Shown: piece by piece, positions 1 to 64,000 of the stretch
Position numbering within the stretch: position 1 is the stretch's first letter
How the letters are laid out: each line of letters begins with the position of its first letter
Source of the DNA: an uncultured Ignavibacteriaceae bacterium
Lineage (GTDB): Bacteria; Bacteroidota; Ignavibacteria; UBA10030; BY39
DNA length: 64,000 bases
NCBI GenBank assembly: GCA_964581995.1
Contig: CAZOQB010000003.1
Location: forward strand, 41,989 to 105,988
Direction: 5' to 3'
Made by a program: the position numbers and the translations under genes
The notes under the pieces: generated by a model
Database searches by the model: none
What the model was told of the DNA's origin: nothing
The model's input: only the letters and a program-made list of their open reading frames with translations

Positions 1-2
1 AC

Positions 3-224
3 AACCACGATTTCCACGAATCGAAGCGCCATATTGAAAAACGCACATTAATTGTCGTTTTGCTGACTATCGCGACTATGGCAGTAGAGATTACCGCGGG
101 AACGATGTTTCACTCGATGGCACTCCTCGCCGATGGTTGGCACATGGGCACACACGCAACGGCATTAGGAATTTCACTGATGGCATACGTGCTGGCGCGC
201 CGCCATTCGCTCGAGGTTGTCTAA
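3..224 (+). pseudogene. Truncated duplicate of the 5' part of a cation-diffusion-facilitator (CDF) gene
   Basis: Translation ..NHDFHESKRHIEKRTLIVVLLTIATMAVEITAGTMFHSMALLADGWHMGTHATALGISLMAYVLARRHSLEVV* matches residues ~15-88 of the intact CDF at 7932..8906. Nucleotide identity is about 90% by eye. The copy ends in a premature stop after ~74 codons and runs off the window's 5' edge. Confidence 0.7.
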
Positions 225-486
225 AAAGGTTCTCTTCAGCCCGAGGCTGATGAGCCTTTGGCTCACGATACTCCATGATGAAACCATGCACTTGAGAACC
301 AGCATGTTTAGCCGGTTTTCGAGTGTTCTTCGACGACAAGTCGAAGAATGTAACGAGAAAACAAACTTATTGGTCAGCCACTCGCTCATAAGCTGCGGAA
401 TGTTTGTTAATATTTGGCTCTATATTTATATTGTATGTTGGAAACCTAAATCACTATAATGTTTAACAATCAAAAGGGAAAACATC

Positions 487-1197
487 ATGAAAACATTCAG
501 TGTTTACTTGGGTATCTTGCTCTTTCTGTTTACTTCGTCATACAGCCAAACAGAAAAGAGACAGACAGCAATTGATTCAGTCATCACCCAGAAAGAGCAA
601 GCTGCATTAACTCCGCAGCAAGTTTTATTCTTGCTGAAGGAAGGCAACAGACGGTTTGTTGAACAAAAGACAACTTTAAAAGATTTCAAACAACAGATAT
701 CGCAGACTTCAAAAGGACAATACCCTATGGCTGTTATCTTGAGTTGCATTGACTCGAGAACGTCATCCGAAATAATTTTCGACCAGGGGCTCGGCGATAT
801 TTTCAATGCAAGAATTGCCGGCAATTTTGTGAATGATGATATACTTGGCAGTATGGAGTTTGCATGCAAGGTATCGGGTTCCAAACTCATTCTCGTTGTT
901 GGACACACAAATTGTGGCGCAATAAAAGGCGCTTGCGACAATGTTGAGCTTGGCAACCTCACTCACGTTATCAAAGAAATAATGCCTGCCGTGGAAACAG
1001 TTTCCGATGTGCATGGAGAGCGTAACTCCCATAATCACGAGTTTGTTGAAAAAGTATCCAAACAAAATGTGTTTCTGGCTATTAAGGAAATAAGAGACAA
1101 GAGCAAAATCCTCAAGGAGATGGAATCTTCGAGGGCAATAAATATTTTAGGCGCTATGCACAACTTAGAGACCGGAGAAGTGGAGTTTTTCAAGTAG
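487..1197 (+). CDS. Secreted beta-class carbonic anhydrase
   Basis: N-terminal signal peptide. Beta-CA zinc-ligand motifs SCIDSR and HTNCGA are present. Confidence 0.9.
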   Translation: MKTFSVYLGILLFLFTSSYSQTEKRQTAIDSVITQKEQAALTPQQVLFLLKEGNRRFVEQKTTLKDFKQQISQTSKGQYPMAVILSCIDSRTSSEIIFDQGLGDIFNARIAGNFVNDDILGSMEFACKVSGSKLILVVGHTNCGAIKGACDNVELGNLTHVIKEIMPAVETVSDVHGERNSHNHEFVEKVSKQNVFLAIKEIRDKSKILKEMESSRAINILGAMHNLETGEVEFFK

Positions 1198-1296
1198 TCA
1201 TTAATCCACAATAGACAAGAACGCTTTGCCACTCAGCGGTAGCCGTTGTTGCAGGCACTAAAAATTTATTTAACTAAATAACAAAGGAGTTGAACT

Positions 1297-2751
1297 ATGG
1301 AAAAGAAAAAGAAACTTACTCACAATTCTGGTGCACCTGTTGTTGACAATCAAAATGTTATGACAGCAGGTAAAAAGGGACCAATGCTTTTACAGGATGT
1401 ATGGTTTCTTGAAAAACTTGCTCACTTCGACAGGGAAGTAATTCCAGAGCGAAGAATGCATGCTAAAGGTTCCGGTGCTTATGGAACATTCACTGTTACA
1501 CATGATATCACAAAATACACAAGGGCAAAAATATTTTCACACGTTGGAAAAAAGACAGAATTATTTGTCAGGTTTTCAACTGTTGCTGGCGAACGTGGTG
1601 CAGCCGATGCGGAACGGGATATTCGAGGATTTGCTATAAAATTTTATACTGAAGAAGGCAACTGGGATTTAGTAGGAAACAATACACCAGTATTTTTTCT
1701 AAAAGATCCGCTGAAATTTCCTGATTTAAATCATGCAGTAAAGAGAGATCCGAAAACAAATTTACGAAGCGCGAAGAACAATTGGGATTTCTGGACATCA
1801 CTTCCCGAAGCTCTTCATCAAGTAACAATTACTATGAGCGACCGCGGAATACCTTATTCTTACCGCCATATGGATGGATTCGGGAGTCATACTTTTAGTT
1901 TTATTAATTCAAAAAACGAAAGGTATTGGGTTAAATTCCATTTAAAAACTCAACAGGGAATTAAAAATCTTACCGATCAGGAAGCAGAAGCAATAATTGC
2001 TAAAGATAGAGAAAGCCATCAAAAAGATTTATTTGAAAGCATTGAAAAAAAGGATTTCCCGAAATGGAAAATGTCCATACAAATAATGCCGGAGAAAGGT
2101 GCATCAAAGACTCCGTACAATCCATTCGACCTTACGAAAGTTTGGCCCCATAAAGATTATCCATTAATTGAGGTGGGAATTATGGAGCTTAACCGCAATC
2201 CGGAAAATTACTTTGCCGAAGTTGAACAGTCGGCTTTTAATCCGGCAAACATTGTTCCCGGTATTGGGTTCTCTCCCGATAAAATGCTTCAAGGACGTTT
2301 ATTTTCTTATGGTGATGCGCAAAGATATAGACTTGGAGTTAATCATCATTTGATTCCGGTTAATGCACCAAAATGTCCATATCATAGTTTTCACCGTGAT
2401 GGACAAATGAGAGTTGACGACAACCACGGCGCAACTCTCGGTTACGAACCTAATAGTTATGGCGAGTGGCAAGAACAACCTGAGTTTAAAGAACCACCCC
2501 TAAGTATCGAAGGTGCTGCAGACCATTGGAATCATAGAGAAGATACAGACTACTATTCACAAGCTGGAAATCTTTTCCGTCTGATGAATAAAACCCAACA
2601 ACAGGTTCTTTTTGAAAATACAGCAAGAGCTATGGGTGACGCTCCGAAGGAAATAAAAATTAGACATATAGGAAATTGTCTCAAAGCTGATGAAGCATAT
2701 GGAAAAGGAGTGGCTCAGGCACTTGGAATAAATGTAAGTGAAATAAAATAA
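1297..2751 (+). CDS. Monofunctional heme catalase, small-subunit type (484 aa)
   Basis: Strong catalase signatures ([35 protein letters not shown]-like core, [16 protein letters not shown]). Length is typical of clade-3 catalases. Confidence 0.95.
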
Positions 2752-2851
2752 AATTAATTCAATAGTGCGCACTCTTTCAATACATGACGGGCGCAAAAAG
2801 GTTCAAGATGAAAACGAGTGATACATTGCAACTATATCGAAGGATAGACCA

Positions 2852-3139
2852 ATGAATAGTATAGGCCCGGATTCAAAGGTAGAAGACAATTCTACTGCTT
2901 ATCAAGACACTCCAATTGTCTCAAAAGCCCTACGACAGACAAAGCGAGTCATTGTTATCGTTATTGGCTTTTCAATCCTTTTTGTGGGGATTGCTATGTT
3001 TGTTTTGCCGGGACCCGATATTCTTGTCATACCGCTTGGACTGAGGATCCCCGCAACCGAGTTGCTTTGGGCGAGGTATCTACTGAAAACAATAAAAAAT
3101 AAATTTTATCAAAAAAAGGAAATGAACCATGCCAATTAA
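2852..3139 (+). CDS. Small transmembrane protein, PGPGW-like
   Basis: 95 aa, two TM helices, LPGPD motif. Confidence 0.45.
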   Translation: MNSIGPDSKVEDNSTAYQDTPIVSKALRQTKRVIVIVIGFSILFVGIAMFVLPGPDILVIPLGLRIPATELLWARYLLKTIKNKFYQKKEMNHAN

Positions 3140-3434
3140 ACCGAGTGACAAAGAAGAAGATTACTTTGCGAGACTTGATCTTGAAAGAAGGAAAAAAATC
3201 GAAGGGGAGAAACTCAAACAGATTGCAGAGGAGGAAAAAAGACAACTCAAGGAACTCCACTATATGCGCTGTCCGAAGTGTGGAATGAAACTAAACGAGA
3301 TAGATTATAAAAGTATTAAAGTTGACAAATGCTTCAGTTGCGATGGCGTATGGCTTGATGCTGGAGAACTTGAGTCGGTCGCTAAACTCGAAAAAGGAGC
3401 ACTGGACAAGTTGTTCGGTGTCTTTAAGAAATAA
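3129..3434 (+). CDS. Zinc-ribbon domain protein
   Basis: CPKCG...CFSCDG four-Cys ribbon in a charged N-terminal context. Overlaps the upstream gene by 11 nt. Confidence 0.55.
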   Translation: MPIKPSDKEEDYFARLDLERRKKIEGEKLKQIAEEEKRQLKELHYMRCPKCGMKLNEIDYKSIKVDKCFSCDGVWLDAGELESVAKLEKGALDKLFGVFKK

Positions 3435-3453
3435 TACATTTTTAATTAAATTT

Positions 3454-3675
3454 ATGAAAAAGAATATCTTTGAAACGATTCGTTATTTTGCTAAGAACAT
3501 TGCCATTGTTATTGGCATCGTTCTAATTTGGCGAGGTATTTGGTATGTACTCGATTACTTTGACATGTTGTTTTTTCAAGGTAATCATCTGCCTTTGGCT
3601 GTCGGAGGCATTATTATAGGCTTGTTAATACTTTATTTGCCAGATAGAGATCTCAAAGAAATTGAGAAGCTTTAG
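3454..3675 (+). CDS. Small hydrophobic membrane protein (73 aa), hypothetical
   Basis: ATG at 3454 inside a longer ORF-track entry. Two predicted TM helices. Placed in the operon by position. Confidence 0.4.
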   Translation: MKKNIFETIRYFAKNIAIVIGIVLIWRGIWYVLDYFDMLFFQGNHLPLAVGGIIIGLLILYLPDRDLKEIEKL

Positions 3676-3692
3676 TCAAATAATTACAACAG

Positions 3693-4151
3693 ATGAAGAT
3701 CAAAAAGGAAAATATGAATCATATAACAGTAAGAGAAGGAAGCGATTACTTTAGAGGATTACTTCTGCTAATCAGTAAAGACCGAAAGATTTCTGAACCA
3801 GAGATTATCCTGATGAAACGCATTGGTAAAGCTTTAGGGTTTGAAAAAGATTTCTGTAATAACGCCATTCATGAGATTCTCGAAAACAAACATGTCTCAA
3901 TTGAACCGCCCAAATTCTCAACGAATGAATTGGCGAAGAAATTCATCAAAGACGGTCTGATGTTAGCAGACTCTGATAATGAAATCCATGCATTTGAAGA
4001 AGTTTGGCTAAAAACTACGGCAGAGAAAAATGGTATTGACATAGAATTGTTTCTTCGAGAGAAAGAGATTGCTGCCGGAAGAAGAAGAGACCTCGATGAT
4101 CATTTGGAAGTGGACGATCTTACCGTAGAACATTCAAGACGCGACACATGA
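3693..4151 (+). CDS. TerB-like (tellurite-resistance TerB / DjlA-N fold) protein
   Basis: About 150 aa, helical, with an ADSDNEIHAFEEVWL acidic motif resembling TerB. The family call is tentative. Confidence 0.4.
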   Translation: MKIKKENMNHITVREGSDYFRGLLLLISKDRKISEPEIILMKRIGKALGFEKDFCNNAIHEILENKHVSIEPPKFSTNELAKKFIKDGLMLADSDNEIHAFEEVWLKTTAEKNGIDIELFLREKEIAAGRRRDLDDHLEVDDLTVEHSRRDT

Positions 4152-4240
4152 TCATAGTGACTTTCGATACCAAAATTATAGGTGCAGACACAATCAATCT
4201 ACTCAACAACGGTGTTCAACAATAACAAAAAGGACAGCCT

Positions 4241-4699
4241 ATGGCAAAACCCATAACACGACAATCATTTGATCGAATCACGAGATCTTTTATCTATCTT
4301 GTCAGGTGGTTCGAACGATTTCTGGCGATCGGTGTGCTGATTGGTGTCATTGTGCACACTGTTTCAAGCACGGTCATCTTCACCAGCATGGACTGGGGGC
4401 TTACAGAGACTCTTTACGACTTGATCTACCGTGCGCTGTTGTTGGTGATCGGGCTGGAACTCGTGCGGATGCTGGTCGTGCACGACCTAATGGCAATCTT
4501 GGAATTGCTGGCCTTCGTCATCGCACGCAAGATGTTGAAGCCCGATATCGATGGGCTTGACATCCTTCTGGCAGTCGTGGCGTTCGTGGCACTGCTGGCG
4601 GCGCGCCGTTATTTGCTGTCCGCTCCCGGCCCTCCTGCAAAGAAGGAAAGCAAAGAGGATAACACCGAACTATATAAATCTGAAATGAAAGGTGTGTAG
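4241..4699 (+). CDS. PsiE-like small inner-membrane protein
   Basis: 152 aa, four hydrophobic helices, architecture matches the phosphate-starvation-inducible PsiE family. It sits at the start of the high-GC block. Confidence 0.4.
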   Translation: MAKPITRQSFDRITRSFIYLVRWFERFLAIGVLIGVIVHTVSSTVIFTSMDWGLTETLYDLIYRALLLVIGLELVRMLVVHDLMAILELLAFVIARKMLKPDIDGLDILLAVVAFVALLAARRYLLSAPGPPAKKESKEDNTELYKSEMKGV

Positions 4700-4717
4700 A
4701 AACTTGGCTTTAGCTCT

Positions 4718-4981
4718 TTGGAGTTCCATAGCATGACTGGATTATTAGTCGTAGTTGCCACGGGATTCCTTTTGCCTTTCATTGCGCCGCAGGTAAACCG
4801 CTGGCTGAATCGTAAAGTGACCGTCGCAATTTGTGGGAGCGGACCGGTGATCGCATTTGCCAATTTCGTGAGTCTTGCCGATCCTATGAGTAAAGGCGAA
4901 TCGCTAACATTCTCTCCTCACTGGATACGAAGCATCGGCTTCAACCTCTCGTTCTTTGCTGACGGATTGAGTATTCTTTAA
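4718..4981 (+). pseudogene. N-terminal fragment (87 aa) of an MrpA/MnhA/NuoL-type antiporter subunit
   Basis: ..LLPFIAPQVNRW...WIRSIGFNLSFFADGLSIL resembles the MrpA/NuoL N-terminus (WIPSLGINFTVYIDGLGLLF). The ORF stops after 87 codons, whereas full proteins are >600 aa. Confidence 0.55.
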
Positions 4982-5023
4982 TACACCATATTCGGAGTGC
5001 ATATGATTGATGGAGCCTAAACA

Positions 5024-7738
5024 ATGGAAATATTAATAGGTAAGCACTGGCATCACCTGCCAACAGATGAAGTAATTGACCTCCTGGATAGTGATCAGGG
5101 AAAGGGGCTGGATCTTTTCGAGGTCGACCATCGCCAGAAAGAATTCGGTCCCAATGCTATCACCGGGAAAAAGGGGAAAGGACCGCTGCTGCGCTTCCTT
5201 CTCCAATTCCATCAGCCCCTGATCTACATTCTGCTGGCGGCCGGTTCAGTTACGGCCTTTCTTCAGGAATTGGTCGATGCCGGTGTTATTTTCGGAGTTG
5301 TGCTGGTCAATGCGCTCATAGGTTTTATCCAGGAAGCAAAAGCGGTCAAAGCCATAGAAGCTTTGGCCAGGACAATGACAACTGAGGCAACTGTGTTGCG
5401 GGCGGGCGAGAAACAACGCATCTCCTCGGCAGAAGTGGTCCCGGGCGACATCGTCCTTCTGCAGTCCGGTGACAAAGTGCCCGCGGATATGCGCCTATTT
5501 CAAACACGAGATCTTCAGGTGGATGAGTCCGCCCTAACCGGAGAGTCGGTGCCCGTGGATAAAAAACCGGATGTCCTCGACCACGACACGGGACTGGCTG
5601 ACCGGCAAAACATGGCGTATGCCTCGAGTCTAGTCACCTACGGTCAGGGTATCGGCATTGTCGTAGCTATTGGTGACAAGACGGAAGTGGGGCGCATCTC
5701 TGAACTTATCTCGTCAACAGAGGCATTGGAGACCCCGCTGACCCGTAAGATTGCCCGCTTCAGTCATATCCTGCTCTACGCGATCCTGGCACTTGCCGCG
5801 CTCACTTTTGTCGTAGGCCTCATACGGGGACAATCCGTCTTTGATATGTTCATGGCGGCTGTAGCCCTGTCAGTAGGTGCTATCCCTGAGGGCCTGCCGG
5901 CTGCGCTGACGATTACTCTGGCCATCGGTGTTGGCCGGATGGCGCGCAGGCGGGCCATAATCCGAAAACTCACAGCAGTGGAGACCCTCGGCAGCACAAC
6001 AGTCATCTGCTCCGACAAGACCGGTACTCTGACTGAGAACCAGATGACGGTGCAGGAGATCTTTGCAGGCGGTGAGCGATTTGAAGTCACCGGCGCAGGC
6101 TACACGCCCTCAGGCCGGATTCTCAAACAAGGGATTGCGGTGGATGCGTCAGGGTCACCGGCGCTGATGGAATGTCTGAAAGCAGGCTTATTGTGCAACG
6201 ACAGTTTGCTGTTGAAGAAAGAGGGCCGCTGGGCAATACAGGGTGATCCCACTGAAGGAGCGTTGCTGGTTTCTGCGGTCAAGGCAGGGCTCGACATGGC
6301 CACCGTACAAAAGGGATTGCCTCGCATCGATGCAATCCCTTTCGAATCGCAGCACCAGTATATGGCTTCCCTGCATGACAAAGGAAAGGACAATCCCGGC
6401 ATCATATATGTCAAGGGTTCTGTGGAAGCCATCATGGAAAGATGTGTTTCATCCCTTGATACAACTGGGCATCCTGCTGAACCGAATGTCGAACAGATTC
6501 ATAGAGCAGTGGAGGAAATGGCAGCCAATGGAATGCGGGTGCTCGCTTTTGCAAAAGGCGAAATCAAGCCCGGGACAACCGGGCTGAATCACCCTGATGT
6601 GGCTTTCGGCTTGATCTTTCTCGGTCTCCAGGGAATGATCGATCCGCCCCGGCAGGAGGCAATCCTCGCAGTTCAGAAGTGTCACACAGCGGGTATTCGC
6701 GTCAAGATGATCACCGGCGATCACGCCCTCACAGCTTCCTCGATTGCGCAGCAGGTTGGCCTTCACAATCCGTCCAATGTTGTCACCGGAAAGGCCTTGA
6801 TGAAAATCTCCGACAGGGAACTGATTGATGTTGCCGACCGTACATTTGTTTTCGCCAGAGTAACGCCTGAGCAAAAACTCCGCCTGGTTGAAGCCCTGCA
6901 GGTCAAGGGGAACGTTGTAGCCATGACCGGAGACGGGGTTAATGATGCCCCGGCTCTGAAAAGGGCAGACATCGGAGTGGCGATGGGCATCACCGGAACC
7001 GACGTAGCAAAAGAGGCAGCCGATATGGTGCTAACGGACGACAACTTCGCCTCCATAGAAGCCGCTGTAGAGGAAGGGCGGGGCATCTTCGATAATCTCA
7101 CCAAGTTCATCATCTGGACACTTCCCACCAACCTCGGTGAGGGACTGGTGATTCTCGCAGCGATATTCGCCGGTGCTACATTACCTATACTGCCGGTGCA
7201 GATTCTCTGGATCAATATGACAACCGCCGTGCTGCTGGGACTCATGCTTGCCTTCGAGCCTAAGGAGCCTGGCATTATGACACGGCCGCCACGCGATCCT
7301 AAGACGCCTATACTTACGCGGGAGTTGATCGGGCGGATTTTTATCGTGAGTACGCTCTTGCTCATCGGAGCATTCGGTCTTTTTGAGTGGGAACTCATGC
7401 AGGGGGCAGTCATACCTGAGGCGCGTACAGTCGCGGTAAACGTCTTTGTCATAGTTGAACTTTTCTACCTCTTCAATTGTCGGTCGCTGACAAAGTCCGT
7501 GTTCAGGATCGGTCTTTTTTCAAACCCCTGGGTGTGGGGCGGAGTTACCATTATGGTGATCTTGCAGTTGCTCTACACATATTTACCGGTCATGAACAGG
7601 ATGTTCCATAGCGCGCCTATCAGCATCGAGGCCTGGGAGCGGATATTGGCAGTAGCGCTCATCGCATTCTTTGTGGTGGGCTTCGAAAAATGGCTCCGTC
7701 AAAGGCTTTCGAAGAGATGGTCTGTTCAACGAATATAG
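5024..7738 (+). CDS. Cation-transporting P-type ATPase (type II/III, Ca2+/Mg2+-like)
   Basis: DKTGTLT phosphorylation motif, TGD, MTGDGVNDAPAL hinge, ten TM helices, 904 aa. Local GC is clearly higher than the flanks. Confidence 0.9.
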   Translation: MEILIGKHWHHLPTDEVIDLLDSDQGKGLDLFEVDHRQKEFGPNAITGKKGKGPLLRFLLQFHQPLIYILLAAGSVTAFLQELVDAGVIFGVVLVNALIGFIQEAKAVKAIEALARTMTTEATVLRAGEKQRISSAEVVPGDIVLLQSGDKVPADMRLFQTRDLQVDESALTGESVPVDKKPDVLDHDTGLADRQNMAYASSLVTYGQGIGIVVAIGDKTEVGRISELISSTEALETPLTRKIARFSHILLYAILALAALTFVVGLIRGQSVFDMFMAAVALSVGAIPEGLPAALTITLAIGVGRMARRRAIIRKLTAVETLGSTTVICSDKTGTLTENQMTVQEIFAGGERFEVTGAGYTPSGRILKQGIAVDASGSPALMECLKAGLLCNDSLLLKKEGRWAIQGDPTEGALLVSAVKAGLDMATVQKGLPRIDAIPFESQHQYMASLHDKGKDNPGIIYVKGSVEAIMERCVSSLDTTGHPAEPNVEQIHRAVEEMAANGMRVLAFAKGEIKPGTTGLNHPDVAFGLIFLGLQGMIDPPRQEAILAVQKCHTAGIRVKMITGDHALTASSIAQQVGLHNPSNVVTGKALMKISDRELIDVADRTFVFARVTPEQKLRLVEALQVKGNVVAMTGDGVNDAPALKRADIGVAMGITGTDVAKEAADMVLTDDNFASIEAAVEEGRGIFDNLTKFIIWTLPTNLGEGLVILAAIFAGATLPILPVQILWINMTTAVLLGLMLAFEPKEPGIMTRPPRDPKTPILTRELIGRIFIVSTLLLIGAFGLFEWELMQGAVIPEARTVAVNVFVIVELFYLFNCRSLTKSVFRIGLFSNPWVWGGVTIMVILQLLYTYLPVMNRMFHSAPISIEAWERILAVALIAFFVVGFEKWLRQRLSKRWSVQRI

Positions 7739-7753
7739 ATCAACAGAAAGAAG

Positions 7754-7864
7754 GTGCTGGGCGATTACTTCAATTTCTACCTTCTCAGTGCGGTACTGAT
7801 GATACTTGCCGTCGGGATAGTTGCGTCACTTCTGATCCGTTCATCGGAAGAGAAGGTTAGCTGA
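7754..7864 (+). CDS. Candidate 36-aa hydrophobic peptide immediately downstream of the P-type ATPase
   Basis: GTG-initiated frame VLGDYFNFYLLSAVLMILAVGIVASLLIRSSEEKVS* starts 16 nt after the ATPase stop. It has a single TM helix and reminds me of ATPase-associated small peptides (KdpF-like class). It is not in the ORF track because it is <60 aa. Confidence 0.25.
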   Translation: MLGDYFNFYLLSAVLMILAVGIVASLLIRSSEEKVS

Positions 7865-7931
7865 TCCACGAATTCAATAACTTTGAGAGGAATCGAATCG
7901 CAACTTTGATTCAAATTTCACATAGTATACA

Positions 7932-8906
7932 TTGGAGATCATAATGAAGACACAGCATACATTAAACGATGAACACAACCACGATTTCCATGAATCGAAG
8001 CGACATATAGAAAAACGGACATTAATTGTCGTTTTGTTGACCATTGCGACCATGGCAGTAGAGATTACCGCCGGAATGATGTTTCATTCGATGGCGCTTC
8101 TTGCCGATGGTTGGCATATGGGCACACACGCAACGGCATTAGGAATTTCACTGATGGCATACGTGCTGGCACGCCGCCATTCGTTGGATAAACGATACGC
8201 ATTTGGGACCTGGAAGATAGAAATACTTGGCGCATATACGAGTGCTCTCATTCTCGGTATAGTTGGACTCTCGTTAGTTGTTGCATCTGTCGATCGTTTA
8301 ATGAATCCTCAAGCTATCGATTACACTTTAGCAATAATTGTTGCTGTTGCCGGCTTGCTAGTAAACATTGTCAGTGCGTTCATTATGAATGCCGGCAGTA
8401 CACATAAAGATTCCTCTCACTCTGAATCTTCACATTCGTCTCACACTCACAACGATTTGAATCTTCGGTCAGCGTATCTCCACGTTATTGCCGATGCTGC
8501 AACATCGGTACTTGCTATTGCCGCTCTTATTGGAGGGCAAATGTTTGGATGGATTTGGCTCGATCCTATGGCAGGATTGATCGGCGCAGCCATGATCGCC
8601 CGATGGACTGTTTCTCTCTTGCGTGATAGCTCAGCAATTCTGTTGGACAGAGAAATGGATTCACCGTTAGTAGAACGAATAAAAACGGCTATCGAGGTTG
8701 ATGGCAGCAGCAAGGTGAATGATCTTCATCTGTGGCGGGTTAGCGACGCGCGCTATGCATGCATTGTGTCGGTATGTTCAACGGTGCCGCACTCAGCCGA
8801 CCGCTACCGGAAAACATTAAGTGGTTTTAAAGAGATCACACACCTGACTATAGAAACACATTGGCATGAGGAAGGGACAGATCAATTCTCAGATAAGTTG
8901 GCATAG
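7932..8906 (+). CDS. Cation diffusion facilitator family transporter (CzcD/ZitB-like)
   Basis: Six TM helices. His-rich loop HKDSSHSESSHSSHTH. C-terminal cytoplasmic domain. Confidence 0.9.
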   Translation: MEIIMKTQHTLNDEHNHDFHESKRHIEKRTLIVVLLTIATMAVEITAGMMFHSMALLADGWHMGTHATALGISLMAYVLARRHSLDKRYAFGTWKIEILGAYTSALILGIVGLSLVVASVDRLMNPQAIDYTLAIIVAVAGLLVNIVSAFIMNAGSTHKDSSHSESSHSSHTHNDLNLRSAYLHVIADAATSVLAIAALIGGQMFGWIWLDPMAGLIGAAMIARWTVSLLRDSSAILLDREMDSPLVERIKTAIEVDGSSKVNDLHLWRVSDARYACIVSVCSTVPHSADRYRKTLSGFKEITHLTIETHWHEEGTDQFSDKLA

Positions 8907-9074
8907 TAAGGTTGATTTGATCTGAGCCAGATCTCGGGATTGTTGCTTTGCATTTCCAATAAAGAATCAGCGAATAATTTTACGAGTCGAAGTGAATCGC
9001 CCGATGAATCACGTTCGGGCATAAATAGAACCCGTAGGGTTCATATGTTTATAGATTTGTGATGTTAAGAGAAT

Positions 9075-9135
9075 GTTCGATCCCCGAAGGCCTGCCCGCC
9101 GTCCCGCTTTGCGGGACTTCGGTAGGCGGGGGTCG
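9075..9135. terminator. GC-rich nested hairpin in an AT-rich intergenic region
   Basis: ccgaagg-cctgcccgcc-gtcccgc-ttt-gcgggac-ttcgg-taggcggggg forms nested stems. It sits between the convergent CDF (+) and LolA-like (-) genes. Confidence 0.3.
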
Positions 9136-9214
9136 CATGTTGTTTCCGGTGTTTTTAAACTATAAACATTTGATGCCTACGGCATCGTTTATTTTAAATA
9201 TTTCTCCCACACAG

Positions 9215-9901
9215 TTATTTCTCTTTTTCAAACAATTTATCAGGGAGATTTTGATTCACCATGTATTTCGTAAACGTGATAGTAATAGTTCCGGTACGCG
9301 GCATCCGACGAGGCATATTCTCGAATCCTTTTATCTCCGGCAGATTATCTGCTTCTTCCTCGTCGCTTTTTAATTCAACTCGTATGTTCGACGGCAATAG
9401 GTATTTATTCTCCACTTTTCCATAATCAATAATCACGTTTACTAATCTTTTCTCGAATGGTGTACTCTCTGTTTTTCTTATCACCCATTCTTGTGTGTCA
9501 ATCCAAATAAACAAATGCTTTCCCTTTATACTGCCTTCTTTTGGTATTAACCGCAGTTTGTACGTACGATAATTGTTGATTGTATCTTGTCCTTCGATTT
9601 CCGCATCGAATTTTTCAGGAGTAAACTGTGAAGATGTTAATCCAAATCCTTCTCGCGGTATTATAGCGAAGCCTTCGGAATCGAAATTAAATTTATCCGG
9701 CTGTTTAAATTGTACTGTAATTTTTCTCCTCGGTATTCGAAGACGCTCCATTTCCACAGAAACCAGCGCTTCGGCAGTGTAATCCTTAATTTCTTTAAAT
9801 CTTCCTTCAACACGCTCTAATATCTCACGTGCACTCGGCTGGCAGTAACTAATTGACATAAACTGACAACTTACAAACGCCGTTATTAAAAATTTTCTCA
9901 C
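9215..9901 (-). CDS. Outer-membrane lipoprotein-sorting (LolA-like) protein
   Basis: The GTG start overlaps the upstream permease stop (GTGA). Signal peptide. Sequence is typical of LolA-like proteins found with ABC-2 transporters. Confidence 0.6.
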   Translation of the reverse strand: MRKFLITAFVSCQFMSISYCQPSAREILERVEGRFKEIKDYTAEALVSVEMERLRIPRRKITVQFKQPDKFNFDSEGFAIIPREGFGLTSSQFTPEKFDAEIEGQDTINNYRTYKLRLIPKEGSIKGKHLFIWIDTQEWVIRKTESTPFEKRLVNVIIDYGKVENKYLLPSNIRVELKSDEEEADNLPEIKGFENMPRRMPRTGTITITFTKYMVNQNLPDKLFEKEK

Positions 9902-10734
9902 GACAAAATATCCTTTCTCCGGAAAATATAGAGGGTCAATAAAAAGAATCCGCAACAATAAGCTGCAAGATATCCTATCCATTCTATATATGCTTTCCAA
10001 TCAATCGGTTCCTCGAAAGCTTTCATCCATACAGTAAAATAAGTTGTGAAAAGATACGGTTTATACGGTTCAAAGAATTTCACAGGCAACTGACTAATTA
10101 TTAGGAATACAATCAACACAGCCATCGTCCCGATTATCGGTCCGATTGCATTCTCGACGAACGACGAGAGTAAAAAAGCAAGCGATGCTACTGTCCACAT
10201 ACCAAAAATTGCACCCACAAATGCTACCGCGAAGCGCCACCACAATTCATCAGCCGGCAGTAATACAATCTCCTTCCCAAAAATTATCAGGTCGCCGCTG
10301 CCGAATATCAGTAATCCTAAACCGAGGCTTAACAATGCTAAAAATAAAATAAATATAGTCGTGTAAAAAATTGTCGTTGTGTATTTGATTATAAGAATTT
10401 TCATTCTTGAGAACGGTCGCGTTAGCAGGATGCGATAAGTTCCCGCAGTTGCCTCGCCGGCGAGCATATCTCCGGCAACGAGCGTTATAAGAAATGGAAT
10501 GTGCACAAACAGACTGTTCATAATGAGATGAGTAATGAACCAGCCGTTAAAAAGATTGCCTACAAAAATAAAATCGTTCTGAAGCTGACGAGTTGCACCT
10601 TGAATGAAATGACCGCCTTCTAACCTCATCGCCAGCATGATGAGAGGAACGATAACTGCGAGAGTGATAAAGCCGATATACGTTCTCCACTTTTTAAAAA
10701 TTTTACGGGTTTCGAGTATAAATACTTTAAACAT
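9898..10734 (-). CDS. ABC-2 family transporter permease
   Basis: Six TM helices. Overlaps the ATPase gene. Confidence 0.8.
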   Translation of the reverse strand: MFKVFILETRKIFKKWRTYIGFITLAVIVPLIMLAMRLEGGHFIQGATRQLQNDFIFVGNLFNGWFITHLIMNSLFVHIPFLITLVAGDMLAGEATAGTYRILLTRPFSRMKILIIKYTTTIFYTTIFILFLALLSLGLGLLIFGSGDLIIFGKEIVLLPADELWWRFAVAFVGAIFGMWTVASLAFLLSSFVENAIGPIIGTMAVLIVFLIISQLPVKFFEPYKPYLFTTYFTVWMKAFEEPIDWKAYIEWIGYLAAYCCGFFLLTLYIFRRKDILS

Positions 10735-11644
10735 CGGAGGCTCCTTCGGTCATTTCCAAGAAATAATCCTCCAACGACCTTCGCGGAATGATAGCGCTTA
10801 CACTGATATCATTCTTTACAAGCGCCTCGTTAATTTGTGCCGCATAAATTAGCGGCGAATAAACCAATATTGTTCCGTTGCGTTTCTCCGTTTTACTGAC
10901 GAATGGCAGTGATTTAATAATTTGTTCGGCTTTATCTTTTGGAGAGGCGATTATTTGAATGTACTGTTCGCCGCTATTCAACAACTCCTGTACATTTCCT
11001 TGTACGACTAATTTACCCTTGTTTATAATTGCCATGCGGTTTGAGACAAGTTCTATTTCGTTTAAGAGGTGGGACGACAAGAAAATAGTGATGTTGTGTT
11101 CATTGGAAAGAGATCGTATTAACTCTCTCACCTCCTTCATACCTTGAGGGTCGAGACCTGATGTCGGTTCGTCGAGAATTATCAGCTCCGGATTTCCCAA
11201 AAGCGCTTGCGCGATGCCAAGCCGTTGTTTCATCCCGTGCGAATAAGTTTTTACTTTATCCTTGATACGGTCGCGGAGTTTGACTATGTCCAGCACTTCT
11301 TCAATTCGTTTTCTGCTTACTCCGCCATAAAGTGCACCGATAAAATTTAAGTTATCGTACGCGGAGAGATGTCCGTAAAAATCCGGTTTCTCAACAAATC
11401 CTCCAATGCGTTTTAAAACTTCTTTGCGATGTCCGCTAACAGATTTACCAAAGAGTGATATATTTCCACCGGTCGGATTGATTAGTGTAAGAAACATTCT
11501 TATCGTGGTACTTTTACCTGCACCGTTTGGACCTAAAAATCCGTACACGTCGCCTCTATAAACCTCAATGTTTAAATCACTTACCGCATAACGTTTTTTA
11601 TAACGTTTAGCAAGGTTGTGCGTATGTAGTATTATTTCAGACAT
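10727..11644 (-). CDS. ABC transporter ATP-binding protein (GldA-like subfamily)
   Basis: Walker A GPNGAGKST, signature YSHGMKQRL, Walker B ILDEPTSGLD. Confidence 0.9.
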   Translation of the reverse strand: MSEIILHTHNLAKRYKKRYAVSDLNIEVYRGDVYGFLGPNGAGKSTTIRMFLTLINPTGGNISLFGKSVSGHRKEVLKRIGGFVEKPDFYGHLSAYDNLNFIGALYGGVSRKRIEEVLDIVKLRDRIKDKVKTYSHGMKQRLGIAQALLGNPELIILDEPTSGLDPQGMKEVRELIRSLSNEHNITIFLSSHLLNEIELVSNRMAIINKGKLVVQGNVQELLNSGEQYIQIIASPKDKAEQIIKSLPFVSKTEKRNGTILVYSPLIYAAQINEALVKNDISVSAIIPRRSLEDYFLEMTEGASDV

Positions 11645-11781
11645 GTATTAAAAATTTCTTTGTTATGAATATAAATAGATTTTTGGAGAGATGCACAAAT
11701 CTAAAATATAAAATCCGGTTTTATCACTCTTGCTTCTCAAACTCGATTTCCATACCTTTCAATAGATAAATAAAAGGAAGG

Positions 11782-13803
11782 TTGATGCACGAACTCGACA
11801 TACTCAGCGAACTTGTGCTACTACTCGCGGTAATAATAGTTGTGATTTCTATTTTCAGAAAAATTAATATTCCACCGCTTGTGGGTTTCTTGATCAGTGG
11901 ACTAATCATCGGTCCTTACGGAATTAAACTAGTCAAGAATATAGAAGCGGTAAATGTTCTTGCTGAAGTCGGTGTTGTGCTTTTACTTTTTACAATCGGA
12001 CTTGAGTTTTCGTTAATGCGATTAAAACGGATTAAGAAAATTGTTTTGATAGGCGGTGGCTTACAAGTTCTCTTAACTATTATAGTCGTAACATTTTTAC
12101 AAATGGTGATGGGTTTGGAGTTTCGGCAATCACTCTTCGTGGGCTTTTTAATCTCACTCAGCAGTACCGCAATTGTAATGAAACTGCTTACCGAAAAAGC
12201 AGAAACAGATACACCTCACGGGAAGATATCTCTCGGCATTTTGCTTTTTCAAGATTTATGCATCGTTCCGATGATGTTATTGGTTCCAGTTCTTGCTGCT
12301 TCGAGCGGGACCACTGTCATTGATGTTGTACTGAATTTTATAATTTCACTCGCTGGCATAGGTGTTATAATTGTAGCCGCTATCTACCTAATGCCCAAGT
12401 TGGTAGAGTTTTTAGTTCTTGCTAAAAGTCGAGAACTGTTTGTAATTGGTGTTGTGTTTTTGAGTTTAGGAACAGCACTCGTTACTTCGTACGTTGGACT
12501 ATCGCTCGCTTTAGGAGCGTTCATCGCCGGCTTAATTTTATCAGAATCTGAATACTCGCATGAAATCGTAGGCGCTGCTTTGCCGTTTCGAGATGCACTA
12601 AGCAGTCTGTTCTTCATTTCAATCGGAATGTTGGTGAACATTAATTTACTTTTTGAAAAATCGGTTCTCTTAATTTTTATCTCGGCAATAATCGTGGCGA
12701 TAAAATTTATCATTGCTGCTTTAGTAGTTTTGTATCTTTCATTTCCGGCACGAACTGCTATCATCGTGGGATTTTCATTATCTCAAATTGGTGAGTTTTC
12801 ATTTATACTCGCACTGGCTGGAATATCATCCGGACTGATGAACAACGAAACGTATCAAATGTTTTTGGGTGCATCCATAATAACTATGATATTGACTCCG
12901 TTGTTCATTCAATTTTCCACTCCAACGGCACATTTCCTTCAAAAAATATTACCTCACAAAATCATCACGCACTTCTTTAATCGAATTGTTGCCGATGAAG
13001 TGGTTGATAAATACACACTATCTGATCTTAAAAATCACGTGATAATCGTAGGATATGGATTGAATGGAAAAAATGTTGCATCGGTTTTAAAAGAAACAGG
13101 AATTAAATATTTGATGGTTGATTTAAACGGTGAGACCGTCAAAGCCGCACGGAAGTTAGGAGAAAATGTAATATATGGCGATGCTACACGAAAAGAAATG
13201 CTGCAGCACTTAGGTATTGAGACTGCGCGCGTATTAGTGATTTCGATTTCAGACTCGGACGCAATGAGGCGGATATTAAAAACTGCCCGAAACCTTAACC
13301 CGGATTTACACATTATATCTAGAACGAGGTCGGTTGCTGATATCGAAGATCTATACAAATTAGGCTCGGATGAAGTAATTCCTGAAGAGTTTGAAACTTC
13401 GATTGAAATATTTATGCGAGTTCTACGGCAGTATCATTTGCCTCGAAACATAATTGCAGCACAAGTTGATTTGATACGGCGTGAAGGATACGGAATGTTC
13501 CGCGGACTGAAACTCCCCGATGCAACGATGGACCAATTAACCGCAATACTCGCGGCAGGGACGACAGATACATTTCTCGTTTTAAATGAGTCGCCCGCTT
13601 GTGGAAAAACTTTAGCCGACTTAAATTTACGATTTCTTTCGGGATGCTCCGTAATCGCAGTCGTCCGCGATAATAAGCCGACTACAAACCCACCCGCTGA
13701 TTTAAAAATAGAACCGGGTGACGTTATGGTGCTCTTAGGAACACACGCCGAGATAGATAAAGCGTTTGATTTATTAAGCCCGCCGAGGATGGAAGAAGGC
13801 TGA
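11782..13803 (+). CDS. CPA2 family cation:proton antiporter (Kef-type) with RCK/TrkA-N and TrkA-C domains
   Basis: N-terminal ~390-aa multi-TM Na_H exchanger domain. IIVGYGLNG Rossmann (TrkA-N). C-terminal TrkA-C. Confidence 0.85.
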   Translation: MMHELDILSELVLLLAVIIVVISIFRKINIPPLVGFLISGLIIGPYGIKLVKNIEAVNVLAEVGVVLLLFTIGLEFSLMRLKRIKKIVLIGGGLQVLLTIIVVTFLQMVMGLEFRQSLFVGFLISLSSTAIVMKLLTEKAETDTPHGKISLGILLFQDLCIVPMMLLVPVLAASSGTTVIDVVLNFIISLAGIGVIIVAAIYLMPKLVEFLVLAKSRELFVIGVVFLSLGTALVTSYVGLSLALGAFIAGLILSESEYSHEIVGAALPFRDALSSLFFISIGMLVNINLLFEKSVLLIFISAIIVAIKFIIAALVVLYLSFPARTAIIVGFSLSQIGEFSFILALAGISSGLMNNETYQMFLGASIITMILTPLFIQFSTPTAHFLQKILPHKIITHFFNRIVADEVVDKYTLSDLKNHVIIVGYGLNGKNVASVLKETGIKYLMVDLNGETVKAARKLGENVIYGDATRKEMLQHLGIETARVLVISISDSDAMRRILKTARNLNPDLHIISRTRSVADIEDLYKLGSDEVIPEEFETSIEIFMRVLRQYHLPRNIIAAQVDLIRREGYGMFRGLKLPDATMDQLTAILAAGTTDTFLVLNESPACGKTLADLNLRFLSGCSVIAVVRDNKPTTNPPADLKIEPGDVMVLLGTHAEIDKAFDLLSPPRMEEG

Positions 13804-14134
13804 TAGTCAATGGTTATTGATTAATGATTAATTGGCAATTAGCAATTCGGAATTCGTAATTCGTAATTGTTAATGGTTAATGTCCGATCGGAATAGCGGA
13901 TGAATAAATTGGTGGATTGGTGGAGTGATGGAGTTATGTAAAAATAAAAAGAAGGGCCGAAACGGAGATTCGGGGTTTTAAAAATTAAGCGTTGGTTTTA
14001 TACCTCACAATTTTGTATTTTAAACACCATTATATGCAAAACATAAAACATATTGATTCACTTGAGTTATCGGAACTTCAGTCATATCGAACAATGCGTC
14101 GGGCGGCTGGGCACGTCAAGCAAGGAATATTTGT
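13488..14134. repeat. Direct repeat copy 1 (kef 3' end, intergenic region, 5' end of TrmH-like gene)
   Basis: Near-identical to 15322..15892, apart from an internal low-complexity indel of about 70 bp at 13805-13895 and a few SNPs. Confidence 0.85.
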
Positions 14135-14239
14135 AACTTCATATGAGAAAAGGAAACTAAATTCTTGAAGAGCTATATTGCTAATCTTGAGAAGAAGATT
14201 ATCCCTAAACAGAAAAATATTTCAAAGGGTGCTTGACCC

Positions 14240-15292
14240 GTGATAAAGAGATTAAATCAAAGACGGAAAGGAGCTTTTACGGTGAAATTGATAAAACGAT
14301 TTGATAAACAGTTTTCTGAAGTCGTAAATATGATTCATCATGCTCGCTACGACGCTATCAAAAGCGTAAATGCTGAATTGGTAAAACTGTATTGGAGCAT
14401 TGGCGAATATATTAACAAAAAGATTGCAGCGGCTGAGTGGGGCGATGCTGTTGTTGACCAACTTGCCGATTATATTCAAGTAAACTATCCGGAATTTAAA
14501 GGTTTTACGCGTCGCGGGTTATATCGAATGCGCCAGTTTTATGAAACATACCACCGTAACAAATTTGTGTCAACACTGTTGACACAAATCAGTTGGTCCA
14601 GTCATCTGCACATCCTTTCTAAAACAAAAACCGTCGAAGAAAAAGCATTTTATCTCCGTCTTGCTGTAAAGGAACAATATTCCGTTCGTGAATTAGAACG
14701 CCAAATGGAAAGCGGTTATTACGAACGAGTCATGCTAACCAAGAAAAAAGTGTCATCACCGCTGACACAAACCACTAAAGACATTACCACCGTATTCAAG
14801 GATACTTATATTCTGGATTTTTTAAACCTTCCAGAAATTCACAGCGAAAAAGATTTGCAGAAAAGTATAGTTTCGAATTTGAGAGATTTTATTCTTGAAT
14901 TCGGAAAAGATTTCGCTTTTATCGGACAGGAATACCACCTACAGGTGGGTAAAAACGATTATTTTATCGATCTGCTTTTCTTTCATCGCGGCATCCAATG
15001 TCTTGTTATGGTTGAGCTTAAAATCACCGATTTCAAACCGGAATATCTTGGGAAAATGAATTTTTACCTTGAAGCGTTAGACAGAGACATTAAAAAAGAA
15101 AATGAAAATCCCAGTGTCGGCATTATTTTATGCAAGTCAAAAGACGATGAGGTTGTGGAGTACGCATTAAGCCGTCATCTTTCGCCAACGCTCGTAGCCG
15201 AATATAAAACAAAATTAATACCTAAGAAAATATTGCAAAAAAAATTGCACGAGCTTTTTCTTTTGCGAGAGAAAAAAATCGATGGAAACTAA
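14240..15292 (+). CDS. DUF1016/YhcG family PD-(D/E)xK nuclease
   Basis: YhcG_N-type motif ISWSSHLHIL. C-terminal nuclease core D(x)n-ELK (FIDLLFFHRGIQCLVMVELK). The GTG at 14240 is one possible start, the ATG at 14330 another. Confidence 0.7.
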   Translation: MIKRLNQRRKGAFTVKLIKRFDKQFSEVVNMIHHARYDAIKSVNAELVKLYWSIGEYINKKIAAAEWGDAVVDQLADYIQVNYPEFKGFTRRGLYRMRQFYETYHRNKFVSTLLTQISWSSHLHILSKTKTVEEKAFYLRLAVKEQYSVRELERQMESGYYERVMLTKKKVSSPLTQTTKDITTVFKDTYILDFLNLPEIHSEKDLQKSIVSNLRDFILEFGKDFAFIGQEYHLQVGKNDYFIDLLFFHRGIQCLVMVELKITDFKPEYLGKMNFYLEALDRDIKKENENPSVGIILCKSKDDEVVEYALSRHLSPTLVAEYKTKLIPKKILQKKLHELFLLREKKIDGN

Positions 15293-15321
15293 TTGGGCGA
15301 AATAAGTGAAATAACCAATGA

Positions 15322-15637
15322 ATACGGAATGTTCCGCGGACTGAAACTCCCCGATGCAACGATGGACCAATTAACCGCAATACTCGCGGCAGGGACGACA
15401 GATACATTTCTCGTTTTAAATGAGTCGCCCGCTTGTGGAAAAACTTTAGCCGACTTAAATTTACGATTTCTTTCGGGATGCTCCGTAATCGCAGTCGTCC
15501 GCGATAATAAGCCGACTACAAACCCACCCGCTGATTTAAAAATAGAACCGGGTGACGTTATGGTGCTCTTAGGAACACATGCCGAGATAGATAAAGCGTT
15601 TGATTTATTAAGCCCGCCGAGGATGGAAGAAGGTTAA
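15322..15637 (+). pseudogene. Duplicated 3' fragment of the kef gene (TrkA-C region)
   Basis: Encodes YGMFRGLKLPDATMDQL...PPRMEEG, identical to the Kef C-terminus at 13488..13803. No N-terminal part is present. Confidence 0.8.
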
Positions 15638-15892
15638 TGGTCAGTCGGAATAGTGGATGAATAAATTGGTGGATTGGTGGAGTGATGGAGTTATGTAAAA
15701 ATAAAAAGAAGGGCCGAAACGGAGATTCGGGGTTTTAAAAATTAAGCGTTGGTTTTATACCTCACAATTTTGTATTTTAAACACCATTATATGCAAAACA
15801 TAAAACATATTGATTCACTTGAGTTATCGGAACTTCAGCCATACCGAACAATGCGTCGGGCGGCTGGGCACGTCAAGCAAGGAATTTTTGTC
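15322..15892. repeat. Direct repeat copy 2
   Basis: See 13488..14134. Confidence 0.85.
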
Positions 15893-16669
15893 GCCGAAAG
15901 CGAGAAGGTTGTTCGTAAATTGCTTGCGTCTAACATCACCATCATGTCAATGCTTATAACTCCACAATGGTATGAAAATATATTTTCTGATAATCCCCGC
16001 CCGAACGACGAAGGCGGGTGGGCAACAACCCAACAATCGAACGCTACGACAGAATTATCTCCGGACTTTACTATTTACATCGCGGAAAAATCGCTCCTCG
16101 AATCAATAGTCGGATTTGATCTTCACCAGGGTATAATGGCAGTTGCGAAAATTCCTAAGCCGCTATTAATTGAAGAGGTATTAAAACAATCTTTGCAGCC
16201 GTATTTGTTTGTTGCCTTAGATGGACTTACAAATGCGGATAACTTGGGTGTTATTGTAAGAAACTGTGTTGCGTTTGGTGCAACAGGATTGATTGTTGGA
16301 GAGACATCAAGCAGTCCTTATTTAAGGCGCGCAATCAGGCAGTCGATGGGATATGTATTTGACCTTCCGGTTATTCACGTTTCCGATCTTGCAGCGACGC
16401 TGAAATTAATGTCCGCTAAATACAACATCCAAACTATTGCCGCCGATGCGCACGCAAATGTAGTATCGGTCGAGGAAGCAAATTTAAAAGAAAATATTTG
16501 TATCGTTCTCGGAAGTGAAGCAAGCGGAATAAGAAAAAATGTTCTCGACGCGTGTATTGAGAAAGTTACAATTCCTCTCAGTGGTAAAGTTGATTCGCTG
16601 AATGTTGCAAGCGCGAGTGCAATATTTTTATGGGAAGTAAAAAGAAAGAGAATCTCAGATATTAAGTGA
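15791..16669 (+). CDS. TrmH/SpoU-family RNA 2'-O-methyltransferase
   Basis: SPOUT-like C-terminal motifs (LVLGSEASGIRKNVL, IPLSGKVDSLNVASASAI). The ATG at 15791 is the likely start, with a TTG at 15749 as alternative. The 5' end lies inside repeat copy 2. Confidence 0.7.
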   Translation: MQNIKHIDSLELSELQPYRTMRRAAGHVKQGIFVAESEKVVRKLLASNITIMSMLITPQWYENIFSDNPRPNDEGGWATTQQSNATTELSPDFTIYIAEKSLLESIVGFDLHQGIMAVAKIPKPLLIEEVLKQSLQPYLFVALDGLTNADNLGVIVRNCVAFGATGLIVGETSSSPYLRRAIRQSMGYVFDLPVIHVSDLAATLKLMSAKYNIQTIAADAHANVVSVEEANLKENICIVLGSEASGIRKNVLDACIEKVTIPLSGKVDSLNVASASAIFLWEVKRKRISDIK

Positions 16670-16920
16670 ATGGAGTAATGGAGTGGTGGAGCATTGGATA
16701 GATGGACAAATTAAAAACTGAATGTGTATGATAAAAAAATATTTTCTTTAAGAATCATAGAAGCGCTGGAACGGTAGAGGAGGAGTTTGTATTATGATTT
16801 ATTTTCTTTTCATATCGTAAATAGGTTAAACTCGAAAATTGTATTTATTGGCATGATAAGATATTTTGATGTTATCTGTGTGCAGTTAATCAGACCTCAT
16901 AATTACTTCTTTTATACAGA

Positions 16921-18066
16921 TTATAATCCCAAATCGAAACTTATTGCCCAAACGTTATTCTTATAATTATAAAAATCGTCGTTCGATTCGTTTCTGATAT
17001 AATCATACATCAGACTAACGGCAAAACCGTTAAACCAACCGAATTCCTTTTCTAGAATAATTGATAATGAAGAGACATTATCCATACGTTGATTCGCCTT
17101 TATACTGTCGAGTAAATCGTAAGCGGGACGATTCGTATAATTTTTATTTCGATAAGCAAAAGATATTCTAGTCATCATTGACCAAGGCAGGATATGAGTT
17201 AGGGCAGCATCGAAGCTTGCCCCCTCGTAGCCATAATTATCGTCGAACAAATCATCGTCCGAAACAATATATCCCGAAGAAAGATACCTCGTTTCCTCTT
17301 GTAAATTACTCTGATAGCCCGCCGTAACGCTTATCCCTGTTTCATCAAATATTGATTGGGCGATTCGAGCGTTACCAGATAGTTGAATTACACTCGGCTT
17401 ACTATCATCTACAGTACTACTGTTCCTTCCCATACCAGAAGTAATAGCAGTTGTTTCCGGCGGAGCGTTAGTATAGGTCTTTACACCGAGGTTAGCTTCG
17501 AACGCTAACGTCGTTCTCGAAGGGAAAAAATTCATAATTTGTGCAAAGAAATAATTCTCTAAATTGTTTAAATCTGCTAACTCTTTGTAAGTCAAATATT
17601 TTATCCTATAACCTAACTTGCCGAATGTTCTTTCGGATAATTGATGTTTGACATTCAAGTAACCCACGTACTGACTATTGTCAAAATAGGCGAATTCTTC
17701 TCTTCCGACCATCGTATTATAATTTGCGCCTACGTTTAGTGCGGTTTCCGATTCTTCACCATAAAGTTTTGAATAGACAAACCCGGTTGAATGTGCGTGA
17801 GATGTTCTGGCAATGATGTTCTGATAATAATTGAACGACCCTATGTAAAATATTTGCAGGTTATAAGTATCATTATTAAAATCATAACCAGATTGAAGTG
17901 AAAATTGTGTTAACCGGTCGAATGTGTTAAGGTAGTTATTATTCACATTATCGTCGAAGGCATTATGAATGCCTGTATTCAACACAAACTGTGATTGAGC
18001 AACCGAGAAATTGATAAGCACAGATAATACTAATCCTACGCCGTAAAAGAAATTAATTTTTTTCAT
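16921..18066 (-). CDS. Outer-membrane beta-barrel protein, hypothetical
   Basis: Signal peptide, alternating aromatic beta-strand pattern, C-terminal F. Confidence 0.5.
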   Translation of the reverse strand: MKKINFFYGVGLVLSVLINFSVAQSQFVLNTGIHNAFDDNVNNNYLNTFDRLTQFSLQSGYDFNNDTYNLQIFYIGSFNYYQNIIARTSHAHSTGFVYSKLYGEESETALNVGANYNTMVGREEFAYFDNSQYVGYLNVKHQLSERTFGKLGYRIKYLTYKELADLNNLENYFFAQIMNFFPSRTTLAFEANLGVKTYTNAPPETTAITSGMGRNSSTVDDSKPSVIQLSGNARIAQSIFDETGISVTAGYQSNLQEETRYLSSGYIVSDDDLFDDNYGYEGASFDAALTHILPWSMMTRISFAYRNKNYTNRPAYDLLDSIKANQRMDNVSSLSIILEKEFGWFNGFAVSLMYDYIRNESNDDFYNYKNNVWAISFDLGL

Positions 18067-18074
18067 AACTCTTA

Positions 18075-18398
18075 TTACCTGTCTGCCGATCTTTTATGTC
18101 CACCTTGCTTGGTTTGCATGTCACCCTGCCGAAGTCGTAAACCGACTCCGCCTGAACGTCCATCGCATATTCCGTCGCCGTCTAAGTCAATAAATCTATC
18201 GCGCATACGTTTCTGTTTCCCTTCACCTTGTTGTTTTTCTAATCTATCGTCGACCCCGTTTGCATTTTCATCTAGAAAATTTTTATTCTTTTCAGTTTCT
18301 TTTACTTTTTTAATACTCGATGTATCTGAAGAAATCTGAGCAGAAGCGAAGGAGCCAAGCAGAACTAGCAGCATTAATATTTTTATAAAGTTTTTCAT
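18075..18398 (-). CDS. Small secreted protein with a DxDGDG calcium-binding-like motif
   Basis: Signal peptide. Motif FIDLDGDGICDG. Confidence 0.45.
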   Translation of the reverse strand: MKNFIKILMLLVLLGSFASAQISSDTSSIKKVKETEKNKNFLDENANGVDDRLEKQQGEGKQKRMRDRFIDLDGDGICDGRSGGVGLRLRQGDMQTKQGGHKRSADR

Positions 18399-18485
18399 AA
18401 TGATTCCATCAATTTATTAGTTAATATACTACAGATGCAGGACAAATAAAAATTCTTGCCCTGCATCTGAGCGGAGTTACAATAA

Positions 18486-18926
18486 TTATCTTTTACTACC
18501 TTTTCCTTTTCCGCTTTTAGCGCCTCGTTTGCCTTCTTTGTCACCTGACCAATTTGGTTTTCCATCTTGATCTGCAAACGACATGCTTTTTCCTTCTTGC
18601 ACAATCTCCCAAGGATAAAATTCATATCTACCTTGAACTTCTTTTACTTCACCTTTGATTTGCGCTTTAACGTTGTGCTTTAGTTGATACTTATTTCGTT
18701 CCCAATACCACTGAGGTCCCATATGAACACGGTATTCTTTTCCGTCTTCATCTTTAAATGTGGCGTAAGGATGTTTTACTTCGACTATAGTTCCTTTCAG
18801 AGTTTGGACTTTATCAACATCTCTTTTTTCGGAACCCTGCGTTGACCTGCCTTCGGTTTGAGCATATACGAAAAACGGCATTAAGAAAGCGGTCAAAATT
18901 GCTGCAAATAATATCACTGTTTTCAT
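18486..18926 (-). CDS. Secreted lysine-rich hypothetical protein
   Basis: Signal peptide. No family assigned. Confidence 0.4.
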   Translation of the reverse strand: MKTVILFAAILTAFLMPFFVYAQTEGRSTQGSEKRDVDKVQTLKGTIVEVKHPYATFKDEDGKEYRVHMGPQWYWERNKYQLKHNVKAQIKGEVKEVQGRYEFYPWEIVQEGKSMSFADQDGKPNWSGDKEGKRGAKSGKGKGSKR

Positions 18927-18974
18927 TTTGTCATCTCCTATTATTGATTTATCGTTTCCGAATTAATTAGTTAT

Positions 18975-19012
18975 ACTATGCTTATTAAAAACGGTAAAGC
19001 GGCGATGGAGTT
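18975..19012 (-). terminator. Rho-independent terminator
   Basis: ggcgatgg-agttttt-ccatcgcc, a perfect 8-bp stem followed on the minus strand by a T-run, right after the stop of the 19045..19575 gene. Confidence 0.6.
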
Positions 19013-19044
19013 TTTCCATCGCCGGCTTTTACCCGCTTTATTGA

Positions 19045-19575
19045 TTACTTGCCTTTGCGTGTTTGTCTAACGCTGCCTTTTGGGCCGGTGCCGTCGCAGT
19101 TACCTGTTCCTGTACCCGGTCCGAATCCTGAACCATCTTTTGGACCTACGCCTTTGTTGCCTGTGCCGTCGCCAGGACCAAATCCGCCGTTACCATTTTT
19201 TGCATTCTTACCGTTCATCATTTTACGACCTGTTCCATCTTGCGGTTTTACGTAGTCAGGGTCTTGTCCGTTTGGAATACCATCTCCATCGGAATCGATT
19301 GCATTGTCGTTTAGACCGTCGCCGTTAAGGTCGATAAAACCCTTTGTGCCTGTTCTGTTTTCTGGTTTTACGTAGTCAGGGTCTTTTCCGTTTGGAATAC
19401 CATCTCCGTCGGAATCGATTGCGTTATCGTTGATACCGTCGCCGTTAAGGTCGATGAAACCTTTTGTTCCTTTGCCACCTTTTGCGGTCTGGGCATTCGC
19501 ATCAGTCGATGCGAATAAGAATACTACTGCTACTAAAGCAAGTAGTGTTGTGAGTAATTTAATTTTGTTTATCAT
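19045..19575 (-). CDS. Secreted protein with tandem thrombospondin-type-3-like calcium-binding repeats
   Basis: Signal peptide. Two near-identical copies of TKGFIDLNGDG(I/L)NDNAIDSDGDGIPNG(K/Q)DPDYVKP. Gly-rich C-terminus. Confidence 0.6.
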   Translation of the reverse strand: MINKIKLLTTLLALVAVVFLFASTDANAQTAKGGKGTKGFIDLNGDGINDNAIDSDGDGIPNGKDPDYVKPENRTGTKGFIDLNGDGLNDNAIDSDGDGIPNGQDPDYVKPQDGTGRKMMNGKNAKNGNGGFGPGDGTGNKGVGPKDGSGFGPGTGTGNCDGTGPKGSVRQTRKGK

Positions 19576-19637
19576 TTTATTAATCCTTTATTTTATTGTT
19601 GTTGAATTAGTTAATTAGTTAATCTTTGATTAGTTTA

Positions 19638-19657
19638 GGCTCAATCATCGTGCCAGG
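19638..19657 (-). promoter_or_regulatory. Sigma-54-like promoter (-24/-12 type) for the secreted-protein operon
   Basis: Minus-strand reading is CCTGGCACGATGATTGAGCC, about 65 nt upstream of the 19575 start. It shares TGGCACG-N4-TTGAGCC with the divergent site at 19929. Confidence 0.45.
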
Positions 19658-19928
19658 AATTAATAACCTGAATAATCAATCATTTAAGCTCCAGTTAAGC
19701 ATTTTTTTAAAAAATAACTGAAATAGAACGGGTTTTACAGACAAGTAATCGGCAGAAGTGTCGAAACTATTCGGCAAGTTTGCCGAATAGTTTCCTGGTG
19801 TTTGAATTTTCCTCTTTTATATCGTGAAGTAACAATCCTGTTGTGGTATATATATGTTGATTTAAAATAGTAGTTATTTGAACCGTTTACACTAAACACG
19901 CATCTAATCATAAACCACAAACTATATA

Positions 19929-19947
19929 TTGGCACGTGTATTGAGCC
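19929..19947 (+). promoter_or_regulatory. Sigma-54-like promoter for the TonB-receptor/ABC operon
   Basis: TTGGCACGTGTATTGAGCC, about 90 nt upstream of the ATG at 20036. Matches the sigma-54 consensus except TTGA where TTGC is expected. Confidence 0.45.
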
Positions 19948-20035
19948 AATATTAAAGCTATTTGTATCTTTTCACGTTTATAGTCATCTAACAAATAACC
20001 ATCAATTACATTTAATATCGGATCGGATAATTTTC

Positions 20036-22309
20036 ATGCAAAAAATATTTCAACAAAACTTAATTTATATTTTATCTCTCATTATAATTGTTATGAGTGT
20101 TCACAGTGCATACTCGGAAGAGAAAGCCGGAAGTATTTCCGGTGAAGTGCGCGATGCGGTAACAAAACAACCGCTGCCGGCGGCAAATGTTATGCTTGTG
20201 GGAACTAACTCCGGTGCATCAACTAACGATAATGGATACTTTGTTATAAAAAATATTCCGATCGGTGTTTATCAATTAAAAGCTTCATATATAGGTTACA
20301 ACAATTTCATCAATGATGATATTCAAGTTGTATTAAACCGGAACACGAATATCCAGATTGAACTTGTACCGAGTCAGGTCGAAGTTGACGAGGTAGTAGT
20401 AACTGGAGGATATTTCCAGAAACCTACGGAAAGCACTGTTAGCTATCGAACGCTTTCGTCGCAAGAGATTCGACGTTCTCCCGGTTCGGCAGAAGATATA
20501 TTCCGGGTGATGCAATCGCTGCCGGGCGTTGCAACTGCTGGCGGTAAAAGCGCTCAGTTGATTGTTCGCGGTGGAAGTCCGGATGAAAATCTCACGCTGC
20601 TTGATAACATCGAAATATATAACCCAATACATTTTGCACGTACAGGTGAATCGATGGGAATCATAAGCATAATAAATCCTTCGTTGCTTAAAGAAGTAAA
20701 TTTTATGACGGGCGGTTTTCCGGCTAAGTATGGAGATAAAATGTCGTCTGTGTTCGATATGACTATGGTCGATGGTAATAAGGAATTACACAATATAGAT
20801 GTCAACGCAAATGTAGCTGGTTTCGGAGTGATGGTGGATGGACCGGTGATGGATAACGGCACAATGGTGTTCTCTGCGCGCCGTGGATTATTTGACCTGT
20901 TGACATCCGTTTTCAATCGACCTGCGGCTCCAAGTTATTATGATGCTGTAGGAAAATTTACTTACGATTTAGATGCTAATAACCGTTTGAGTCTTGTTGG
21001 CTTTTATTATCTCGATCAGATAGAGCGAGAAGGGACAGTGAGTATGAAAAGTTCTACCGATACCGCTAAGTATAATTACTTAACGCGCGATGATTATGGA
21101 ACTGCATTCGGTGTCAATTGGCGCTATCTCTTATCGCCGAAAGCTTATAGTTTAACTACTCTGTCATTTTCGGGTAACGGTTGGAATACTCTTCGAGGTT
21201 CCGAAACTGAAAGAGATTTAATTGGTGAAGATATTCTTGAGAACAGTTATACGTTGAAGAATGAAATCACTTATCAAATAAAATCTAATCTTGATATTAA
21301 AAGCGGAGTTCATGTTCGATTTATCGGATCGGAACATATAACATGGAAACCTGCCGATACTACTCGGCTTGGTCAAATAATTCCGGCATCGTCAATCTCT
21401 TATCTACCTGATTTAAGTAATAAAACATCCGTATTTTTGCAAAGCACATGGAGCCCATGGGTGCAGTTATCTTTAACTGCCGGCGGACGTTATGATTATT
21501 TCTCCTTCACAAAAGAAGGAACATTAAGCCCACGCTTATCTGCTTCTTATCATCTTACAGATAGAACATCTTTCAATATGGCATATGGCAAATATTACCA
21601 AACCCCTGCATCATACCAGATTGCCCTCGATCCGCTTAATCAACAACTTCGCAGCAGCAGTGCGACTCATTATATCTTCGGCATAGAACAAATAGTTCGT
21701 GATGATATAAAGGCAACTGTTGAGGTGTATCATAAAGATCTATCCGATGTTATTGTAGGAACCGATACGACCGACATTCTATATAATACCGGAAGCGGTT
21801 ACGCGAGAGGAATTGAATTATCTTTCCAGAAAAAATTCGTCGATGGGTTTGTTGGAACAGCTTCCTATTCATATTCAGTATCGAAACGACGTGATGCGGA
21901 TGAATTAACCGAATATTATTTCGAGTTCGATAGACCGCACATACTCAACCTGATTGCAGGTATGGAAATTGGCAAAGGTTGGCAGTTGGGTGCAAAGTTC
22001 CAATATGCTTCCGGCAATCCGTTTACGCCGGTTATAGGCGTAACGGAAAAGAGCGGTACTTATTATGTGGTTGACGGTGATTACAACTCAGCACGGCTTC
22101 CTGTTTATCACAAACTCGATGTCCGGCTCGATAAAAAATTCGTATTTGATTCCTGGACATTAACTGCGTATCTTGATTTGTGGAATCTTTATAATCAGCA
22201 GAATGTTCTTTCCTATTCATATAAAGTCGATCCATACGGCACCATTACCGAAACACCTCGATATGATTTCGGAATAACACCTATTATTGGGTTATCAGCA
22301 CAGTTTTAA
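20036..22309 (+). CDS. TonB-dependent outer-membrane receptor with an N-terminal carboxypeptidase-regulatory-like domain
   Basis: Signal peptide. CarbopepD_reg-like beta-sandwich (GEVRDAVTKQPLPAANV..GYFVIKNIPIGVY). Plug region. Long beta-barrel ending in F. Confidence 0.8.
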   Translation: MQKIFQQNLIYILSLIIIVMSVHSAYSEEKAGSISGEVRDAVTKQPLPAANVMLVGTNSGASTNDNGYFVIKNIPIGVYQLKASYIGYNNFINDDIQVVLNRNTNIQIELVPSQVEVDEVVVTGGYFQKPTESTVSYRTLSSQEIRRSPGSAEDIFRVMQSLPGVATAGGKSAQLIVRGGSPDENLTLLDNIEIYNPIHFARTGESMGIISIINPSLLKEVNFMTGGFPAKYGDKMSSVFDMTMVDGNKELHNIDVNANVAGFGVMVDGPVMDNGTMVFSARRGLFDLLTSVFNRPAAPSYYDAVGKFTYDLDANNRLSLVGFYYLDQIEREGTVSMKSSTDTAKYNYLTRDDYGTAFGVNWRYLLSPKAYSLTTLSFSGNGWNTLRGSETERDLIGEDILENSYTLKNEITYQIKSNLDIKSGVHVRFIGSEHITWKPADTTRLGQIIPASSISYLPDLSNKTSVFLQSTWSPWVQLSLTAGGRYDYFSFTKEGTLSPRLSASYHLTDRTSFNMAYGKYYQTPASYQIALDPLNQQLRSSSATHYIFGIEQIVRDDIKATVEVYHKDLSDVIVGTDTTDILYNTGSGYARGIELSFQKKFVDGFVGTASYSYSVSKRRDADELTEYYFEFDRPHILNLIAGMEIGKGWQLGAKFQYASGNPFTPVIGVTEKSGTYYVVDGDYNSARLPVYHKLDVRLDKKFVFDSWTLTAYLDLWNLYNQQNVLSYSYKVDPYGTITETPRYDFGITPIIGLSAQF

Positions 22310-22323
22310 GAAAGGGTAGAAAT

Positions 22324-23034
22324 ATGAGTTTAATTAAACTTGAGAATGTAAAAAAAATATATCAGACGGGTGAAATTCCTGTTACCGCTTTGAATGAAAT
22401 CTCATTCACTATCGAGCGACAAACTTTTGTCTCGTTCATAGGTCCTTCGGGCAGCGGTAAATCTACAATTCTGAATTTAGTCGGGTCGTTAGATAAACCT
22501 ACCAGCGGCAATGTTATTGTCGATAATGTAAATGTGGCAATGCTCGACCGTTCTGAAGCCGCGAAGTTTCGGGGTAGTACGATCGGTTTCGTATTTCAAA
22601 ACTTTAATTTGATTCCCGTTCTCTCGGTTTATGAAAATGTTGAATATCCACTTTTATTGATAAAATCGATTCCCGCTTCAGAAAGGCGTGAACGAATCGA
22701 TTCTCTCCTCGAAAAAGTAGGTATGATTGAATATAGAAATAAATATCCGAATCAAATATCGGGCGGACAGAAACAGCGCGTAGCAATTGCACGTGCATTA
22801 GTAACAAACCCAAAGATTGTTCTTGCCGATGAACCAACAGCTAATCTTGATCATAAAACTGCGTTTAAAGTAATTAATATCATGCATGAAATGCAAAAAT
22901 CATTGGGGACAACCTTTATATTCTCCACACACGATCCAAAAATCGTCGGTGAAGCTGAAATTATTTACACGCTCGAGGATGGTGCAATCGTGAATCAAGA
23001 AATTAAACAGAAAGATGGAGGCATCCATGATTAA
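22324..23034 (+). CDS. ABC transporter ATP-binding protein (LolD/MacB-type)
   Basis: Walker [10 protein letters not shown], signature [15 protein letters not shown], Walker [12 protein letters not shown]. Confidence 0.9.
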
Positions 23035-24259
23035 TCTTATTAAAATAGCCGTTCGCAATCTTTTCCGATATAAACGCCGAACAATATTAACTTCATCACT
23101 CATTGCCTTCGGGGTTGTGTTGGTGATAGTTTTTGGCGGCTTGGCTATATCGTTTAAGACGCAGATGATTGGGATGATTACAAACACCAACCTCGGAGAT
23201 TTGCAAATCCATAAAAAAGGATACGTTGAATCAATCGACAACCTTCCGCTTAATATCAGTCTTTCCGATTCCGAGTATGCGGATGTAGAGCGCGCATTGA
23301 ATGCTATGCCTGAAATCGCAGCTTTCAGTCCACGCATTAAGTTCGGAGCGATGATAAGCAATTACGTACAGACTTCGAACATACGGCTAACCGCAATTTA
23401 CCCGGATTTAGAAAGCAATACTTTACCCGACCTTATTAAAAGAATTAAAAGCGATATTAAGGATAAGAAAAATTATCTGAAGCAGGGTGAAATATTAGTG
23501 CCTGAAAATTTGATGAAAGGACTTTCACTTAAGGTCGGCGATGATATAGTTCTTATCGCAACAAATAAAGACGGATCGGTTAATGGAATTCCGGTTCGCA
23601 TTGCAGCGATGATGGAGAATGTTCTCGGACCATCGGGTAAAGACGGCTACATTCATATTGCCGATGCTATGACTTTATTGAGAATGGAAAAACCCGAAAT
23701 CATCGAAGTCGCTATCAAGCTCAAACAGTTCGATCAACTCGATAAAGTATATGAAAATTTGAAAAAAGCTCTCAGCCAACAGCCAACACAGAAAGAAGTT
23801 CACACGTGGGAACAGCTTTCTCCTTTTGCAAGCATAGCGCGGATTGTGGATTTGTTAATCCTTGTAGTGAAGTTTATATTAATATCAATTGTTTTAGTAA
23901 GTGTTTTAAACATCATGACTATGTCTGTGTACGAGCGTATCAGCGAAATTGGAACAATAGCCGCTATCGGTACGCGTCCGAGCCGGATTCTAACGATGTT
24001 TTTGGTAGAGGGTTTTACGATGGGCTTGTTGAGTAACATTATAGGAATATTAGTGGGTGTAGGAATTCTTTTGTTGATGAATACAACGAGCATTAACTTT
24101 ACATTCGGACAGATGAATGTTGCACTTGCCCCGGATATTCCCGCCCGCGAGATTTTATTAACAACATTAATAGTAATGCTTGTTTCAGTTTCTGCAAGCT
24201 TGCAACCGGCATATAAGGCATCCAGGATGGAACCGGTTGATGCCTTGGGACATGTATAA
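23015..24259 (+). CDS. ABC transporter permease, FtsX/MacB-like (LolE-like)
   Basis: N-terminal TM helix, a large periplasmic domain, and a C-terminal FtsX-type four-TM bundle. Confidence 0.8.
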   Translation: MEASMINLIKIAVRNLFRYKRRTILTSSLIAFGVVLVIVFGGLAISFKTQMIGMITNTNLGDLQIHKKGYVESIDNLPLNISLSDSEYADVERALNAMPEIAAFSPRIKFGAMISNYVQTSNIRLTAIYPDLESNTLPDLIKRIKSDIKDKKNYLKQGEILVPENLMKGLSLKVGDDIVLIATNKDGSVNGIPVRIAAMMENVLGPSGKDGYIHIADAMTLLRMEKPEIIEVAIKLKQFDQLDKVYENLKKALSQQPTQKEVHTWEQLSPFASIARIVDLLILVVKFILISIVLVSVLNIMTMSVYERISEIGTIAAIGTRPSRILTMFLVEGFTMGLLSNIIGILVGVGILLLMNTTSINFTFGQMNVALAPDIPAREILLTTLIVMLVSVSASLQPAYKASRMEPVDALGHV

Positions 24260-24271
24260 AAAGGATAAAAT

Positions 24272-25000
24272 ATGAAAACCATAACATCATTCATTCTAAT
24301 TTTTTTATTTAGTGTAATTCTTCAGGCACAAGATGCGAATGTTTTACTAAAAACAGTCGATGAAAATCTGATGCCTGATTCGTACGAAGCAATACGCAAA
24401 ATTATTAATGAAGAACCCAATGGTTCAAAGAAGGAATACACCTTTTACACTATAAAAAAAGGGAAAGATAAAATTGCGATGCTGTACATTACACCGGCGA
24501 GTGAGAAGGGACGCGCTACGCTGCGTTTGGGCGATAATATGTGGTTATACGTTCCCAATGTAAACAAACCAGTCCGTATCACAAGCTTGCAATCGGTTAT
24601 TGGCGGTGTGTTTAACAATGCCGATCTTATGCAGTTGGAGTATGCTGTCGAGTACAACGCTTCGTATGCTGAAGGAACTGAGAAAGAGTATATCCTCGAC
24701 TTGAAAGCAAAGAACAAAACTGTTGCTTACGACAGATTGAAGATGTGGATTAGTAAAGACAAAAAAAATCTCCTCAAAGTTGAGGCATACTCAGCATCCA
24801 ACATGTTGATTAAGACACTCGAATTTAAAGAGGACAAAAATTTTGGCGGCGGACTAATTCGTTCATCAGTTATTGAAACATCCAGCCCGCTCTATAAAGG
24901 TTATCGCTCGTTGATGGTGTACCAAAAAATCAAAAAACGACAGTTCCCTGATGAGGTGTTTACGCTGAGTTACATGGGTCGTTTAGGAGACCTCCGGTGA
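24272..25000 (+). CDS. Outer-membrane lipoprotein-sorting (LolA-like) protein
   Basis: Signal peptide. Sequence pattern typical of LolA-like proteins next to LolDE-like ABC transporters. Confidence 0.65.
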   Translation: MKTITSFILIFLFSVILQAQDANVLLKTVDENLMPDSYEAIRKIINEEPNGSKKEYTFYTIKKGKDKIAMLYITPASEKGRATLRLGDNMWLYVPNVNKPVRITSLQSVIGGVFNNADLMQLEYAVEYNASYAEGTEKEYILDLKAKNKTVAYDRLKMWISKDKKNLLKVEAYSASNMLIKTLEFKEDKNFGGGLIRSSVIETSSPLYKGYRSLMVYQKIKKRQFPDEVFTLSYMGRLGDLR

Positions 25001-26256
25001 AGTTCTGGTTCCTTTATTTTCTAATGGTTCCTCTGCTTGCGTTTTCACAAGAAGAATTCGATTCATCTACAAACGAGAAAAAATTAGAATGGAGCGGCAA
25101 TCTTGATGTAAAGTATTCTCTTTTACAGATGTCTCAGACTTCACCGGCATATCGACTTCAATTCTATAGTTCGAAGGATATATCGCGTTATCTATCGCAG
25201 TATCGAATCGAGCCGTATCTGAATGCCGAATATAAATCGGGGAGTTTAGGGTTTTTTATGAAAACCCACGCAACATATTTTAGCGATGATGAAGCGAGTG
25301 TCGATTTGTTCGAGGCATACGCAAGATACAATCCTTCGTTGAGCGCTACTATGCAACTTGGTAAAAGCGTGTTTAGCTGGGGAAAGGGATATGCCTTCAA
25401 TCCGGTAGGGTATGTAAATCCGCTGAAGGATCCTGAGAACCCGGAACTTGCTCAGGCGGGAATTCTTTCGGCAAATGTTGAGTATATAAAAAGTTTTTCA
25501 TCGGGTGCGCTTCAATCCTTTGCAGCCCAGGCGATAATAATCCCGGAAAGCAATCCTATAAACGGTCGTTTCGGTGAAGCAAAATACACAGATGTTGCGG
25601 CGAAGCTTTATTTTCTATTTTTGGATACCGATATTGATTTAATGATTTACCAGGGCAGCCGGAATCCTAAGCGATATGGGTTTGATGTTTCGAAGAACAT
25701 AATGGAAAATTTAGAATTCCACACCGAATTCGGTTTGACACGAAACGCTGACAGATATTTCATTGGCGATGGAGTTTTAAGCCGAGAGCATGGCGATATT
25801 TACAGTTATCTTTTCGGAATAAGATATCTTAACGAGTGGAATACGACCGTGATTGCAGAATACTATCGCAACGGGTTTGGTCTGAGTGAAACAGAATACG
25901 AATCGTATAATAAATATCTTTTGAACGGTCTTACTGTTGGAACACCTGATGCTATTCAACAAACAGTTGGCATTAGTCAGGCATATTTCAAGAGCAGCAC
26001 ATTAATGCGCGATTATCTCTATGTAAAAATAACTCAGCCGGAACCTTTTGAATTGCTTTATTTTACCCCATCAATTTACACTATTTACAATCTGCAAGAC
26101 AACAGTTTTTTGCTCTCAACAAACTTGACCTATAAACCTGAAACGAATCTTGAATTTATTGTTTGGTACACATCTATGTTTGGCAAAGAGGCGAGTGAAT
26201 TCGGATCACGTCAGGTCGAGCAAAAAATTGAGTTGTGGATGCGAGCGTATTTTTAA
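24997..26256 (+). CDS. Outer-membrane beta-barrel protein, hypothetical
   Basis: Signal peptide. Porin-like alternating pattern. Terminal YF. Confidence 0.5.
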   Translation: MKFWFLYFLMVPLLAFSQEEFDSSTNEKKLEWSGNLDVKYSLLQMSQTSPAYRLQFYSSKDISRYLSQYRIEPYLNAEYKSGSLGFFMKTHATYFSDDEASVDLFEAYARYNPSLSATMQLGKSVFSWGKGYAFNPVGYVNPLKDPENPELAQAGILSANVEYIKSFSSGALQSFAAQAIIIPESNPINGRFGEAKYTDVAAKLYFLFLDTDIDLMIYQGSRNPKRYGFDVSKNIMENLEFHTEFGLTRNADRYFIGDGVLSREHGDIYSYLFGIRYLNEWNTTVIAEYYRNGFGLSETEYESYNKYLLNGLTVGTPDAIQQTVGISQAYFKSSTLMRDYLYVKITQPEPFELLYFTPSIYTIYNLQDNSFLLSTNLTYKPETNLEFIVWYTSMFGKEASEFGSRQVEQKIELWMRAYF

Positions 26257-26822
26257 GAAAAATCGATTGAAGCGACGTTAGAAGATAATCTAAGAGATTT
26301 AGCTGATAAATATCGAATGACATCGATTGATATTGTGAAGATAGTAGTTCCGGATGAGGATTAGCAAAATCGGTACTGATATAATTCGATATTTTTACTT
26401 GCCTAAACTCAACCATTTATTTATGACCGGCGAGGGTATAGCAAAACCTGAAGCATACAATCTATATAATTCAAGAGATATTTGAAGTTGGAATTATTAA
26501 ATGATATATTATAATCAACGTGCGGCTCCGTGAAAATACTTACACGAAGGAATTTCGTGTAACTTCGTGAAATAAAAATAGATGGCTTGGTGTTAAGAGC
26601 CCGCCTGTCTACCGATAGGTAGATTCGACTGAAGCAAGCAGGATGATAGATATGCAACTGCACGCATATCTATGTTCCAGAAGATATATAGCCGTTCAGG
26701 CTTGCCCGACAATTTTTGTGGCGGGATAATTAATAGGTAGCCCTATTTCAGGGTGCATAGTGTTTTTTAATATGTTTTCGATTATATTTTTGAAGGCATT
26801 TAGAACAAAATAAAGTAAAAAT

Positions 26823-27110
26823 ATGAGTAAAGAATTATCCAAAAAGATTGCAGACTGTTTCAAGAATAAGCCTGTAAAAAAGGCATTTTTATTTGGCTCG
26901 GTGTCGCGAAACGAAGAAGATGATCAAAGTGACGTAGATATCTTAGTCGAATTAGATTACTCACAACCAATCGGTCTTGGTTTTGTAAGAATGAAATTAG
27001 AATTAGAAGACATGTTAAAAAGGAAAGTTGATATTCTTACAAGTAATAGTGTTTCAAAGTATATTCAACCATTTATTGATTCAGAAAAAATATTGATATA
27101 TGAGAAATAG
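26823..27110 (+). CDS. mntA: MntA-type nucleotidyltransferase (antitoxin of a HepT/MntA pair)
   Basis: GSVSRNEEDDQSDVDILV minimal nucleotidyltransferase motif. 95 aa. Confidence 0.85.
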   Translation: MSKELSKKIADCFKNKPVKKAFLFGSVSRNEEDDQSDVDILVELDYSQPIGLGFVRMKLELEDMLKRKVDILTSNSVSKYIQPFIDSEKILIYEK

Positions 27111-27444
27111 TTTAGGCGATAAGGCGCGATTACAACATATTTATGATGCTATTCTCGAAATCGAATCATATATTCAAAAATCACGTTATGAAGTTTTCCA
27201 ATCTAATACGATGATGCAATTTGCTTGTGTAAAACAATTGGAAATTATTGGTGAAGCAGCAAATCATCTCACCCCTCATTTCAAGAAACTCTATTCAGAA
27301 ATACAATGGCGAGAAATAATAGGTCTTAGGAATATATTAATCCACGAATATTTTGGAATTGATACAAAAATTGTGTGGGATATAATTACAACCGATATTG
27401 TTTCATTAAAGTCACAAGTCAAAGAAATTATAGAACAATTATAA
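27100..27444 (+). CDS. hepT: HepT-type HEPN toxin (DUF86)
   Basis: Rx4HxY motif (RNILIHEY). 114 aa. Overlaps mntA by 11 nt. Confidence 0.85.
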   Translation: MRNSLGDKARLQHIYDAILEIESYIQKSRYEVFQSNTMMQFACVKQLEIIGEAANHLTPHFKKLYSEIQWREIIGLRNILIHEYFGIDTKIVWDIITTDIVSLKSQVKEIIEQL

Positions 27445-27594
27445 CAAGGTCTTACCCGTCGCTCAACACGGACAGCCCCGCGGAGCGGGTTAAACTGCTT
27501 TCGCATTTGGCATTCCCTACTACGCAAAAACGCTTCAGCGGGCAAGCTGGGGTGCCGCTTATCGACAACGCCGTTATACCAAAAAGGAAAACTA

Positions 27595-28191
27595 ATGAAA
27601 CTTTATTCCTATGTAGTTGAACATGATAATGGATTTGCGCCAAATCCATATTTTAATGTCTGCTCTTTAGCGCATTGTAAATTTGGTAAAAAAAGAAAAA
27701 ATATCGTAGAAATGGCAAATGTTGACGATTGGATTATTGGTACTGGAGGTAGTAGTTCCAGAAGTGCTGGAAAAGGAAAATTAGTATATGCTATGCGTGT
27801 AGATGAGAAGTTGAGTCTGAAAGAATATTATAAAGATAAAAGGTTCAATTCAAAGAAACCAAATAATAGTAGTTTTGAAAATAGTAGGGGTGATAATAAA
27901 TCTAAATTCAAAAATGATATACAAAGATTTGTGCTATTATCATCTCATTATTATTATTTTGGTAATAAAGCGGTAAAAATTCCAACCCGATTTAGAAACC
28001 ACAAAACTTGTGCTCTTGAAAAAAAAGGTCCCGGCTATAAATCTTCCTTTGATGAAAAGTATATCTTAAATTTTGTTTTTTGGTTAGAGAAAAATTACTC
28101 TATTGGTATTATTGGTGTACCTTGTAATCTTGAAACAGAAGAAATGTATTTTACTGATAAGCTAAAAAAGAAAAATGGAGTTTGCAAATGA
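27595..28191 (+). CDS. Uncharacterised protein, first gene of an AT-rich cassette
   Basis: 198 aa. N-terminal motif YSYVVEHDNGFAPNPYFNVCSLAHC. Lys-rich. No family recognisable by eye. Confidence 0.6.
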   Translation: MKLYSYVVEHDNGFAPNPYFNVCSLAHCKFGKKRKNIVEMANVDDWIIGTGGSSSRSAGKGKLVYAMRVDEKLSLKEYYKDKRFNSKKPNNSSFENSRGDNKSKFKNDIQRFVLLSSHYYYFGNKAVKIPTRFRNHKTCALEKKGPGYKSSFDEKYILNFVFWLEKNYSIGIIGVPCNLETEEMYFTDKLKKKNGVCK

Positions 28192-28949
28192 AAGCACTTT
28201 TATTACGTGTTGGAATTGATAATGGCTATGGAGCTGTTACACCAATATTTGCTGATGATACTTATGAGTATATTTCTATCTATTATAAAAACAAAGTATC
28301 AATAGAAAAGAACGAAAAAAGAACATACAAAGATATTAAGTGCAAATATAGAGATAATGGCTTAGAGTTAAGAAATTTACAAGGATTTACAAATATTGCT
28401 TCATACCTTCCTAAAAAGCTCCATGATAAAATTATTCATCTTGACCCAGAATTTGAATCATTTACTTATGGTGAACCAGGCCGTCAAAAAAGGGCGGCTT
28501 TATTGAAATTGGAAAAAGGTGATTTATTAGTTTTTTATTTAGGAGGCAAGAATTGGGATGATAAAACGGACAGTGAATTAGGCGTTTATATCTTCAGTTA
28601 TTTTACAGTTAAAGAAGTTTATGATTGGAACAATTTAAGCAAAAAAGAACAAAAAGAACTATCAATAAATCAACTCTCTAAAAACGCTCATATAATAAGT
28701 TCAAAACCAAGAACAAACTTAGTTATAGTTAAAGGTGAATCTTCTAAAAGCAAAAAACTAAAATATTGTATTAAGATATCGGAACCCAATCAGAAAAGTA
28801 ATAATCCTTGTTATATTGCATCAAAGGAAATAAGAAAGTTACTTGGTATTAGGGAGTTTATTACACGTGCAGTTCCTATTTGGATTATGAATAAAAAATA
28901 TTTGCAGAATTTGCAAAGTTTACTACTATTAAAAACAATAAGTTTATAG
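28188..28949 (+). CDS. Uncharacterised protein, second gene of the cassette
   Basis: ATGA overlap with the upstream gene implies translational coupling. N-terminal LLLRVGIDNGYGAVTPIF motif. About 254 aa. Confidence 0.6.
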   Translation: MKALLLRVGIDNGYGAVTPIFADDTYEYISIYYKNKVSIEKNEKRTYKDIKCKYRDNGLELRNLQGFTNIASYLPKKLHDKIIHLDPEFESFTYGEPGRQKRAALLKLEKGDLLVFYLGGKNWDDKTDSELGVYIFSYFTVKEVYDWNNLSKKEQKELSINQLSKNAHIISSKPRTNLVIVKGESSKSKKLKYCIKISEPNQKSNNPCYIASKEIRKLLGIREFITRAVPIWIMNKKYLQNLQSLLLLKTISL

Positions 28950-29128
28950 AAAAATCCAATAATTATAATAGAATGCTTAAAATAACATAGAATTGCATAA
29001 CAAGCGGTTAAACTTAACCGCAGTTTTCAGAGTAGCAAGTTAGGCGCAACGCCGTTAGACCACATGAATTAACTATCGCATAGCTACACAAGTTAGCGGA
29101 AATCAAAATAAACAGGAGACAAAATATC

Positions 29129-30058
29129 ATGCAAACAATTTTGGGAGCAAACGGAACAATTGGCTCTGTATTAGCAAAGGAGTTAACGGCTTACACAAAT
29201 CAAATAAGATTAGTCAGTCGCAATCCAAAGAAAGTAAATGAAACAGACGAATTGTTCCCAGCCGATTTGTCGGATGCAAGTCAGGTAGAAAAAGCTATTG
29301 TGGGTTCTGAAGTTGTATATCTATTAGTGGGATTTGATTACAACATAAAAGTATGGCGAGATAACTGGCCCAAACTCATGCGTGCCACAATAGACGCTTG
29401 TATTAAGCACAAAGCGAAATTAGTATTTTTTGATAATGTCTATATGTATGATATTAATGCTATCCCGCACATGACTGATAATTCATTCATAAACCCGCCA
29501 AGTAAAAAGGGGGCAGTTAGAAAAGAAATTGCCGACATGCTTTTAAATGAAGTAAAATCCGGGAAATTGACTGCACTAATTGCCCGCTCTGCTGATTTTT
29601 ATGGTCCTAATAACGATAAAAGTTTCTTAATTGAAGTGGTTTACAAAAATATAAAAAAAGGCAAGAAGCCCAATTGGTTCATTGATGCAAATAAAAAACA
29701 TTCCTTTACTTATACACCCGATGCAGCCAAAGCTACCGCACTATTGGGAAACACTGTTGACGCATACAACCAAGTGTGGCATTTACCCACCGATAAAAAC
29801 ACCTTAACAGGTAAAGAAATGATAGCATTGTTTGCCAAAGAAATGAATGTAGAAAACAAGGTTTCTATATTGCCGATGTGGTTATTGAAAATACTCGGTC
29901 TCTTCATTCCAATAATGAAAGAGATGCCTGAGATGATGTATCAATACGATAGGGATTATTATTTTGACTCAAGCAAATTTGATAAACGATTTAACTTTAA
30001 AGCTACAACTTATCAGGAGGGTGTAAAACTGACAGTTGAGCAAACAAAAAATAAATGA
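29129..30058 (+). CDS. NAD(P)-binding SDR/NmrA-like epimerase-dehydratase family protein
   Basis: N-terminal GANGTIGS Rossmann motif. 309 aa. Confidence 0.8.
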   Translation: MQTILGANGTIGSVLAKELTAYTNQIRLVSRNPKKVNETDELFPADLSDASQVEKAIVGSEVVYLLVGFDYNIKVWRDNWPKLMRATIDACIKHKAKLVFFDNVYMYDINAIPHMTDNSFINPPSKKGAVRKEIADMLLNEVKSGKLTALIARSADFYGPNNDKSFLIEVVYKNIKKGKKPNWFIDANKKHSFTYTPDAAKATALLGNTVDAYNQVWHLPTDKNTLTGKEMIALFAKEMNVENKVSILPMWLLKILGLFIPIMKEMPEMMYQYDRDYYFDSSKFDKRFNFKATTYQEGVKLTVEQTKNK

Positions 30059-30596
30059 TGGAAGCAGATCAACCACGAATACATATTGGCAGTGGTTCAG
30101 TGGATAATTAAATATTCTATCGTGTGTCTTCTAACAAGTGCCTCATACAAAAGGCATCTTCCGAAGGAATCACTTTGTGACCTTCGGGACTAAAATTAGG
30201 AGGGGGGACGTTTGCCTCCATGTCTATAAGAGTAGAGAAGTCGACTATCGAGTCGCAGACTCGTAGAGGGGATGAGTCCGAAACAAGTTTGCACTTGATT
30301 TGAGCTTTTTATAATATTTGCAGTGTATATTTTATGAATGCAAGCGATTGTATCACCGAGAAGTGTATCATAAATTGGAACATAATTTTAGTCATCAACT
30401 CGCTTGATAATATCCTATAGTGATGTGAATGATAACCCGTTGAAAGAATATAAAATACAATGAAAACAAAAAAACATACTAAATCTAACACACACGCTGC
30501 CTGCGTGTTAGACGGATTATATGGCAGTATAATTAATAGTTCGGCGGCAGAGCATATGTCGGCATTTGAAACGATAATTTGATAAGGAAATATACT

Positions 30597-31475
30597 ATGA
30601 AAAAAGTATCCAGTATTCCTATTATTTTGTCCATCTTGATTGCAACATTGGCAATAATCGTTGCTGGATTAGGGGTCTTTTGGCAAGGCGGAGGACAAAA
30701 ATCTGAATTTCTCACTCTGCGTGGTGAAACAGTAACGATACAAGGACATGGACTGTATCAACATGAAACGCTCTCTACCGCGGCGCAGGCAATAGCCCAA
30801 GATGTCGTTACTCTGCTGGTGGGGATTCCGCTATTAGTTATATCCATGATTTTGTTCAAAAAAGGAAGTTTGCAGGGTAAGTTGCTTCTATCGGGAACAT
30901 TAGCATATTTTCTATATACGTATGCGTCTTTTGCTTTTGGTGCGGCATACAACATCTTGTTTCTGGTATATGTGAGTTTATTCTCGCTTAGCCTATTCGC
31001 TTTCATCTTTGCGCTCATGGAAATAGATATTCCAACTTTGCCAAAGCATTTTTCGTCAGGTTTGCCTCATCGCACAATCGCTATATTCTTATTCGTTGTG
31101 GGGAGTTTCTTGTTATTAGCCTGGTTGGGGCGCATCGTACCAGCACTATTAGCAAATCAGCCGCCACTTGGATTGGACGCGTACACAACCCTAATTATTC
31201 AAGCATTAGATTTAGGGTTGGTTATGCCAATAGCCTTTCTGTCAGGTATCTTGCTCTGGAAGAAAAGCGCATGGGGCTATCTGCTTTCTTCAATTGTTCT
31301 AATTAAGGGAGTCACTTTAGCACTTGCAGTATCAGCAATGGCGGTAAACATGATTTTAGCGGGAGTGCAAGTCAGCACTGGTGAGTTAATAATGTTTCCA
31401 TTCATTGCCATAGTTAGCGGCGGGTTGACAGTTATACTTCTGAGAAATGTTACTGAGTTAGGAGACAAGAATTGA
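30597..31475 (+). CDS. Polytopic membrane protein, hypothetical
   Basis: Eight or more hydrophobic helices. Start taken at MKKVSS. Confidence 0.5.
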   Translation: MKKVSSIPIILSILIATLAIIVAGLGVFWQGGGQKSEFLTLRGETVTIQGHGLYQHETLSTAAQAIAQDVVTLLVGIPLLVISMILFKKGSLQGKLLLSGTLAYFLYTYASFAFGAAYNILFLVYVSLFSLSLFAFIFALMEIDIPTLPKHFSSGLPHRTIAIFLFVVGSFLLLAWLGRIVPALLANQPPLGLDAYTTLIIQALDLGLVMPIAFLSGILLWKKSAWGYLLSSIVLIKGVTLALAVSAMAVNMILAGVQVSTGELIMFPFIAIVSGGLTVILLRNVTELGDKN

Positions 31476-31792
31476 GAAGCAGAAGAGCCGCCGAACAAAG
31501 CGTGCACATGACTGGGGGAGTCGGCGCGATTTATGAGCATTTTCTACACTTTTACAGTTTCCTGCTTCCGAGCCTTTTCCTACTCCCGCCCGCTAGCAGG
31601 TAACGCTCACCGTTAGGTAACTATGCAAAGGCATTCCAAATGAACGAAACATTTCCATTCGGCAGACCAATTATTCCTGTAGAACAAAGAGACAGAAATG
31701 AGGTTGAACGAACTTCAGTTCGTTAAATATATTACAAAAACGAAATAAATTTCGTTCTACATTTCCACCCCTTGTTCAAAAAAATGTTTATT

Positions 31793-31880
31793 CCTTATAA
31801 ATCCCTACCACCACTCTCCCATTCTCATCAATAAAAAAACCCATCCTGGTTTTTTCATCAGAATGGGTTTTGATTTTTTT
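31793..31880 (-). terminator. ~85-bp terminator-associated repeat element, copy A
   Basis: Hairpin cccattctgatga..caggatggg followed by a T-run on the minus strand, directly 3' of the oxidase subunit I gene. About 80% identical to 49196..49280. Confidence 0.6.
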
Positions 31881-31889
31881 TTGGAGAAA

Positions 31890-33518
31890 TTACTTAGTCG
31901 ATGGAATCAAGTCCTTCGTTTTCAATTTCGATGGGGAAAAGATTCCTATTACTCCGTTCAATCCCACTGTCATAACTATATTATAGAAAAACGCGATGAA
32001 GGCAATCAGCAATAATGAGCCGGAAAGAGCCGCAAGTATCATATAGCTGTTGAACTCACCCTCGAAATACAAGGTACGTCTCAACATTCCCTGCAATCCT
32101 GCCATTCCCATGAAAGCGCCCATTCCAATTCCTCCGATCAGGTGCGCCCAGAAATGGAAACTTGCCAATTTATCGCTGTACAACTTTGCGCCGTTCGTGA
32201 GAATCGGTAACAACAGATAGATCGCGGAATATAATGTCATTGTCAGTCCTACTAATATTGCAACATGCACGTGCGGACCGACGATCCATTGCGTGTTATG
32301 GAGAATTCTATTCAAGCCCAAATCTGCCTGCATAATTCCGGCTGGAACTGCCAGAGCAAATCCCAATAATCCGCCGAGCAGGAATTTTAACGGGTGAGTC
32401 ATCTTGAGTGGTCTCGCACTCCAGAGAGTAACGAGCGTTATGAAAAATGCCAGACCTTGTGTAATAAGTTCGAAGGCGGTTACCATTTCACCCGAAACAA
32501 TTTTTAGAATTCCCGGCTGTGCCTGATCGGACATCAGATGATGCGACCATACTGTCCACGAGACAACCATCTCAATAAATAATGCGGCACGGGCAACATT
32601 CTCCATGAAAAGTTTTTTCCCCGTAATCATCGTCGCTAATAAATACCAGGTTCCGGCAACAAATATTAATACTAATCCATCGGCAATGAGGTCGAGTCCC
32701 CACCAAAACCAATTCTTGTATAACAACGCATCAACCGCAGAGTGTTTTAAACTGACTCCAAATAACTCCGCTACCATGTAAACAAGAATCAATACACCTG
32801 TAAAAATGATGATGCCCGCATTGAGGGCTGTGTCAACTGTGCCTCTTGCAATGGCGGCAACCGGTAAAGAAACTAAATGTTCTTTTTTCTTTTTTGAAAA
32901 TAGATTTTTCAATCCGGTTAAACCAAGCGCCGATTTCATCAATGCGCCGCCATTCTGTTTTTCCCATCCTTCAGGCGTATAGGTGATCGTCTTGAAAATA
33001 TTAATGACGAAAAATGTGGTGCCCACCATTACTATGGCAATACCGAAGATGAAGAAGGTTCCACCAACAACGCTGAACTGAGTAAAGTCTGCCGGCAGGG
33101 GCCAGTACAGTGTGTAGAGAGGACTGTAATGCGAAACAAATCCGGAGAACCAGAAAATAAAAGTTCCCACAGCAATTAACCATAATGTCCAATTGCCGAG
33201 TTTGATACTCCATAATGGTTTTTTCATAAGAAACGGAACGAGGAATAAGAACGCTCCGAAAACTATGGAGTAGGTCGAGCCAAAAATTCCGACTAACGGA
33301 TGTGCGGTTAGGATGGCAAAGAACTGTTCGTTTGAAACGAGCGGAAAAGGAGCGACCTCGTACAAACGCATGATCATTCCTTCGACAACAGCCAATCCGT
33401 AATAAAGCAAGCCCACAACGACGAATCGTAATGCAAGCTTCTGCATCGGCGTCAGGGTGTTCGGCTTAAATAAACCCTGCTCACCGTGTGTAAGTGTTTT
33501 TATAAAGCTCATATTCAT
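31890..33518 (-). CDS. Heme-copper oxidase superfamily subunit I-like protein (putative NO reductase or atypical oxidase)
   Basis: 542 aa, 12+ TM helices, His pairs at WSHHLM and GPHVHVAIL consistent with CuB and heme ligands. No CuA-bearing partner. Next to an Rrf2 regulator. Confidence 0.65.
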   Translation of the reverse strand: MNMSFIKTLTHGEQGLFKPNTLTPMQKLALRFVVVGLLYYGLAVVEGMIMRLYEVAPFPLVSNEQFFAILTAHPLVGIFGSTYSIVFGAFLFLVPFLMKKPLWSIKLGNWTLWLIAVGTFIFWFSGFVSHYSPLYTLYWPLPADFTQFSVVGGTFFIFGIAIVMVGTTFFVINIFKTITYTPEGWEKQNGGALMKSALGLTGLKNLFSKKKKEHLVSLPVAAIARGTVDTALNAGIIIFTGVLILVYMVAELFGVSLKHSAVDALLYKNWFWWGLDLIADGLVLIFVAGTWYLLATMITGKKLFMENVARAALFIEMVVSWTVWSHHLMSDQAQPGILKIVSGEMVTAFELITQGLAFFITLVTLWSARPLKMTHPLKFLLGGLLGFALAVPAGIMQADLGLNRILHNTQWIVGPHVHVAILVGLTMTLYSAIYLLLPILTNGAKLYSDKLASFHFWAHLIGGIGMGAFMGMAGLQGMLRRTLYFEGEFNSYMILAALSGSLLLIAFIAFFYNIVMTVGLNGVIGIFSPSKLKTKDLIPSTK

Positions 33519-33539
33519 TCTCCTTGTGTTTATGGAAAT

Positions 33540-34088
33540 TTAATCGGTTACTTCGACGGCGTCACGGACGATCATGTTAATTCCTTTCCATCCGGAATAT
33601 TCGGTCGAGCGAATTGAATAAACACCCGCACGGTCGAATTGCCAGAGGATATCGTTATTGTGTCCGGGAATTACCTGCATTTGGAAAACCATCGAATTAT
33701 CTTTTCGAAACAATCCGAAGCCGTATGTTAGATCATTTGAAGTTACATTGAATCTCACCTTTTCATTTGTTTTGATCATCAGTTTTTCCGAAGGAAGCGA
33801 GAACTGGTGATCTGCAACCGTGATGTTGAATTCCCGATCCGCTATAATCTCGGCGCGATTTAAATCCATCGGCTTCCATGGTATAGTTTCATGCGTAACG
33901 ATGTGTAACGAAACACCGATGACGACAAGTAATCCGACGAATGAATAAAAAAGAGCCGGTTTAATTTGATTGGTACCTCTGTCTCTTGTGACCTTATATG
34001 CAAACCAGCCCATCGTTGCCATAATCGCAAGGACATAGAACGTGTAGGCGATTGTTTGCCCGGTAAGCACTGTGTTTGAATCTATCAT
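33540..34088 (-). CDS. Heme-copper oxidase subunit II-like (cupredoxin-fold) protein lacking CuA cysteines
   Basis: Two N-terminal TM helices plus a beta-rich domain (SNDLTYGFGL..MQVIPGHNN) resembling the subunit II fold. No Cys residues in the CuA position. Start placed at MIDSN. Confidence 0.5.
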   Translation of the reverse strand: MIDSNTVLTGQTIAYTFYVLAIMATMGWFAYKVTRDRGTNQIKPALFYSFVGLLVVIGVSLHIVTHETIPWKPMDLNRAEIIADREFNITVADHQFSLPSEKLMIKTNEKVRFNVTSNDLTYGFGLFRKDNSMVFQMQVIPGHNNDILWQFDRAGVYSIRSTEYSGWKGINMIVRDAVEVTD

Positions 34089-34109
34089 AGTAGCGCCCTT
34101 TATATTGGT

Positions 34110-34119
34110 TATACGTATA
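34110..34119. promoter_or_regulatory. Perfect palindrome TATACGTATA in the promoter region of the oxidase genes (candidate Rrf2 operator)
   Basis: Seen directly between the Rrf2 stop and the subunit II start, followed by a ctacc-acaa-ggtag hairpin. Confidence 0.3.
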
Positions 34120-34159
34120 TATCCTACCACAAGGTAGCATTTAAAAATAAAAAAAACAA

Positions 34160-34564
34160 TTACTTCATTTTCTTTTTCAAGTCGGTTAATTTTGTTGATG
34201 AGAGAACATTTATCAGATTCATCTGCGAATCTGCCCAGACATCGTGCATAGCACAGGGATTTTCTAATACACATTCACCGAATCCGAAAAAACATGTGGG
34301 TGCGGTGGGGAATCCTTCCACAGCTTTAATAATATCGGAGAGATAAATTTTATCCGCTTTTTTTGCGAACTTATATCCGCCATATTTCCCGCGCTCACTT
34401 TTGATTAAGCCATTTTTCGATAGAACAGTTAATAACCATTGCAAATATTTTTTCGGAATTTTAAGCTGCTTATGGATATAGTCGGAAGAGTATTTTTCTT
34501 TTTCTTCCACAGCCATGAAAGTAAGTATCCGCAGAGCGTATTCCGTCGTTTTTGAGAATGTCAT
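34160..34564 (-). CDS. Rrf2-family transcriptional regulator with a three-Cys cluster-binding motif (IscR/NsrR-like)
   Basis: N-terminal wHTH (TEYALRIL..). Motif C-x6-C-x5-C (TCFFGFGECVLENPC). Confidence 0.8.
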   Translation of the reverse strand: MTFSKTTEYALRILTFMAVEEKEKYSSDYIHKQLKIPKKYLQWLLTVLSKNGLIKSERGKYGGYKFAKKADKIYLSDIIKAVEGFPTAPTCFFGFGECVLENPCAMHDVWADSQMNLINVLSSTKLTDLKKKMK

Positions 34565-34671
34565 CGGTTTATAATCATTGTTTTAAAAATATAACAAATA
34601 TTCTTATTCAACACCAAAAATAATCGTGTATTCAATTAACTATTTAAGACATTTGAAAAATTAGCAGTCAT

Positions 34672-34828
34672 ATTAATGTAAAGGTTTTTTCGCCATCCAC
34701 GCTAACCAAACGATGACCGACCAAATTATTGAGCGCAAACCCATAGCATGTACGCTGTGCAATGCAACAACGCCACCCAAAATATGCATTATGCTAACGA
34801 GAGCCAATACAATCAGGTGCATTGCCAA
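34672..34828 (-). pseudogene. Remnant (C-terminal ~50 codons plus 15 nt of 3' UTR) of a paralog of the 51279..51668 membrane-protein gene
   Basis: About 95% nucleotide identity to 51293..51450. No upstream portion of the gene is present. Confidence 0.7.
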
Positions 34829-35159
34829 TTATGTGAATCATTGAACTTTCTTTCCGTGATATGGCATGAAACTAACAATATCCCACAAATCAAGAGAGTT
34901 TAAAGGGCTTTCCATATCTGTGTTGCATACTAATAATTTAAGCTCGTTGTGTATTTGCTTTTATCCACATTCTTCTGTATTTTTCCCAATCCAAATTGTT
35001 ATCAAGTTAGGTTATTGAGTTTACTACTCCTATGGATGATCTTAAAGCTTAGCTACAAGAGCGATTTGTGGAAGAACTCTAACCATAGATGAGATATATG
35101 TTAAACCTAACGTCGGATTTCCACATCGCTATGATGAAAAGTTAAATTAACTTATTGTA

Positions 35160-36263
35160 ATGAGTCGTATAGAAGTAAATATTAACCCAAGCGTGTTACA
35201 ATGGGCAAGAGAAGAAGCCGGTTACGATCCTTCTGAAATTGCCGCAAAAGTAGAAGTCCCTACGGAAAAATACAATACGTGGGAGCAGAAGGGTGAAAAA
35301 GTGCCTCTTGGGAAATTAAAAAATATTGCCAATTATTATAAAAGGCAATTAGCTGTGTTTTTCCTCCCTGAAGTCCCAAAGAAAATCGTCAAGCCGAAAG
35401 ATTTTCGGAATGTCATAACTGCAAAGAGTAAACTCTCCAAAAAAGTTCTTTTAGTAATGCGCGATGTTACATATTTTCGTCAAACCGCACTTGAAATAAA
35501 AGGAGAAGGATACTGGAAAGATCGCTACAGTTGGATAGCTGAAGTTGACGCCAACAATAAAAAATCCGATGTGATTGCAGGATGGCTTCGTGAGAAATTA
35601 AATATCAGCGTTGAAGAGCAGCTCCGCTGGAAAACATCCAATGAGGCGTATCGTACGTGGAGAAGTGCGGTAGAAAACCAATTGGGAATTTTGATTTTCC
35701 AATTTCCGATGCCACTAAAAGAAGTGCAGGGTTTTTGTTTTACCGATGCGTATCCTTACTCAATCATTGTTAATTCCAATCATTCTTATACTGGTCGTAT
35801 CTTTACAATCTTTCACGAATTGGCTCATATCATAAACCATAATTCCGGCATTTGTTTGTGGGATGATGTTATGGAAAACCAAAATGAAGAATGGGAATGC
35901 AATTCGATTGCAGGAAATTTTCTTGTTCCAAAGAATATACTTCAATCCACAGACGATCTTAAAGAAATTCAGACATACGCCAACAAGTTTAAAATTAGTC
36001 CGGAAGCATATCTGCGTAGATTAAAAGAAGAAAAGGCAATCAGTTCCGTAAAATTCTTTACACTGCTGGATCAAATAAAAGCATCGTATCCCGCAATTCC
36101 ACCTAAGAAAATAATAATTAAGCCTGAAGTGAAAAGCAGGGCGAGCAGAGGAGAGACATTTTACACTCTTGTATTAGATGCTCTGAATCAAAATAGAATA
36201 TCTTATACACAAGCATCCGGAATGCTCGATCTGAATATCAGCCGGGTAATGCGTGAAGCATAG
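35160..36263 (+). CDS. HTH (XRE-like) + ImmA/IrrE-family zinc metallopeptidase
   Basis: N-terminal HTH-like region. HEXXH motif (FHELAHIINH). 367 aa. Confidence 0.75.
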   Translation: MSRIEVNINPSVLQWAREEAGYDPSEIAAKVEVPTEKYNTWEQKGEKVPLGKLKNIANYYKRQLAVFFLPEVPKKIVKPKDFRNVITAKSKLSKKVLLVMRDVTYFRQTALEIKGEGYWKDRYSWIAEVDANNKKSDVIAGWLREKLNISVEEQLRWKTSNEAYRTWRSAVENQLGILIFQFPMPLKEVQGFCFTDAYPYSIIVNSNHSYTGRIFTIFHELAHIINHNSGICLWDDVMENQNEEWECNSIAGNFLVPKNILQSTDDLKEIQTYANKFKISPEAYLRRLKEEKAISSVKFFTLLDQIKASYPAIPPKKIIIKPEVKSRASRGETFYTLVLDALNQNRISYTQASGMLDLNISRVMREA

Positions 36264-36777
36264 CTCGCAAAATATCTATTGCCTTGATACGAGCGCTTTA
36301 GTAACTATGCACCGATACTATCCTATACGAATCCTGCCTGATTTATGGAACAATCTTGAAGAATTATTTAAGAAACGCCGGGTACGTTCCCACGAATTTG
36401 TGTACGATGAAATAGTTCCGTCAACCGGAACAAAAGATGATTTAGCAAAACTTGTTTCGAAGCATAAAGTCTGTTTCCAAGCAATCACAAAAAAACAAGC
36501 GCAAGTTGTACCTGAAATTCTTTCTCTCTTTCCACATCTAATTGATCCGAGAAGCAAGAAAGATCAAGCTGATCCCTGGATTATTGCGATGGTTGTTGAA
36601 TTAATGGAAGAGACAAGTCTATTCGGGAAGGAATCTGAATTTGTTGTTGTCAGCACCGAGAGTGAATCGAGTCCAAATAAAATTCCCGCTGTTTGCAAGC
36701 ATTACAACGTAAGGCATATGAATCTTTTTGAATTTTATGAAGATAATGGATGGAGTTTTTCATTATCAATAAAATGA
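36253..36777 (+). CDS. DUF4411-family (PIN-like) protein, partner of the ImmA/IrrE gene
   Basis: 174 aa. N-terminal YCLDTSALV (PIN-like Asp). Overlaps the upstream gene by 11 nt. Confidence 0.6.
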   Translation: MKHSSQNIYCLDTSALVTMHRYYPIRILPDLWNNLEELFKKRRVRSHEFVYDEIVPSTGTKDDLAKLVSKHKVCFQAITKKQAQVVPEILSLFPHLIDPRSKKDQADPWIIAMVVELMEETSLFGKESEFVVVSTESESSPNKIPAVCKHYNVRHMNLFEFYEDNGWSFSLSIK

Positions 36778-36918
36778 GCTGCTATCTGCGGACTTGTTGG
36801 ATGTACGTTAAGTTGATTCTCTCAAAAGACTTTCGTAACTTTACCCACTATAAAAGCGGGTAAACAGAAATATTAGCTGAAATGGAAGAATACTATCGTT
36901 TACAATTGGGATTATAAC

Positions 36919-37641
36919 ATGGCAGTTAACTCATCCATAGAATGGACCGAATCTACGTGGAACCCGGTTACCGGTTGCAACAAGATAAGTCCGGGATGCA
37001 AGCATTGTTATGCAGAACGGATGGCGCATCGCTTGCAGCGAATGGGACAGGCGAACTATGCTAACGGGTTCAAGCTGACGATGCATGAACACGTTGTAGA
37101 ACTTCCGCTCCATTGGAAGAAGCCGCAAACGATCTTTGTGAATTCGATGAGCGATTTGTTCCACGAAAATGTTCCGCTTGAATTCATCCGGAAAGTTTTT
37201 GATGTGATGCGACGCGCTCACTGGCATCGTTTTCAAATCCTAACGAAACGCTCGGAGCGACTGCGAGAACTAAGTTCACTGCTTACGTGGACGCCAAATA
37301 TCTGGATGGGTGTCAGCGTAGAGAATCAAGAGTACACGCACCGCATAGACGATCTAAGAGCGACAGGTGCACAGGTGAAGTTTCTTTCGCTTGAGCCGCT
37401 GATGGGTCCTCTCCGCAAACTGAACCTTAAAAAGATCGATTGGGTGATTGTTGGCGGCGAATCGGGTCCGCACGCGCGACCGATGGATGAAACGTGGGTG
37501 CTCGATATACGTGACCAATGTGATAGTGCTAATGTCCCGTTCTTCTTTAAGCAATGGGGTGGTACGAACAAGAAGAAAGCCGGCAGATTGCTCGAAGGTA
37601 AGACGTGGGATGAGATGCCGAGATTGAGGAAGGCGGGATAA
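36919..37641 (+). CDS. Phage protein Gp37/Gp68 family (DUF5131)
   Basis: N-terminal [30 protein letters not shown] is highly characteristic of this family. It contains a Cx6Cx2C motif. Confidence 0.8.
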
Positions 37642-37691
37642 AGCAATGAGATTATTATCACTATTAAATAATTAGATAGAAAGGTATTCTT

Positions 37692-38816
37692 ATGCATATA
37701 CGAAATAATGTAATCACACTCCTCTTGGTTCTGTTTATCGCCGGATGCAGTAAGTATGACAAAGAAACTATTAAAGTTGGAAGAATACTTCCACTAACTG
37801 GTCCCGCAGCATCTTATGGACAAAGCGAACAGAAAGGTACGGCACTTGCCTTAGATGAAATAAACACCAAGGGTGGAATTGATAATAAAAAACTTGAAAT
37901 CATTTTTGAGGATGATAAGTGCGATGTTAAAGAAGGTGTGAATGCGATGAAGAAGCTTGTAGAGGTTGATAAGGTACCCGCAGTTCTTGGTGCGACTTGT
38001 AGTGGTGTAACTCTTGCTATATCACCGATTGCAAATGAAAAGCAAGTACTTTTACTTTCCCCTCTCTCTTCGCTTGCCGAAATAACCAACGCAGGTCCTT
38101 TTGTTTTCAGGGTGATGCCTTCCGATGCATTCCAAAGCAGAATATTAGCTGAGTGGGTTTATTCAGAGGGGTACACAAAAATTGCTATGCTTTCGATAAA
38201 CAATGCTTGGGGAAAGGGGGTCTCAGATGAATTTCAGAAATATTACAGTCAACTTGGAGGTGTTATTACAATAACTGAAATGTGCAAAGAGGGAGACAGA
38301 GATTTTCGTATCCAATTGGGCAAAATTAAAGAATCAAAACCGACTGCAATCTTTTGTCCGTCGATGCCCAAGGAGGGTGGGCTTATTTTAAAACAATTAA
38401 AAGAACTCGGAATAAAAGTGCCCATCTACGGTGCAGATGCATGGAGTGTAAAAGAACTACTAGATGAAGCAGGAAATGCAGCAGAAGGTGTGATGTACAC
38501 TTACCCAGCTCAGTTTACTGGTGCAGAGTATCAAGAATTCGCTACTTCATTCAAGAAAAAATACAGTCAAGATCCAGATGTCAATGCCGCAGGTGCATAT
38601 GACGCCCTTAAAATTTTATCCGTGTGTATTAAAAACGTTCTGGACCAAAAACTTCCTTTAACGGGCGGCAACCTAAAGATCGAAATGTCCAAGATAAAGG
38701 ATTTCAAGGGTGCAACAGGGACAACAACATTTGATGAGAATGGTGACTCAATCGCAAAGACTTTCGAAAAGATGATAATTCGAAATGGAAGTAGAGTTAA
38801 GTATGAAAAACAATAG
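37692..38816 (+). CDS. ABC transporter substrate-binding lipoprotein, LivK-like (Peripla_BP_6 family)
   Basis: Lipobox (LFIAGCS). Type-I periplasmic binding fold with branched-chain amino-acid binding-protein-like motifs. Confidence 0.8.
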   Translation: MHIRNNVITLLLVLFIAGCSKYDKETIKVGRILPLTGPAASYGQSEQKGTALALDEINTKGGIDNKKLEIIFEDDKCDVKEGVNAMKKLVEVDKVPAVLGATCSGVTLAISPIANEKQVLLLSPLSSLAEITNAGPFVFRVMPSDAFQSRILAEWVYSEGYTKIAMLSINNAWGKGVSDEFQKYYSQLGGVITITEMCKEGDRDFRIQLGKIKESKPTAIFCPSMPKEGGLILKQLKELGIKVPIYGADAWSVKELLDEAGNAAEGVMYTYPAQFTGAEYQEFATSFKKKYSQDPDVNAAGAYDALKILSVCIKNVLDQKLPLTGGNLKIEMSKIKDFKGATGTTTFDENGDSIAKTFEKMIIRNGSRVKYEKQ

Positions 38817-38819
38817 GAA

Positions 38820-39917
38820 TTGGGATTACCAAATAGAATGTTGACTCCGCCTCCCTTAATACGAGGCTCCTTTTTTCGGAGTGATGAGATTGAACGCGTA
38901 CGAGTAAACCATACATTACTTTCGGTTTCGCTTCTTCTTTCCAATGCATGCAATCTCCGCTGTATGTACTGCTATCGTGATGCGGGTGCACAAGACACAC
39001 AATTATTTATATTGAAAGAATGGAAGGAAGTATTAACTCAAGTTAAAGCATTAGGAGCAAGGAATGTTTGGATACCAGGATCGGGAGAACCAATGCTGGA
39101 TCCTGTTTTTTATTATGCTGGAAATTTCCCTTTGATTGAGCTTGCCAATTCTCTTGGATTATCGGTTACTTTCTTTACGAATGGAACCCTTCTTACGAAG
39201 CAACTCGTAAGGCTAATAAAGCAATATGATGTTTCCGTTATCACAAAGCTTAATAGTTTTAATCCTGCAGTGCAAGATTATCTCGCCGGGAAGTCGAACG
39301 TATTTGAGAAAGTGTGGCGTGGTCTAACTTTACTAATTGAGGCCGGGTTTGCGGACAACCATTCATCGAGACTTGGCATCGATACTGTAATTGTTGCTCA
39401 AAACTATGATGAAATCCCAGAGATGTTCAAATTTTGTCGAGATAGGAATATCATTCCTTATATTACTGCTAATCTCCATGGTGGTCGTGCTTGTATGAAT
39501 AACCAGTTGGATGTTTCAAAGAATAAGCTGAGCGTACTATTCGAACAACTATTACGTATTGACCAAGAAGAATATGGTTTTACTTGGTTCCCTTCTCCTC
39601 CAATTGTAGCCTCACAGTGTAAAAAGCTTTTCTACGATATCGTGGTAGATTCCACAGGCGAGGTCTCTCTGTGCCCAGGGATTCAACTACCGATTGGTAA
39701 TATCCGTGATAATAAATTAAAGGACTTGATGCAGGCATCGGATTTATTCCAAAAGATTCGTAATCTGCCAAATAAACTCGAAGGCAAATGCCGATCCTGT
39801 CTTTCAACGGAATGTGGATATGGATGTCGGCTGGAAGCTTGGGCGCATGGTAATCTCTTTGGAGATGATCCGATGTGCTGGCATGAAATTAATACCACAA
39901 CAGTTGCCGTACAATAG
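38820..39917 (+). CDS. Radical SAM enzyme with a C-terminal SPASM domain
   Basis: CNLRCMYC (CX3CX2C). C-terminal CX2CX5CX3C (CRSCLSTECGYGC) preceded by CPG. Confidence 0.8.
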   Translation: MGLPNRMLTPPPLIRGSFFRSDEIERVRVNHTLLSVSLLLSNACNLRCMYCYRDAGAQDTQLFILKEWKEVLTQVKALGARNVWIPGSGEPMLDPVFYYAGNFPLIELANSLGLSVTFFTNGTLLTKQLVRLIKQYDVSVITKLNSFNPAVQDYLAGKSNVFEKVWRGLTLLIEAGFADNHSSRLGIDTVIVAQNYDEIPEMFKFCRDRNIIPYITANLHGGRACMNNQLDVSKNKLSVLFEQLLRIDQEEYGFTWFPSPPIVASQCKKLFYDIVVDSTGEVSLCPGIQLPIGNIRDNKLKDLMQASDLFQKIRNLPNKLEGKCRSCLSTECGYGCRLEAWAHGNLFGDDPMCWHEINTTTVAVQ

Positions 39918-39925
39918 TAGAAACC

Positions 39926-41296
39926 ATGAAAATTCAACTTGTAAAAGCACCTACTCAAAATACAGGCATGCCTGAGCATGACTGGTATACACCTTTAAAT
40001 CTAATTTGGCTTGCGAATTATCTCTGCCAATATGATTATGAAGTTGAAATACTCGATGGTCAGATTCTTACGATTGAAGAAATCCTAAGTAGAATTTCCG
40101 CTGATCTTGTAGGCGTAAGTTTTGATATTTTATCGATTGACAAATTTGATCAAATAGTTTATCAAGCAAAGAGCAGGGGATGCTTTACTTTGGCTGGTGG
40201 TCATCTTGCAACCGCACTCGGAGAACGACTCTTAATTGACAACCCAAATCTTGATGCTGTGGCTTGCTACGATGGAGAAGAAGCACTTCTTGGAGTTGTT
40301 CGTACAGTCGAGAAAAAGAAAAAACTATCAAAAGAGATCCCAAACCTTATTTTTCGGCAAAATGGGACTATTGTTAAAACTATCGTCCGAGATGTGAACT
40401 TATCAGATATACCATTACCGAAGAGGGATGTGGGAGGTATTCAACTTGATGATTATATAAAAAATTTTCAAGAGACAAAAAAAAGATTAGGTTTCGATTT
40501 CAATTATAATAGACCAACAAACACATACTCACACAAAGGTTGCCTGTTCCGCACGAATGGTAACGGTTGTAGTTTCTGTTCCAGAGTAGATCAGAAATTT
40601 AGATTAAAACCTGCTAAAAGGGTATACGAAGAGTACAAATATTTAGAGAGGACATTTGACATAGACTACATATCCGACTTTAGCGATAGCTGGATTTATA
40701 CTCCTTTCGTGAGGGATTTGGTAGAACAATATGAACGGAAAGGGAAGCTGAGTGCATCGATTCGCGTATACGGTGACGTAAGAATGGTGACCGCAGACAA
40801 TGCGAGAATGATGCGACAAATCGGGGTTAATACAGTTCTCCTAGGCATTGAGTCCGGGAATGAAGATGTTCTCAAGAAGAATGGAAAACCAACAACAAGA
40901 AAACAAATTCTCGCAGCGGTTGACATCTTAGCTGCTAACGATATGAAGATTGCAGATGCTTATGTCCTGGGTTTAATCGGTGAGACACGTGAAAGTGTCA
41001 ATGATACAATTTCATTAGCAAAAGAAATTAGAGAGCGATGTAAAACAGAAATTTCGTATTGGAATCTAATGACGCCTCTTCCCGGGAGCAGGATTTGGAA
41101 CATTTTAGTACACGAAAAATATGATCTGTATCCAGATGGAGTATTTCATATTGATACTGAATACCTAGAACGTGTAAGCATTAAAAAATTCACACAACTT
41201 GGTATCCATGGATATGAATATTTAGTAGACAGACGAGAAGAGATGCTGTCTTTATCAAGAATTGCGAGCTCTGAGTTTGTTACAGCCAATAGATAG
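39926..41296 (+). CDS. B12-binding-domain radical SAM protein (class B-like) with a non-canonical Cys motif
   Basis: N-terminal Rossmann-like B12-binding region. Cys motif CLFRTNGNGCSFC (CX8CX2C) in place of CX3CX2C. 456 aa. Confidence 0.65.
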   Translation: MKIQLVKAPTQNTGMPEHDWYTPLNLIWLANYLCQYDYEVEILDGQILTIEEILSRISADLVGVSFDILSIDKFDQIVYQAKSRGCFTLAGGHLATALGERLLIDNPNLDAVACYDGEEALLGVVRTVEKKKKLSKEIPNLIFRQNGTIVKTIVRDVNLSDIPLPKRDVGGIQLDDYIKNFQETKKRLGFDFNYNRPTNTYSHKGCLFRTNGNGCSFCSRVDQKFRLKPAKRVYEEYKYLERTFDIDYISDFSDSWIYTPFVRDLVEQYERKGKLSASIRVYGDVRMVTADNARMMRQIGVNTVLLGIESGNEDVLKKNGKPTTRKQILAAVDILAANDMKIADAYVLGLIGETRESVNDTISLAKEIRERCKTEISYWNLMTPLPGSRIWNILVHEKYDLYPDGVFHIDTEYLERVSIKKFTQLGIHGYEYLVDRREEMLSLSRIASSEFVTANR

Positions 41297-41318
41297 TCAA
41301 TCATAAGGAATATTTAAT

Positions 41319-42464
41319 ATGGGCCTACTTAAATTTATAGTTTCTATAATTGTTCTTGCTGTTATTGCATACTATACTTATCAAAGCACTTTTAATAGGA
41401 TAGATATCGAGACACTTATCATCGCGGAGAAAAGTGGGGGTATAGCTGCGGTCATTCCAGATGGGAAGATAATAAAAGAGGAATCGGCGGATTCACTTTT
41501 CGCAATGTTGGGATATGTCAAGTCAGACAGCTTTGTTGTTCAAGCCGGAAAAGGTACTGGCGATTCGATTGTTGGTACTATAGTTATACTCTTTGGGAGT
41601 ATTGTCGTTTCCTGGAGTATTTTTTCGATAATAGATTACTTGTTCAGTATAGCTCCTTTGCGTCTTCAATGGAGGAGCAAGTTTTTTCGATGGACACATC
41701 GATGGCTGGGAAAATATGGATTAAGTCGTACAGACAGCACAGACAGTGAGTTACGAGAAAACTATTATGAACTTCTTCGGCTACTTTCATCTGGGTTCGC
41801 TAGTGAATATGAAAATGTCAATATCCGCTTAAGCTATAATGGGACAGTATCAGATCTTCAAGAGAGATGCGAAGCAAGTTTAAACGTTGATAAGTTAACA
41901 CTACCCGTAGGTAAAGGGAAATTGGTTGAATTATTGGAATATTGGGAGAAACTTGTTGTCGCAAATAAGGCAATCGTATCCCGTGTTTTTGTTTCGCCAC
42001 CGTGGATTTACTTGTATAACTCAGTAAAGGATAAGAATTCACTCTCTTGGTACTCTTCTGTAAATAAAAACATAAAAACCTGTTGGACGCACACAGGGAA
42101 AGAAAATGTGGAGAGGGAAATAAAGAATCTCAAACCAGATCTAGATTTTGCACTTTTTGAAGGAGATCGCAATGTAGGAGGCATGAAAGAACGGGGTAGG
42201 ATTTGTGTGGGGTATATTAAGGGAAGTCTTGTTTATACCTTCCAGACCAATGATGAATGTTTACTAGACAAAAGGCCTACTTATCTCAACACTTTGTGGG
42301 CTACTGGACAAGACCACAACGCGACGATTGCGGAAATTAATAGTCATTCAAAGCTCTCATGGCGGATTCGTTCTAAAATCATGAGTTACTGTTCAAATTT
42401 TAGTAAAAATATTTTTTCCTTCAAGAAACAATTTCCAATTTCATCAACTACAGTTCCCAAATAA
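41319..42464 (+). CDS. Membrane-anchored hypothetical protein (two N-terminal TM helices plus a ~250-aa soluble domain)
   Basis: Hydrophobic segments at residues ~5-22 and ~85-112. No recognisable family. Confidence 0.5.
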   Translation: MGLLKFIVSIIVLAVIAYYTYQSTFNRIDIETLIIAEKSGGIAAVIPDGKIIKEESADSLFAMLGYVKSDSFVVQAGKGTGDSIVGTIVILFGSIVVSWSIFSIIDYLFSIAPLRLQWRSKFFRWTHRWLGKYGLSRTDSTDSELRENYYELLRLLSSGFASEYENVNIRLSYNGTVSDLQERCEASLNVDKLTLPVGKGKLVELLEYWEKLVVANKAIVSRVFVSPPWIYLYNSVKDKNSLSWYSSVNKNIKTCWTHTGKENVEREIKNLKPDLDFALFEGDRNVGGMKERGRICVGYIKGSLVYTFQTNDECLLDKRPTYLNTLWATGQDHNATIAEINSHSKLSWRIRSKIMSYCSNFSKNIFSFKKQFPISSTTVPK

Positions 42465-42499
42465 TGCATAGGAAAGAATTGTGAATAGTTGTTTTTCAA

Positions 42500-43963
42500 T
42501 TGATATTACAGTATATGAAACCTAAAAAATACTCCATTCTCTCAACAATCAGCGATCCGCAGCGATACGATTTGATGTTAGAATCATGTTATGTCTTATT
42601 ACGATGTGATGAATGGGATTTTATTGAAACTGATGAAAATGGTATACCTTCATCTTCAACTTCATGGATCCATAGTATACAATCTGCATTGATGATGTTC
42701 GGACTTGATGTTACATCGTATCCACAAGGAAGTGTTTCTGCTAATAGAAATTACTATGAAGCATTACGAAATTATTTTGACGGCAAATTCCCTGATAACG
42801 GCGATACAAACCTATTAAGAGAGAGATTAAGAAATTTTCTTCGTCTCAGACGAGATGATTCAGGTACAAGTAATACTGATCTTTATGGGTCATATTTCAG
42901 CACTGATAAAACACACAGTTCACGGGATGTAACTAATTTTAGAAAAATCGAAACAAGCTTGAGACATAGTGCAGCTGCATTATGGATTTTAGTCGAAGAA
43001 TCTCTTGGTAACTTCCGAAAGGATATCTCAGATTCTCTTGATTCTTTTTTTCTACATATCAAGGAGTATTTATCAGCTTCAGATATTTGGAAAAGAGACA
43101 AATTCAAACAACTGACGATCTCCAACACATATAATTTGTGCAAATCTATCTTAAAATATTCAGAAGATAATAAATTTAGAAAAAATGCCTCTTCTGTAAT
43201 TCTAAAATGTAAAAAAGCTATTTGGTCTGAGGACTGTTTAAGACAAGGAGATGATGGTGAATATAGTTGGATATATCCCCAAATTAGTAAGAGTAAATTA
43301 GCAATTTATGAATACTACCTCAATTCTTATTGTCTTGCGCAGATGCCTGAATTGTTAAATGATAAAAGAGCACAGTCTATTGTACGTGGTATGCTAAAAA
43401 ATAGAATTAATTCACTTGTAGGTTTTGGCATTCCTCTCCATCCGTTGATAATATACAATTCTCAGGATAATATTAAACCTGATTTCGGTGCTACTGCCTC
43501 AGTACTTTATTTTCTGTGGTACTCAATTGAGAATGAAGTTGGTGGCCGTAAATGGATTGAATATTGTAAAACAAATTTTGATTGGGTCTTACAGTTTTGT
43601 TTAAAAGCATATGAAAAAAAAGAATATTACATTCTTCCAATATTAGAAAACAGTTCAAAAATATTACTTATGCCAAGGATGAAATTTGATCCTATACGTG
43701 AAGAAGAAATCAATAAGTATATCGAAGAACTAAAAAAGAATGCAATATATCCTGAGATGAAAACACATGAAGGAAAACTTCATAAATCAATGAAAAACAT
43801 ACAATCACCAACTGGTTTAGAATGTGTTAAGGAAATAATCGGAACATGGAATCTCACTGAACATTGGGGTTCACAAAAACGCTGGAAATTTAATTTTAAA
43901 ATTAATTCTGGGAAACTAGGTGAATTTGTTGGTGGTATTTTAAAAGCATATAGTACACCATGA
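42500..43963 (+). CDS. Large hypothetical protein (487 aa), helical, Cys/Trp-rich
   Basis: No recognisable motifs. Shares AT-rich composition with the radical SAM genes. Confidence 0.5.
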   Translation: MILQYMKPKKYSILSTISDPQRYDLMLESCYVLLRCDEWDFIETDENGIPSSSTSWIHSIQSALMMFGLDVTSYPQGSVSANRNYYEALRNYFDGKFPDNGDTNLLRERLRNFLRLRRDDSGTSNTDLYGSYFSTDKTHSSRDVTNFRKIETSLRHSAAALWILVEESLGNFRKDISDSLDSFFLHIKEYLSASDIWKRDKFKQLTISNTYNLCKSILKYSEDNKFRKNASSVILKCKKAIWSEDCLRQGDDGEYSWIYPQISKSKLAIYEYYLNSYCLAQMPELLNDKRAQSIVRGMLKNRINSLVGFGIPLHPLIIYNSQDNIKPDFGATASVLYFLWYSIENEVGGRKWIEYCKTNFDWVLQFCLKAYEKKEYYILPILENSSKILLMPRMKFDPIREEEINKYIEELKKNAIYPEMKTHEGKLHKSMKNIQSPTGLECVKEIIGTWNLTEHWGSQKRWKFNFKINSGKLGEFVGGILKAYSTP

Positions 43964-43964
43964 T

Positions 43965-44240
43965 ATGATTAATCAGTTGCTGATAAATGGTTTAATTTCT
44001 GGAGCGATTTATTCTCTCGTGGCTCTTGGCTTTGCCCTCATTTACCAAACAACCCGTGGCGAAGCCACTCCTTTGGAGCTTCTTCTCCCGCTTTACAGCG
44101 GGACAGGCACTTCCCAAAGGGACAAGTCGCTCACGGGGCTGTTTATACATTTGGCGCTTACACTTCGACGGATTTTACCCCGACGAAAGTAGGGGCTCAG
44201 CGCATGATTTGCTTATCTGTTTTACACACAACTAGAATCT
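43965..44240 (+). pseudogene. Degraded duplicate of the 5' end of livH
   Basis: MINQLLINGLISGAIYSLVALGFALIYQTTRG.. versus LivH MIEQLILNGIIAGSIYSLVAIGFALIYQTTRFF... The nucleotide match resumes at gctcacggggctgtttatacatttggcgcttac and cttatctgttttacacaca. Two GC-rich insertions break the frame. Confidence 0.7.
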
Positions 44241-44284
44241 CCTTTTTTATAGTATGATTATCATGGATAAGTTGTTTGCATTTC

Positions 44285-44322
44285 ATATACAAAAGTATAT
44301 ATTTGTATACAAAAGTATATAA
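44285..44322. promoter_or_regulatory. Tandem direct repeat (tatacaaaagtatata x2), candidate operator upstream of the wHTH-MNT gene
   Basis: Two 15-16-nt units separated by ~4 nt, about 40 nt upstream of the ATG at 44363. Each unit is internally palindromic (TATAC..GTATA). Confidence 0.35.
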
Positions 44323-44362
44323 ACAAGTCAAAAGTCAAAATTAAAAATTAAAAAAATATGAA

Positions 44363-44974
44363 ATGATAATTCACAGGGTATTTGATGAGGTGTTTCGGTC
44401 GTGGTCGCATGTAGCGGTATTGCGGGCTTTACTCGATACGTCGACCGGCTCTACCGGTAATGAAGTGGCGCGTGTATCGGGGATGCAACCGCGATCAGCA
44501 TTGAAGGCGCTGACTTCATTGGAAGCGCTGGGGATTGTTCGCCGCCAGCGGGGTGGAAGAGACCACATTTTTACTTTAAATCGAGAGCACTTCATTGTTC
44601 GTGATGCGATCTTATCACTATACAACTCGGAACGACAATTCCCTGAGGTTCTTGTCAATGAGCTTAAAGCAATTTTGAAAAGCCCTGTTGTAAGTGCAGT
44701 AATGTTTGGAAGCGCCGCTAGAAGAGAAGAGACTCCCCAATCCGATCTCGATATTTGCTGCGTTGTTAAGAGTGAAAAACAAAAGGATGTCGTGCGAGAC
44801 ATATTGAACGATCAAGCCGGGATATTATTTCGGAAATATGGTGTTAAAATTTCTCCTTTACTTTTTACGGTTGATGAACTGCGGAAGAAATCAAAAAATC
44901 AAATCATCAAAAGTATTATAGAAGACGGCAGAGTGATCACCGGGAAAAATCCGAAGGTACTATTAAATGGCTAA
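44363..44974 (+). CDS. Winged-helix + minimal nucleotidyltransferase (MNT) domain protein
   Basis: N-terminal MarR-like wHTH. FGSAARREETPQSDLDICCV nucleotidyltransferase motif. Local GC is markedly higher than the neighbouring radical SAM genes. Confidence 0.75.
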   Translation: MIIHRVFDEVFRSWSHVAVLRALLDTSTGSTGNEVARVSGMQPRSALKALTSLEALGIVRRQRGGRDHIFTLNREHFIVRDAILSLYNSERQFPEVLVNELKAILKSPVVSAVMFGSAARREETPQSDLDICCVVKSEKQKDVVRDILNDQAGILFRKYGVKISPLLFTVDELRKKSKNQIIKSIIEDGRVITGKNPKVLLNG

Positions 44975-45377
44975 ACGACGGGGAAGGAAATCGGTTGATA
45001 GATCACGATACCGGGAGTATTTAAATGTTGCGGAACATTTTTATCAAGCCGGAAAGGATTCTTTTGAATTAGAATACCATACCGCTGCAGGCGTTTTGGT
45101 TGTACACTCGGCAATTGCTTATGCAGACGCACTCTGTATAAAACTATCAGGACAAAGGAGTGCAGGTGAAAATCATGAAGATGTTATCGCCATATTAGAA
45201 AACGTTGTAGCGGATAGTGATGATAAAAAGAAAGCAATACAGCAGCTAAGGCGAATCATAGAAGAAAAAACGCTGATTTCGTATTCGGGAGAATTGTATA
45301 CTGCAAGCGGTGTTGGTGAGTTAATGAAAAGGTTAGAGAGGTTTCGTGAATGGGCAGTGGGAATCTTAAACCGGTGA
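44967..45377 (+). CDS. HEPN-domain protein, partner of the MNT gene
   Basis: 136 aa, helical. Overlaps the MNT gene by 8 nt. Classic MNT-HEPN arrangement. Confidence 0.6.
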   Translation: MAKRRGRKSVDRSRYREYLNVAEHFYQAGKDSFELEYHTAAGVLVVHSAIAYADALCIKLSGQRSAGENHEDVIAILENVVADSDDKKKAIQQLRRIIEEKTLISYSGELYTASGVGELMKRLERFREWAVGILNR

Positions 45378-45381
45378 AGCC

Positions 45382-46260
45382 ATGATCGAACAACTTATTC
45401 TCAATGGAATAATTGCTGGCAGTATTTACTCACTCGTTGCCATCGGCTTCGCTCTCATCTACCAAACCACCCGCTTCTTTCACTTCGCTCACGGCGCTGT
45501 TTATACATTCGGCGCTTACTTCGCTTATCTGTTTTACACACAGCTTGGGTTAGATAGATTTGTAGCGTTTCCTCTCGCTTGCATCTGCGCAGCACTTATC
45601 GGCGTAATCTGCGAAATCATTATTTATAAACCGATGCGAGCGAGGAAAGCAACCGACCTTACATTACTCATAGCATCGCTTGGTCTCTACATCGTTTTAC
45701 AAAATATCATCTCCATGCTCTGGGGAGACGATACTAAAACAATGCGAACAGGTGAAGTGGTTGAGGGACATGAATTTCTTGGCGCACGAATTACAGATAT
45801 CCAAATCGCAATCATCGTAACGTCTATCGTTTTGATTGCGCTGATTTCGCTGATGTTATCGAGGATGAAGTTTGGTAAGGCACTGCGTGCGCTGGCGAAT
45901 GATCCTGAGCTTGCACGGCTGAGCGGTATCAACTCTGATCGGTATATCATGTATGCGTTTGCTATCGGCTCGTTCTTAGCTGCCGTTGCTGCAATTATGA
46001 TCTCGTTTGATACAGACATGACTCCGACTATGGGCTTCAATGCGTTGGTTATGGGAGTGATTGCTGTGATTGTCGGCGGAATTAACAGTTTGCCGGGTGC
46101 GGCGCTTGGTGGTTTGTTTATCGGTCTTGCACAGAATTTAGGTGTGTGGCAGTTGCCCTCAAAGTGGCAGGATACGATAGCGTTTGTGATACTGATTTTG
46201 TTTTTACTTTTTAGACCGTATGGAATACTCGGGAAGAAACCGACGAAGGAACATGTATGA
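45382..46260 (+). CDS. livH: Branched-chain amino-acid ABC transporter permease (LivH-like)
   Basis: 292 aa, eight or more TM helices, typical LivH N-terminus. Confidence 0.8.
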   Translation: MIEQLILNGIIAGSIYSLVAIGFALIYQTTRFFHFAHGAVYTFGAYFAYLFYTQLGLDRFVAFPLACICAALIGVICEIIIYKPMRARKATDLTLLIASLGLYIVLQNIISMLWGDDTKTMRTGEVVEGHEFLGARITDIQIAIIVTSIVLIALISLMLSRMKFGKALRALANDPELARLSGINSDRYIMYAFAIGSFLAAVAAIMISFDTDMTPTMGFNALVMGVIAVIVGGINSLPGAALGGLFIGLAQNLGVWQLPSKWQDTIAFVILILFLLFRPYGILGKKPTKEHV

Positions 46261-46323
46261 TTTCACAGATTGCACAGATTGGACGCAGATGGTGATTATG
46301 CAGATTGCACAGATGATACACAG

Positions 46324-46746
46324 ATGAGCGAGCGAGAAAAATATCCGTTGAAGGAGTTGACTGAGAAGATTATCGGCGCAGCATATGAAGTGCATAACAC
46401 ACTCGGCGGCGGGTTTGTAGAGAAGGTGTATGAGAATGCGTTAATAGAAGAGTTGCGTGAACATGGTTTTATTATTGAACAGCAGAAACCGGTGAGCGTT
46501 TTATACAAAGGGAAATCCGCAGGTGAGTTCATTGCAGATATGATTGTGGAAAAGAAGGTGCTTGTTGAAGTGAAGTCAGTAAAAATGTTAACAAAAGATT
46601 TCGACTCAAAGTTGATTCATTACCTCAAAGCTACAGGCATTGAAGTTGGCTTATTAATCAATTTCGGTGAGAGTGTACAAGTTCATCGTAAAATCTATAC
46701 TCCAAAACAAAAACAATCTGTGAATAAATCTGCGCAATCTGAGTAA
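46324..46746 (+). CDS. GxxExxY family protein (PD-(D/E)xK-like)
   Basis: GGGFVEKVYENAL motif. About 140 aa from the MSEREK start. Inserted between livH and livM. Confidence 0.75.
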   Translation: MSEREKYPLKELTEKIIGAAYEVHNTLGGGFVEKVYENALIEELREHGFIIEQQKPVSVLYKGKSAGEFIADMIVEKKVLVEVKSVKMLTKDFDSKLIHYLKATGIEVGLLINFGESVQVHRKIYTPKQKQSVNKSAQSE

Positions 46747-46749
46747 TCA

Positions 46750-47625
46750 ATGGAATATATACTTCACATATTAATCCTCATCGGCATCTACTGTATCGTA
46801 GGAATCTCGCTAAACTTAGTTGCGGGATATACGGGATTAATCTCGCTTGCACATGCCGGATTTTATGGAATCGGTGCGTACACGGCGGCTTTACTCTCGT
46901 TGAACTTTGGCGTGAACTTCCTTGTGGCAATCCCGATTGCCGTTCTTGTCTCTGCTGTGTTTGGCTTTCTTATTGGGTTTCCATCGCTACGCATCCGCGA
47001 CGATATGTTTGTTATTACGACATTTGGCTTTCAGGTAATCCTTTTCCAGATTATGAACAACTGGATGGACTTGACACACGGTCCGCTTGGGCTTCCCGGT
47101 ATTCCACAACCGACAATCTTTGGATATCAATTCAGTTCGCATATAGATTTTTTAATTTTATCAGTTGTTTTTGTTTTATTGGTTTACTGGATTGTCAACA
47201 GACTTGTAAAATCTCCGTTCGGTAATGTGCTTCGAGGAATACGCGAAGACGAAATATTTGCACAATCGCTTGGGAAGAATGTAAGTTTTTATAAAGTCCT
47301 TTCATTTTCAGTCTCCGCCGGTTTGACTGCAATTGCAGGTGCGTTGTATGCATATTACATTACGTTCATTGATCCGACAAGCTTTACAGTACAGGAATCT
47401 GTTTTCATGCTCTCGCTCGTTATCGTTGGTGGTGCTGGAAGATTATCGGGGTCGATTATTGGTGCGGTGCTTTTAGTAAGCATTCCTGAGATTCTCCGTT
47501 TTGTTGGAATGCCAAGCTCAATCGCAGCGAACATGAGACAGATTCTTTATGGTGGTTTGCTGGTAGCGTTTATGATGTTTCGTCCGAAAGGAATATTAGG
47601 TGAATTCAGTTTTAGACGTGATTAA
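46750..47625 (+). CDS. livM: Branched-chain amino-acid ABC transporter permease (LivM-like)
   Basis: 291 aa, multi-TM, follows livH. Confidence 0.8.
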   Translation: MEYILHILILIGIYCIVGISLNLVAGYTGLISLAHAGFYGIGAYTAALLSLNFGVNFLVAIPIAVLVSAVFGFLIGFPSLRIRDDMFVITTFGFQVILFQIMNNWMDLTHGPLGLPGIPQPTIFGYQFSSHIDFLILSVVFVLLVYWIVNRLVKSPFGNVLRGIREDEIFAQSLGKNVSFYKVLSFSVSAGLTAIAGALYAYYITFIDPTSFTVQESVFMLSLVIVGGAGRLSGSIIGAVLLVSIPEILRFVGMPSSIAANMRQILYGGLLVAFMMFRPKGILGEFSFRRD

Positions 47626-48374
47626 TGCTTGAGATAAAAAACTTAAATAAGTCGTTTGATGGATTGAAGGCGGTGAACGATTTTTCTTTATCGTTACAGG
47701 AAAGAAAAATCACGAGCTTGATTGGTCCGAATGGTGCTGGAAAGACGACGGTGTTTAACATTGTCACGGGATTTCTCCATCCGAATAGTGGTATGGTTAT
47801 GTTCGAGGGGGAAGAAGTAACAAATTTCCCTTCGTTCAAAATCGCCCGGAGAGGTATTGCACGAACTTTTCAAAACTTACGTCTCTTCAAGAAGATGACT
47901 GTTCTGGAAAATGTTCTGTTAAGTCGACAGAATCAACAAGGTGAAAAGTTTTTAAATGCACTTATTGCACATTCTGATTCATCATCAGAGCATAAACGTC
48001 ATCTTGAAAAAACTGAAGCTTTGATAGAATTCATCGGTTTGACAGAACATAAAGATGAGCTTGCTGATAATCTGTCTTATGGTCAACAGAAGTTACTAAG
48101 CATAGCATGTTGTTTAGCGATGGAACCGAAATTACTGATGCTTGATGAACCGGTCGCGGGAGTTCAACCTGCAATGATTGAGAAGATTATTACAATCTTA
48201 AAAGAACTTGTCGAGAAGGAAAAGAAAACCATTCTTTTAATCGAACATAATATCGATGTCGTGTTGGATATTTCCGATACCATAGTAGTTATGGACGAAG
48301 GGAAGAAGATCGCTGAAGACAAACCATCTGTAATACGAAATAATCCGGCGATCCTGGAGGCGTATCTCTCTTGA
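47625..48374 (+). CDS. livG: ABC ATP-binding protein (LivG-like)
   Basis: Walker A GPNGAGKTT. LivG-type insertion. Signature LSYGQQKLL. Confidence 0.85.
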   Translation: MLEIKNLNKSFDGLKAVNDFSLSLQERKITSLIGPNGAGKTTVFNIVTGFLHPNSGMVMFEGEEVTNFPSFKIARRGIARTFQNLRLFKKMTVLENVLLSRQNQQGEKFLNALIAHSDSSSEHKRHLEKTEALIEFIGLTEHKDELADNLSYGQQKLLSIACCLAMEPKLLMLDEPVAGVQPAMIEKIITILKELVEKEKKTILLIEHNIDVVLDISDTIVVMDEGKKIAEDKPSVIRNNPAILEAYLS

Positions 48375-49075
48375 TATACTTAAAAGCAGATATTCCCGAA
48401 GCCGGTTACGGCAAGAAAGTGGTTTTGAAGAACATTGCTCTTAATATTGAGCAGGGGAAGATAGTTGCACTCATTGGTCCCAATGGCGCTGGGAAATCGA
48501 CTCTTCTCAAAGTAATTATGGGTATACTGAAAATACAACAAGGAACCATTTCAGTTGATGGAAAAGATATCACCAATCATTCACCCGAACAAAATGTAAG
48601 GGATAGTATCTCATTTATTCCCCAAGGTAACAGAGTATTCGATGAGCTATCTGTTTATGAGAATCTTGAAGTCGGCGGATATTTGCTCGGCAAGCATGAA
48701 ATCCCGTCGAATATTCAATCAATCCTTGAAATATTTCCCGATATAAAAGATCGGTTGAAACAAAATGCCGGTAAACTCAGCGGAGGAGAAAAGCAACAGC
48801 TTGCTCTGGCGAGAGCACTCATGCTCCAACCCAAAATTCTTCTGATGGACGAACCTTCACTTGGACTCTCGCCAAAATTGGTTGAGAAAGCATTCTCAAC
48901 TATTCAGGATATCAATCAAAAATTTGGTACAACAGTATTAATCGTTGAACAAAAAGTCAGAGAGGTACTTAAGATTTCACACTCTGTCTATGCACTTAGG
49001 TTGGGAGAGATTGTTTTCAGAGGAACACCAGTTGAGCTCAACAGTGAAGAATTGAAAAAGATTTTTTTGGTCTAA
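48371..49075 (+). CDS. livF: ABC ATP-binding protein (LivF-like)
   Basis: Walker A GPNGAGKST, signature LSGGEKQQLALARAL, Walker B LLMDEPSLGL. Confidence 0.85.
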   Translation: MIYLKADIPEAGYGKKVVLKNIALNIEQGKIVALIGPNGAGKSTLLKVIMGILKIQQGTISVDGKDITNHSPEQNVRDSISFIPQGNRVFDELSVYENLEVGGYLLGKHEIPSNIQSILEIFPDIKDRLKQNAGKLSGGEKQQLALARALMLQPKILLMDEPSLGLSPKLVEKAFSTIQDINQKFGTTVLIVEQKVREVLKISHSVYALRLGEIVFRGTPVELNSEELKKIFLV

Positions 49076-49195
49076 AGTATTATTAATAGGAATGATTTAT
49101 CGAACCTTACTAAGGTAGACAATCACCCTTTTTCTTTTCCAGAAGATTGGAGATGACGTAATCTGACCTGTCGTTCAAGCTATTAAGTTTCCTTC

Positions 49196-49280
49196 ACTCC
49201 TTATAAATCTCCGCCACCTGCTTCCCATTCTCATCAATACAAAAGCCTATCTTGATTATTCATCAGAATGGGCTTTGAAT
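49196..49280 (-). terminator. ~85-bp terminator-associated repeat element, copy B
   Basis: Homologous to 31793..31880 (shared ccttataaatc...cccattctcatcaata...catcagaatggg). Directly 3' of a minus-strand gene. Confidence 0.55.
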
Positions 49281-49683
49281 TTATTTTCTCAAAATTTCTT
49301 CTTTTTTCAATCCCTTTAATTCCGGCTTATTCATCTTGGAAAACTTTGCTTTCTGTTCGTCATTTAATTGATTTTCAATATCATCAAGTAAGTCATCAAT
49401 TTTGCCAACTCTACTATCCCGCGCTAGCTTCACTTTAATTTTTTCGAAGAATCCTGGTTCATCTCCGTTTTTAAAGCGTGTTTTTAAGTTGGAGATTATA
49501 GTTTTATCTTCTTCAAGTACCTCTTTTATTTGCTCAACCAGTGTATTGATTGTTTTATATTGATCTGCGCTGAGTGTTAAATATTCCTTTGCTTTATCCA
49601 TTTCTAAAAGCGATACTTGGCTCTGTGCGGTTATTGTTCTTGCAACAATTAAACCAAGTATGATAACAAACAATTTTACTTTC
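49281..49683 (-). CDS. Secreted coiled-coil-like hypothetical protein
   Basis: Signal peptide from MKVKLF. Charged helical remainder. Confidence 0.45.
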
Positions 49684-49744
49684 ATTCGATTTCCTCGCAT
49701 ATAATAATTTATATTTTACTTGAATTGAATCTATTAGTTTTATC

Positions 49745-49870
49745 TGTTTTCCATACAACCCAAACAATAGCCAGCCAAACTACTGAGCGGATGCTCATCG
49801 CTTCTACACTATGCAAAGCAACTGCTCCATTCGAAAAATAAATTACTCCAACAAGTCCCATATTGTTATT
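49745..49870 (-). pseudogene. Diverged remnant of a paralog of the 51279..51668 gene
   Basis: About 70% identity to 51300..51420, with an internal deletion. Confidence 0.45.
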
Positions 49871-50489
49871 AACGATAAATTGCTACTCCAAATCCAACTT
49901 CTATTATTTCACTTAAAGGGATCGTTGAGTTTCCAAACATACTTGCTATGTATAATCCTCTGCTTCCCACACGAACGTAAAACGCTGTTCCGGAGGCGGG
50001 AGTTTTATCGCTTAATAGCTTTGTTTTTATTTCTCCACCAATGAATATTCCTACGTTTCTTCCCGGCGACCACCAGTAATATTCATCAGGATAATGTGAT
50101 GGTAAACTTATCCAGTATTCAGTACCAAATGTATGATGAATAAAAAAACCGATGTTTAATGGTAATAATTCTATGTTTTCATAAACTTTAAATTGAAAAA
50201 ATTTTGCTGTTAATTGTAAACTAACACTATGTAAGTCGTCGATAGAAATAAATTTCGGTACATATCCGTAAAAAAAAGAGACATCCAATCTGTGCTTAAA
50301 AAAGCTGTACCCCACTCCCACAGATAAAAATCCTATACCTCCGGCAAATTGTAATTTCACATAATCAGGCAAAAACTTTTTATACTTTGCAGAATCAGTG
50401 TTTTGAGAAACCTGACTGTAAGCATCAAATCGACTGCAAAGCAGAAAAAAAGTGATAATCAATACTATTTTAAAATTCGTATGTTTCAA
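49869..50489 (-). CDS. Small outer-membrane beta-barrel protein, hypothetical
   Basis: Signal peptide. Aromatic-rich strands. Confidence 0.45.
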   Translation of the reverse strand: MKHTNFKIVLIITFFLLCSRFDAYSQVSQNTDSAKYKKFLPDYVKLQFAGGIGFLSVGVGYSFFKHRLDVSFFYGYVPKFISIDDLHSVSLQLTAKFFQFKVYENIELLPLNIGFFIHHTFGTEYWISLPSHYPDEYYWWSPGRNVGIFIGGEIKTKLLSDKTPASGTAFYVRVGSRGLYIASMFGNSTIPLSEIIEVGFGVAIYR

Positions 50490-51282
50490 TTTCGAATTGA
50501 TTATTAGTTATTTTAATAATGTTAAATTTTCTGTGCTCTACACCATACACATTTATATAGCTGATACTGTCGTTATAAGGCTTATATATTTCATGATGAT
50601 GCAAGTGGCCATGTGTTGCAAATAAAACATTATTGTAGCGTGCTAATGTGTTATGAAAAGCTTGTTCTAATGACGAATTAAAATCTCCATCCATTGGCGG
50701 GACATGAAAAATAACAACCGCATTAGTAAAATTATCGTTTGGTTGTAATTGTGCGTCCAGCCAATTAATGTCCGGCACATTTCCACTAAACTTAAATTCA
50801 CGACTATTTGTGTTTACAAATACAAATTTTACACTATCATAAATAAAACTAAAATTAAAAGCGCCGAACATTTCTTTATATGCAGTACTGCCATTCCCGA
50901 CTAAATCGTGATTACCAACTACAACAAAATACGGCGATGTCAATTTTAAAAGTAAAGAGTTTGCCCATTCATATTGTTTCGGCAAACCAAAATCAGTTAT
51001 ATCGCCAACATGTATAACAAAATCAACTGAAGGTTTCTTATTTACTTCGTTTACAAATTCTTTTGTTTCATCATAAAAACGATGAGTATCGCCGGTTAAT
51101 GCTATTATTATTGTATCGTCTGTATTTTGATTAACTAATTTATCGATGTTTTTCTGATTGACATTTTTGTCTTCCTCACTAAGATCAATTACATAAGGAC
51201 TATAATCGAACATATCTTCACATCCTGTTAATGTGAACACCCCTAAAAAAAACAAAAGTATTTTAATTAAATAATGTTTCAT
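50470..51282 (-). CDS. Metallophosphoesterase (calcineurin-like) lipoprotein
   Basis: Motifs GDTHRF, VIHVGDITDFG, GNHD, HGHLHH. Lipobox TLTGC. Confidence 0.85.
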   Translation of the reverse strand: MKHYLIKILLFFLGVFTLTGCEDMFDYSPYVIDLSEEDKNVNQKNIDKLVNQNTDDTIIIALTGDTHRFYDETKEFVNEVNKKPSVDFVIHVGDITDFGLPKQYEWANSLLLKLTSPYFVVVGNHDLVGNGSTAYKEMFGAFNFSFIYDSVKFVFVNTNSREFKFSGNVPDINWLDAQLQPNDNFTNAVVIFHVPPMDGDFNSSLEQAFHNTLARYNNVLFATHGHLHHHEIYKPYNDSISYINVYGVEHRKFNIIKITNNQFEIETYEF

Positions 51283-51668
51283 CCGACATCTGTAAAAGGT
51301 TTTTTCGACATCCATGTAAACCAAACAATGACCGACCAAATTATTGAGCGCAAACCCATAGCATGTACGCTGTGTAATGCAACAACGCCACCCAAAATAT
51401 GCATCATGCTGACGAGAGCCAATACAATCAGGTGCATTGATGTAACTATGACCGCGAGCTTTAACGCCCTCTGCCGGTTAAGCCACAACATCACTCCAAC
51501 AATTACTCCAACAACTCCCATGACTACGTTGTAGATGAGCAATGGAGTCAGCACGATGTAATCCGGTTGAGTTATACCCAACAACACCTGAAATCCCTCT
51601 ATGGTCGAAAGTAAACTGAAGATAACTGCAATACCAGCCGCTATTTTTCCAAACAATATTTTTTTCAT
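51279..51668 (-). CDS. Small four-helix membrane protein (DoxX-like), intact member of a repeated gene family
   Basis: 129 aa, four TM helices. The 3' third is repeated at 34672..34828 and 49745..49870. Confidence 0.6.
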   Translation of the reverse strand: MKKILFGKIAAGIAVIFSLLSTIEGFQVLLGITQPDYIVLTPLLIYNVVMGVVGVIVGVMLWLNRQRALKLAVIVTSMHLIVLALVSMMHILGGVVALHSVHAMGLRSIIWSVIVWFTWMSKKPFTDVG

Positions 51669-51689
51669 CTGTATATCTTTCTTTTTTAA

Positions 51690-52817
51690 TTAAGCTAATT
51701 TTGTTTTAAACCTTACCACCGCGAGTGTAAGGATGGCGATTCCGAATATCCAAAGCGCCAATGCTTGGGGCCATAACTCGGCAATGCCGACACCTTTGAG
51801 AAATATTCCGCGGATGATCACAATAAAGTATCTCAATGGAATCAAAGTAGTTAAATACTGTATCCACTGCGGCATATTTTCTATCGGAAATGTGAATCCC
51901 GATAAATAAATGAAAGGCAAAAAGATAAAGAACTGAGCCGTCATCATTGCCTGCTGCTGGGTCTTTGAAATTGTTGAAATGAAAAGTCCGAGACCTAAAG
52001 TAGTCATTACGAATAAGCCGCTCATTGCAAACAAGAGGACGATGCTGCCTCGTAATGGTACGTCAAACCAAAAATACGTAACGAATAATACGAGAATCAC
52101 ATCAATCATTCCGATAATGACGAACGGTAAAAGTTTGCCGATAATTAGCTGGTACGGTTTAATGGGTGTAACCATCAACTGTTCAAGCGTGCCTATTTCT
52201 TTTTCCTTCACAACACCAAGTGAAGTTAAAGTCATCGTGATGATCATAAGAACATTTGCAAGAACACCGGGTACCATAAAGTTACGGCTTTTCAATTCGG
52301 CGTTGTACAACACCCGGACTTCAGGTTGCAACTGCGGTGGCGCTGTAACTTGCGGAACCTGCTTCTTTATATCAGCGACTATTACAGAAGAATATTTATT
52401 TATAATCTGAGAAGCATATCCCATGCTGATGTTCGCCGAGTTTGCATCGCTTCCGTCGATCAGAATTTGCACCTCTGTTGTTTTACGTGCGAGAAGCTTA
52501 GAGCTGAAATCGGGCGGTATGACGAGCGCCATCCAAACATTTCCATATTCGATCTCATGGTCGATTTCATCTACAGAATTTACTTCCTTCTGAATAACAA
52601 AGTAACCCGACTGAACAAACTGGTTAACTAACTCGCGGCTTTCTACCGACTTATCCTGATTATACACAGCCATCGGTACATCTTTAACATCCGTTGTTGC
52701 CGCGTAACCGAGAAGGATGAGCTGTAGAACCGGAGCGATGAAGGAGAGGACCATCATCCTTTTGTCGCGCCTGAATTGAATGAATTCCTTAACGATAATG
52801 TGATAGATTGTTTTCAT
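51690..52817 (-). CDS. ABC-2 type transporter permease
   Basis: N-terminal TM helix, a large extracytoplasmic loop, then a six-TM bundle. Paralog of the next gene. Confidence 0.85.
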   Translation of the reverse strand: MKTIYHIIVKEFIQFRRDKRMMVLSFIAPVLQLILLGYAATTDVKDVPMAVYNQDKSVESRELVNQFVQSGYFVIQKEVNSVDEIDHEIEYGNVWMALVIPPDFSSKLLARKTTEVQILIDGSDANSANISMGYASQIINKYSSVIVADIKKQVPQVTAPPQLQPEVRVLYNAELKSRNFMVPGVLANVLMIITMTLTSLGVVKEKEIGTLEQLMVTPIKPYQLIIGKLLPFVIIGMIDVILVLFVTYFWFDVPLRGSIVLLFAMSGLFVMTTLGLGLFISTISKTQQQAMMTAQFFIFLPFIYLSGFTFPIENMPQWIQYLTTLIPLRYFIVIIRGIFLKGVGIAELWPQALALWIFGIAILTLAVVRFKTKLA

Positions 52818-52818
52818 A

Positions 52819-53949
52819 TTATTTTGCTTTCTTTAATAATAACCGTGAACTTACGCCGAGTGTAACTGCGGCAAAAATAAGCATATAAACAAGTTGATCC
52901 CAGAACGCGCCAACCCCGGCGCCTTTTAAAATAACGTCACGGATGACAATTAGGAAATATTTTGGAGGGGTTAGATTGGAAATAATTTGCAGAGCATAAG
53001 GCATACTGCGTATGGGAAATACAAACCCTGAAAGAATCAGCGCCGGTAGGAGCGTTGAAAAAACCGATATAATAAATGCGACTTGCTGCGTATGAGAAAT
53101 TGCAGAAATTAAAAGTCCCTGCCCCAACGAGGCGAGCAAGAAAATAAATATACCTACATACAACCATAGAATACTGCCGCGTATCGAGATATCAAAAAAG
53201 AAATATCCTATAAGCAGCACAAGCGCCGATGCGAACAAAGCAATGATGAGGAATGAAATTGTTTTACCTAATATTATTTCGCCGGTATGCAGCCGTGATA
53301 CCATCATTTGATCCATCGTGCCGCGTTCTTTTTCGCGCACAACCGATAGAGAAGTGGAGACAACTGCGCTAAGCATTAATATAAAGCCGATCAAACCCGG
53401 CACAAGGAACTTTGCGCTTATCAACTCGGGGTTGTACCATACTTTGGGTTTAATTTCGATTGGCGTATATAATTCCCTACCTTGTTTTTGTAAAACTTTG
53501 ACGGCAAGTTTCGCCGAATACGTTTGTACAATCGTATTGAAATATCCGATTGCTGTTGTTGCCGTGTTCGAGTTCGAGCCATCAACAAGAATTTGAATCG
53601 GTGTGTTTCTTCCGGCGAGAATCTCTTTCGAAAAGTCGGTCGGGATAACCACTGCAACAAGCGCCTTGCTCTGGTCAAGCAAATTATCTATCTCTTTGTA
53701 ACTTTCTACCGAATAGTTTACATCGAAGTATTCCGAATTCGTGAAACTTCCAACGAAATCACGGCTCGTTTGTGTTTTATCTTGGTCGAAAATTGCAACG
53801 GATATATGTTTCACATCGAAGTTCAGCGCGTAACCGATTAATAAAACAAGGAACGCGGGAAACACGAGCAGAACGCCGAGCGAGCGTTTGTCGCGGCGTA
53901 TCTGACGAAATTCTTTTACGATAATTGGTTTAACTCTTTTAATATTCAT
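52819..53949 (-). CDS. ABC-2 type transporter permease
   Basis: Same architecture as 51690..52817. Confidence 0.85.
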   Translation of the reverse strand: MNIKRVKPIIVKEFRQIRRDKRSLGVLLVFPAFLVLLIGYALNFDVKHISVAIFDQDKTQTSRDFVGSFTNSEYFDVNYSVESYKEIDNLLDQSKALVAVVIPTDFSKEILAGRNTPIQILVDGSNSNTATTAIGYFNTIVQTYSAKLAVKVLQKQGRELYTPIEIKPKVWYNPELISAKFLVPGLIGFILMLSAVVSTSLSVVREKERGTMDQMMVSRLHTGEIILGKTISFLIIALFASALVLLIGYFFFDISIRGSILWLYVGIFIFLLASLGQGLLISAISHTQQVAFIISVFSTLLPALILSGFVFPIRSMPYALQIISNLTPPKYFLIVIRDVILKGAGVGAFWDQLVYMLIFAAVTLGVSSRLLLKKAK

Positions 53950-54890
53950 GCTGCCCTCTTTTTCATATCTTGTTCAAGTAAGTGTAAGAAAACATCTTCT
54001 AATGATGGTACGATTTGTTCGATACGCTGAATCTGAATTCCTTCTGCAGCGAGTGTTGAACGAATGGCATTTTTTCCTAAATCAAGTTCCGACACGCCAA
54101 CGTGAAGATAGGTGCCGAACACTGATATTTCTACCACCCACGGTTTTGCTCGCAGAAGCTCGAGCGCTTTAACAACATTGTCGGTTTCTACTTCGAGTAT
54201 CGGATAAGTGATGTGCTGTGTTTTTAATTCTTTCGGACTTCCCTGGGCAATCAACCTGCCGGCGTTAATCAGAATTATATCGTTGCAGTATTCCGCCTCG
54301 TCTAAATAGTGTGTCGTTACCAGGATCGTGATGCCTTGGCTCGAAAGCTGGTTGATCAGGTCCCAGAAATTTCTGCGCGAGACAGGGTCAACGCCACTTG
54401 TCGGCTCGTCTAAAAATACTATCTTCGGCTCGTGAAGTATTGCACATCCAAGCGCGAGTCGTTGCTTCCATCCGCCGGAAAGTGTTTTTGTTAAACTTTT
54501 TTCGCGCCCTTTCAATCCAGCCATTTCTAAAACCCATCGTTTACGTTCTTCAACCTTCTCCCTCGACAAACCATATACACCGCCGTAAAAATGGATATTC
54601 TCTTCAACCGTCAGATCTTCATATAGAGAAAACTTCTGCGACATATAACCGATATTTTTTTTCAGAAGGTCGGTTTGTGTTTTTACATCATAGCCGCCTA
54701 CTTTAGCTTGACCTGAAGTTGGTTCCAATAAACCGATAAGCATTCTTATTGTGGTCGATTTACCTGCGCCGTTAGCGCCAAGAAAACCAAATATCTCACC
54801 CCGCTTTACACCGAAGCTTACCTTATCAACCGCTGTAAAGTTGCCGAACATTTTTGTTATCTCGTTTACTTCTATCGCTAACTGTGACAT
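53946..54890 (-). CDS. ABC transporter ATP-binding protein
   Basis: Walker A GANGAGKST, signature LSGGWKQRLALG, Walker B FLDEPTSGVD. Confidence 0.9.
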   Translation of the reverse strand: MSQLAIEVNEITKMFGNFTAVDKVSFGVKRGEIFGFLGANGAGKSTTIRMLIGLLEPTSGQAKVGGYDVKTQTDLLKKNIGYMSQKFSLYEDLTVEENIHFYGGVYGLSREKVEERKRWVLEMAGLKGREKSLTKTLSGGWKQRLALGCAILHEPKIVFLDEPTSGVDPVSRRNFWDLINQLSSQGITILVTTHYLDEAEYCNDIILINAGRLIAQGSPKELKTQHITYPILEVETDNVVKALELLRAKPWVVEISVFGTYLHVGVSELDLGKNAIRSTLAAEGIQIQRIEQIVPSLEDVFLHLLEQDMKKRAA

Positions 54891-55039
54891 TGTCTTTTCC
54901 TTTTCTGACTACGTTTTATGAATTATAAGATTGATTATTCATGGGTATTTTATTGGACGGTCTTCGTTTGATAAGCGGAGACCGTCCATTGTTTTCTTCA
55001 ACTATTATGTTATCTGTGTGTAACATCTTACTCGATGAA

Positions 55040-55651
55040 TTATAGACTAAAACCATAAGATATACCGAGACCGAAATTGACCGCGCTTCTGTCGTACGAT
55101 TCTAACCCTATACCATCGGTATTCGAGAATACATAGTTATACTTTGCACGTAAATCTATTCCGAAATTTGATTCAGGAATTTTGAAATTAATACCTGCAA
55201 TTGCTTCCATACCGAAATTGGATGTGCATTGTTCTTCATTATTTACATAGACACTTTCCCCATCACGCCGGAGTACATTATTATATAGACCCGCTGCAAC
55301 GCCAAAGTACGGCTGAACATCCTTTGTCTTTAACAACTCTGCAAAGTTATAGTTGACTCCGAACAGAATCGGAAATTGAGCCAACCTTAAATCTTCGTCA
55401 GCGCCATAATTCGACCAACCGAAACCTGTCTCTAAATAAACGGTGGCTCCGTAACCCAAACCGTATCCGATGCTAACATTGAATGATGGTCCAACTTCGG
55501 AATCATCACTGCTATCTCCTACTTGAACCGTTCCTCCTGCCCCAACTCTGATTACGAATTGATCTTTCTCTGCTATTTGAGCAGTTCCTGACGATACGGC
55601 AATTGCTAATATTGCAATCGTTATCAGTGATATGTTGATTATGTTTTTCAT
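55040..55651 (-). CDS. Outer-membrane beta-barrel protein (OmpW/porin-like small barrel)
   Basis: Signal peptide. Gly/aromatic-rich strands. Terminal F. Confidence 0.55.
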   Translation of the reverse strand: MKNIINISLITIAILAIAVSSGTAQIAEKDQFVIRVGAGGTVQVGDSSDDSEVGPSFNVSIGYGLGYGATVYLETGFGWSNYGADEDLRLAQFPILFGVNYNFAELLKTKDVQPYFGVAAGLYNNVLRRDGESVYVNNEEQCTSNFGMEAIAGINFKIPESNFGIDLRAKYNYVFSNTDGIGLESYDRSAVNFGLGISYGFSL

Positions 55652-55705
55652 TGATTAAATCCTTGTATTTATTATTGATGTTGTTATTTATTATTTGATT
55701 GTTGA

Positions 55706-57040
55706 TTAATTTTCTTTTCCTATAGCTTTTAAAAGTTTTGCATAAGTGAGTTCATTATCTACAAGCGATACCGTGTAATTTAATTTCGATTGTAACAGGG
55801 CAACTTCCGCATCGAGCAATTCGGTATTTGTAGCGGTGCCGTTTGCAAACTTACTCTTGGTGATTCTGAAATTCTCGTCGGCTTGATCAACGCCTTGCCG
55901 AGCCACATTAACTTTCTTTCCCGATTGCACGAAAGTCATATAACTCTGATTAACTTCAAGCGCAACGGCGTCTTTGAGTTGTCGCTCTGCGTACCGGGTT
56001 TGCTCATACACTGCTTTTGACTGATCTGATTGATGTTTCGTTAAGCCCCAGTTCCAGATATCCCACGAAAGACCAATGCCAACATCCCAAGTGTCTTTAA
56101 ATTCCTCCTTCGTTGGCTGGTAACGCAAGTTAGGACTTGAATAGTAATAATTGCTAAACAGATTTATTTGCGGATACCAACCGCTGTTGGCTGCGGTAAC
56201 CGAGGCATCAGCGGCTTGCATTCTATATGCTGCCGATTTCAGGTCGGGGCGCGATTCTAACGCCGCAATTTTAAAATTACCATCAAGCGGAAATTCTTTA
56301 TTTTGAACTTGAATAGCTGACTTAATTTGTACATCCGTTTCAAGCGGTAAACCGATTAAGCTGTTCAAATTCATCATCGCTATCTGTACATTGTTTGCAG
56401 CGTCTATCTGTGCAACTTCGCTGCTCGAAAGCTGCACCTCAACTTTTAGCAATTCATTTTTTGTTACTAAACCTTGTCTGAGCATATTATTGACATCTAT
56501 CAGGTGCGCCTTTACCTGTTGAACATTTTCATCTATGACACGACTTACTTCTATCGCTTTAAACAGACTCCAATAAGCTGCTTTAATATTATAGACCATA
56601 TCTTGTTTATCCTTCTCAAAATCGAAGTTAGTCGCTATAGCGTTATATTCAGCGGCATCGGCTGATTTGGAGAGCTTGAAACCGGAAAACAACGGCTGTT
56701 GTAATGTTAATCGCGTGTTGTATTGGTCTAATACAATCGGTGAGATAACGACGGGAGTTGGCAGTATGGGCAATGTAACCGCAAAGGGATCAACATCGCT
56801 CAACCGAGTGTAGCTTGCCTGCGCTTTTAGTGATGGTAAACGATTTGCATTTACCTCGCTCGATTTTGCCTCAGCAGCAGCTACTTTATTCTCGGATATA
56901 TGAAGTATGTTGCTGTTATCGAGTCCAAGCTGTATAGCTTCTTCGATAGTTAAAGTTTTCTTCTCTTGTGCAAAAAGTATTGTTGGAATTAAGAGTAGTA
57001 ATAAATATTTTTTCATGATAGTGATCTCCATTAAAGTCAT
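55706..57040 (-). CDS. TolC-family outer-membrane efflux protein
   Basis: Signal peptide. Two-repeat coiled-coil/barrel architecture. 444 aa. Confidence 0.8.
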   Translation of the reverse strand: MTLMEITIMKKYLLLLLIPTILFAQEKKTLTIEEAIQLGLDNSNILHISENKVAAAEAKSSEVNANRLPSLKAQASYTRLSDVDPFAVTLPILPTPVVISPIVLDQYNTRLTLQQPLFSGFKLSKSADAAEYNAIATNFDFEKDKQDMVYNIKAAYWSLFKAIEVSRVIDENVQQVKAHLIDVNNMLRQGLVTKNELLKVEVQLSSSEVAQIDAANNVQIAMMNLNSLIGLPLETDVQIKSAIQVQNKEFPLDGNFKIAALESRPDLKSAAYRMQAADASVTAANSGWYPQINLFSNYYYSSPNLRYQPTKEEFKDTWDVGIGLSWDIWNWGLTKHQSDQSKAVYEQTRYAERQLKDAVALEVNQSYMTFVQSGKKVNVARQGVDQADENFRITKSKFANGTATNTELLDAEVALLQSKLNYTVSLVDNELTYAKLLKAIGKEN

Positions 57041-57960
57041 TTAACATTTTGTTGAGTCATCAGCGAGATGAATACATTCTCAAGTCGTGGCGAGATATTG
57101 CGCCACTCGCTGATTGTTATCTTTGCGTTTTGAAGCGCCTGGGCGATTATCGGAAAATCGTTTTGACTGTTTTCAACAACTACATTTAACCGGTCGCCGA
57201 ATGCCTGAACGTCTAAAACTGAATTGTGTACTTTTAGTATATCAGAGGCAAGGCGAACCTTATCGGTAACAATTTCTATCAACTGTCCCTTCATTAAAGA
57301 TTTTACGTTCTGAGGTGTGTCAACAACGAGCAAGCTTCCTTGATTCACTAATGCTACTCTGCCGCATCGCTCAGCTTCATCCAAATAAGGTGTGCTCATT
57401 ACAATTGTAATGTTGGACTCCAGAAGACTTGAAAGAATCTTCCAGAAATCTCTCCGAGATACTGGATCGACACCGGTTGTGGGTTCGTCTAAGAATATAA
57501 TTTTTGGCTTGTGGATAAGTGTGCAGGCGAGAGCTAATTTTTGTTTCATACCGCCCGAAAGCTGGTCGGCTAAACGGTCCCGGAATTTTGTAAGCCGTGT
57601 GAACTCGAGTAATTCTTCACGTCGCTCTTTGTAACCGTACACTTCATTAATCTCTGCAAAGAACTCGATGTTTTCATCTATCGTTAAATCGCCGTACAAA
57701 CTGAATTTCTGTGAGAGGTAACCGATTTCTTTTTTAATTTCATTCGTTTCCTTCAACAGGTCGAATCCAAGTAGATTAGCAGTTCCTGATGTTGGAAGTA
57801 ATATACCGGTTAACATTCTAAAGAGTGTAGTTTTACCTGAACCGTCAGGACCAACCAAACCAAACATTTCGCCTTGCTTGATTGTTAGCTCAAGATTATC
57901 GACAGCAGTGATTTTATCGAATGTTTTCGTCAATCCTAATATTTCAATTGCATTAGTCAT
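57037..57960 (-). CDS. ABC transporter ATP-binding protein
   Basis: Walker A GPDGSGKTT, signature LSGGMKQKLALA, Walker B FLDEPTTGVD. Confidence 0.9.
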   Translation of the reverse strand: MTNAIEILGLTKTFDKITAVDNLELTIKQGEMFGLVGPDGSGKTTLFRMLTGILLPTSGTANLLGFDLLKETNEIKKEIGYLSQKFSLYGDLTIDENIEFFAEINEVYGYKERREELLEFTRLTKFRDRLADQLSGGMKQKLALACTLIHKPKIIFLDEPTTGVDPVSRRDFWKILSSLLESNITIVMSTPYLDEAERCGRVALVNQGSLLVVDTPQNVKSLMKGQLIEIVTDKVRLASDILKVHNSVLDVQAFGDRLNVVVENSQNDFPIIAQALQNAKITISEWRNISPRLENVFISLMTQQNVK

Positions 57961-57964
57961 TGCA

Positions 57965-58882
57965 TTACGATCCGATCTCTATAACTGCATCGGCGGGCAT
58001 ACCCGGTTTTAATGTAAAGTCAGGGTTCGACGCTTCTATTTTAACGCCAAAAACTAACTTCGTGCGGTCATCTTTTGTTTGTATGTTCTTTGGCGTAAAT
58101 TCGGCAACGTCGGAAATGTATGTTATTTTTCCGATGAAAGGTTTGTCGGGATAAGCATCGATGAAAATCTTTGCATCTTGACCTAATTTAATTTTCGCCA
58201 ATTCAATTTCTGTAACGTAGATTGTAAGATGAACTTTATCAAGGCGTGAGATTCGGAATAACGCACCGTTCGGTACTACATTATCGCCTTCTTCGATTGC
58301 TTTTTGTGTAATAACTCCCTGGATTGGGGCAACTACAACAGCATCGTTCAACTTCTTTTGAATCGCTTCGGTCTGAGCTGCCGCCTGATTGAATCGGGCA
58401 CGCGCGCCTGCAATTTCTTCCGAACGTGAACCGCGCTTCATCTTTTCATAATTTTGTTCTGCCGTTATAAATTTAAGCTCCGCATCGTCGCGCATTTTTT
58501 GTGTGACAGTTTTTTCTTTGTACAATTCTTCTGCCCGGTCAAAATCGGTTTTTGCATTTTTATAATTCGCTTCGGCTTGCAGCATATCTTCAATGCGAGG
58601 ACCTTTTAAAGTAAGGTTGTATTGCGCTTCTGCGGCAGATGCATTCGATAATGCCTGTTTGTATTGTATCTCGAGATCCGTTCTATCGATGTTGAGCAAA
58701 GTATCGCCTTTATTTACTTTTGCACCCTCGTTCACGAGAAGTTTAGTAATTTCGCCGCCAACCTTGGCTGCTACAGTAACCTCAGTCGTTTCGATGGTGC
58801 CTGAAGCTGTAATTGTATTTTGGTTATCGTTTGAACAACCAAACAAAAAAAGCGTGAGTAGAAGAGCCATAAAATATTTCAT
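57965..58882 (-). CDS. HlyD-family membrane-fusion protein
   Basis: Lipoprotein signal (LFGCS). Biotinyl-like hairpin plus coiled coil. 305 aa. Confidence 0.8.
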   Translation of the reverse strand: MKYFMALLLTLFLFGCSNDNQNTITASGTIETTEVTVAAKVGGEITKLLVNEGAKVNKGDTLLNIDRTDLEIQYKQALSNASAAEAQYNLTLKGPRIEDMLQAEANYKNAKTDFDRAEELYKEKTVTQKMRDDAELKFITAEQNYEKMKRGSRSEEIAGARARFNQAAAQTEAIQKKLNDAVVVAPIQGVITQKAIEEGDNVVPNGALFRISRLDKVHLTIYVTEIELAKIKLGQDAKIFIDAYPDKPFIGKITYISDVAEFTPKNIQTKDDRTKLVFGVKIEASNPDFTLKPGMPADAVIEIGS

Positions 58883-58898
58883 ATTGTTATCCTTATTA

Positions 58899-59522
58899 TT
58901 AATTTGAAGTGATTAAATTTTTATTATTCCAACGTCCCCATTCGTGGACAGTCAAAAGTCCATCGACCAGGATGTGAGTTATGTTGTTGATTGCCTCATC
59001 ACGAGAAAATGAATTTGCCGAAATTTCTTTAGAGCGGAGGAAACTCTCCATAGTACCAAAATACGCGATGATCAGAACCTCTTTGCGCAGATCGTCCCTT
59101 ACTATTCCAAGCCGTATTCCGTCTTCTAAGAACTCAGTAATGCTCATAAAGAGCGTTTGTCTGCGGACATCTTCCAACATGTGCCATAAATCTGGTCGAT
59201 ATTTTCGCATGTCTTCGAGAAACAGTATACCTATATTCGTGAGTGTCTTGCCCATCATGGATAAAAGGTGGAATAGTTTTATTGCGTATTCCTCAGTTGA
59301 ATCCATTATTTCTTTGTATCGATGCAATGCAGCAAGCATCTGATCTTCGAGAATCCGCTCAACCAATGTATCTTTTGATAAATAATATTTATGGATAGTC
59401 TTCTTATCGATACCAATCTGGTTACCAATCTCTTCCATTCTCACACTGTTGAATCCGTACTGGAAAAATTTTTCTCTTGCAGCTTCAAGTATCTGATGTT
59501 CTATTTTTTTCTCTTCTAACAT
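58899..59522 (-). CDS. TetR/AcrR-family transcriptional regulator
   Basis: N-terminal HTH (EIGNQIGIDKKTIHKYY). First gene of the efflux operon. Confidence 0.8.
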   Translation of the reverse strand: MLEEKKIEHQILEAAREKFFQYGFNSVRMEEIGNQIGIDKKTIHKYYLSKDTLVERILEDQMLAALHRYKEIMDSTEEYAIKLFHLLSMMGKTLTNIGILFLEDMRKYRPDLWHMLEDVRRQTLFMSITEFLEDGIRLGIVRDDLRKEVLIIAYFGTMESFLRSKEISANSFSRDEAINNITHILVDGLLTVHEWGRWNNKNLITSN

Positions 59523-60014
59523 AAAGGTGATGTAATATTTTTATTTGACGACTGAATGATTACGACGTTTCTTTTCTTGATTACGAGATGAAATCTCGAC
59601 CCAAGTGTAAGTCAGTATTAAGATACCGGCGAGCAGAGATACCGTTGTTATTATTAATGTGTGCCACATGATTTTTTCTTTAATTATTTTTTTAAACTTG
59701 ATTGTCTTTAACCCAAGATTCGTGCCATGTACGAACCTTTGAATATCACTTAGAAATGAGCATTTAGATAAGCAAGTGCGAAGGATTAGTTCGCAGCGGA
59801 AATATTGAATGAGGGCTAACTTGTTAGATATAAGAAGTTGCAGGTGCGGAGTAGAGATACGCAGTTGGGAGGAAAGTATCAAGAGATGGTGATCAAATCG
59901 AAACATTTTTAACAATTAGGCACGAAGGAGACTGAGAGCTACTAATTATTATTACTGATGTTACGCAATGGTACCAAGATACACACTAAAAGGAGGTTGT
60001 CTAAAAAGTAAATA

Positions 60015-60115
60015 ATTCTTAGTGTATCTTAGTGAACTCGGTGACTTAGTGGTAAGAATCCTTTGATTATGATTCAAAAATAAAAGCATCAACACTAAGA
60101 CACTAAGAACACTTA
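60015..60115. repeat. Inverted array of CTTAGTG heptamers
   Basis: Three direct CTTAGTG copies (60019-60060) face three CACTAAG/CACTTAG copies (60088-60115), giving a ~30-bp imperfect inverted repeat with a ~30-nt spacer. Confidence 0.5.
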
Positions 60116-60223
60116 GGCACACAAAGATTTTTAGGACAGCCCCTTATTCGAATTCAGAAAAAAGCATGAATAAAGGATGTGCGAAACATGAGTTATTATC
60201 TATGTAGATTCACTCGAATAAAA

Positions 60224-61627
60224 TCAAGTCTCGTTTTCTTTCGATTTCAGTCCGTGCTCTTTCATCATATTTTGGAGTTGCCGGCGATCCATATCGAGAG
60301 ATTTTGCAGTTTGGGAAACATTCCAGCTATTATTCCGAAGCGCCTCGAGTATAAAAATATTTTCGAACTCATGGAGATGCTTTTCTTTCAGCTTCTTCTT
60401 CATCGTAAGATATTCTTGATACGATGATGGAATCGTTTCATCTATTTCATCGCGTGTAAGGTGAATGTCGGTGGGCAGATCATCGATTGTGATATATTCT
60501 CCCACTGTTGCAACCATCGATCTCACCACTGCATTTTCCAATTCACGAACATTGCCGCGCCATTGATATGCTTTTAAATAGATAAGTGCGGTCGGCTCGA
60601 ATCCTTTAATCTCTTTGCCAACGTTTTGCTTATGCTTCATTAAGAAATGTTGAGCGAGAAGCGGAATATCCTCCGCGCGTTCACGAAGCGGTGGAAGAGC
60701 AATATTGACAACGTTGAGCCGATAATATAAATCGCTGCGGAATCGCCCGGCTTCAACTTCAACCTTCAATTTACGATTCGTTGCCGCTACAATGCGGAGG
60801 TCTAACGAAATTTTCTCATTACCCCCCACACGCACAATCGACTGCTCTTCAATAGCGCGAAGAAGTTTTACCTGTAGTTCGATAGGTAACTCACCGATTT
60901 CATCAAGGAACAACGTTCCGCCGCTTGCCTGTTCAAATTTGCCGATACGCCTGCTGGTTGCGCCGGTAAATGCGCCTTTCTCGCTGCCGAAAAATTCGCT
61001 CTCCAATAACTCTCTTGGAATCGCGCCGCAATTTATTGCAACGAATGTTTTAGCCGCGCGTTGACTTGAAGAATGTATCGCCCGTGCGATTAATTCTTTT
61101 CCTGTTCCGGTTTCACCTTCAATAAGCACAGTGAAATTTGTTGAAGCAATTTGTTGAACCGTTTTTAAAACATCTTGCATCTTCGGACTTGCTGTTACGA
61201 TGTTGCTGAGATTTCCTAAAGAACGCAATTGGTTGCGCAGTTCTTCGTTCTCTTTAATCAACTTCACATGATTCATGGCGCGAGTAAGCACCAGATCAAG
61301 CTGATCAAGATCAATCGGTTTCGTCAAATAATCAAACGCTCCTTCCTTCATCATCGCAACCGCATTCTCGATTGTGCCGAACGCGGTCATAATAATAACC
61401 GGAATACTCCGCTCCATCTTTTTCACTTCTTTCATAACAGTATGTCCATCTACTTCCGGCATTTTCAGATCTGTGAGTACGACATCGATAGATTCACTTT
61501 GCAATATCGACAACGCTTCGCGACCGTCTTTTGCAAGAATAACATTATGGGCAGATTGAAGATTGATTTCTAAAACTTGTCTTGTCTTTTCTTCGTCATC
61601 AATTATTAAGAGATTGAGTTTGTTCAT
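60224..61627 (-). CDS. Sigma-54-dependent response regulator (NtrC family)
   Basis: Receiver domain (LLIIDDE..D). AAA+ sigma-54 activator domain with GAFTGA-like loop (GSEKGAFTGA) and ESELFGHEKGAFTGA-type motifs. C-terminal Fis-type HTH. Confidence 0.9.
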   Translation of the reverse strand: MNKLNLLIIDDEEKTRQVLEINLQSAHNVILAKDGREALSILQSESIDVVLTDLKMPEVDGHTVMKEVKKMERSIPVIIMTAFGTIENAVAMMKEGAFDYLTKPIDLDQLDLVLTRAMNHVKLIKENEELRNQLRSLGNLSNIVTASPKMQDVLKTVQQIASTNFTVLIEGETGTGKELIARAIHSSSQRAAKTFVAINCGAIPRELLESEFFGSEKGAFTGATSRRIGKFEQASGGTLFLDEIGELPIELQVKLLRAIEEQSIVRVGGNEKISLDLRIVAATNRKLKVEVEAGRFRSDLYYRLNVVNIALPPLRERAEDIPLLAQHFLMKHKQNVGKEIKGFEPTALIYLKAYQWRGNVRELENAVVRSMVATVGEYITIDDLPTDIHLTRDEIDETIPSSYQEYLTMKKKLKEKHLHEFENIFILEALRNNSWNVSQTAKSLDMDRRQLQNMMKEHGLKSKENET

Positions 61628-63711
61628 ACTTGCGATCCATCTATTGGAAGTTTTATACAAAATGTTGTACTGTTTTCGTTTGAAGTGAAAGATATTTCAC
61701 CGTTAATACTCTGTACCATCGAATGAACGATAGACAAACCTAAACCGGTGCCGGTTGATTTAGTCGTGAAAAAAGGATCAAAGATTTTCGACTGATTATC
61801 CATTGGAATGCCTGTGCCGGTATCTGAAACTGTGATGGTAACAGAATTATCTTCACTCATCGCTTTAAAACTTAATTCGCCGCCTTTTGACATTGCCTCG
61901 ATAGCATTCGTGCCTAAGTTTGCCAGCACCCGTTCGAGATGTTGTACCGATGTTATCAACTCCGGAATTTCTCCACTAAATTCTTTTTTGATTTTAACGT
62001 TGTTGCCCGAAGCGTTGATATTTATTGCCTGAATGGTTTTATCTATAAGCTGTTCAAGATTAGCTTTTTCCCAAACAGGTTTATGTGGTTTAGCATATTG
62101 TAAAAAAGTGTCGACATTTTTATTCAGCCGTTTGCTCTCTTCAACAATGAAGTTGCTCATCTTCTGAAGAAGATGTTCATCTTTGGGATTGCGTTGAATA
62201 GTTTGTGCCGACATTGAAATAATGCCGAGTGGATTCCGTAAATCGTGTGCGATACCAGCAGTTAGCCGACCGAGCGATGCAAGCCGTTCCAATTGAGCTG
62301 CTTTAATTTGCTCGTCCCGTATTTTTTCTAACAGCACATTTCGTTCTAATGTTATAGATATTTCATTTGCAAAGATAGTAAAAAATTCAACTTCATCAAT
62401 GGAATATGGTTTTCGCGTCGTCATCGGACCAATGAGCAGAAGTCCTGATATTGATTTTTTTGAATAGAGTCCTATAACGTATCCACCACGATAGTTTTTT
62501 AGAATTGTTTGTTCATCAGTCGTACAGGATTCCATAATTTCTTCAACTTCGCACGGTTTAAATTCTTTGCTGATTATTGTTGAAAGACATCCATCCATTG
62601 GTAATGTAATAGCTGAATTTGAAACGCTCCGGAACAAATATTCTGAATCATCCTTCAAGAAAACATCCGATATAGAAACAAAAATTGTTTCCCTAAGAAA
62701 TCGAACTACCGCTTCCGTCAATTCTCTCGCGTTCGTGTAATAAACCGCTTCGCGCGTGAAGCGTATGAAGTTACGGCGGTAACGGAATATATCTTGATAA
62801 AAAAGATGCTCGACCAGAGTTTGTACACGGGCAACTACTGGTCTGAAGATGAATGCTAAAAACACAATTAAAACAGCTTCAATCCAGAGTGACTCTATCG
62901 CAAACCTTGCTTCTACTAACGAGGCAATATTTTTAATTACAAAAATATAAAAACCGAACAATGTGCCTGTTACAATTGCATATGTCAATCCTTGTTTTCC
63001 GCGTTTACGAAAAATAAGAATTTTCCCGCTTAGCACAACATAAGATAAAAATGTGCTGATGAGTAAATAGGTGATTCGTGAGACAGAGATGTGTAGCTGT
63101 TCATACTCTTTTAACAAATCTAGTATAATAACTAAGACGCTAAAACCCAACATCGCTAAAAGGAAATAGACGATTTGTGAACGCACTTTCTTAGAGCGGG
63201 ATTGCTTTAGTTGCAGGATGAGATTCCGTATTCCCCATCCTAAATATAAAAAGAGAACGATGTAGATAATAACATTCAACTCATCGGTAAAAATATCCAC
63301 GACGTATATATAAATATTCTTTTCCAGAATTTTACGCAGTTCGAATGGGCGCGCGATTTGAAGACCGGCTATAATCGTAAATACAAAGGGGAGAACAAAA
63401 AAGAGCGGCCGGATAGATATCCGGTCTAATTTTGATTTAATACTTGTAGGGAACGAAAAAGAAAGTATGAGAAAAAAAGCTGAGGCGAATAACATCGCCG
63501 CTACGATAACAGCACCTCCGAGCGAAGCAAGCTCAACCGTGGAGCTGTTCACGACTATGACATCGGCAATATTCCACAAAGCAAAGCAAAAAACGAGGAG
63601 AGCAAACAACCGATTGGAGTGACCTTTCGGGTTGTCGAGAATAATTATAACAGCAAGCGATAAGTTTATCGCTAATGCAATGATTGCCGGAAGTGAATAA
63701 AAAGAAACCAT
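61624..63711 (-). CDS. Sensor histidine kinase with a multi-TM N-terminal sensor domain
   Basis: About ten TM helices, then HisKA (H-box IAHDLRNPL) and HATPase_c (GTGLGLSIV). Confidence 0.85.
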   Translation of the reverse strand: MVSFYSLPAIIALAINLSLAVIIILDNPKGHSNRLFALLVFCFALWNIADVIVVNSSTVELASLGGAVIVAAMLFASAFFLILSFSFPTSIKSKLDRISIRPLFFVLPFVFTIIAGLQIARPFELRKILEKNIYIYVVDIFTDELNVIIYIVLFLYLGWGIRNLILQLKQSRSKKVRSQIVYFLLAMLGFSVLVIILDLLKEYEQLHISVSRITYLLISTFLSYVVLSGKILIFRKRGKQGLTYAIVTGTLFGFYIFVIKNIASLVEARFAIESLWIEAVLIVFLAFIFRPVVARVQTLVEHLFYQDIFRYRRNFIRFTREAVYYTNARELTEAVVRFLRETIFVSISDVFLKDDSEYLFRSVSNSAITLPMDGCLSTIISKEFKPCEVEEIMESCTTDEQTILKNYRGGYVIGLYSKKSISGLLLIGPMTTRKPYSIDEVEFFTIFANEISITLERNVLLEKIRDEQIKAAQLERLASLGRLTAGIAHDLRNPLGIISMSAQTIQRNPKDEHLLQKMSNFIVEESKRLNKNVDTFLQYAKPHKPVWEKANLEQLIDKTIQAININASGNNVKIKKEFSGEIPELITSVQHLERVLANLGTNAIEAMSKGGELSFKAMSEDNSVTITVSDTGTGIPMDNQSKIFDPFFTTKSTGTGLGLSIVHSMVQSINGEISFTSNENSTTFCIKLPIDGSQV

Positions 63712-63717
63712 ATGATT

Positions 63718-64000
63718 TTATTGTTTCACCGAATACTTTTTTAAACCCAACTTATCTAATTTATATCGCAAGTTCCTCTCGGAAATTCCCAACAACAAAG
63801 CTGCTTTCGACTGGTTGCCATCTGTTTTTTGGAGAGTTTCGAAGATTAATTCTTTCTCCAATTCCTCAACTCGCTCCCCTAAATTTATAGAGTGAGTAGA
63901 TTTGGGCGATAACAGCTCGCTCGGTAAATTGCGCAAGTTTATAGGCAATTCATTTGAAGTAATAAGATCTCCACGCACAAGCACAACTGCGCGTTGGACG
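63718..64000 (-). CDS. C-terminal part of a sigma-54-dependent activator / Fis-type HTH protein (partial; continues past the window end)
   Basis: Ends ..KAALLLGISERNLRYKLDKLGL, a typical Fis-family HTH. No start codon inside the window. Confidence 0.6.
   Translation of the reverse strand, partial: VQRAVVLVRGDLITSNELPINLRNLPSELLSPKSTHSINLGERVEELEKELIFETLQKTDGNQSKAALLLGISERNLRYKLDKLGLKKYSVKQ

Follow-up and report, generated by a model that had tools for sequence, protein, structure and literature searches.

An intact Nmad2-Nmad3 gene pair as a candidate modified-nucleotide module in an uncultured Ignavibacteriaceae bacterium

An intact Nmad2-Nmad3 gene pair occupies positions 27595-28949 of the 64,000-nucleotide stretch of DNA that was analyzed (hereafter the window), and the best explanation for this cassette is an intact Nmad2-Nmad3 operon which was acquired horizontally. 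Judged by profile matches, both encoded proteins are full-length members of the known Pfam families Nmad2 and Nmad3. We tentatively propose that the pair is a mobile, self-contained module which recognizes modified nucleotides and acts in genetic conflict, in which Nmad2 would be the sensor and Nmad3 the enzyme, these two roles being drawn from genomic context and residue conservation. The initial annotation of this DNA had described a cassette of unknown function; the context findings turn this into a testable sensor-plus-enzyme hypothesis with named residues, newly adding fusions of the two families in both orders, recurrent wiring of Nmad2 to TIR, SIR2 and nuclease effectors, and a partner-swapping Nmad3 which appears to be catalytic.

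The open reading frames of the cassette were listed at 27595..28191 (plus strand, ATG start, 198 aa) and 28182..28949 (plus strand). Because the N-terminus MKALLLRVGID is kept across all homologues of Nmad3, we placed the start of the second gene at the ATG at 28188, giving a gene at 28188..28949 and a protein of 253 aa (approximately 254 aa in the initial annotation, which had correctly recorded the ATGA overlap). The segment 28177..28191 (plus strand) reads as a putative translational-coupling junction, with GGAG at 28177-28180 placed 7 nt 5' of the Nmad3 ATG (28188-28190), which is itself overlapped by the Nmad2 stop codon TGA (28189-28191). Nmad2 and Nmad3 also overlap at other loci, by 4 or 19 nt.

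The cassette had been described as AT- and lysine-rich relative to its surroundings, and this was borne out: with a GC content of 0.288 it is the lowest 1355-nt stretch of the window (mean 0.398, sd 0.042), GC at third codon positions is 0.19-0.20 versus 0.34-0.43 for the flanking genes, and lysine makes up 14.6% of Nmad2 and 13.4% of Nmad3 versus 5%-11% of neighboring proteins. Its position between a HepT/MntA pair and an SDR gene was likewise confirmed. Upstream on the same strand lie an MntA-type nucleotidyltransferase gene (26823..27110; Polbeta, E 1.8e-14), whose product matches the PADLOC model PDC-S09, and then a HepT gene (27100..27444; E 1e-27), while an SDR-superfamily gene with an Epimerase/NmrA profile match follows downstream at 29129..30058. 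Signs of a mobile or accessory character at this locus and its relatives are the lowest GC content of the window, MntA/HepT upstream, and the toxin-antitoxin, transposase and conjugation genes which neighbor related pairs.

The first protein matched Pfam PF18753 (Nmad2) with 147.4 bits against a gathering cutoff of 26.1 (E 5.1e-43), and the second scored 73.4 bits with PF18754 (Nmad3), for which the cutoff is 27 (E 2.9e-20), both well above threshold. These matches bore out the tentative suggestion of Nmad-type domains in the initial annotation, and neither protein was assigned to a characterized metabolic family. A literature search found no published biochemistry for Nmad2 or Nmad3. The two N-terminal motifs which had looked conserved by eye, YSYVVEHDNGFAPNPYFNVCSLAHC and LLLRVGIDNGYGAVTPIF, were both found and rank as the best-conserved blocks in their respective families.

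The Nmad2 family is small and patchily distributed (2,252 cluster representatives among 1.84 billion), and all 326 homologues which we collected belong to PF18753. The window protein carries the core motif of this family, S-Y-x-x-x-x-D-x-G-x-A-P-N-P ... C-x-x-x-x-C-K ... D-W-x-x-G-T-G-G ... Y-A-M ... Y-F-G, and has the core residues Y6, D11, G13, P16, N17, P18, C23, C28, K29, D45 and W46. Every residue that is at least 85% conserved across 174 diverse members is retained save at position 24, where the window protein has serine and not threonine. For Nmad3, 660 homologues were collected. Residues at least 92% conserved among 167 diverse members are R7, D11, H84, D86, P87, E88, Y94, D112, N166, H168 and S188, with H84, D86 and P87 at 100% and H168 at 99%, and these conserved polar residues suggest catalysis. 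The window protein carries the family-core motifs LLRVGID, H-x-D-P-E-F-x-x-x-T-Y-G, GDLLVFY and N-A-H, and has R7, G9, D11, H84, D86, P87, E88, T93, Y94, G95, D112, F116, Y117, N166 and H168. It belongs to a divergent, Ignavibacteria/Bacteroidota-like branch, scores 73 bits to the Pfam model versus 250-270 for other members, and is missing the C-terminal extension of approximately 80 aa found in its closest relatives.

AlphaFold2 models of Nmad2 (pLDDT 88.7) and Nmad3 (pLDDT 90.5) were compared with known structures. The top 17-20 or so matches for each protein were all members of the PUA-like superfamily (EVE/YTH/ASCH), and Foldseek returned the same top matches for both models with weak E-values; the YqfB and ASCH structures were weaker structural neighbors. 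Both proteins are therefore predicted to adopt PUA-like barrels of EVE/YTH/ASCH type. At the sequence level no Pfam match to EVE, YTH, ASCH, PUA or SRA profiles was obtained for either protein (E up to 1), and neither was matched to a solved PDB structure by sequence or profile search. PUA-like folds of this type bind flipped-out or free modified bases and serve as modified-base readers. To the two named families the models would thus add that both are of the reader-type PUA-like class. Descent of Nmad2 and Nmad3 from a common ancestor as diverged paralogues was considered and rejected, the hhalign probability being 0.1%, and therefore there is no sequence relationship between them.

The pairing of the two families is genuine but not obligatory. 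An adjacent Nmad3 gene was found at 39 of the 80 genome loci anchored on Nmad2, whereas Nmad2 stands beside only about one fifth of the sampled Nmad3 genes, so that the pair is co-conserved in other genomes, though partly. Fusions were observed both ways, as Nmad2-Nmad3 (L054) and as Nmad3-Nmad2 (L112, L124, L128). No recurrent third gene emerged among the 139 neighbors of 22 pair loci, where defense genes were thinly scattered and housekeeping neighbors many. A phage origin was ruled out: tblastn gave no match for Nmad2 or Nmad3 in 50,697 phage records, and 2.9 million viral contigs held two loci for each. By these searches the Nmad2-Nmad3 families are cellular rather than phage-borne.

Further information on Nmad2 came from genomes in which it is coupled to other partners. 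We observed the gene orders TIR-Nmad2-SIR2/STALD (L071), TIR-Nmad2-MazG_C (L081) and Nmad2-GmrSD (L017), as well as single proteins in which Nmad2 is fused to two TIR domains (P0361) or to NOV_C (P0341), a restriction-endonuclease-like domain. SIR2, TIR and HMUDK genes are recurrent around those Nmad2 genes that lack Nmad3. The only experimental link for either family is Nmad2 in one weakly protective five-gene system of E. coli, DS-4 ('NTTI'), which according to the DefensePredictor report (Science 2026, PMC13092281) is a validated defense system composed of thymidylate-synthase-like, dNMP-kinase-like, 5-hmdU-DNA-kinase-like, ThsB-type TIR and Nmad2 genes. The effect recorded there is for lambda (approximately 1 log, with small plaques), and the validation applies to the whole five-gene system, of which Nmad2 is one component (PMC13092281). 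The DS-4 Nmad2 (WP_047174762.1) shares 35% identity with its counterpart in the window (E 3e-28). In contrast to the window cassette DS-4 has no Nmad3, and of the DS-4 genes the window has Nmad2 only and not the other four.

We infer that Nmad2 and Nmad3 would form a complex which recognizes a modified nucleotide, either free or in DNA or RNA. Nmad2 is the likely reader or sensor subunit because other genomes wire it to ThsB-type TIR, SIR2-SLOG, NOV_C and GmrSD. Nmad3 would be the enzymatic subunit, in the effector position, because of its invariant H-x-D-P-E plus N-x-H constellation; it also works alone in many genomes, and it probably hydrolyzes or otherwise processes the recognized nucleotide or nucleic acid. 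The conflict would most likely be directed at foreign nucleic acids, in defense against phages or plasmids, the pair resembling a split, nuclease-less relative of type IV-like systems. Type IV modification-dependent enzymes combine a PUA-like reader with a nuclease, as in the EVE-HNH enzyme VcaM4I or the YTH-like N-domain of Thermococcus McrB; the likeness extends to relatives of the window pair directly beside HNH nucleases (in L174 and L175 only) and to the Nmad2 fused to NOV_C, but no nuclease domain lies within or beside the window cassette, which has two different reader-like proteins rather than one. If the proposal is correct, a small nuclease-free module would join the systems which sense modified nucleotides.

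Two distinct PUA-like proteins side by side, as predicted here, are also a feature of GNAT-EVE operons, which may encode a second PUA-like (ASCH) protein and occur in toxin-antitoxin or defense-type contexts (Bell et al. 2020, PMC7641849). Those operons carry a GNAT acetyltransferase gene, frequently along with PIN or AAA+ genes, all of which are absent here, and theirs are bona fide EVE and ASCH domains, neither of which is in the window cassette (PMC7641849). A preprint (bioRxiv 10.64898/2026.01.15.699771) describes a PUA-Cal-HAD system for which m6-dAMP is the trigger, and the ASCH hydrolases YqfB and EOLA1 are reported to act on N4-acetylcytidine; on these accounts PUA-like domains can therefore sense or hydrolyze free modified nucleotides or nucleosides and not only bases in a polymer. 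The window cassette differs from PUA-Cal-HAD in having no calcineurin or HAD effector, and it shares no catalytic residues with YqfB, EOLA1 or PUA-Cal-HAD at the sequence level, so that the analogy is mechanistic only.

The suggestion that the cassette is a small defense or modification system is plausible on circumstantial grounds. It gains from DS-4, from the effector couplings of Nmad2, from the predicted folds and from the toxin-antitoxin, restriction-modification, HNH nuclease, KAP NTPase, transposase or conjugation genes beside the closest relatives. Against it, neither protein had a match in PADLOC-DB v2.0.0 (E up to 1), no nuclease, TIR, NADase or pore domain that might serve as an effector was recognizable in either protein or in adjacent window genes, and many of the pairs, like the majority of solitary Nmad3 genes, have housekeeping neighbors. 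A more far-reaching version, which we regard as unlikely, holds that the pair is a minimal, self-sufficient immune module of an undescribed kind, in which Nmad2 would sense a modified nucleotide derived from phage or damage, and Nmad3 would represent a new PUA-like catalytic class that uses the H-x-D-P-E / N-x-H site to degrade or alter the target, its core being swappable between contexts (with Nmad2, with an unnamed 'family X', or alone).

A housekeeping role in modified-nucleotide metabolism is a serious rival, which we judge possible if rather doubtful. Here Nmad3, with Nmad2 as its specificity partner, would process modified nucleosides, nucleotides, RNA or DNA from normal turnover with no role in defense, by analogy with ASCH-type PUA-like hydrolases that deacetylate N4-acetylcytidine; in that case modified-nucleotide metabolism would gain a new enzyme. 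Of the 67 loci sampled for Nmad3, 44 have it as a monocistronic gene, in many cases within conserved housekeeping synteny, and some of these solitary copies keep a conserved order with genes for MsrA, thioesterase, HAD or TspO proteins. Many Nmad3 genes are preceded by family X; the idea that this family is a divergent form of Nmad2 was rejected (hhalign probability 3%, and no match in Pfam or the PDB). In Ignavibacteria/Bacteroidota relatives the X-Nmad3 pair is flanked by alaS and a sugar-nucleotidyltransferase gene, or else by scpA/scpB and a gene for a pseudouridine synthase. Acidobacterial Nmad2-Nmad3 pairs occur in the strings uvrA-yjeF-tsaE-Nmad2-Nmad3-SDR and ApbE-Nmad2-Nmad3. The strongly conserved polar residues, suggestive of catalysis, and the ASCH enzymes among the structural neighbors of the models fit the same role. 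It is weakened, however, by the small size and patchy distribution of the Nmad2 family, by the atypical GC content of the cassette within the window, by the recurrent coupling or fusion of Nmad2 to TIR, SIR2 and nuclease domains and its presence in DS-4, and by the ties of the window clade to mobile elements, toxin-antitoxin and restriction-modification genes and HNH nucleases. The closest relatives were found beside a PIN toxin-antitoxin pair and a KAP NTPase (L084), beside a type I S subunit, AAA_15/21, HNH_2 and IS200/605 (L174), beside an HNH nuclease and conjugation genes (L175), and beside a toxin-antitoxin pair, a resolvase and IS91 (L178).

That the pair is a writer which installs or elaborates a modified base in host DNA or RNA, for example as a self-mark, appears decidedly improbable. 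The Pfam names ('nucleotide modification associated') and the NCBI label of some Nmad3 members ('Nmad3 family putative nucleotide modification protein') point this way, and genes of the 5-hmdU DNA-kinase-like, thymidylate-synthase-like and MazG_C types are found together with Nmad2. By Pfam, however, neither protein has a group-donor domain (SAM, ATP-grasp, glycosyltransferase or aminotransferase), the window cassette includes no hypermodification gene, and both families are essentially missing from phages, the home of hypermodification pathways. The PUA-like fold predicted for both proteins is moreover typical of readers and hydrolases and not of transferases.

It is highly improbable that the cassette is an appendage of MntA/HepT in a four-gene unit, or that the Nmad pair is itself a toxin-antitoxin-like addiction pair: although it lies immediately downstream of MntA/HepT on the same strand with low GC in common, and a second strain (L002) keeps the arrangement although the non-coding DNA has diverged, no sampled Nmad2-Nmad3 locus apart from the window's own sequence (L001-L003) adjoins MntA/HepT, a 150-nt GC-rich spacer separates HepT from the cassette, and proteins of 198 and 253 aa with predicted reader-type folds do not resemble the type II toxin-antitoxin pairs that are known. 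Other pairs also adjoin toxin-antitoxin modules (PIN and DUF433/DUF5615); these neighbors come from different families, and co-localization in islands therefore fits better than a single unit.

The flanking non-coding DNA was also analyzed. A structured intergenic region of approximately 570 nt had been reported in front of the cassette; the region (26257-26822) does fold better than its shuffles (z -2.81, 0 of 100 shuffles), but it lies 5' of MntA and not beside the cassette. A known RNA element was ruled out, since the flanking non-coding DNA including 26257-26822 had no Rfam match (gathering threshold or E up to 1). The spacer between HepT and the cassette (27445-27594, GC 0.54) shows no excess of structure over its shuffles (z +1.15). 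A 16-nt direct repeat brackets the cassette, with a left copy CAACGCCGTTATACCA at 27566..27581 and a right copy CAACGCCGTTAGACCA at 29047..29062 (both plus strand). It is restricted to these two sites within the window, and its meaning is uncertain, since a BLAST E-value of approximately 0.3 within the window is not significant alone. An integron gene cassette with attC sites, brought to mind by this repeat and its GTTRRRY-like ends, was rejected since the spacers are unstructured versus shuffles (z +1.15 and -1.20), the repeat is insignificant and confined to two sites, and the downstream hairpin resembles a terminator. This GC-rich hairpin, GCGGTTAA-ac-TTAACCGC (29004..29021), lies 55 nt past the Nmad3 stop codon and is followed by AGTTTT; it is possibly the terminator of the cassette, the terminator scan having flagged it on the minus strand only, as a consensus match. 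A sigma-70-like promoter match, TTGATA-16-TATAAT (11/12), was located at 27359..27386 (plus strand) inside the 3' end of HepT, approximately 210 nt 5' of Nmad2; it is a match to consensus only, of a type that may not be that of the host, and the cassette may equally well be transcribed by read-through from the MntA/HepT operon.

The first protein of the cassette was assigned to Pfam family Nmad2 (PF18753, E 5.1e-43) and the second to Nmad3 (PF18754, E 2.9e-20), in line with the Nmad-type domains tentatively suggested in the initial annotation, and these profile matches place the pair squarely in two already known families, both of putative function. Both forward-strand genes were intact: Nmad2 at 27595..28191 (198 aa) and Nmad3 at 28182/28188..28949, with the ATG at 28188 taken as the start (253 aa) because all homologues open with MKALLLRVGID. 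This ATG, preceded by GGAG 7 nt upstream, shares the tetranucleotide ATGA with the TGA stop codon of Nmad2, as had been annotated. The AT- and Lys-rich composition noted earlier was borne out by a GC content of 0.288, the lowest of any 1355-nt stretch in the 64-kb window (mean 0.398, sd 0.042), a GC3 of 0.19–0.20 versus 0.34–0.43 in flanking genes and 13%–15% Lys. In many close relatives of the window Nmad3 the C-terminus is extended by a further ~80 aa that match nothing in Pfam (homologue locus L084:3627-4619; proteins P0122, P0130, P0143, P0152), and the window protein ends at 253 aa without this extension. Members of both families were mostly metagenomic, and Nmad2 is a small family since its profile retrieved 2,252 cluster representatives among 1.84 billion. 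PADLOC v2, a resource suggested in the initial annotation, holds no model for either family; NCBIfam gave nothing significant for either protein, and sequence and profile searches detected no solved structure of either.

AlphaFold models of both proteins have predicted reader-type PUA-like folds. The structural neighbours of Nmad2 were YTH domains (scores 7.0–7.6), EVE PH1033 (6.8), VcaM4I (6.6), ASCH (6.0), McrB-N (5.9) and THYN1 (5.3), and those of Nmad3 were PH1033 and VcaM4I (8.3 each), ZmASCH (7.5), YTHDC1 (7.0), THYN1 (6.9) and McrB-N (6.6); a Foldseek search with the Nmad3 model gave identical top matches with weak E-values. At the sequence level neither protein was related to EVE, YTH or ASCH models, nor were the two related to each other (hhalign probability 0.1%). 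In the literature, such domains are described as flipping modified bases (m6A, 5mC, 5hmC) into a pocket to read them, and hydrolases are reported among ASCH members. When some 170 diverse members of each family were compared, the conserved core of Nmad2 was mostly aromatic, loop and Cys positions (Y6, D11, G-x-APNP, C23, C28, K29, D45, W46), and Nmad3 had an invariant polar set (R7, D11, H84, D86, P87, E88, D112, N166, H168) which reads as a putative catalytic or metal site.

The two genes do associate, though either can occur without the other. Of 80 loci anchored on Nmad2 and drawn from species-representative genomes (Acidobacteriota, Planctomycetota, Verrucomicrobiota, Proteobacteria and others), 39 had an adjacent Nmad3, mostly downstream and overlapping, occasionally upstream (L030, L076) and once as a fusion (L054). 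Among 67 metagenomic Nmad3-anchored loci with room upstream, a sample skewed to window-like sequences, nine had a separate Nmad2, three a Nmad3-Nmad2 fusion (L112, L124, L128) and 11 a translationally coupled upstream gene of a distinct, unnamed family X; in the remaining 44 Nmad3 was monocistronic. Since they are fused in both orders, there is strong evidence that the two proteins function jointly where both occur. Family X, rather than Nmad2, was the partner in the closest Ignavibacteria/Bacteroidota relatives of the window Nmad3, and it was never seen beside Nmad2 in the sampled loci. Its members (L085:7351-8001, L092:7273-8004, L126:7366-8004, L168:5429-6004, L170:5133-5726, L172:5376-5978 and others) are about 190–240 aa with a Cys-rich C-terminus and the motif GRxQYFxHxPxSxLPIRD...KTEPHIE...AENY...YLFLxTxC...RFIVGYIxK. 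No match was found in Pfam or PDB, and hhalign led us to reject a relationship to Nmad2.

Nmad2 genes lacking Nmad3 occurred in immune architectures, with SIR2, TIR and 5-hmdU-kinase-like genes recurring around them. In Psychroserpens luteus (L071:9504-12084) a ThsB-type TIR gene is followed by Nmad2 and a SIR2-STALD (ThsA-like) gene, and L081:9516-11772 encodes TIR-Nmad2-MazG_C; this Thoeris-like arrangement with inserted Nmad2 was also seen at L069:9504-10630. L017 encodes Nmad2-GmrSD, and Nmad2 also occurs in fusion proteins, joined to two TIR domains in P0361 and to a restriction-endonuclease-like NOV_C domain in P0341. An unexpected partner in two Helicobacteraceae MAGs (L047:754-1482, L067:5407-6147) was a ~245-aa penicillin-binding transpeptidase-domain protein overlapping the 3' end of Nmad2. 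The DefensePredictor study (PMC13092281) describes the validated E. coli system DS-4 as comprising thymidylate-synthase-like, kinase, 5-hmdU-kinase-like, ThsB-type TIR and Nmad2 genes. Its Nmad2 is 35% identical to that of the window, and its TIR and Nmad2 genes overlap as in L071 and L081. The cassette falls outside DS-4, type IV restriction and every PADLOC system because the defining components are missing, and the likeness would lie only in the predicted reader-type PUA-like modules. Two PUA-like proteins per operon have their nearest architectural precedent in GNAT-EVE operons that also encode an ASCH protein (PMC7641849).

Beyond the family membership, conserved coupling and fusion directly observed for the pair, we propose that Nmad2 and Nmad3 would form a complex recognizing a modified nucleotide, free or in polymer. 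Nmad2 would be the sensor, since other genomes attach it to effectors, and Nmad3 the enzyme, given its invariant H-x-D-P-E and N-x-H residues and its occurrence as a solitary gene. The value of the finding lies in this concrete, testable hypothesis and in the partner-swapping by Nmad3.

The context of Nmad2-Nmad3 pairs was mixed: by ORF calling that was crude in high-GC genomes, 139 neighbours at 22 pair loci included four integrases, few defence matches, many housekeeping genes and no recurrent third gene. The surroundings of the relatives nearest the window pair are clearly accessory, with a PIN toxin-antitoxin pair, DUF2225, KAP NTPase and COOH-NH2 ligase (L084), a type I S subunit, AAA_15/21 ATPase and HNH_2 followed by Nmad3-Nmad2 and IS200/605 (L174), an HNH nuclease and conjugation genes (L175), or a toxin-antitoxin pair, resolvase and IS91 (L178). 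The closest long-contig relatives of the window Nmad2 (L174:4317-6645, L175:1865-4487) have the reversed order, and the HNH gene directly adjoins the pair, overlapping 5' in L174 and divergent in L175. Because the window clade is poor in GC, sits at varying insertion sites and lies beside mobile elements or defence genes, we tentatively favour a role in genetic conflict or defence, so that the defence part of the original proposal stands in part. Acidobacterial pairs, in contrast, lie in strings such as uvrA-yjeF-tsaE-Nmad2-Nmad3-SDR; on a 2.9-Mb acidobacterial-type contig (L176:6540-9140) the two genes are tightly flanked by tsaE, a gene of tRNA t6A modification, and by one for a short-chain dehydrogenase. 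Such housekeeping neighbourhoods and the many solitary Nmad3 genes fit the main rival, a housekeeping enzyme that would act in the metabolism of modified nucleotides or of RNA modifications, which we consider less probable but a serious alternative. A modification writer, as the family name implies and as the initial annotation also allowed, is less likely still, since neither protein has a donor-binding domain and both families were essentially absent from phage and viral sequences searched.

In the window the cassette lies, as annotated, between HepT/MntA and an SDR-superfamily epimerase/NmrA gene, the upstream order being MntA-type nucleotidyltransferase (26823..27110) then HepT (27100..27444). 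A functional tie to these adjoining genes is very improbable because MntA/HepT adjoined no sampled pair beyond the window's own sequence (L001–L003). Outer neighbours were housekeeping genes (FtsX/MacB permease, LolA-like protein, COX1), and the SDR-superfamily gene 3' of the pair in both L176 and the window may be coincidence. The same gene order, MntA/HepT included, recurred in independent assemblies of the same organism, in one of which (L002) non-coding DNA had diverged, 26257-26822 being only ~80% identical and Nmad2 100%. This 566-nt region, annotated as structured and beside the cassette, is indeed more stable than all 100 shuffles (z −2.81; several hairpins), but it lies 5' of MntA; no Rfam family matched it. 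HepT and Nmad2, both AT-rich, are separated by a GC-rich spacer of 150 nt (27445-27594; GC 0.54) that is not unusually structured. A 16-nt direct repeat, CAACGCCGTTA[T/G]ACCA, flanks the cassette exactly (27566-27581 and 29047-29062) and is suggestive of an insertion scar, though by itself it does not reach statistical significance (E about 0.3). ORFs with no Pfam match were also present immediately 5' of the islet that holds the cassette (24997-26256, 419 aa), 3' of the SDR gene (30579-31475, 298 aa, membrane-protein-like) and in a low-GC patch (about 0.32) at 41319-44192 (381, 487 and 75 aa). A similar patch (about 0.32) at 49869-51339 holds an unmatched 206-aa ORF beside a calcineurin-like metallophosphoesterase gene.

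Follow-up and report, generated by a model that had tools for sequence, protein, structure and literature searches.

A candidate gNOR-type nitric oxide reductase linked to an Rrf2 regulator and a probable operator in an uncultured Ignavibacteriaceae bacterium

Here we describe a three-gene locus of an uncultured Ignavibacteriaceae bacterium, for which the evidence favours a gNOR-type nitric oxide (NO) reductase of the heme-copper superfamily encoded behind the gene for an Rrf2-family regulator. The locus is reasonably likely to form a self-contained module for NO removal, in which the gNOR-type enzyme would be controlled by an Rrf2 repressor acting on a conserved dyad. The analysis confirms and extends the published gNOR prediction and reports no new kind of system. 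The genes lie within a 64-kb window (the whole stretch of DNA analysed, 64,000 nucleotides) and are co-directional on the minus strand, in the order Rrf2, subunit II and subunit I, followed by a terminator; this three-gene order had been given correctly in an earlier note on the same DNA. The features are as follows.

34160..34564, minus strand: Rrf2-family transcription regulator, 134 aa (Pfam Rrf2, 2.2e-31; TIGR00738, 5.7e-31)
34120..34141, no strand assigned: conserved dyad, probable Rrf2 operator before subunit II/I (motif scan of related loci)
34110..34119, no strand assigned: TATACGTATA palindrome, unique in the 64-kb window and not conserved
33540..34088, minus strand: subunit II, CuA-less cupredoxin, 182 aa (ba3-type profile matches)
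31890..33518, minus strand: subunit I, heme-copper, 542 aa (Pfam COX1, 6e-55)
31831..31869, minus strand: intrinsic terminator 3' of subunit I (11-bp stem and U7 run)

The true start of subunit II is the ATG at 34088, as its homologues begin with MIDSN or MVDSN; a mechanically called open reading frame from 34274 was rejected on these grounds and because it overlaps the Rrf2 gene. The terminator folds as RNA at -23.5 kcal/mol (z = -3.4 against shuffles), and its 10-nt loop had kept it out of a pattern scan. No further nitrogen-cycle gene was found within the 64-kb window, and no isc or suf genes lie near the locus.

The AlphaFold2 model of subunit I (pLDDT 86, pTM 0.90) has 12 transmembrane helices, and Foldseek aligned it at TM 0.76 with subunit I of E. 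coli bo3 and of further A-family enzymes, with a sequence identity of 17-19% to the bo3 and aa3-600 quinol oxidases. The subunit I family profile gave 52 matches in the PDB (E<=1e-3; 38-93 bits), which are A/B-family and cbb3 (A, B, C oxidase) chains and include no chain named NO reductase; aa3-600 and bo3 were the best matches in both profile (92.9 bits) and fold. The heme ligands H73, H416 and H418 are retained together with the H326/H327 pair, in line with the HH and HxH pairs that had been noticed in this protein. The scores against the NCBIfam models CtaD (96 vs 671 bits), CcoN (56 vs 583 bits) and CyoB (51 vs 1020 bits) were far below the respective cut-offs, and no NorB-type model was matched.

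The helix-VI motif of subunit I is WWGLDLIAD, whereas canonical enzymes have W..GHP.VY. Across the family alignment WWGLD(276)LIAD(280)G is invariant, the oxidases in the PDB showing W..GHPEVY at the same place; the helix-VI His and the cross-linked Tyr are thus both missing family-wide, and Asp276 and Asp280 stand at or next to their positions. This loss, which we regard as the decisive feature, had been overlooked in the earlier note. An ungapped count from the conserved LY...FW motif puts D276 on the His and D280 on the Tyr, whereas HMMER and MAFFT open a one-residue gap, by which L275 (not D276) falls on the His column and A279 on His+4. The D276 column holds His in the nearest outgroup family, P0194, within the same WWGL context. 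From sequence alone the helix-VI register is ambiguous; either way, the His is absent and an Asp lies at or beside its position.

The residues invariant in a 61-sequence alignment of subunit I are H73, Y267, K268, N269, W272, W273, G274, L275, D276, A279, D280, G281, H326, H327, H407, H416, H418, R480 and R481, the last two of which correspond in the alignment to the RR in the GMPRR motif of the oxidases. Its invariant tyrosines are Y135, Y138, Y267, Y292, Y434 and Y484, and Y267, which lies at His-9, corresponds to the LY motif ordinarily present in A-family enzymes. The earlier note had suggested aligning subunit I and inspecting its active site and proton channels, and this alignment (to aa3-600 and bo3) revealed, besides the missing helix-VI His and Tyr, that the D-channel Glu is replaced by I278 and the K-channel Lys by A357 (consensus T). 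Another invariant polar stripe, formed by S342, T347, E350 and T353, runs along TM8.

Subunit II consists of two N-terminal helices and a ba3-type cupredoxin domain without a CuA site. Its family matches were weak (Pfam COX2, 19 bits, below cut-off; NCBIfam CoxB, 1.7e-8), and in the PDB its profile matched only Thermus thermophilus ba3 subunit II and CuA-domain chains (best 1e-5). In the profile alignment with T. thermophilus ba3, the CuA ligands H114, C149, C153 and H157 are replaced by Y122, S161, S165 and G169, respectively, and M160 is the sole ligand retained (M172). No conserved cysteine was found across 78 subunit II sequences, so that the CuA-less cupredoxin subunit II proposed from the first reading is borne out. 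A subunit II homologue adjoins subunit I in 79 of 84 related loci.

The gNOR family of the heme-copper superfamily has been described by Sievert et al. 2008, Hemp & Gennis, and Murali et al. 2024 (PMC11214002). It is defined by an Asp in place of one active-site His and by a cupredoxin subunit II without CuA, with quinol use suspected (PMC11214002), and appears in Table A4 of PMC8756737 with active-site residue D and 0 proton channels. All of these features occur in the present enzyme, which has a heme-copper fold with the heme His, an Asp for His, no Tyr, a CuA-less subunit II and no D or K channel. The evidence therefore favours its assignment as a gNOR-type NO reductase, a membership judged by features and not by phylogeny or by comparison with reference gNORs, and it sides with the initial suggestion of a non-cNOR/qNOR enzyme of the sNOR/eNOR/gNOR kind. 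The likeness further covers the Asp at the Tyr site, the relation of subunit II to ba3, and the occurrence in both Bacteria and Archaea, in habitats that are sulfidic or anoxic; the NCBI name is the generic "cytochrome c oxidase subunit I". The literature names Sulfurimonas, Sulfurovum, Persephonella and Ca. Methylomirabilis as gNOR hosts, whereas the clade found here belongs to Ignavibacteria and Bacteroidales. No description of an Rrf2 linkage or operator for gNOR was found in the literature examined. A preprint also gives gNOR a His-to-Glu heme-ligand change, which is not seen in subunit I here.

Comparison with other members of the superfamily sets the enzyme apart. The B-family-derived NO reductases bNOR (qCuANOR, Bacillus azotoformans) and eNOR (Rhodothermus marinus), whose activity has been measured, resemble it in having two subunits, a described B-type oxidase origin, no active-site Tyr and a cupredoxin-type subunit II. 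However, they keep three His, an Asn/Gln at the Tyr site, CuA and a K-type channel (PMC11214002), whereas the enzyme here lacks one of the three His as well as CuA and does not conserve the K-channel positions. The cNOR/qNOR (NorB) enzymes share the predicted reaction and a carboxylate-containing non-heme site, but they are C-family relatives with three His and a Glu at FeB and with a cytochrome c subunit (NorC) or a fused N-terminal domain. This class was rejected in view of the absence of any NO-reductase-named PDB chain and of any NorB NCBIfam match, the partner being a cupredoxin and not a cytochrome c. The bo3 and aa3-600 quinol oxidases likewise have a CuA-less subunit II, and the invariant E46 of subunit I stands, in the alignment, where cytochrome bo3 has its quinol-site Asp; they differ in their full His3-Tyr CuB site, D/K channels and O2 reduction. 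The helix-VI CuB His and the cross-linked Tyr are reported in all O2-reducing heme-copper oxidases (PMC11214002). With both residues gone family-wide and the CtaD, CcoN and CyoB scores so low, an A/B/C-type O2 reductase was rejected; subunit I lies outside these O2 reductases with intact channels, and it was a place among them that the earlier note had named as speaking against its proposal. An O2-reducing oxidase is very unlikely because the His/Tyr loss and the CuA-less subunit II match the gNOR definition.

In the mechanism that we propose, the low-spin heme would be bound by H73/H418 and the high-spin heme by H416, while the non-heme metal site would comprise H326, H327 and Asp276, with Asp280 in place of the cross-linked Tyr. 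Such a two-His and carboxylate site would suit iron better than copper and would not provide the His-Tyr radical required for O2 reduction, so that NO reduction (2 NO + 2 e- + 2 H+ -> N2O + H2O) is the predicted reaction. Since subunit II has no CuA, menaquinol would most likely deliver the electrons, at a point within subunit I, and since the canonical D-/K-channel residues are absent, a detoxifier is likelier than a proton pump. On the regulatory side, an Rrf2 dimer carrying an Fe-S cluster (Cys3 and His) would bind the dyad, AATGCTAC-N6-GTAGCATT, and keep subunit II/I repressed; NO, or a different signal that damages the cluster, would release the protein. We infer both NO sensing and NO reduction from family features and from the gene neighbourhood.

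Close relatives of the enzyme (78-98% identity) are present in at least 553 species genomes, mostly of Ignavibacteria and Bacteroidales, and 494 of 1.8 billion representative proteins match the subunit I family at E<=1e-3. Subunit I is 81-87% identical between genes whose third-codon-position GC is 0.25 and 0.96, and relatives at 40-48% come from MAGs labelled Chloroflexota, Actinobacteria, Thermoprotei and Methanomethylicia. About 10 loci have genes for DUF438/hemerythrin/PAS_10 and DUF1858 proteins next to the enzyme genes, with several arrangements among them (the genome scan covered the 80 closest loci); nrfHA and a NapH-like gene stand beside them in two loci (L001 and L015). In six Rrf2-less loci, a Crp-DUF6448-ABM-DUF2871 unit, whose DUF2871 is weakly NnrS-like, lies upstream. 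Swapping between Rrf2-type and Crp/Fnr-type regulators is a pattern of NO-detoxification genes (PMC1274295), and the hemerythrin/DUF438, DUF1858, nrfHA and Crp-type neighbours fit such a role. In about 9-12 Bacteroidales loci, genes for TsuA/YeeE-like (thiosulfate-transporter-like) halves, rhodanese and DsrE-like proteins adjoin the enzyme genes.

In a rival reading the same proteins would perform other chemistry, the heme/2-His/2-Asp site turning over a different small oxidant or a substrate linked to sulfur, in hosts that are strict anaerobes. Candidates would be the removal of O2 or H2O2 with no His-Tyr cofactor involved, N2O turnover, or a reaction associated with sulfide, with Rrf2 reporting Fe-S or sulfur status and not NO. 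We regard this as unlikely, although several observations speak for it. The hosts in the wider family resemble strict anaerobes; most belong to fermentative or anaerobic lineages, among them archaea labelled Methanomethylicia and Thermoprotei, and no nir, nar or nos genes were found near their enzyme genes. Hemerythrin genes recur in the neighbourhood, and hemerythrins bind O2 as well as NO. The closest PDB matches of Rrf2 are CymR and IscR, not NsrR. NO reduction by gNOR is itself a published prediction, and gNORs are reported chiefly from sulfidic habitats (PMC11214002); about nine Bacteroidales loci with sulfur genes leave room for a sulfur-linked role. On the contrary, the characterised Tyr-less heme-copper enzymes with a carboxylate site, namely cNOR, qNOR, bNOR and eNOR, are all NO reductases (PMC11214002). 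The sulfur adjacency is found mostly in one syntenic Bacteroidales lineage. The sulfur genes are separated from subunit I by 50 to 590 nt and are not preceded by an Rrf2 dyad, whereas the DUF438-hemerythrin/DUF1858, nrfHA and Crp-type neighbours are more widely scattered.

For the preferred module, the second component is the regulator. Among the 75 related loci with at least 650 nt of upstream sequence, 47 have an Rrf2 homologue directly upstream and co-directional. The C-x6-C-x5-C motif pointed out previously continues as C-x6-C-x5-C-x2-H, a pattern kept in 46 of the 47 Rrf2 genes adjoining the enzyme and probably forming an Fe-S cluster site. The protein scored below the cut-off of every Rrf2 equivalog model (IscR, NsrR, RirA and CymR), reaching 63.5 bits against 207.6 for IscR (TIGR02010) and 44 against 182 for NsrR (NF008240), the latter lower than the IscR, SufR-like and RirA scores. 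Its description as NsrR/IscR-like holds for the three cysteines; the ligand pattern looks nearer to IscR than to NsrR, and neither equivalog cut-off is reached. It resembles NsrR and IscR in the winged-helix Rrf2 fold, the three C-terminal cysteines, the neighbouring NO-related target gene and a palindromic operator that is AT-rich and has ATGC...GCAT as its outer arms. IscR differs in its spacing (C-x5-C-x5-C-x2-H) and in the isc/suf linkage not seen here.

The conserved dyad has the consensus AATGCTAC-N6-GTAGCATT and reads AATGCTACCTTGTGGTAGGATA on the gene strand here, with its end about 31 nt ahead of the start of subunit II; no second match occurs in the 64-kb window. In related loci totalling 946 kb, 37 of 39 matches take one of two fixed positions: they lie at -45 to -56 relative to the ATG of subunit II, or they end 2-6 nt ahead of the ATG of Rrf2. 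The dyad is present in 32 of the 47 loci with an adjacent Rrf2 gene versus 0 of the 28 without (Fisher 6e-10). The spacer RNA shows no stability beyond that of shuffles (z = 0.06). A protein-binding site is favoured over an RNA hairpin because the right arm of the Bacteroidales sites (GTATCATT) is conserved yet non-complementary. The dyad at 34120-34141 is thus a probable Rrf2 operator for subunit II/I. The earlier note had reported a hairpin (CTACC-TTGT-GGTAG, at about 34125-34138) and a palindrome between these genes. Both are real; the hairpin proved to be the core of the conserved dyad, while the palindrome TATACGTATA at 34110-34119 (0.03 expected by chance) is not conserved, being TATATAAGTACA in L005, whose subunit I is 98% identical, and absent from the other loci. 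It may belong to an AT-rich stretch, resembling a -10 element, on the downstream side of the operator.

An NO reductase might also be paired with an Rrf2 protein that does not sense NO, that is, an IscR/RsrR-like regulator of redox or Fe-S status or a constitutive autorepressor, and its expression would then follow the iron-sulfur or redox state. To this we assign a low probability. It agrees with the C-x2-H ending as in IscR, with which C98, C104 and H107 align (the first Cys being offset by one), and with the low NsrR score. Glu8, which we take to be the counterpart of the Asp8 cluster ligand in Streptomyces NsrR, is not conserved within the clade. The dyad also differs from IscR type 1/2 sites. 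Compared with the NsrR consensus gATGyAT-N5-ATrCATc (PMC1274295), it has the ATGC half-site start in common, but its half-site is otherwise unlike and its spacing is different. An NsrR-like function would still be compatible with the sub-cut-off score and the differing operator. Against a regulator blind to NO stand the lack of nearby isc/suf genes and its tie to the enzyme in 47 of 75 loci from two phyla; moreover, Fe-S Rrf2 proteins generally react with NO. Other lineages place the enzyme genes behind Crp/Fnr-type regulators and boxes, as in NO regulons (PMC1274295).

With similarly little probability, the clade and its relatives could represent not a plain NO reductase but a heme/2-His/2-carboxylate membrane enzyme of strict anaerobes with an undescribed activity, such as the reduction of an oxidant in a sulfide-tolerant or sulfur-linked manner, or the quinol-driven detoxification of a species other than NO. 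Control would then lie with Rrf2 proteins of a new Cys3-His sensor subfamily that has an operator of its own. The alternative offered in the earlier note, an ordinary bo3-like O2-reducing quinol oxidase under an IscR-like regulator, has in its favour the CuA-less subunit II, E46 and the best PDB matches, and is highly improbable given the family-wide loss of the CuB His and Tyr, the I278 and A357 replacements and the CyoB score.

Enzymes of the gNOR type are predicted N2O sources, and the recently identified NOR families together account for about half of NOR abundance in nature (Murali et al., PMC11214002). The 22-bp dyad and the Rrf2 gene offer experimental handles, and the compact operon suits heterologous expression. 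The hosts are usually scored as non-denitrifiers, some of them carrying nrfHA beside the enzyme, and the high conservation across GC extremes and so many species genomes points to a strongly selected function.

The three genes that the earlier note had described as co-directional all lie on the minus strand, in the order Rrf2, subunit II and subunit I:

34564-34160, minus strand: Rrf2 gene, 134 aa (Pfam/NCBIfam Rrf2, 2e-31)
34159-34089: spacer between the Rrf2 and subunit II genes, 71 nt
34088-33540, minus strand: subunit II-like gene, 182 aa (weak COX2/CoxB scores, Pfam/NCBIfam)
33539-33519: spacer between the subunit II and subunit I genes, 21 nt, with AAGGAG
33518-31890, minus strand: subunit I-like gene, 542 aa (COX1, 6e-55, Pfam/NCBIfam)
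31869-31831, minus strand: intrinsic terminator 3' of the subunit I gene (z = -3.4)

A pattern scan found no terminator between the Rrf2 and subunit II genes. A 244-aa ORF from 34274, which overlaps the Rrf2 gene, was rejected as subunit II because 77 homologues begin with MIDSN or MVDSN, that is, at 34088. The flanking genes (Nmad2/Nmad3, epimerase, IrrE/DUF4411, DUF5131 and ABC-type binding protein) show no link to nitrogen metabolism, and no further nitrogen-cycle genes were found among the scanned window ORFs. The nucleotide-modification-associated Nmad2 and Nmad3 genes lie side by side (27595-28949, plus strand), an IrrE/M78 peptidase-DUF4411 pair is located at 35160-36777 and a DUF5131 gene at 36919-37641; these look like a mobile or defence-type patch surrounding the module. 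Just past the terminator and convergent to subunit I, a plus-strand gene (30579-31475) encodes a 298-aa protein that crosses the membrane several times and has no match in Pfam. The window also carries a monofunctional catalase gene (1297-2751, plus strand; Pfam Catalase, 1e-193), 29 kb from the module, in a host that looks anaerobic by its other features, as well as a periplasmic binding protein gene (37692-38816) followed by genes for a radical SAM/SPASM protein and a B12-binding radical SAM protein (38820-41296, plus strand), which may form a peptide-modification cluster.

Subunit I was aligned with 20 and then 61 family members, of which eight are close relatives (74-88% identity to the window protein) and the others share 40-48%; the named sources include MAGs labelled Chloroflexota, Actinobacteria, Bacteroidetes, Thermoprotei and Methanomethylicia. 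The HH and HxH pairs pointed out earlier in the 542-aa protein are invariant (H326/H327 in helix VII; H416/H418 in helix X), as are H73 in helix II and R480 and R481, the counterparts of RR in the oxidase GMPRR motif. The family therefore keeps both hemes and, of the three histidines at the non-heme metal, two. Helix VI reads LFW.WGHPEVY in solved oxidases (PDB profile alignment) and Y267-K-N-x-F/Y-W272-W273-G-L-D276-x-x-A-D280-G in the whole family, from which both the canonical His and Tyr are absent, whichever register is used. HMMER and MAFFT, by opening a one-residue gap, place L275 in the His column, and BLOSUM scoring shows no clear preference for either register. We favour D276 in place of the His and D280 in place of the Tyr, because an ungapped count from the shared LY...FW motif lands there, because P0194, the nearest outgroup family, has WWGL-H in the same columns with an Asn four residues on, and because D276 and H326 are 50 residues apart, as are bovine H240 and H290. 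With both registers, two invariant aspartates, one helical turn apart, fall at or beside the canonical His/Tyr positions. For comparison, the ba3 helix-VI string is WWTGHPIVY; ba3 was not the top match when the PDB was searched with P0248. In alignment to PDB oxidases, the D-channel Glu corresponds to I278 and the K-channel Lys to A357. Another odd subunit I-like family, P0237, has Arg/Gln in the helix-VI His/Tyr columns and HWQH replacing HH.

The AlphaFold2 model of subunit I (pLDDT 86, pTM 0.90) has twelve transmembrane helices. Its fold matches subunit I of bo3 and of other A-family enzymes with a TM score of about 0.76 at 15-20% identity. Against the PDB, the family profile scored 93 bits for aa3-600, 64-67 bits for ba3 and 38-47 bits for cbb3, also matching bo3 and mitochondrial COX1; no chain named NO reductase was among the matches. 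Every NCBIfam equivalog score was far under its cut-off, and no more than 494 of 1.84 billion representative proteins matched at E<=1e-3, with identity dropping to 24-31% beyond the enzyme's own clade. These weak scores and few matches indicate a distinct heme-copper family, and the same distances rule out a variant oxidase or cNOR/qNOR as its identity. P0194, at first a candidate sNOR, proved to be an unnamed family of just seven proteins reading WWGLH...N; after its own members, it matches the present family best.

When the PDB was searched with a profile of 34 subunit II sequences, all matches were to T. thermophilus ba3, either its subunit II or constructs of the CuA domain (best 1e-5). 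At the CuA ligand positions, Tyr122, Ser161, Ser165 and Gly169 are substitutions and Met172 is retained, and no cysteine is conserved across 78 sequences, in agreement with the CuA-less cupredoxin first proposed. Since the single-sequence structure model was unusable (pLDDT 48), the cupredoxin assignment rests on the profile matches; by these, subunit II is predicted to be a B-family-type cupredoxin unable to bind CuA. In four of the 40-48% relatives (L087-L090), subunit II is shorter (140-143 aa), and the 34-35-aa ORF ahead of it may encode a transmembrane helix that has become separated.

Of the 75 related loci with sufficient upstream sequence, 47 carry a Rrf2 homologue immediately upstream in the same orientation. 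The C-x6-C-x5-C spacing reported for the window protein is conserved across this clade and extends to C-x6-C-x5-C-x2-H, with Glu8 being variable. The last two Cys and the His align with C98, C104 and H107 of E. coli IscR, and the protein passes none of the equivalog models. Concerning the palindrome and hairpin described between the regulator and enzyme genes, only the latter held up in an alignment of the Rrf2-subunit II spacers: the palindrome TATACGTATA (34110-34119) is unconserved, with the related locus L005 carrying TATATAAGTACA there, and was rejected as operator, while the hairpin beside it forms the centre of a dyad that is conserved, AATGCTAC-N6-GTAGCATT. Allowing up to three mismatches, 39 dyad matches were found in 946 kb of related loci, 37 of them at two fixed places. 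The Ignavibacteria-type dyad, including the window copy (34120-34141; no second copy in the window), starts 45-56 nt upstream of the subunit II ATG. The Bacteroidales-type dyad ends 2-6 nt ahead of the Rrf2 ATG (L024, L026, L027, L032, L034, L037-L041, L044, L049, L058, L063-L066, L075 and L080), which implies either that the transcript has no leader or a very short one, or that the operator sits within the mRNA 5' end; three loci have both positions occupied. The dyad was present in 32 of the 47 loci with an adjacent Rrf2 gene versus none of the 28 without (Fisher 6e-10). The spacer RNA is no more stable than shuffles (z = 0.06), and Bacteroidales dyads have a right arm that is conserved yet non-complementary (GTATCATT), which speaks against an RNA hairpin or attenuator. 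Given the linkage to Rrf2, the fixed positions, the ordinary RNA stability and the non-complementary arm, we read the dyad as a protein operator rather than an RNA structure. The outer arms of the dyad, ATGC...GCAT, also occur in the NsrR consensus gATGyAT-N5-ATrCATc (PMC1274295), whose half-site and spacing are different.

One scan of species-representative genomes showed that at least 553 encode a close relative; 80 of these loci were retained (78-98% identity over the best segment), mostly from Ignavibacteria/Melioribacteraceae and Bacteroidales MAGs. L005, 98% identical and labelled "uncultured Chlorobiaceae", is probably the same species as the window. Subunit I proteins remain 81-87% identical to that of the window while the third-codon-position GC of their genes spans from about 0.25 (Ignavibacteria) to about 0.95 (contigs labelled Vicinamibacterales, Acidobacteriota and Aminicenantes), matching the flanking DNA each time (L083, L084, L031, L067, L019 and L004/L014 versus L001, L015 and L057). 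This pattern indicates that purifying selection is very strong and that the gene has spread across phyla; MAG mis-binning is unable to account for the gene composition.

The RIC/ScdA/YtfE proteins, which repair iron centres, have two domains, to which DUF1858 and hemerythrin domains are related. In about ten loci, a DUF438/hemerythrin/PAS_10 protein and a DUF1858 protein adjoin subunits II/I in varying arrangements, the pair being divergent from Rrf2 in L002/L003 and 22-136 nt 3' of subunit I in L001, L036, L042, L054 and L073. The enzyme genes are adjoined by nrfHA and a NapH-like ferredoxin gene in L001 and L015. Six Rrf2-less Ignavibacteria loci (L010, L016, L018, L021, L030 and L055) have genes for a Crp/Fnr-type regulator, DUF6448, an ABM-like protein and DUF2871 (152 aa, with weak NnrS/COX1 N-terminal similarity) directly upstream and co-directional, which looks like an alternative control and accessory set. 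A TGAY-N4-RTCA box occurs within 250 nt upstream in 5 of the 28 Rrf2-less loci, at about ten times the background density. The same exchange of a Rrf2 regulator for a Crp/Fnr-type one ahead of the same genes has been described for NO-detoxification regulons (PMC1274295). Loci of the wider family repeatedly feature hemerythrin genes and regulators of the Crp or ArsR type, and no nir, nar or nos genes were seen near them. About nine largely syntenic Bacteroidales loci carry genes for two TsuA/YeeE-like sulfur or thiosulfate transporter halves, two rhodaneses and a 155-aa unknown protein, located 3' of subunit I (L027, L037, L048, L049, L059 and L068) or upstream on the opposite strand (L036, L042 and L054), and DsrE-like genes occur in L033, L034, L057 and L060. 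No Rrf2 dyad precedes the TsuA/YeeE, rhodanese or DsrE-like genes, and their link to the enzyme genes may be either functional or mere shared synteny.

The published family gNOR, a predicted nitric oxide reductase, is the sole heme-copper family with an active-site His replaced, by Asp; its subunit II is a cupredoxin without CuA residues, quinol use is possible, and it occurs in Bacteria and Archaea with a bias to sulfidic habitats (Murali et al., PMC11214002). Table A4 of PMC8756737 (modified from Hemp and Gennis) also gives D as the gNOR active-site residue, with no proton channels. The module enzyme shares all of these features. A His-to-Glu heme-ligand change ascribed to gNOR in one preprint is absent from the window family. 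Judged by published features rather than by the sequences of Sulfurimonas, Sulfurovum, Persephonella and M. oxyfera DAMO_1118-1119, the enzyme likely belongs to gNOR, the alternative being an unclassified sister family with the same features; a tblastn search of plasmids for reference gNOR gave no match. The earlier call of an unconventional NO reductase is supported, in that these features are those of a predicted, uncharacterised NOR family.

The same proteins might instead reduce another oxidant or act on a sulfur-linked substrate in strict anaerobes, which we consider unlikely. Slightly less probable still, and compatible with an NO reductase, is that Rrf2 tracks Fe-S or redox status rather than NO specifically, a reading to which the IscR-like ligands lend themselves and against which stands the regulator exchange. 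An ordinary O2-reducing quinol oxidase would suit the A-family fold but not the altered helix VI and channels, and is very unlikely.

From the observed gene content, substitutions, invariance and linkages, we infer the metal, electron donor and substrate of an NO reductase under Rrf2 control, as well as the signal and the direction of regulation. The holo-Rrf2 dimer would bind the dyad, whose end lies about 31 nt before subunit II begins, and block transcription until NO or another cluster-damaging agent frees it. The membrane enzyme then formed by subunits II and I would contain two hemes plus a non-heme metal, probably iron, on H326, H327 and D276, with D280 close by; menaquinol would donate the electrons for reduction of NO to N2O, probably with no proton pumping. 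Beyond the assignment to a NOR family, these results add a regulator, its putative operator and a conservation pattern.

Follow-up and report, generated by a model that had tools for sequence, protein, structure and literature searches.

Radical SAM genes, toxin–antitoxin pairs and displaced gene ends around a livHMGF operon of an uncultured Ignavibacteriaceae bacterium

The T6SS effector–immunity arrays of V. cholerae undergo sequential displacement in which remnants are kept, and this has been attributed to homology-facilitated illegitimate recombination (PMC5361080). These arrays are a precedent for the displacement scars described here, which are likewise kept, in a stretch of 64,000 nucleotides (the window) from an uncultured Ignavibacteriaceae bacterium. 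Chromosomal integron arrays are a second likeness: the toxin–antitoxin (TA) slot of the window and its relatives resembles them in its co-oriented, packed small TA genes. Within HTH/DUF955/PIN three-component systems, DUF4411.1 has been assigned the role of toxin (PMC5499597). The interval from 34.6 to 45.4 kb of the window is probably a mosaic of independent modules flanking the 5′ end of livHMGF, a conserved ABC-transporter operon. The radical SAM gene set within it is likely to be the operon's own, with small selfish modules, mostly TA pairs, added around it.

A radical SAM cassette, probably native to the liv operon

The cassette (37692–43963, + strand) starts with the gene for a LivK-like substrate-binding lipoprotein (SBP; 37692–38816; Peripla_BP_6, E 6e-56) with the lipobox LFIAGC. 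It is followed by a radical SAM/SPASM enzyme (38820–39917; Pfam Radical_SAM and SPASM) with a CNLRCMYC motif, whose NCBIfam matches all lie far under the family cut-offs (best NirJ2, 101 versus 500 bits), and by a class B, methyltransferase-like B12-binding radical SAM enzyme (39926–41296; Pfam B12-binding and Radical_SAM), for which the NCBIfam search gave no equivalog. A 381-residue membrane-anchored protein with two hydrophobic segments (41319–42464) comes next; it has no match in Pfam, NCBIfam or PADLOC, and its AF2 single-sequence model, with a pLDDT of 36.5, is not usable. The last cassette gene encodes a 487-residue orphan protein with an (alpha/alpha)6-toroid fold (42500–43963). The intercistronic gaps from the SBP gene to livH′, a displaced 5′ end of livH described below, are 1–35 nt, leaving no room for extra genes.

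The metagenome contig L104 carries the order SBP, SPASM radical SAM enzyme, B12 radical SAM enzyme, 355-residue protein, 474-residue protein and livHMGF, with neither a TA pair nor livH′. Eight of its genes are detectably homologous to those of the window at 48–58% identity (SBP 58%, SPASM enzyme 56%, B12 enzyme 57%, homologue of the 487-residue protein 48%, LivH 51%, LivM 58%, LivG 48% and LivF 52%), and its 355-residue protein is weakly similar to the 381-residue protein at the same position (22% over 187 residues, E 1e-4). Partial versions of the cassette occur in L042, where the SBP is 60% and the SPASM enzyme 55% identical, and in L064, L102 and L103. Since L104 shares the gene order with uniform divergence, there is a good probability that the cassette and livHMGF form one nine-gene operon, presumably co-transcribed, in which the cassette is native and not cargo.

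The SBP is only 23–39% identical in relatives in which LivH is 78–97% identical, and so the SBP gene is a member of a variable cassette, not a displaced conserved livK. In 11 loci with an upstream SBP and a LivH at least 77% identical, the SBPs show this same 23–39% identity to that of the window, and hardly any of the genes that lie between SBP and livH are homologous to one another. Over all loci, 106 ORFs of this interval fall into 72 clusters. The B12 radical SAM enzyme is the commonest family by BLAST clustering (12 of 41 loci), Pfam B12-binding is found in 11 of 93 scanned interval proteins, and the leading domains are Radical_SAM (19), B12-binding (11) and polyprenyl_synt (6). The window cassette is probably one of many alleles at an "SBP + enzymes" slot that varies strongly and is characteristic of this transporter clade. 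Because the SBP and the enzymes co-vary, each cassette probably sets the small molecule imported by the shared LivHMGF translocator, and also how the imported molecule is modified inside the cell; alternatively, the enzymes might have no tie to the transporter and simply ride along at a permissive site. Upstream of the SBP gene each locus has a different sequence, and so the comparison shows no left anchor for cassette exchange.

The first-pass annotation had read this interval as one AT-rich accessory/defence island of about 11 kb, inserted in at least two steps and by an unspecified mechanism into a once-contiguous livK–livH junction. Every gene that it listed is present in a Pfam search of the window ORFs, the SBP gene is indeed separated from livH by 6,566 nt (6.6 kb), and Pfam, Rfam and tRNA searches of the interval gave no integrase, transposase, tRNA or Rfam match. 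A single island would also agree with the defence-type matches of the ImmA, DUF5131 and MNT proteins described below, with the existence of the livH′ duplicate and with the SBP gene lying less than 200 nt from livH in four related loci. However, among 41 distinct related loci in which an SBP gene lies upstream, the comparison sequences all being metagenome assemblies, the spacing is at least 1 kb in 36, with genes in between, and less than 200 nt in only those four, so that the general adjacency of livK and livH assumed earlier does not hold for this clade. Moreover, the SBP co-varies with the enzymes and not with livH, the ImmA/DUF4411 and DUF5131 genes lie upstream of the SBP gene and not between it and livH, and L104 keeps the position and order of the radical SAM cluster, earlier taken for cargo, directly before livHMGF with a uniform divergence of about 50–58% across the operon. 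The composition is that of the background as well: the interval has 38.6% GC versus 40.1% in the rest of the window, not 30–35%, and its genes differ from those outside 30.1–51.3 kb little in GC (0.401 versus 0.403, p=0.66) and somewhat in GC3 (0.353 versus 0.388, p=0.04). The only low-GC gene is that of the 487-residue protein (32%), and the MNT and HEPN genes, thought to reach about 50% or more, measure 44% and 41%. Build-up in layers has stood, whereas the single island is largely refuted and must be regarded as very improbable.

Toxin–antitoxin modules and displaced livH ends

Two accessory, defence-type modules lie on the + strand upstream of the SBP gene. The first pairs an HTH + ImmA/IrrE (Peptidase_M78) protein (35160–36263; Pfam PF06114, E 1.4e-17) having a HELAH motif at residue 219 with a DUF4411 PIN-like putative toxin (36253–36777; Pfam PF14367, E 2.3e-23), the two genes overlapping by 11 nt. 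PADLOC matches of the former to RmrA (E 2.3e-17) and PDC-M69B point to a putative RmrA-like, protease-type antitoxin or regulator. The module is 78% identical to L028 over 35135–36761 at the nucleotide level, and its two proteins are 80% and 83–84% identical to those of L028, respectively. The second is a solitary DUF5131 (phage Gp37/Gp68 family) gene (36919–37641; Pfam E 1.9e-106; PADLOC candidates PDC-M41B, E 1.6e-127, and PDC-M30B), which is lacking between the DUF4411 and SBP genes of L028. With a GC of 0.499 and a GC3 of 0.556 among neighbours of 0.31–0.35, this gene stands out in composition from the rest of the interval.

The livH 5′ duplicate noticed earlier is real. This scar, livH′, runs from 43965 to about 44235 on the + strand (tblastn E 6e-12), corresponds to about nt 1–162 of livH and has its ATG 1 nt past the stop of the 487-residue ORF. 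It is 76% identical to the window's own livH, with one 35-nt block of 94% identity, and is broken by two GC-rich inserts at about 44057–44126 and at 44162–44207, the second of which has a 41-nt pattern unique within the window. Next to livH′ is the other defence-type module, a wHTH-MNT nucleotidyltransferase (44363–44974, + strand; Pfam wHTH, NTP_transf_2 with E 2.9e-9 and Polbeta; PADLOC PDC-M05A, E 3.7e-17) with a GSx10DLD motif, resembling a type VII TA antitoxin, and a HEPN toxin-like protein (44967–45377, + strand; Pfam HEPN, E 8.6e-5, 23.1 bits against a cut-off of 22 bits) in which RSAGENH is the Rx4-6H motif. The HEPN gene overlaps the MNT gene by 8 nt and stops 4 nt ahead of the livH ATG. 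Two exact copies of the 14-bp palindrome TATACAAAAGTATA (0.01 expected by chance) lie at 44286–44319 (+ strand) in the spacer upstream of MNT, which has a GC of 0.189, and may be an operator for the wHTH-MNT protein.

The slot directly upstream of livH holds at least seven other TA types in relatives, with the families DUF433–DUF5615, HicAB in two arrangements, PIN_3, DUF5678 with an aspartyl protease, DUF4258 with a zinc-finger protein, AbiEi, BrnTA and PIN. A 148-nt MNT 5′ remnant, 92.6% identical, survives in L007/L008 and is cut off by HicAB genes in L007. Fragments of livH′ are found in the window, L011, L019, L022, L023, L027, L028 and L103, with endpoints at about residue 34, 42, 42, 61, 67, 68, 122 and at least 212 in the eight loci. 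Among the fetched loci, the 12-nt core of the second livH′ insert recurs only in livH′ of L001 and L011/L012. Both inserts occupy the same positions in the window and L011, yet different cassettes and TA pairs adjoin them, which needs either extra rounds of exchange anchored on livH′ or a site-specific small element.

Chimeric joins between strains could in principle produce such duplicated fragments and mosaics, since metagenomes are the source of the window and of almost every comparison locus, and strain mixtures can give chimeras at conserved genes such as livH. An origin as an assembly artefact is nevertheless extremely improbable: an independent Logan assembly (L001, SRR8863431) matches 11.5 kb essentially exactly, including livH′, MNT–HEPN and the PDDEXK_3 gene described below; the same 487-residue protein is present on a 219-kb NCBI/ENA contig; livH′, with its inserts and its divergence from livH, is not a collapsed repeat; and at least seven further assemblies contain similar scars.

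Intact livH (45382–46260, + strand; 78–97% amino acid identity in 27 distinct relatives) is conserved, and sequence similarity between loci begins at its ATG, with no conserved motif upstream of it among the compared loci. A PDDEXK_3 (GxxExxY-type) mini-element (46264–46746, + strand; gene 46270–46746, Pfam E 9.7e-38) with inverted CACAGAT-type repeats at 46264–46279 and 46728–46743 separates livH from livM; it lies outside the coordinates of the first-pass annotation. Homologues (61–76% amino acid identity) follow livH in L011, L017, L018, L021 (two copies), L024/25, L033 and L039, between livH and livM wherever the contig includes livM, and in 42 of 51 distant relatives livH and livM lie no more than 31 nt apart. 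The translocator genes livM, livG and livF (46750–49075, + strand) are conserved and carry recombination breakpoints: identity to L007 is 0.85–0.95 until about 48,100 and then falls sharply inside livG to 0.59–0.72, and identity to L018 falls at about 47,650, the livM/livG border.

The TA pairs and other small genes might be thought of as cassettes belonging to a site-specific system, integron-like or not, whose recombinase is encoded elsewhere in the genome, given their co-oriented, tight packing in a single slot and the inverted repeats flanking the PDDEXK_3 gene. However, the livH′ breakpoints vary by locus from residue about 34 to at least 212, an attC site cannot fit into the 4 nt between the HEPN stop and the livH ATG, the loci share no motif upstream of livH and no integrase is found among the examined window ORFs, so this explanation is most unlikely. 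The preferred reading is one of recombination in conserved genes. DNA of related genomes would enter by one crossover in a conserved gene, the opposite side being joined either illegitimately or by a second homologous exchange, with neither an integrase nor an att site involved. The MNT–HEPN pair would thus have entered livH about 160 nt from its start and brought a new livH 5′ end with it, the old one being left as livH′ directly after the last cassette gene. With repeated rounds, the gene ends and TA genes already present would be displaced, and TA pairs may act as addictive hitchhikers that stabilise whatever adjoins them. The true insertions would then be small, namely MNT–HEPN, the solitary DUF5131 gene, HTH-ImmA/DUF4411 upstream of the SBP gene and PDDEXK_3 between livH and livM. 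Since the comparison found no relative at strain level in which the TA slot beside the same cassette is empty, we infer the order and direction of these events.

Gene X and the 21-kb variable region

Gene X (51279–51668, − strand), encoding a 129-residue membrane protein that is 93% (L097) and 81% (L100) identical, is the conserved right flank, and from 51.3 to 63.7 kb the window is fully syntenic with both loci. The conserved left flank is an NAD-dependent epimerase gene (Pfam; 29129–30058, + strand; 95–96% amino acid identity in L097 and L100). The "remnant paralog fragment" reported earlier is confirmed as X′ (34680–34824, − strand), a displaced copy of the last 48 or so codons of gene X that is 94.5% identical over 145 nt to 51295–51439 and 92.9% and 86.6% identical to the X orthologues of L097 and L100, respectively. 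X′ and X form a direct repeat, and X′ marks the left edge of the block from ImmA to liv. The X 3′ end is present a third time, with weaker similarity, as X″, a 50-residue ORF (49709–49861, − strand; tblastx 40–46% amino acid identity, E 7e-11). In the recombination reading, gene X would be the anchor at the far end and livH/livM those at the right.

It is also possible, though unlikely, that the X′–X block (34.7–51.3 kb) or all of 30.1–51.3 kb entered as one integrative element or a few, with the 3′ end of gene X as target; the whole liv operon would have been brought in as part of it and the integrase since lost, X′, X″ and X being att-type direct repeats. The direct repeats themselves, the variable epimerase–X spacing and the position of a liv operon elsewhere in GCA_964520905.1, adjoining rplM–rpsI, agree with such an element. 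However, integrase, excisionase and tRNA are all absent, and recombination through a homologous gene fragment explains a 145-nt repeat with 8 mismatches no less well than an att site does. Both the window and L097 have a metallophosphoesterase gene beside X, although the two proteins share only 35% identity, and the internal livH′ scar and TA turnover are left unexplained. This model is compatible with the recombination reading and does not exclude it. Between the epimerase and X genes lie about 12 nt in L100, 2.9 kb in L097 and about 21 kb in the window, so the entire liv locus falls in DNA absent between the same two genes in both relatives, and the variable region (30.1–51.3 kb) is larger than the first-pass annotation had supposed.

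Gene content and base composition of the liv locus

The interval 34570-45380 had been described in the first-pass annotation as an AT-rich accessory or defence-type island of about 11 kb at the livK-livH junction. ORF listing and Pfam searches confirmed the gene list given for 34.6-45.4 kb. The left part carries a gene for an HTH and ImmA/IrrE (M78) peptidase with an HELAH motif (35160-36263; PF06114), a DUF4411 gene overlapping it by 11 nt (36253-36777) and a DUF5131 gene (36919-37641). These are followed by the gene for a LivK-like Peripla_BP_6 substrate-binding lipoprotein (SBP; 37692-38816), the genes for a radical SAM (rSAM)/SPASM enzyme (38820-39917) and a B12-binding rSAM enzyme (39926-41296), and two ORFs without a family match that encode 381 aa (41319-42464) and 487 aa (42500-43963; the called gene starts five codons later than the ORF). 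The wHTH-MNT (44363-44974) and HEPN (44967-45377) genes, both with Pfam matches, lie directly upstream of livH, livM, livG and livF (45382-49075), which are all co-oriented with the SBP gene. A PDDEXK_3 gene between livH and livM (46270-46746) had gone unmentioned. As reported before, there is no integrase, transposase or tRNA gene, judged by domain scanning of the ORFs of 29-51 kb and a tRNA/tmRNA scan over the 64 kb; Rfam at the gathering threshold and the tRNA scan gave zero matches in the whole 64-kb window. No island protein reached an NCBIfam equivalog cut-off, and a promoter/terminator scan gave counts equal to the shuffled expectation. PADLOC produced candidate or partial matches, namely RmrA-like for the ImmA gene, PDC-M41B/M30B for DUF5131 and PDC-M05A for MNT, with nothing specific for the rSAM genes, and a complete known defence system was not detected in the window.

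The base composition differs from the earlier description. The GC content of the interval is 38.6%, compared with 40.1% in the rest of the window, and the standard deviation among 1-kb windows is 4.4 points. Gene-wise GC is 0.401 inside and 0.403 outside (p=0.66), and gene-wise GC3 is 0.353 inside and 0.388 outside, a marginal difference (p=0.04). The supposed 30-35% GC fits only the 487-aa gene (32%), and the MNT and HEPN genes, said to reach 50% or more, measure 44% and 41%, respectively. The sole strong compositional outlier of the interval is the DUF5131 gene (50% GC, GC3 0.56). Elsewhere, two neighbouring genes at 27595-28949 (GC 0.28-0.29, GC3 0.19-0.20) deviate far beyond anything in the interval, and the region 4241-7738 (GC 0.51-0.54), which holds the gene for a 904-aa P-type cation ATPase, is a further outlier and a possible acquisition.

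The SBP-enzyme cassette as part of the liv operon

The block from the SBP gene to the 487-aa gene (37692-43963; hereafter the cassette) is present in relatives in front of the permease genes. Among the comparison loci L001-L104, which are metagenome-derived contigs of relatives collected for the liv locus and its flanks, L104 has the order SBP, SPASM rSAM, B12 rSAM, 355 aa, 474 aa and livH-M-G-F. Eight of the nine genes in L104, liv genes among them, encode proteins 48-58% identical to those of the window, and the 355-aa protein of L104 is only weakly similar to the 381-aa protein (22% over 187 aa). This uniform divergence points to a single co-inherited operon that includes the rSAM cluster, and the shared gene order tells against the proposed insertion between livK and livH. 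L102 has SBP, 494 aa, B12 rSAM, 480 aa and livHMGF, and L103 has SBP, 349 aa, B12 rSAM, 478 aa, a displaced 5' copy of livH (livH'), the toxin-antitoxin (TA) pair BrnT/BrnA and livH; L064 and L042 carry related cassette versions. The cassette genes in the window are separated by gaps of 1-35 nt. The family of the 487-aa protein is very small, with 17 clusters found in a set of 5.8 billion sequences and 35 representatives in one of 1.84 billion, and all homologues with readable context are encoded at the end of a cassette, directly before livH or before livH' plus a TA pair.

Since the SBP gene follows the cassette type and not livH, it belongs to the variable unit, and livK-livH adjacency is not the ground state. 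The loci were gathered by LivH similarity; 27 distinct loci have LivH identities of 77-97%, and an upstream SBP gene is visible in 11 of them. The SBPs of these 11 loci are 23-39% identical to that of the window, and hardly any of the genes that separate SBP from livH are related to one another; phmmer and BLAST comparisons of large unknown proteins from one cassette to another found no hidden common family. Where the rSAM cassette is shared, the SBP identity is 58-60%. A distance of at least 1 kb separates the SBP gene from livH in 36 of the 41 distinct loci with an SBP gene (median ~3.3 kb), and the distance is below 200 nt in only 4 of the 41, so that the expectation that livK usually adjoins livH does not apply to this transporter clade. 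The 106 interval ORFs fall into 72 clusters, and the commonest domains, counted in 93 interval ORFs, are Radical_SAM (19), B12-binding (11) and polyprenyl synthetase (6), together with methyltransferases. The cassettes of close relatives encode rSAMs, SAM methyltransferases, an EgtD-like methyltransferase, a P5C-reductase-like protein, GTP cyclohydrolase II, a KamA-like rSAM, an AlaRS-like domain, a thioesterase and many proteins without a match. The clade, present in Ignavibacteriota-like genomes as well as in other uncultured lineages, extends over LivH identities of 48% to 100% to the window. A scan of a genome collection with the SBP protein returned distant matches only (25-39% identity; Saccharibacteria/Paceibacterota, Bdellovibrionota and Deltaproteobacteria MAGs).

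The transporter resembles LivJ/K-LivHMGF, the branched-chain amino-acid ABC importers of the HAAT family, in its pair of BPD_transp_2 permeases, its pair of ABC ATPases and its Peripla_BP_6 lipoprotein. It differs in that enzyme genes fill 1-6 kb between the SBP gene and the permease genes of most clade members, and in that the SBP scores 157 bits with NCBIfam PRK15404 against a cut-off of 477 bits, making it a member of the superfamily and not a LivK equivalog.

The 487-aa protein has the (alpha/alpha)6 barrel fold of class II terpene cyclases and (alpha/alpha)6 toroid enzymes, a fold that by itself assigns no activity. It has no Pfam or NCBIfam match, no PDB sequence match at E<0.3 and no recognisable family motif, and its conserved region reads LRRDDS, not DxDD. 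Its residues D119, E43, E46, H156 and D328 are invariant. Both rSAM enzymes score below all curated family cut-offs, with only remote solved relatives in PDB sequence searches. A single-sequence AF2 model of the 381-aa protein was unusable (pLDDT 36.5). The cassette was also considered as a known defence system and rejected, PADLOC yielding just generic viperin-like similarity for the rSAM genes. In contrast to RiPP clusters of the rSAM/SPASM type, no precursor-peptide gene lies in the gaps between the cassette genes, which leave no room for one, and no SPASM equivalog family scores at cut-off. Since the SBP and the enzymes co-vary and many cassettes encode small-molecule-modifying enzymes, we tentatively favour import-coupled modification of a small molecule as the cassette function. 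Six cassettes encode polyprenyl synthases, which, combined with the cyclase-like fold of the 487-aa protein, hint at terpenoid chemistry in some cassettes. The polyprenyl synthetase genes lie in the SBP-livH intervals of L043, L056, L070, L075, L078 and L083, mostly beside genes for proteins without a family match.

These observations lead to a tentative joint reading, which we hold as a possible rather than a probable one. The locus may represent a clade of Liv-type importer operons with an interchangeable specificity cassette, consisting of a fast-diverging SBP gene and one to five enzyme genes before the permease/ATPase genes. The enzymes would most often be B12-dependent or SPASM rSAMs; polyprenyl synthases, methyltransferases and, as an orphan, a terpene-cyclase-like toroid protein would also occur. 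Through the cassette, uptake of a particular small molecule would be linked to its modification inside the cell, or natural products of a new class would be made. Cassettes would be swapped by livH-anchored recombination with TA pairs riding along, and the nine-gene operon of the window would be a rare allele. The single modules are of known kinds, and their combination is a new form of otherwise known recombination-hot-spot behaviour, in which a clade-wide SBP-enzyme-LivHMGF design is joined by one TA slot with regenerated gene ends and by integrase-free turnover. Literature searches on livH with rSAM and on DUF5131 yielded nothing concerning this operon design. An uncharacterised and apparently widespread operon design is recognised, in which variable rSAM, B12 and terpenoid-type enzymes stand between an SBP and LivHMGF, and an orphan (alpha/alpha)6 protein family is brought to light.

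Upstream of the SBP gene, L103 (3657-5450) and L104 (2507-4291), the loci sharing the cassette type of the window, carry an OLD-family ATPase-TOPRIM nuclease gene directly adjacent to it, with an overlap in L103. In other relatives, HerA-like, DUF499, R-M and SNF2/PLD genes take this place, and the position 5' of the SBP gene has the character of a slot for defence genes.

Small insertions, displaced gene ends and proposed exchange at livH

The mobile pieces are small. Directly upstream of livH, a slot has been occupied by at least eight TA-type families: DUF433-DUF5615 (L011, L009), HicA/HicB (L007/8/37), HicB/HicA (L013/14/32), PIN_3 (L028), DUF5678 with an aspartyl protease (L018/20/21), DUF4258 with a zinc-finger protein (L007, L027), AbiEi (L022), BrnTA (L103) and PIN (L056). 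It is empty in L015, L024, L029, L030, L034, L102 and L104. L007/L008 keep the first 148 nt of the MNT gene of the window (92.6% identical), truncated by incoming HicAB genes. Similarity between loci starts at the livH ATG, and no shared motif was found upstream of this ATG across loci. The TA pairs were also considered as integron cassettes, and this was set aside as improbable on the basis of the missing motif and of the 4 nt between the HEPN stop and livH, which leave no room for an attC site there.

In the window the slot holds the MNT and HEPN genes, which overlap by 8 nt and carry the motifs GSAARREETPQSDLD (GSx9-13DxD type) and RSAGENH (Rx4-6H). With MNT upstream of and overlapping HEPN, GSx10DxD and Rx4-6H motifs, and Pfam and NCBIfam domains, the pair has the arrangement of a putative type VII HEPN-MNT system; unlike that system, its MNT has an N-terminal winged HTH and scores 28.9 with NCBIfam MntA against a cut-off of 60 bits. 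The spacer upstream of MNT has 19% GC and contains two exact TATACAAAAGTATA palindromes, compared with 0.01 expected by chance, which we read as a putative operator/promoter of the MNT-HEPN module itself.

The ImmA-DUF4411 genes form a discrete two-gene unit, and in L028 the same module (78% nucleotide identity) directly precedes a different SBP gene, with DUF5131 absent. A DUF4411.1 PIN-like gene after an HTH-M78 peptidase has been described as a three-component TA arrangement (PMC5499597). The pair in the window, an HTH and an M78 zinc peptidase (HExxH) next to a putative toxin gene, probably belongs to this HTH-ImmA-PIN type. It also resembles RosmerTA, with a fused HTH-M78 (DUF955) gene, an overlapping DUF4411 gene and a PADLOC RmrA match at E 2e-17, but its DUF4411 is unmatched by any PADLOC RmrT model at E<=0.01 and has weak PDC-M69C similarity (E 0.0017). 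DUF5131 is a lone high-GC gene with flanking gaps of 141 and 50 nt; the B component of PDC-M41/M30 matches it at E 1e-127, and an A-type partner was not found among the ten ORFs scanned.

The PDDEXK_3 element (46264-46746) consists of a GxxExxY-type gene with inverted CACAGAT-type terminal repeats. Homologues are found 3' of livH in eight other contig groups, L011, L017, L018, L021, L024/25, L033 and L039 among them, and lie between livH and livM wherever livM is present; in L021 a further copy separates livM from livG. The livH-livM gap is 31 nt or less in 42 of 51 distant-clade loci and at least 86 nt in 13 of 18 close-clade loci. The PDDEXK_3 unit looks like a small mobile element colonising intercistronic gaps. 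Similar CACAGAT-type sequences are also seen where livH' ends in L023 and L027 and, in L007, upstream of the MNT remnant. The livH-livM gap contains a 23S_rRNA_IVP (four-helix-bundle) gene and a Phd/ParE-type TA pair in L103 (12660-13664), and a gene for a ~590-aa DUF6880 protein in L011 and L013, suggesting that it accepts several kinds of selfish gene.

The livH 5' duplicate is real. It extends from 43965 to ~44235, copies the first ~160 nt of livH (tblastn E 6e-12; one 35-nt block is 94% identical), and its ATG lies 1 nt past the stop of the 487-aa ORF. A livH' is found 5' of a TA pair in the window, L011, L028 and L103, alone in L019, L023 and L027, and also in L022, ending in eight loci at about residue 34, 42, 42, 61, 67, 68, 122 and at least 212. 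The best matches are 71-87% identical to any livH, and the fragments are too short and decayed to point to a donor copy. Two GC-rich inserts split livH' in the window, at about 44057-44126 and 44162-44207. GC-rich, hairpin-prone inserts occupy corresponding positions in L011 (8037-8080, 8138-8203) although the neighbours of the two loci differ, and the L019 junction at ~1645-1700 contains sequence resembling them. A MITE burst as the origin of the second insert is unsupported, with one copy only in the window.

The supposed remnant paralog fragment also proved genuine: 34680-34824 is a 94.5% copy (X') of the 3' end of gene X, a 129-aa membrane protein gene (51279-51668, minus strand) 16.5 kb away in the same orientation. 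A weaker third copy (X'') lies at 49709-49861. The X'/X pair forms a 145-nt direct repeat (94.5%) that brackets 34.8-51.3 kb and not the interval first proposed, and no direct repeat flanking 34570-45380 was found. Assembly artefacts were considered as a source of these scars and set aside.

The conserved transporter genes are, judging from sequence comparison, themselves a recombinant mosaic. The identity between the window and L007 is 0.85-0.95 from within livH to ~48,100, inside livG, and then 0.59-0.72; because of this sharp break, the LivH/M/G/F identities to L007 fall from 96 and 96 to 87 and 63%. The identity to L018 drops at ~47,650, and from the two comparisons the tracts begin at the 5' end of the operon and end variably downstream. 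The identity breaks, the variable scar breakpoints, the lack of recombinase genes and the tight junctions together lead us to infer livH-anchored exchange. Homologous recombination would be anchored in livH, and the other join may be homologous or illegitimate. An illegitimate join inside the recipient livH would leave the old 5' end with the old cassette, which would explain why livH' begins 1 nt after the last cassette gene, and the incoming TA and livH DNA would restore livH. The X'/X''/X repeats may be the mirror image of this process at the 3' end of gene X. Illegitimate recombination facilitated by homology was proposed for displaced effector/immunity remnants at V. cholerae T6SS loci and in Rhs/CDI arrays (PMC5361080). 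As in those systems, new modules lie beside a conserved anchor gene, older genes or gene ends are kept as remnants, and there is no dedicated recombinase. Here, in contrast, the 5' end of livH, a housekeeping-type permease gene, and the 3' end of gene X are the anchors. What moves are TA pairs and SBP-enzyme cassettes instead of toxin-immunity pairs, and it is the 5' end of the anchor gene itself that is left behind as a displaced remnant. The minimal mobile elements of Neisseria are cassettes with conserved genes on either side, and they are swapped through transformation and homologous recombination. The liv locus shares with them unrelated alternative gene sets in one slot, the lack of mobility genes, and exchange deduced from conserved flanks and mosaic identity, but only the right flank (livH) is conserved, a common left flank was not found, and for some events the scars rule out a clean double crossover. 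The locus is a clear natural example of gene gain without mobility genes, in which conserved genes would serve as anchors and livH' and X' record the events.

In the first-pass annotation, most of the observations were right apart from composition, and the view of layered accessory and defence modules holds, whereas the single AT-rich island at the livK-livH junction does not. The locus resembles a defence island in that candidate defence genes cluster here, but the rSAM cassette, which is its largest block, lacks a defence signature. A plausible call of an island splitting an operon can be mistaken in its very nature: the big block is part of the operon, and the mobile pieces are small and partly outside the interval.

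The larger variable block from 30.1 to 51.3 kb

On the right, the flank from 51.3 to 63.7 kb has the same gene order as L097, and the encoded proteins are 90-99% identical. The distance from gene X to an epimerase gene (29129-30058 in the window) is 2.9 kb in L097, ~12 nt in L100 and ~21 kb in the window, and so the whole liv locus lies in strain-variable DNA. Orthologous sites without the insert were found for the 30.1-51.3 kb block and not for an arrangement with livK immediately in front of livH. L100 and L007 come from one assembly (GCA_964520905.1), in which the liv operon adjoins rplM-rpsI. The ~21-kb block contains a 298-aa gene, a COX1-like, cupredoxin-like and Rrf2 set, X', the genes from ImmA through livF, a small LTXXQ-like gene, X'' and two further genes. 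The accessory module at 31890-34564 on the minus strand consists of genes for an Rrf2-family regulator and a COX1-family haem-copper oxidase subunit and of a 244-aa ORF without a Pfam match, whose position and sequence suggest a cupredoxin/CoxII-like protein. This module may encode an oxidase or NO-reductase-like unit whose control is of the Rrf2/NsrR type.
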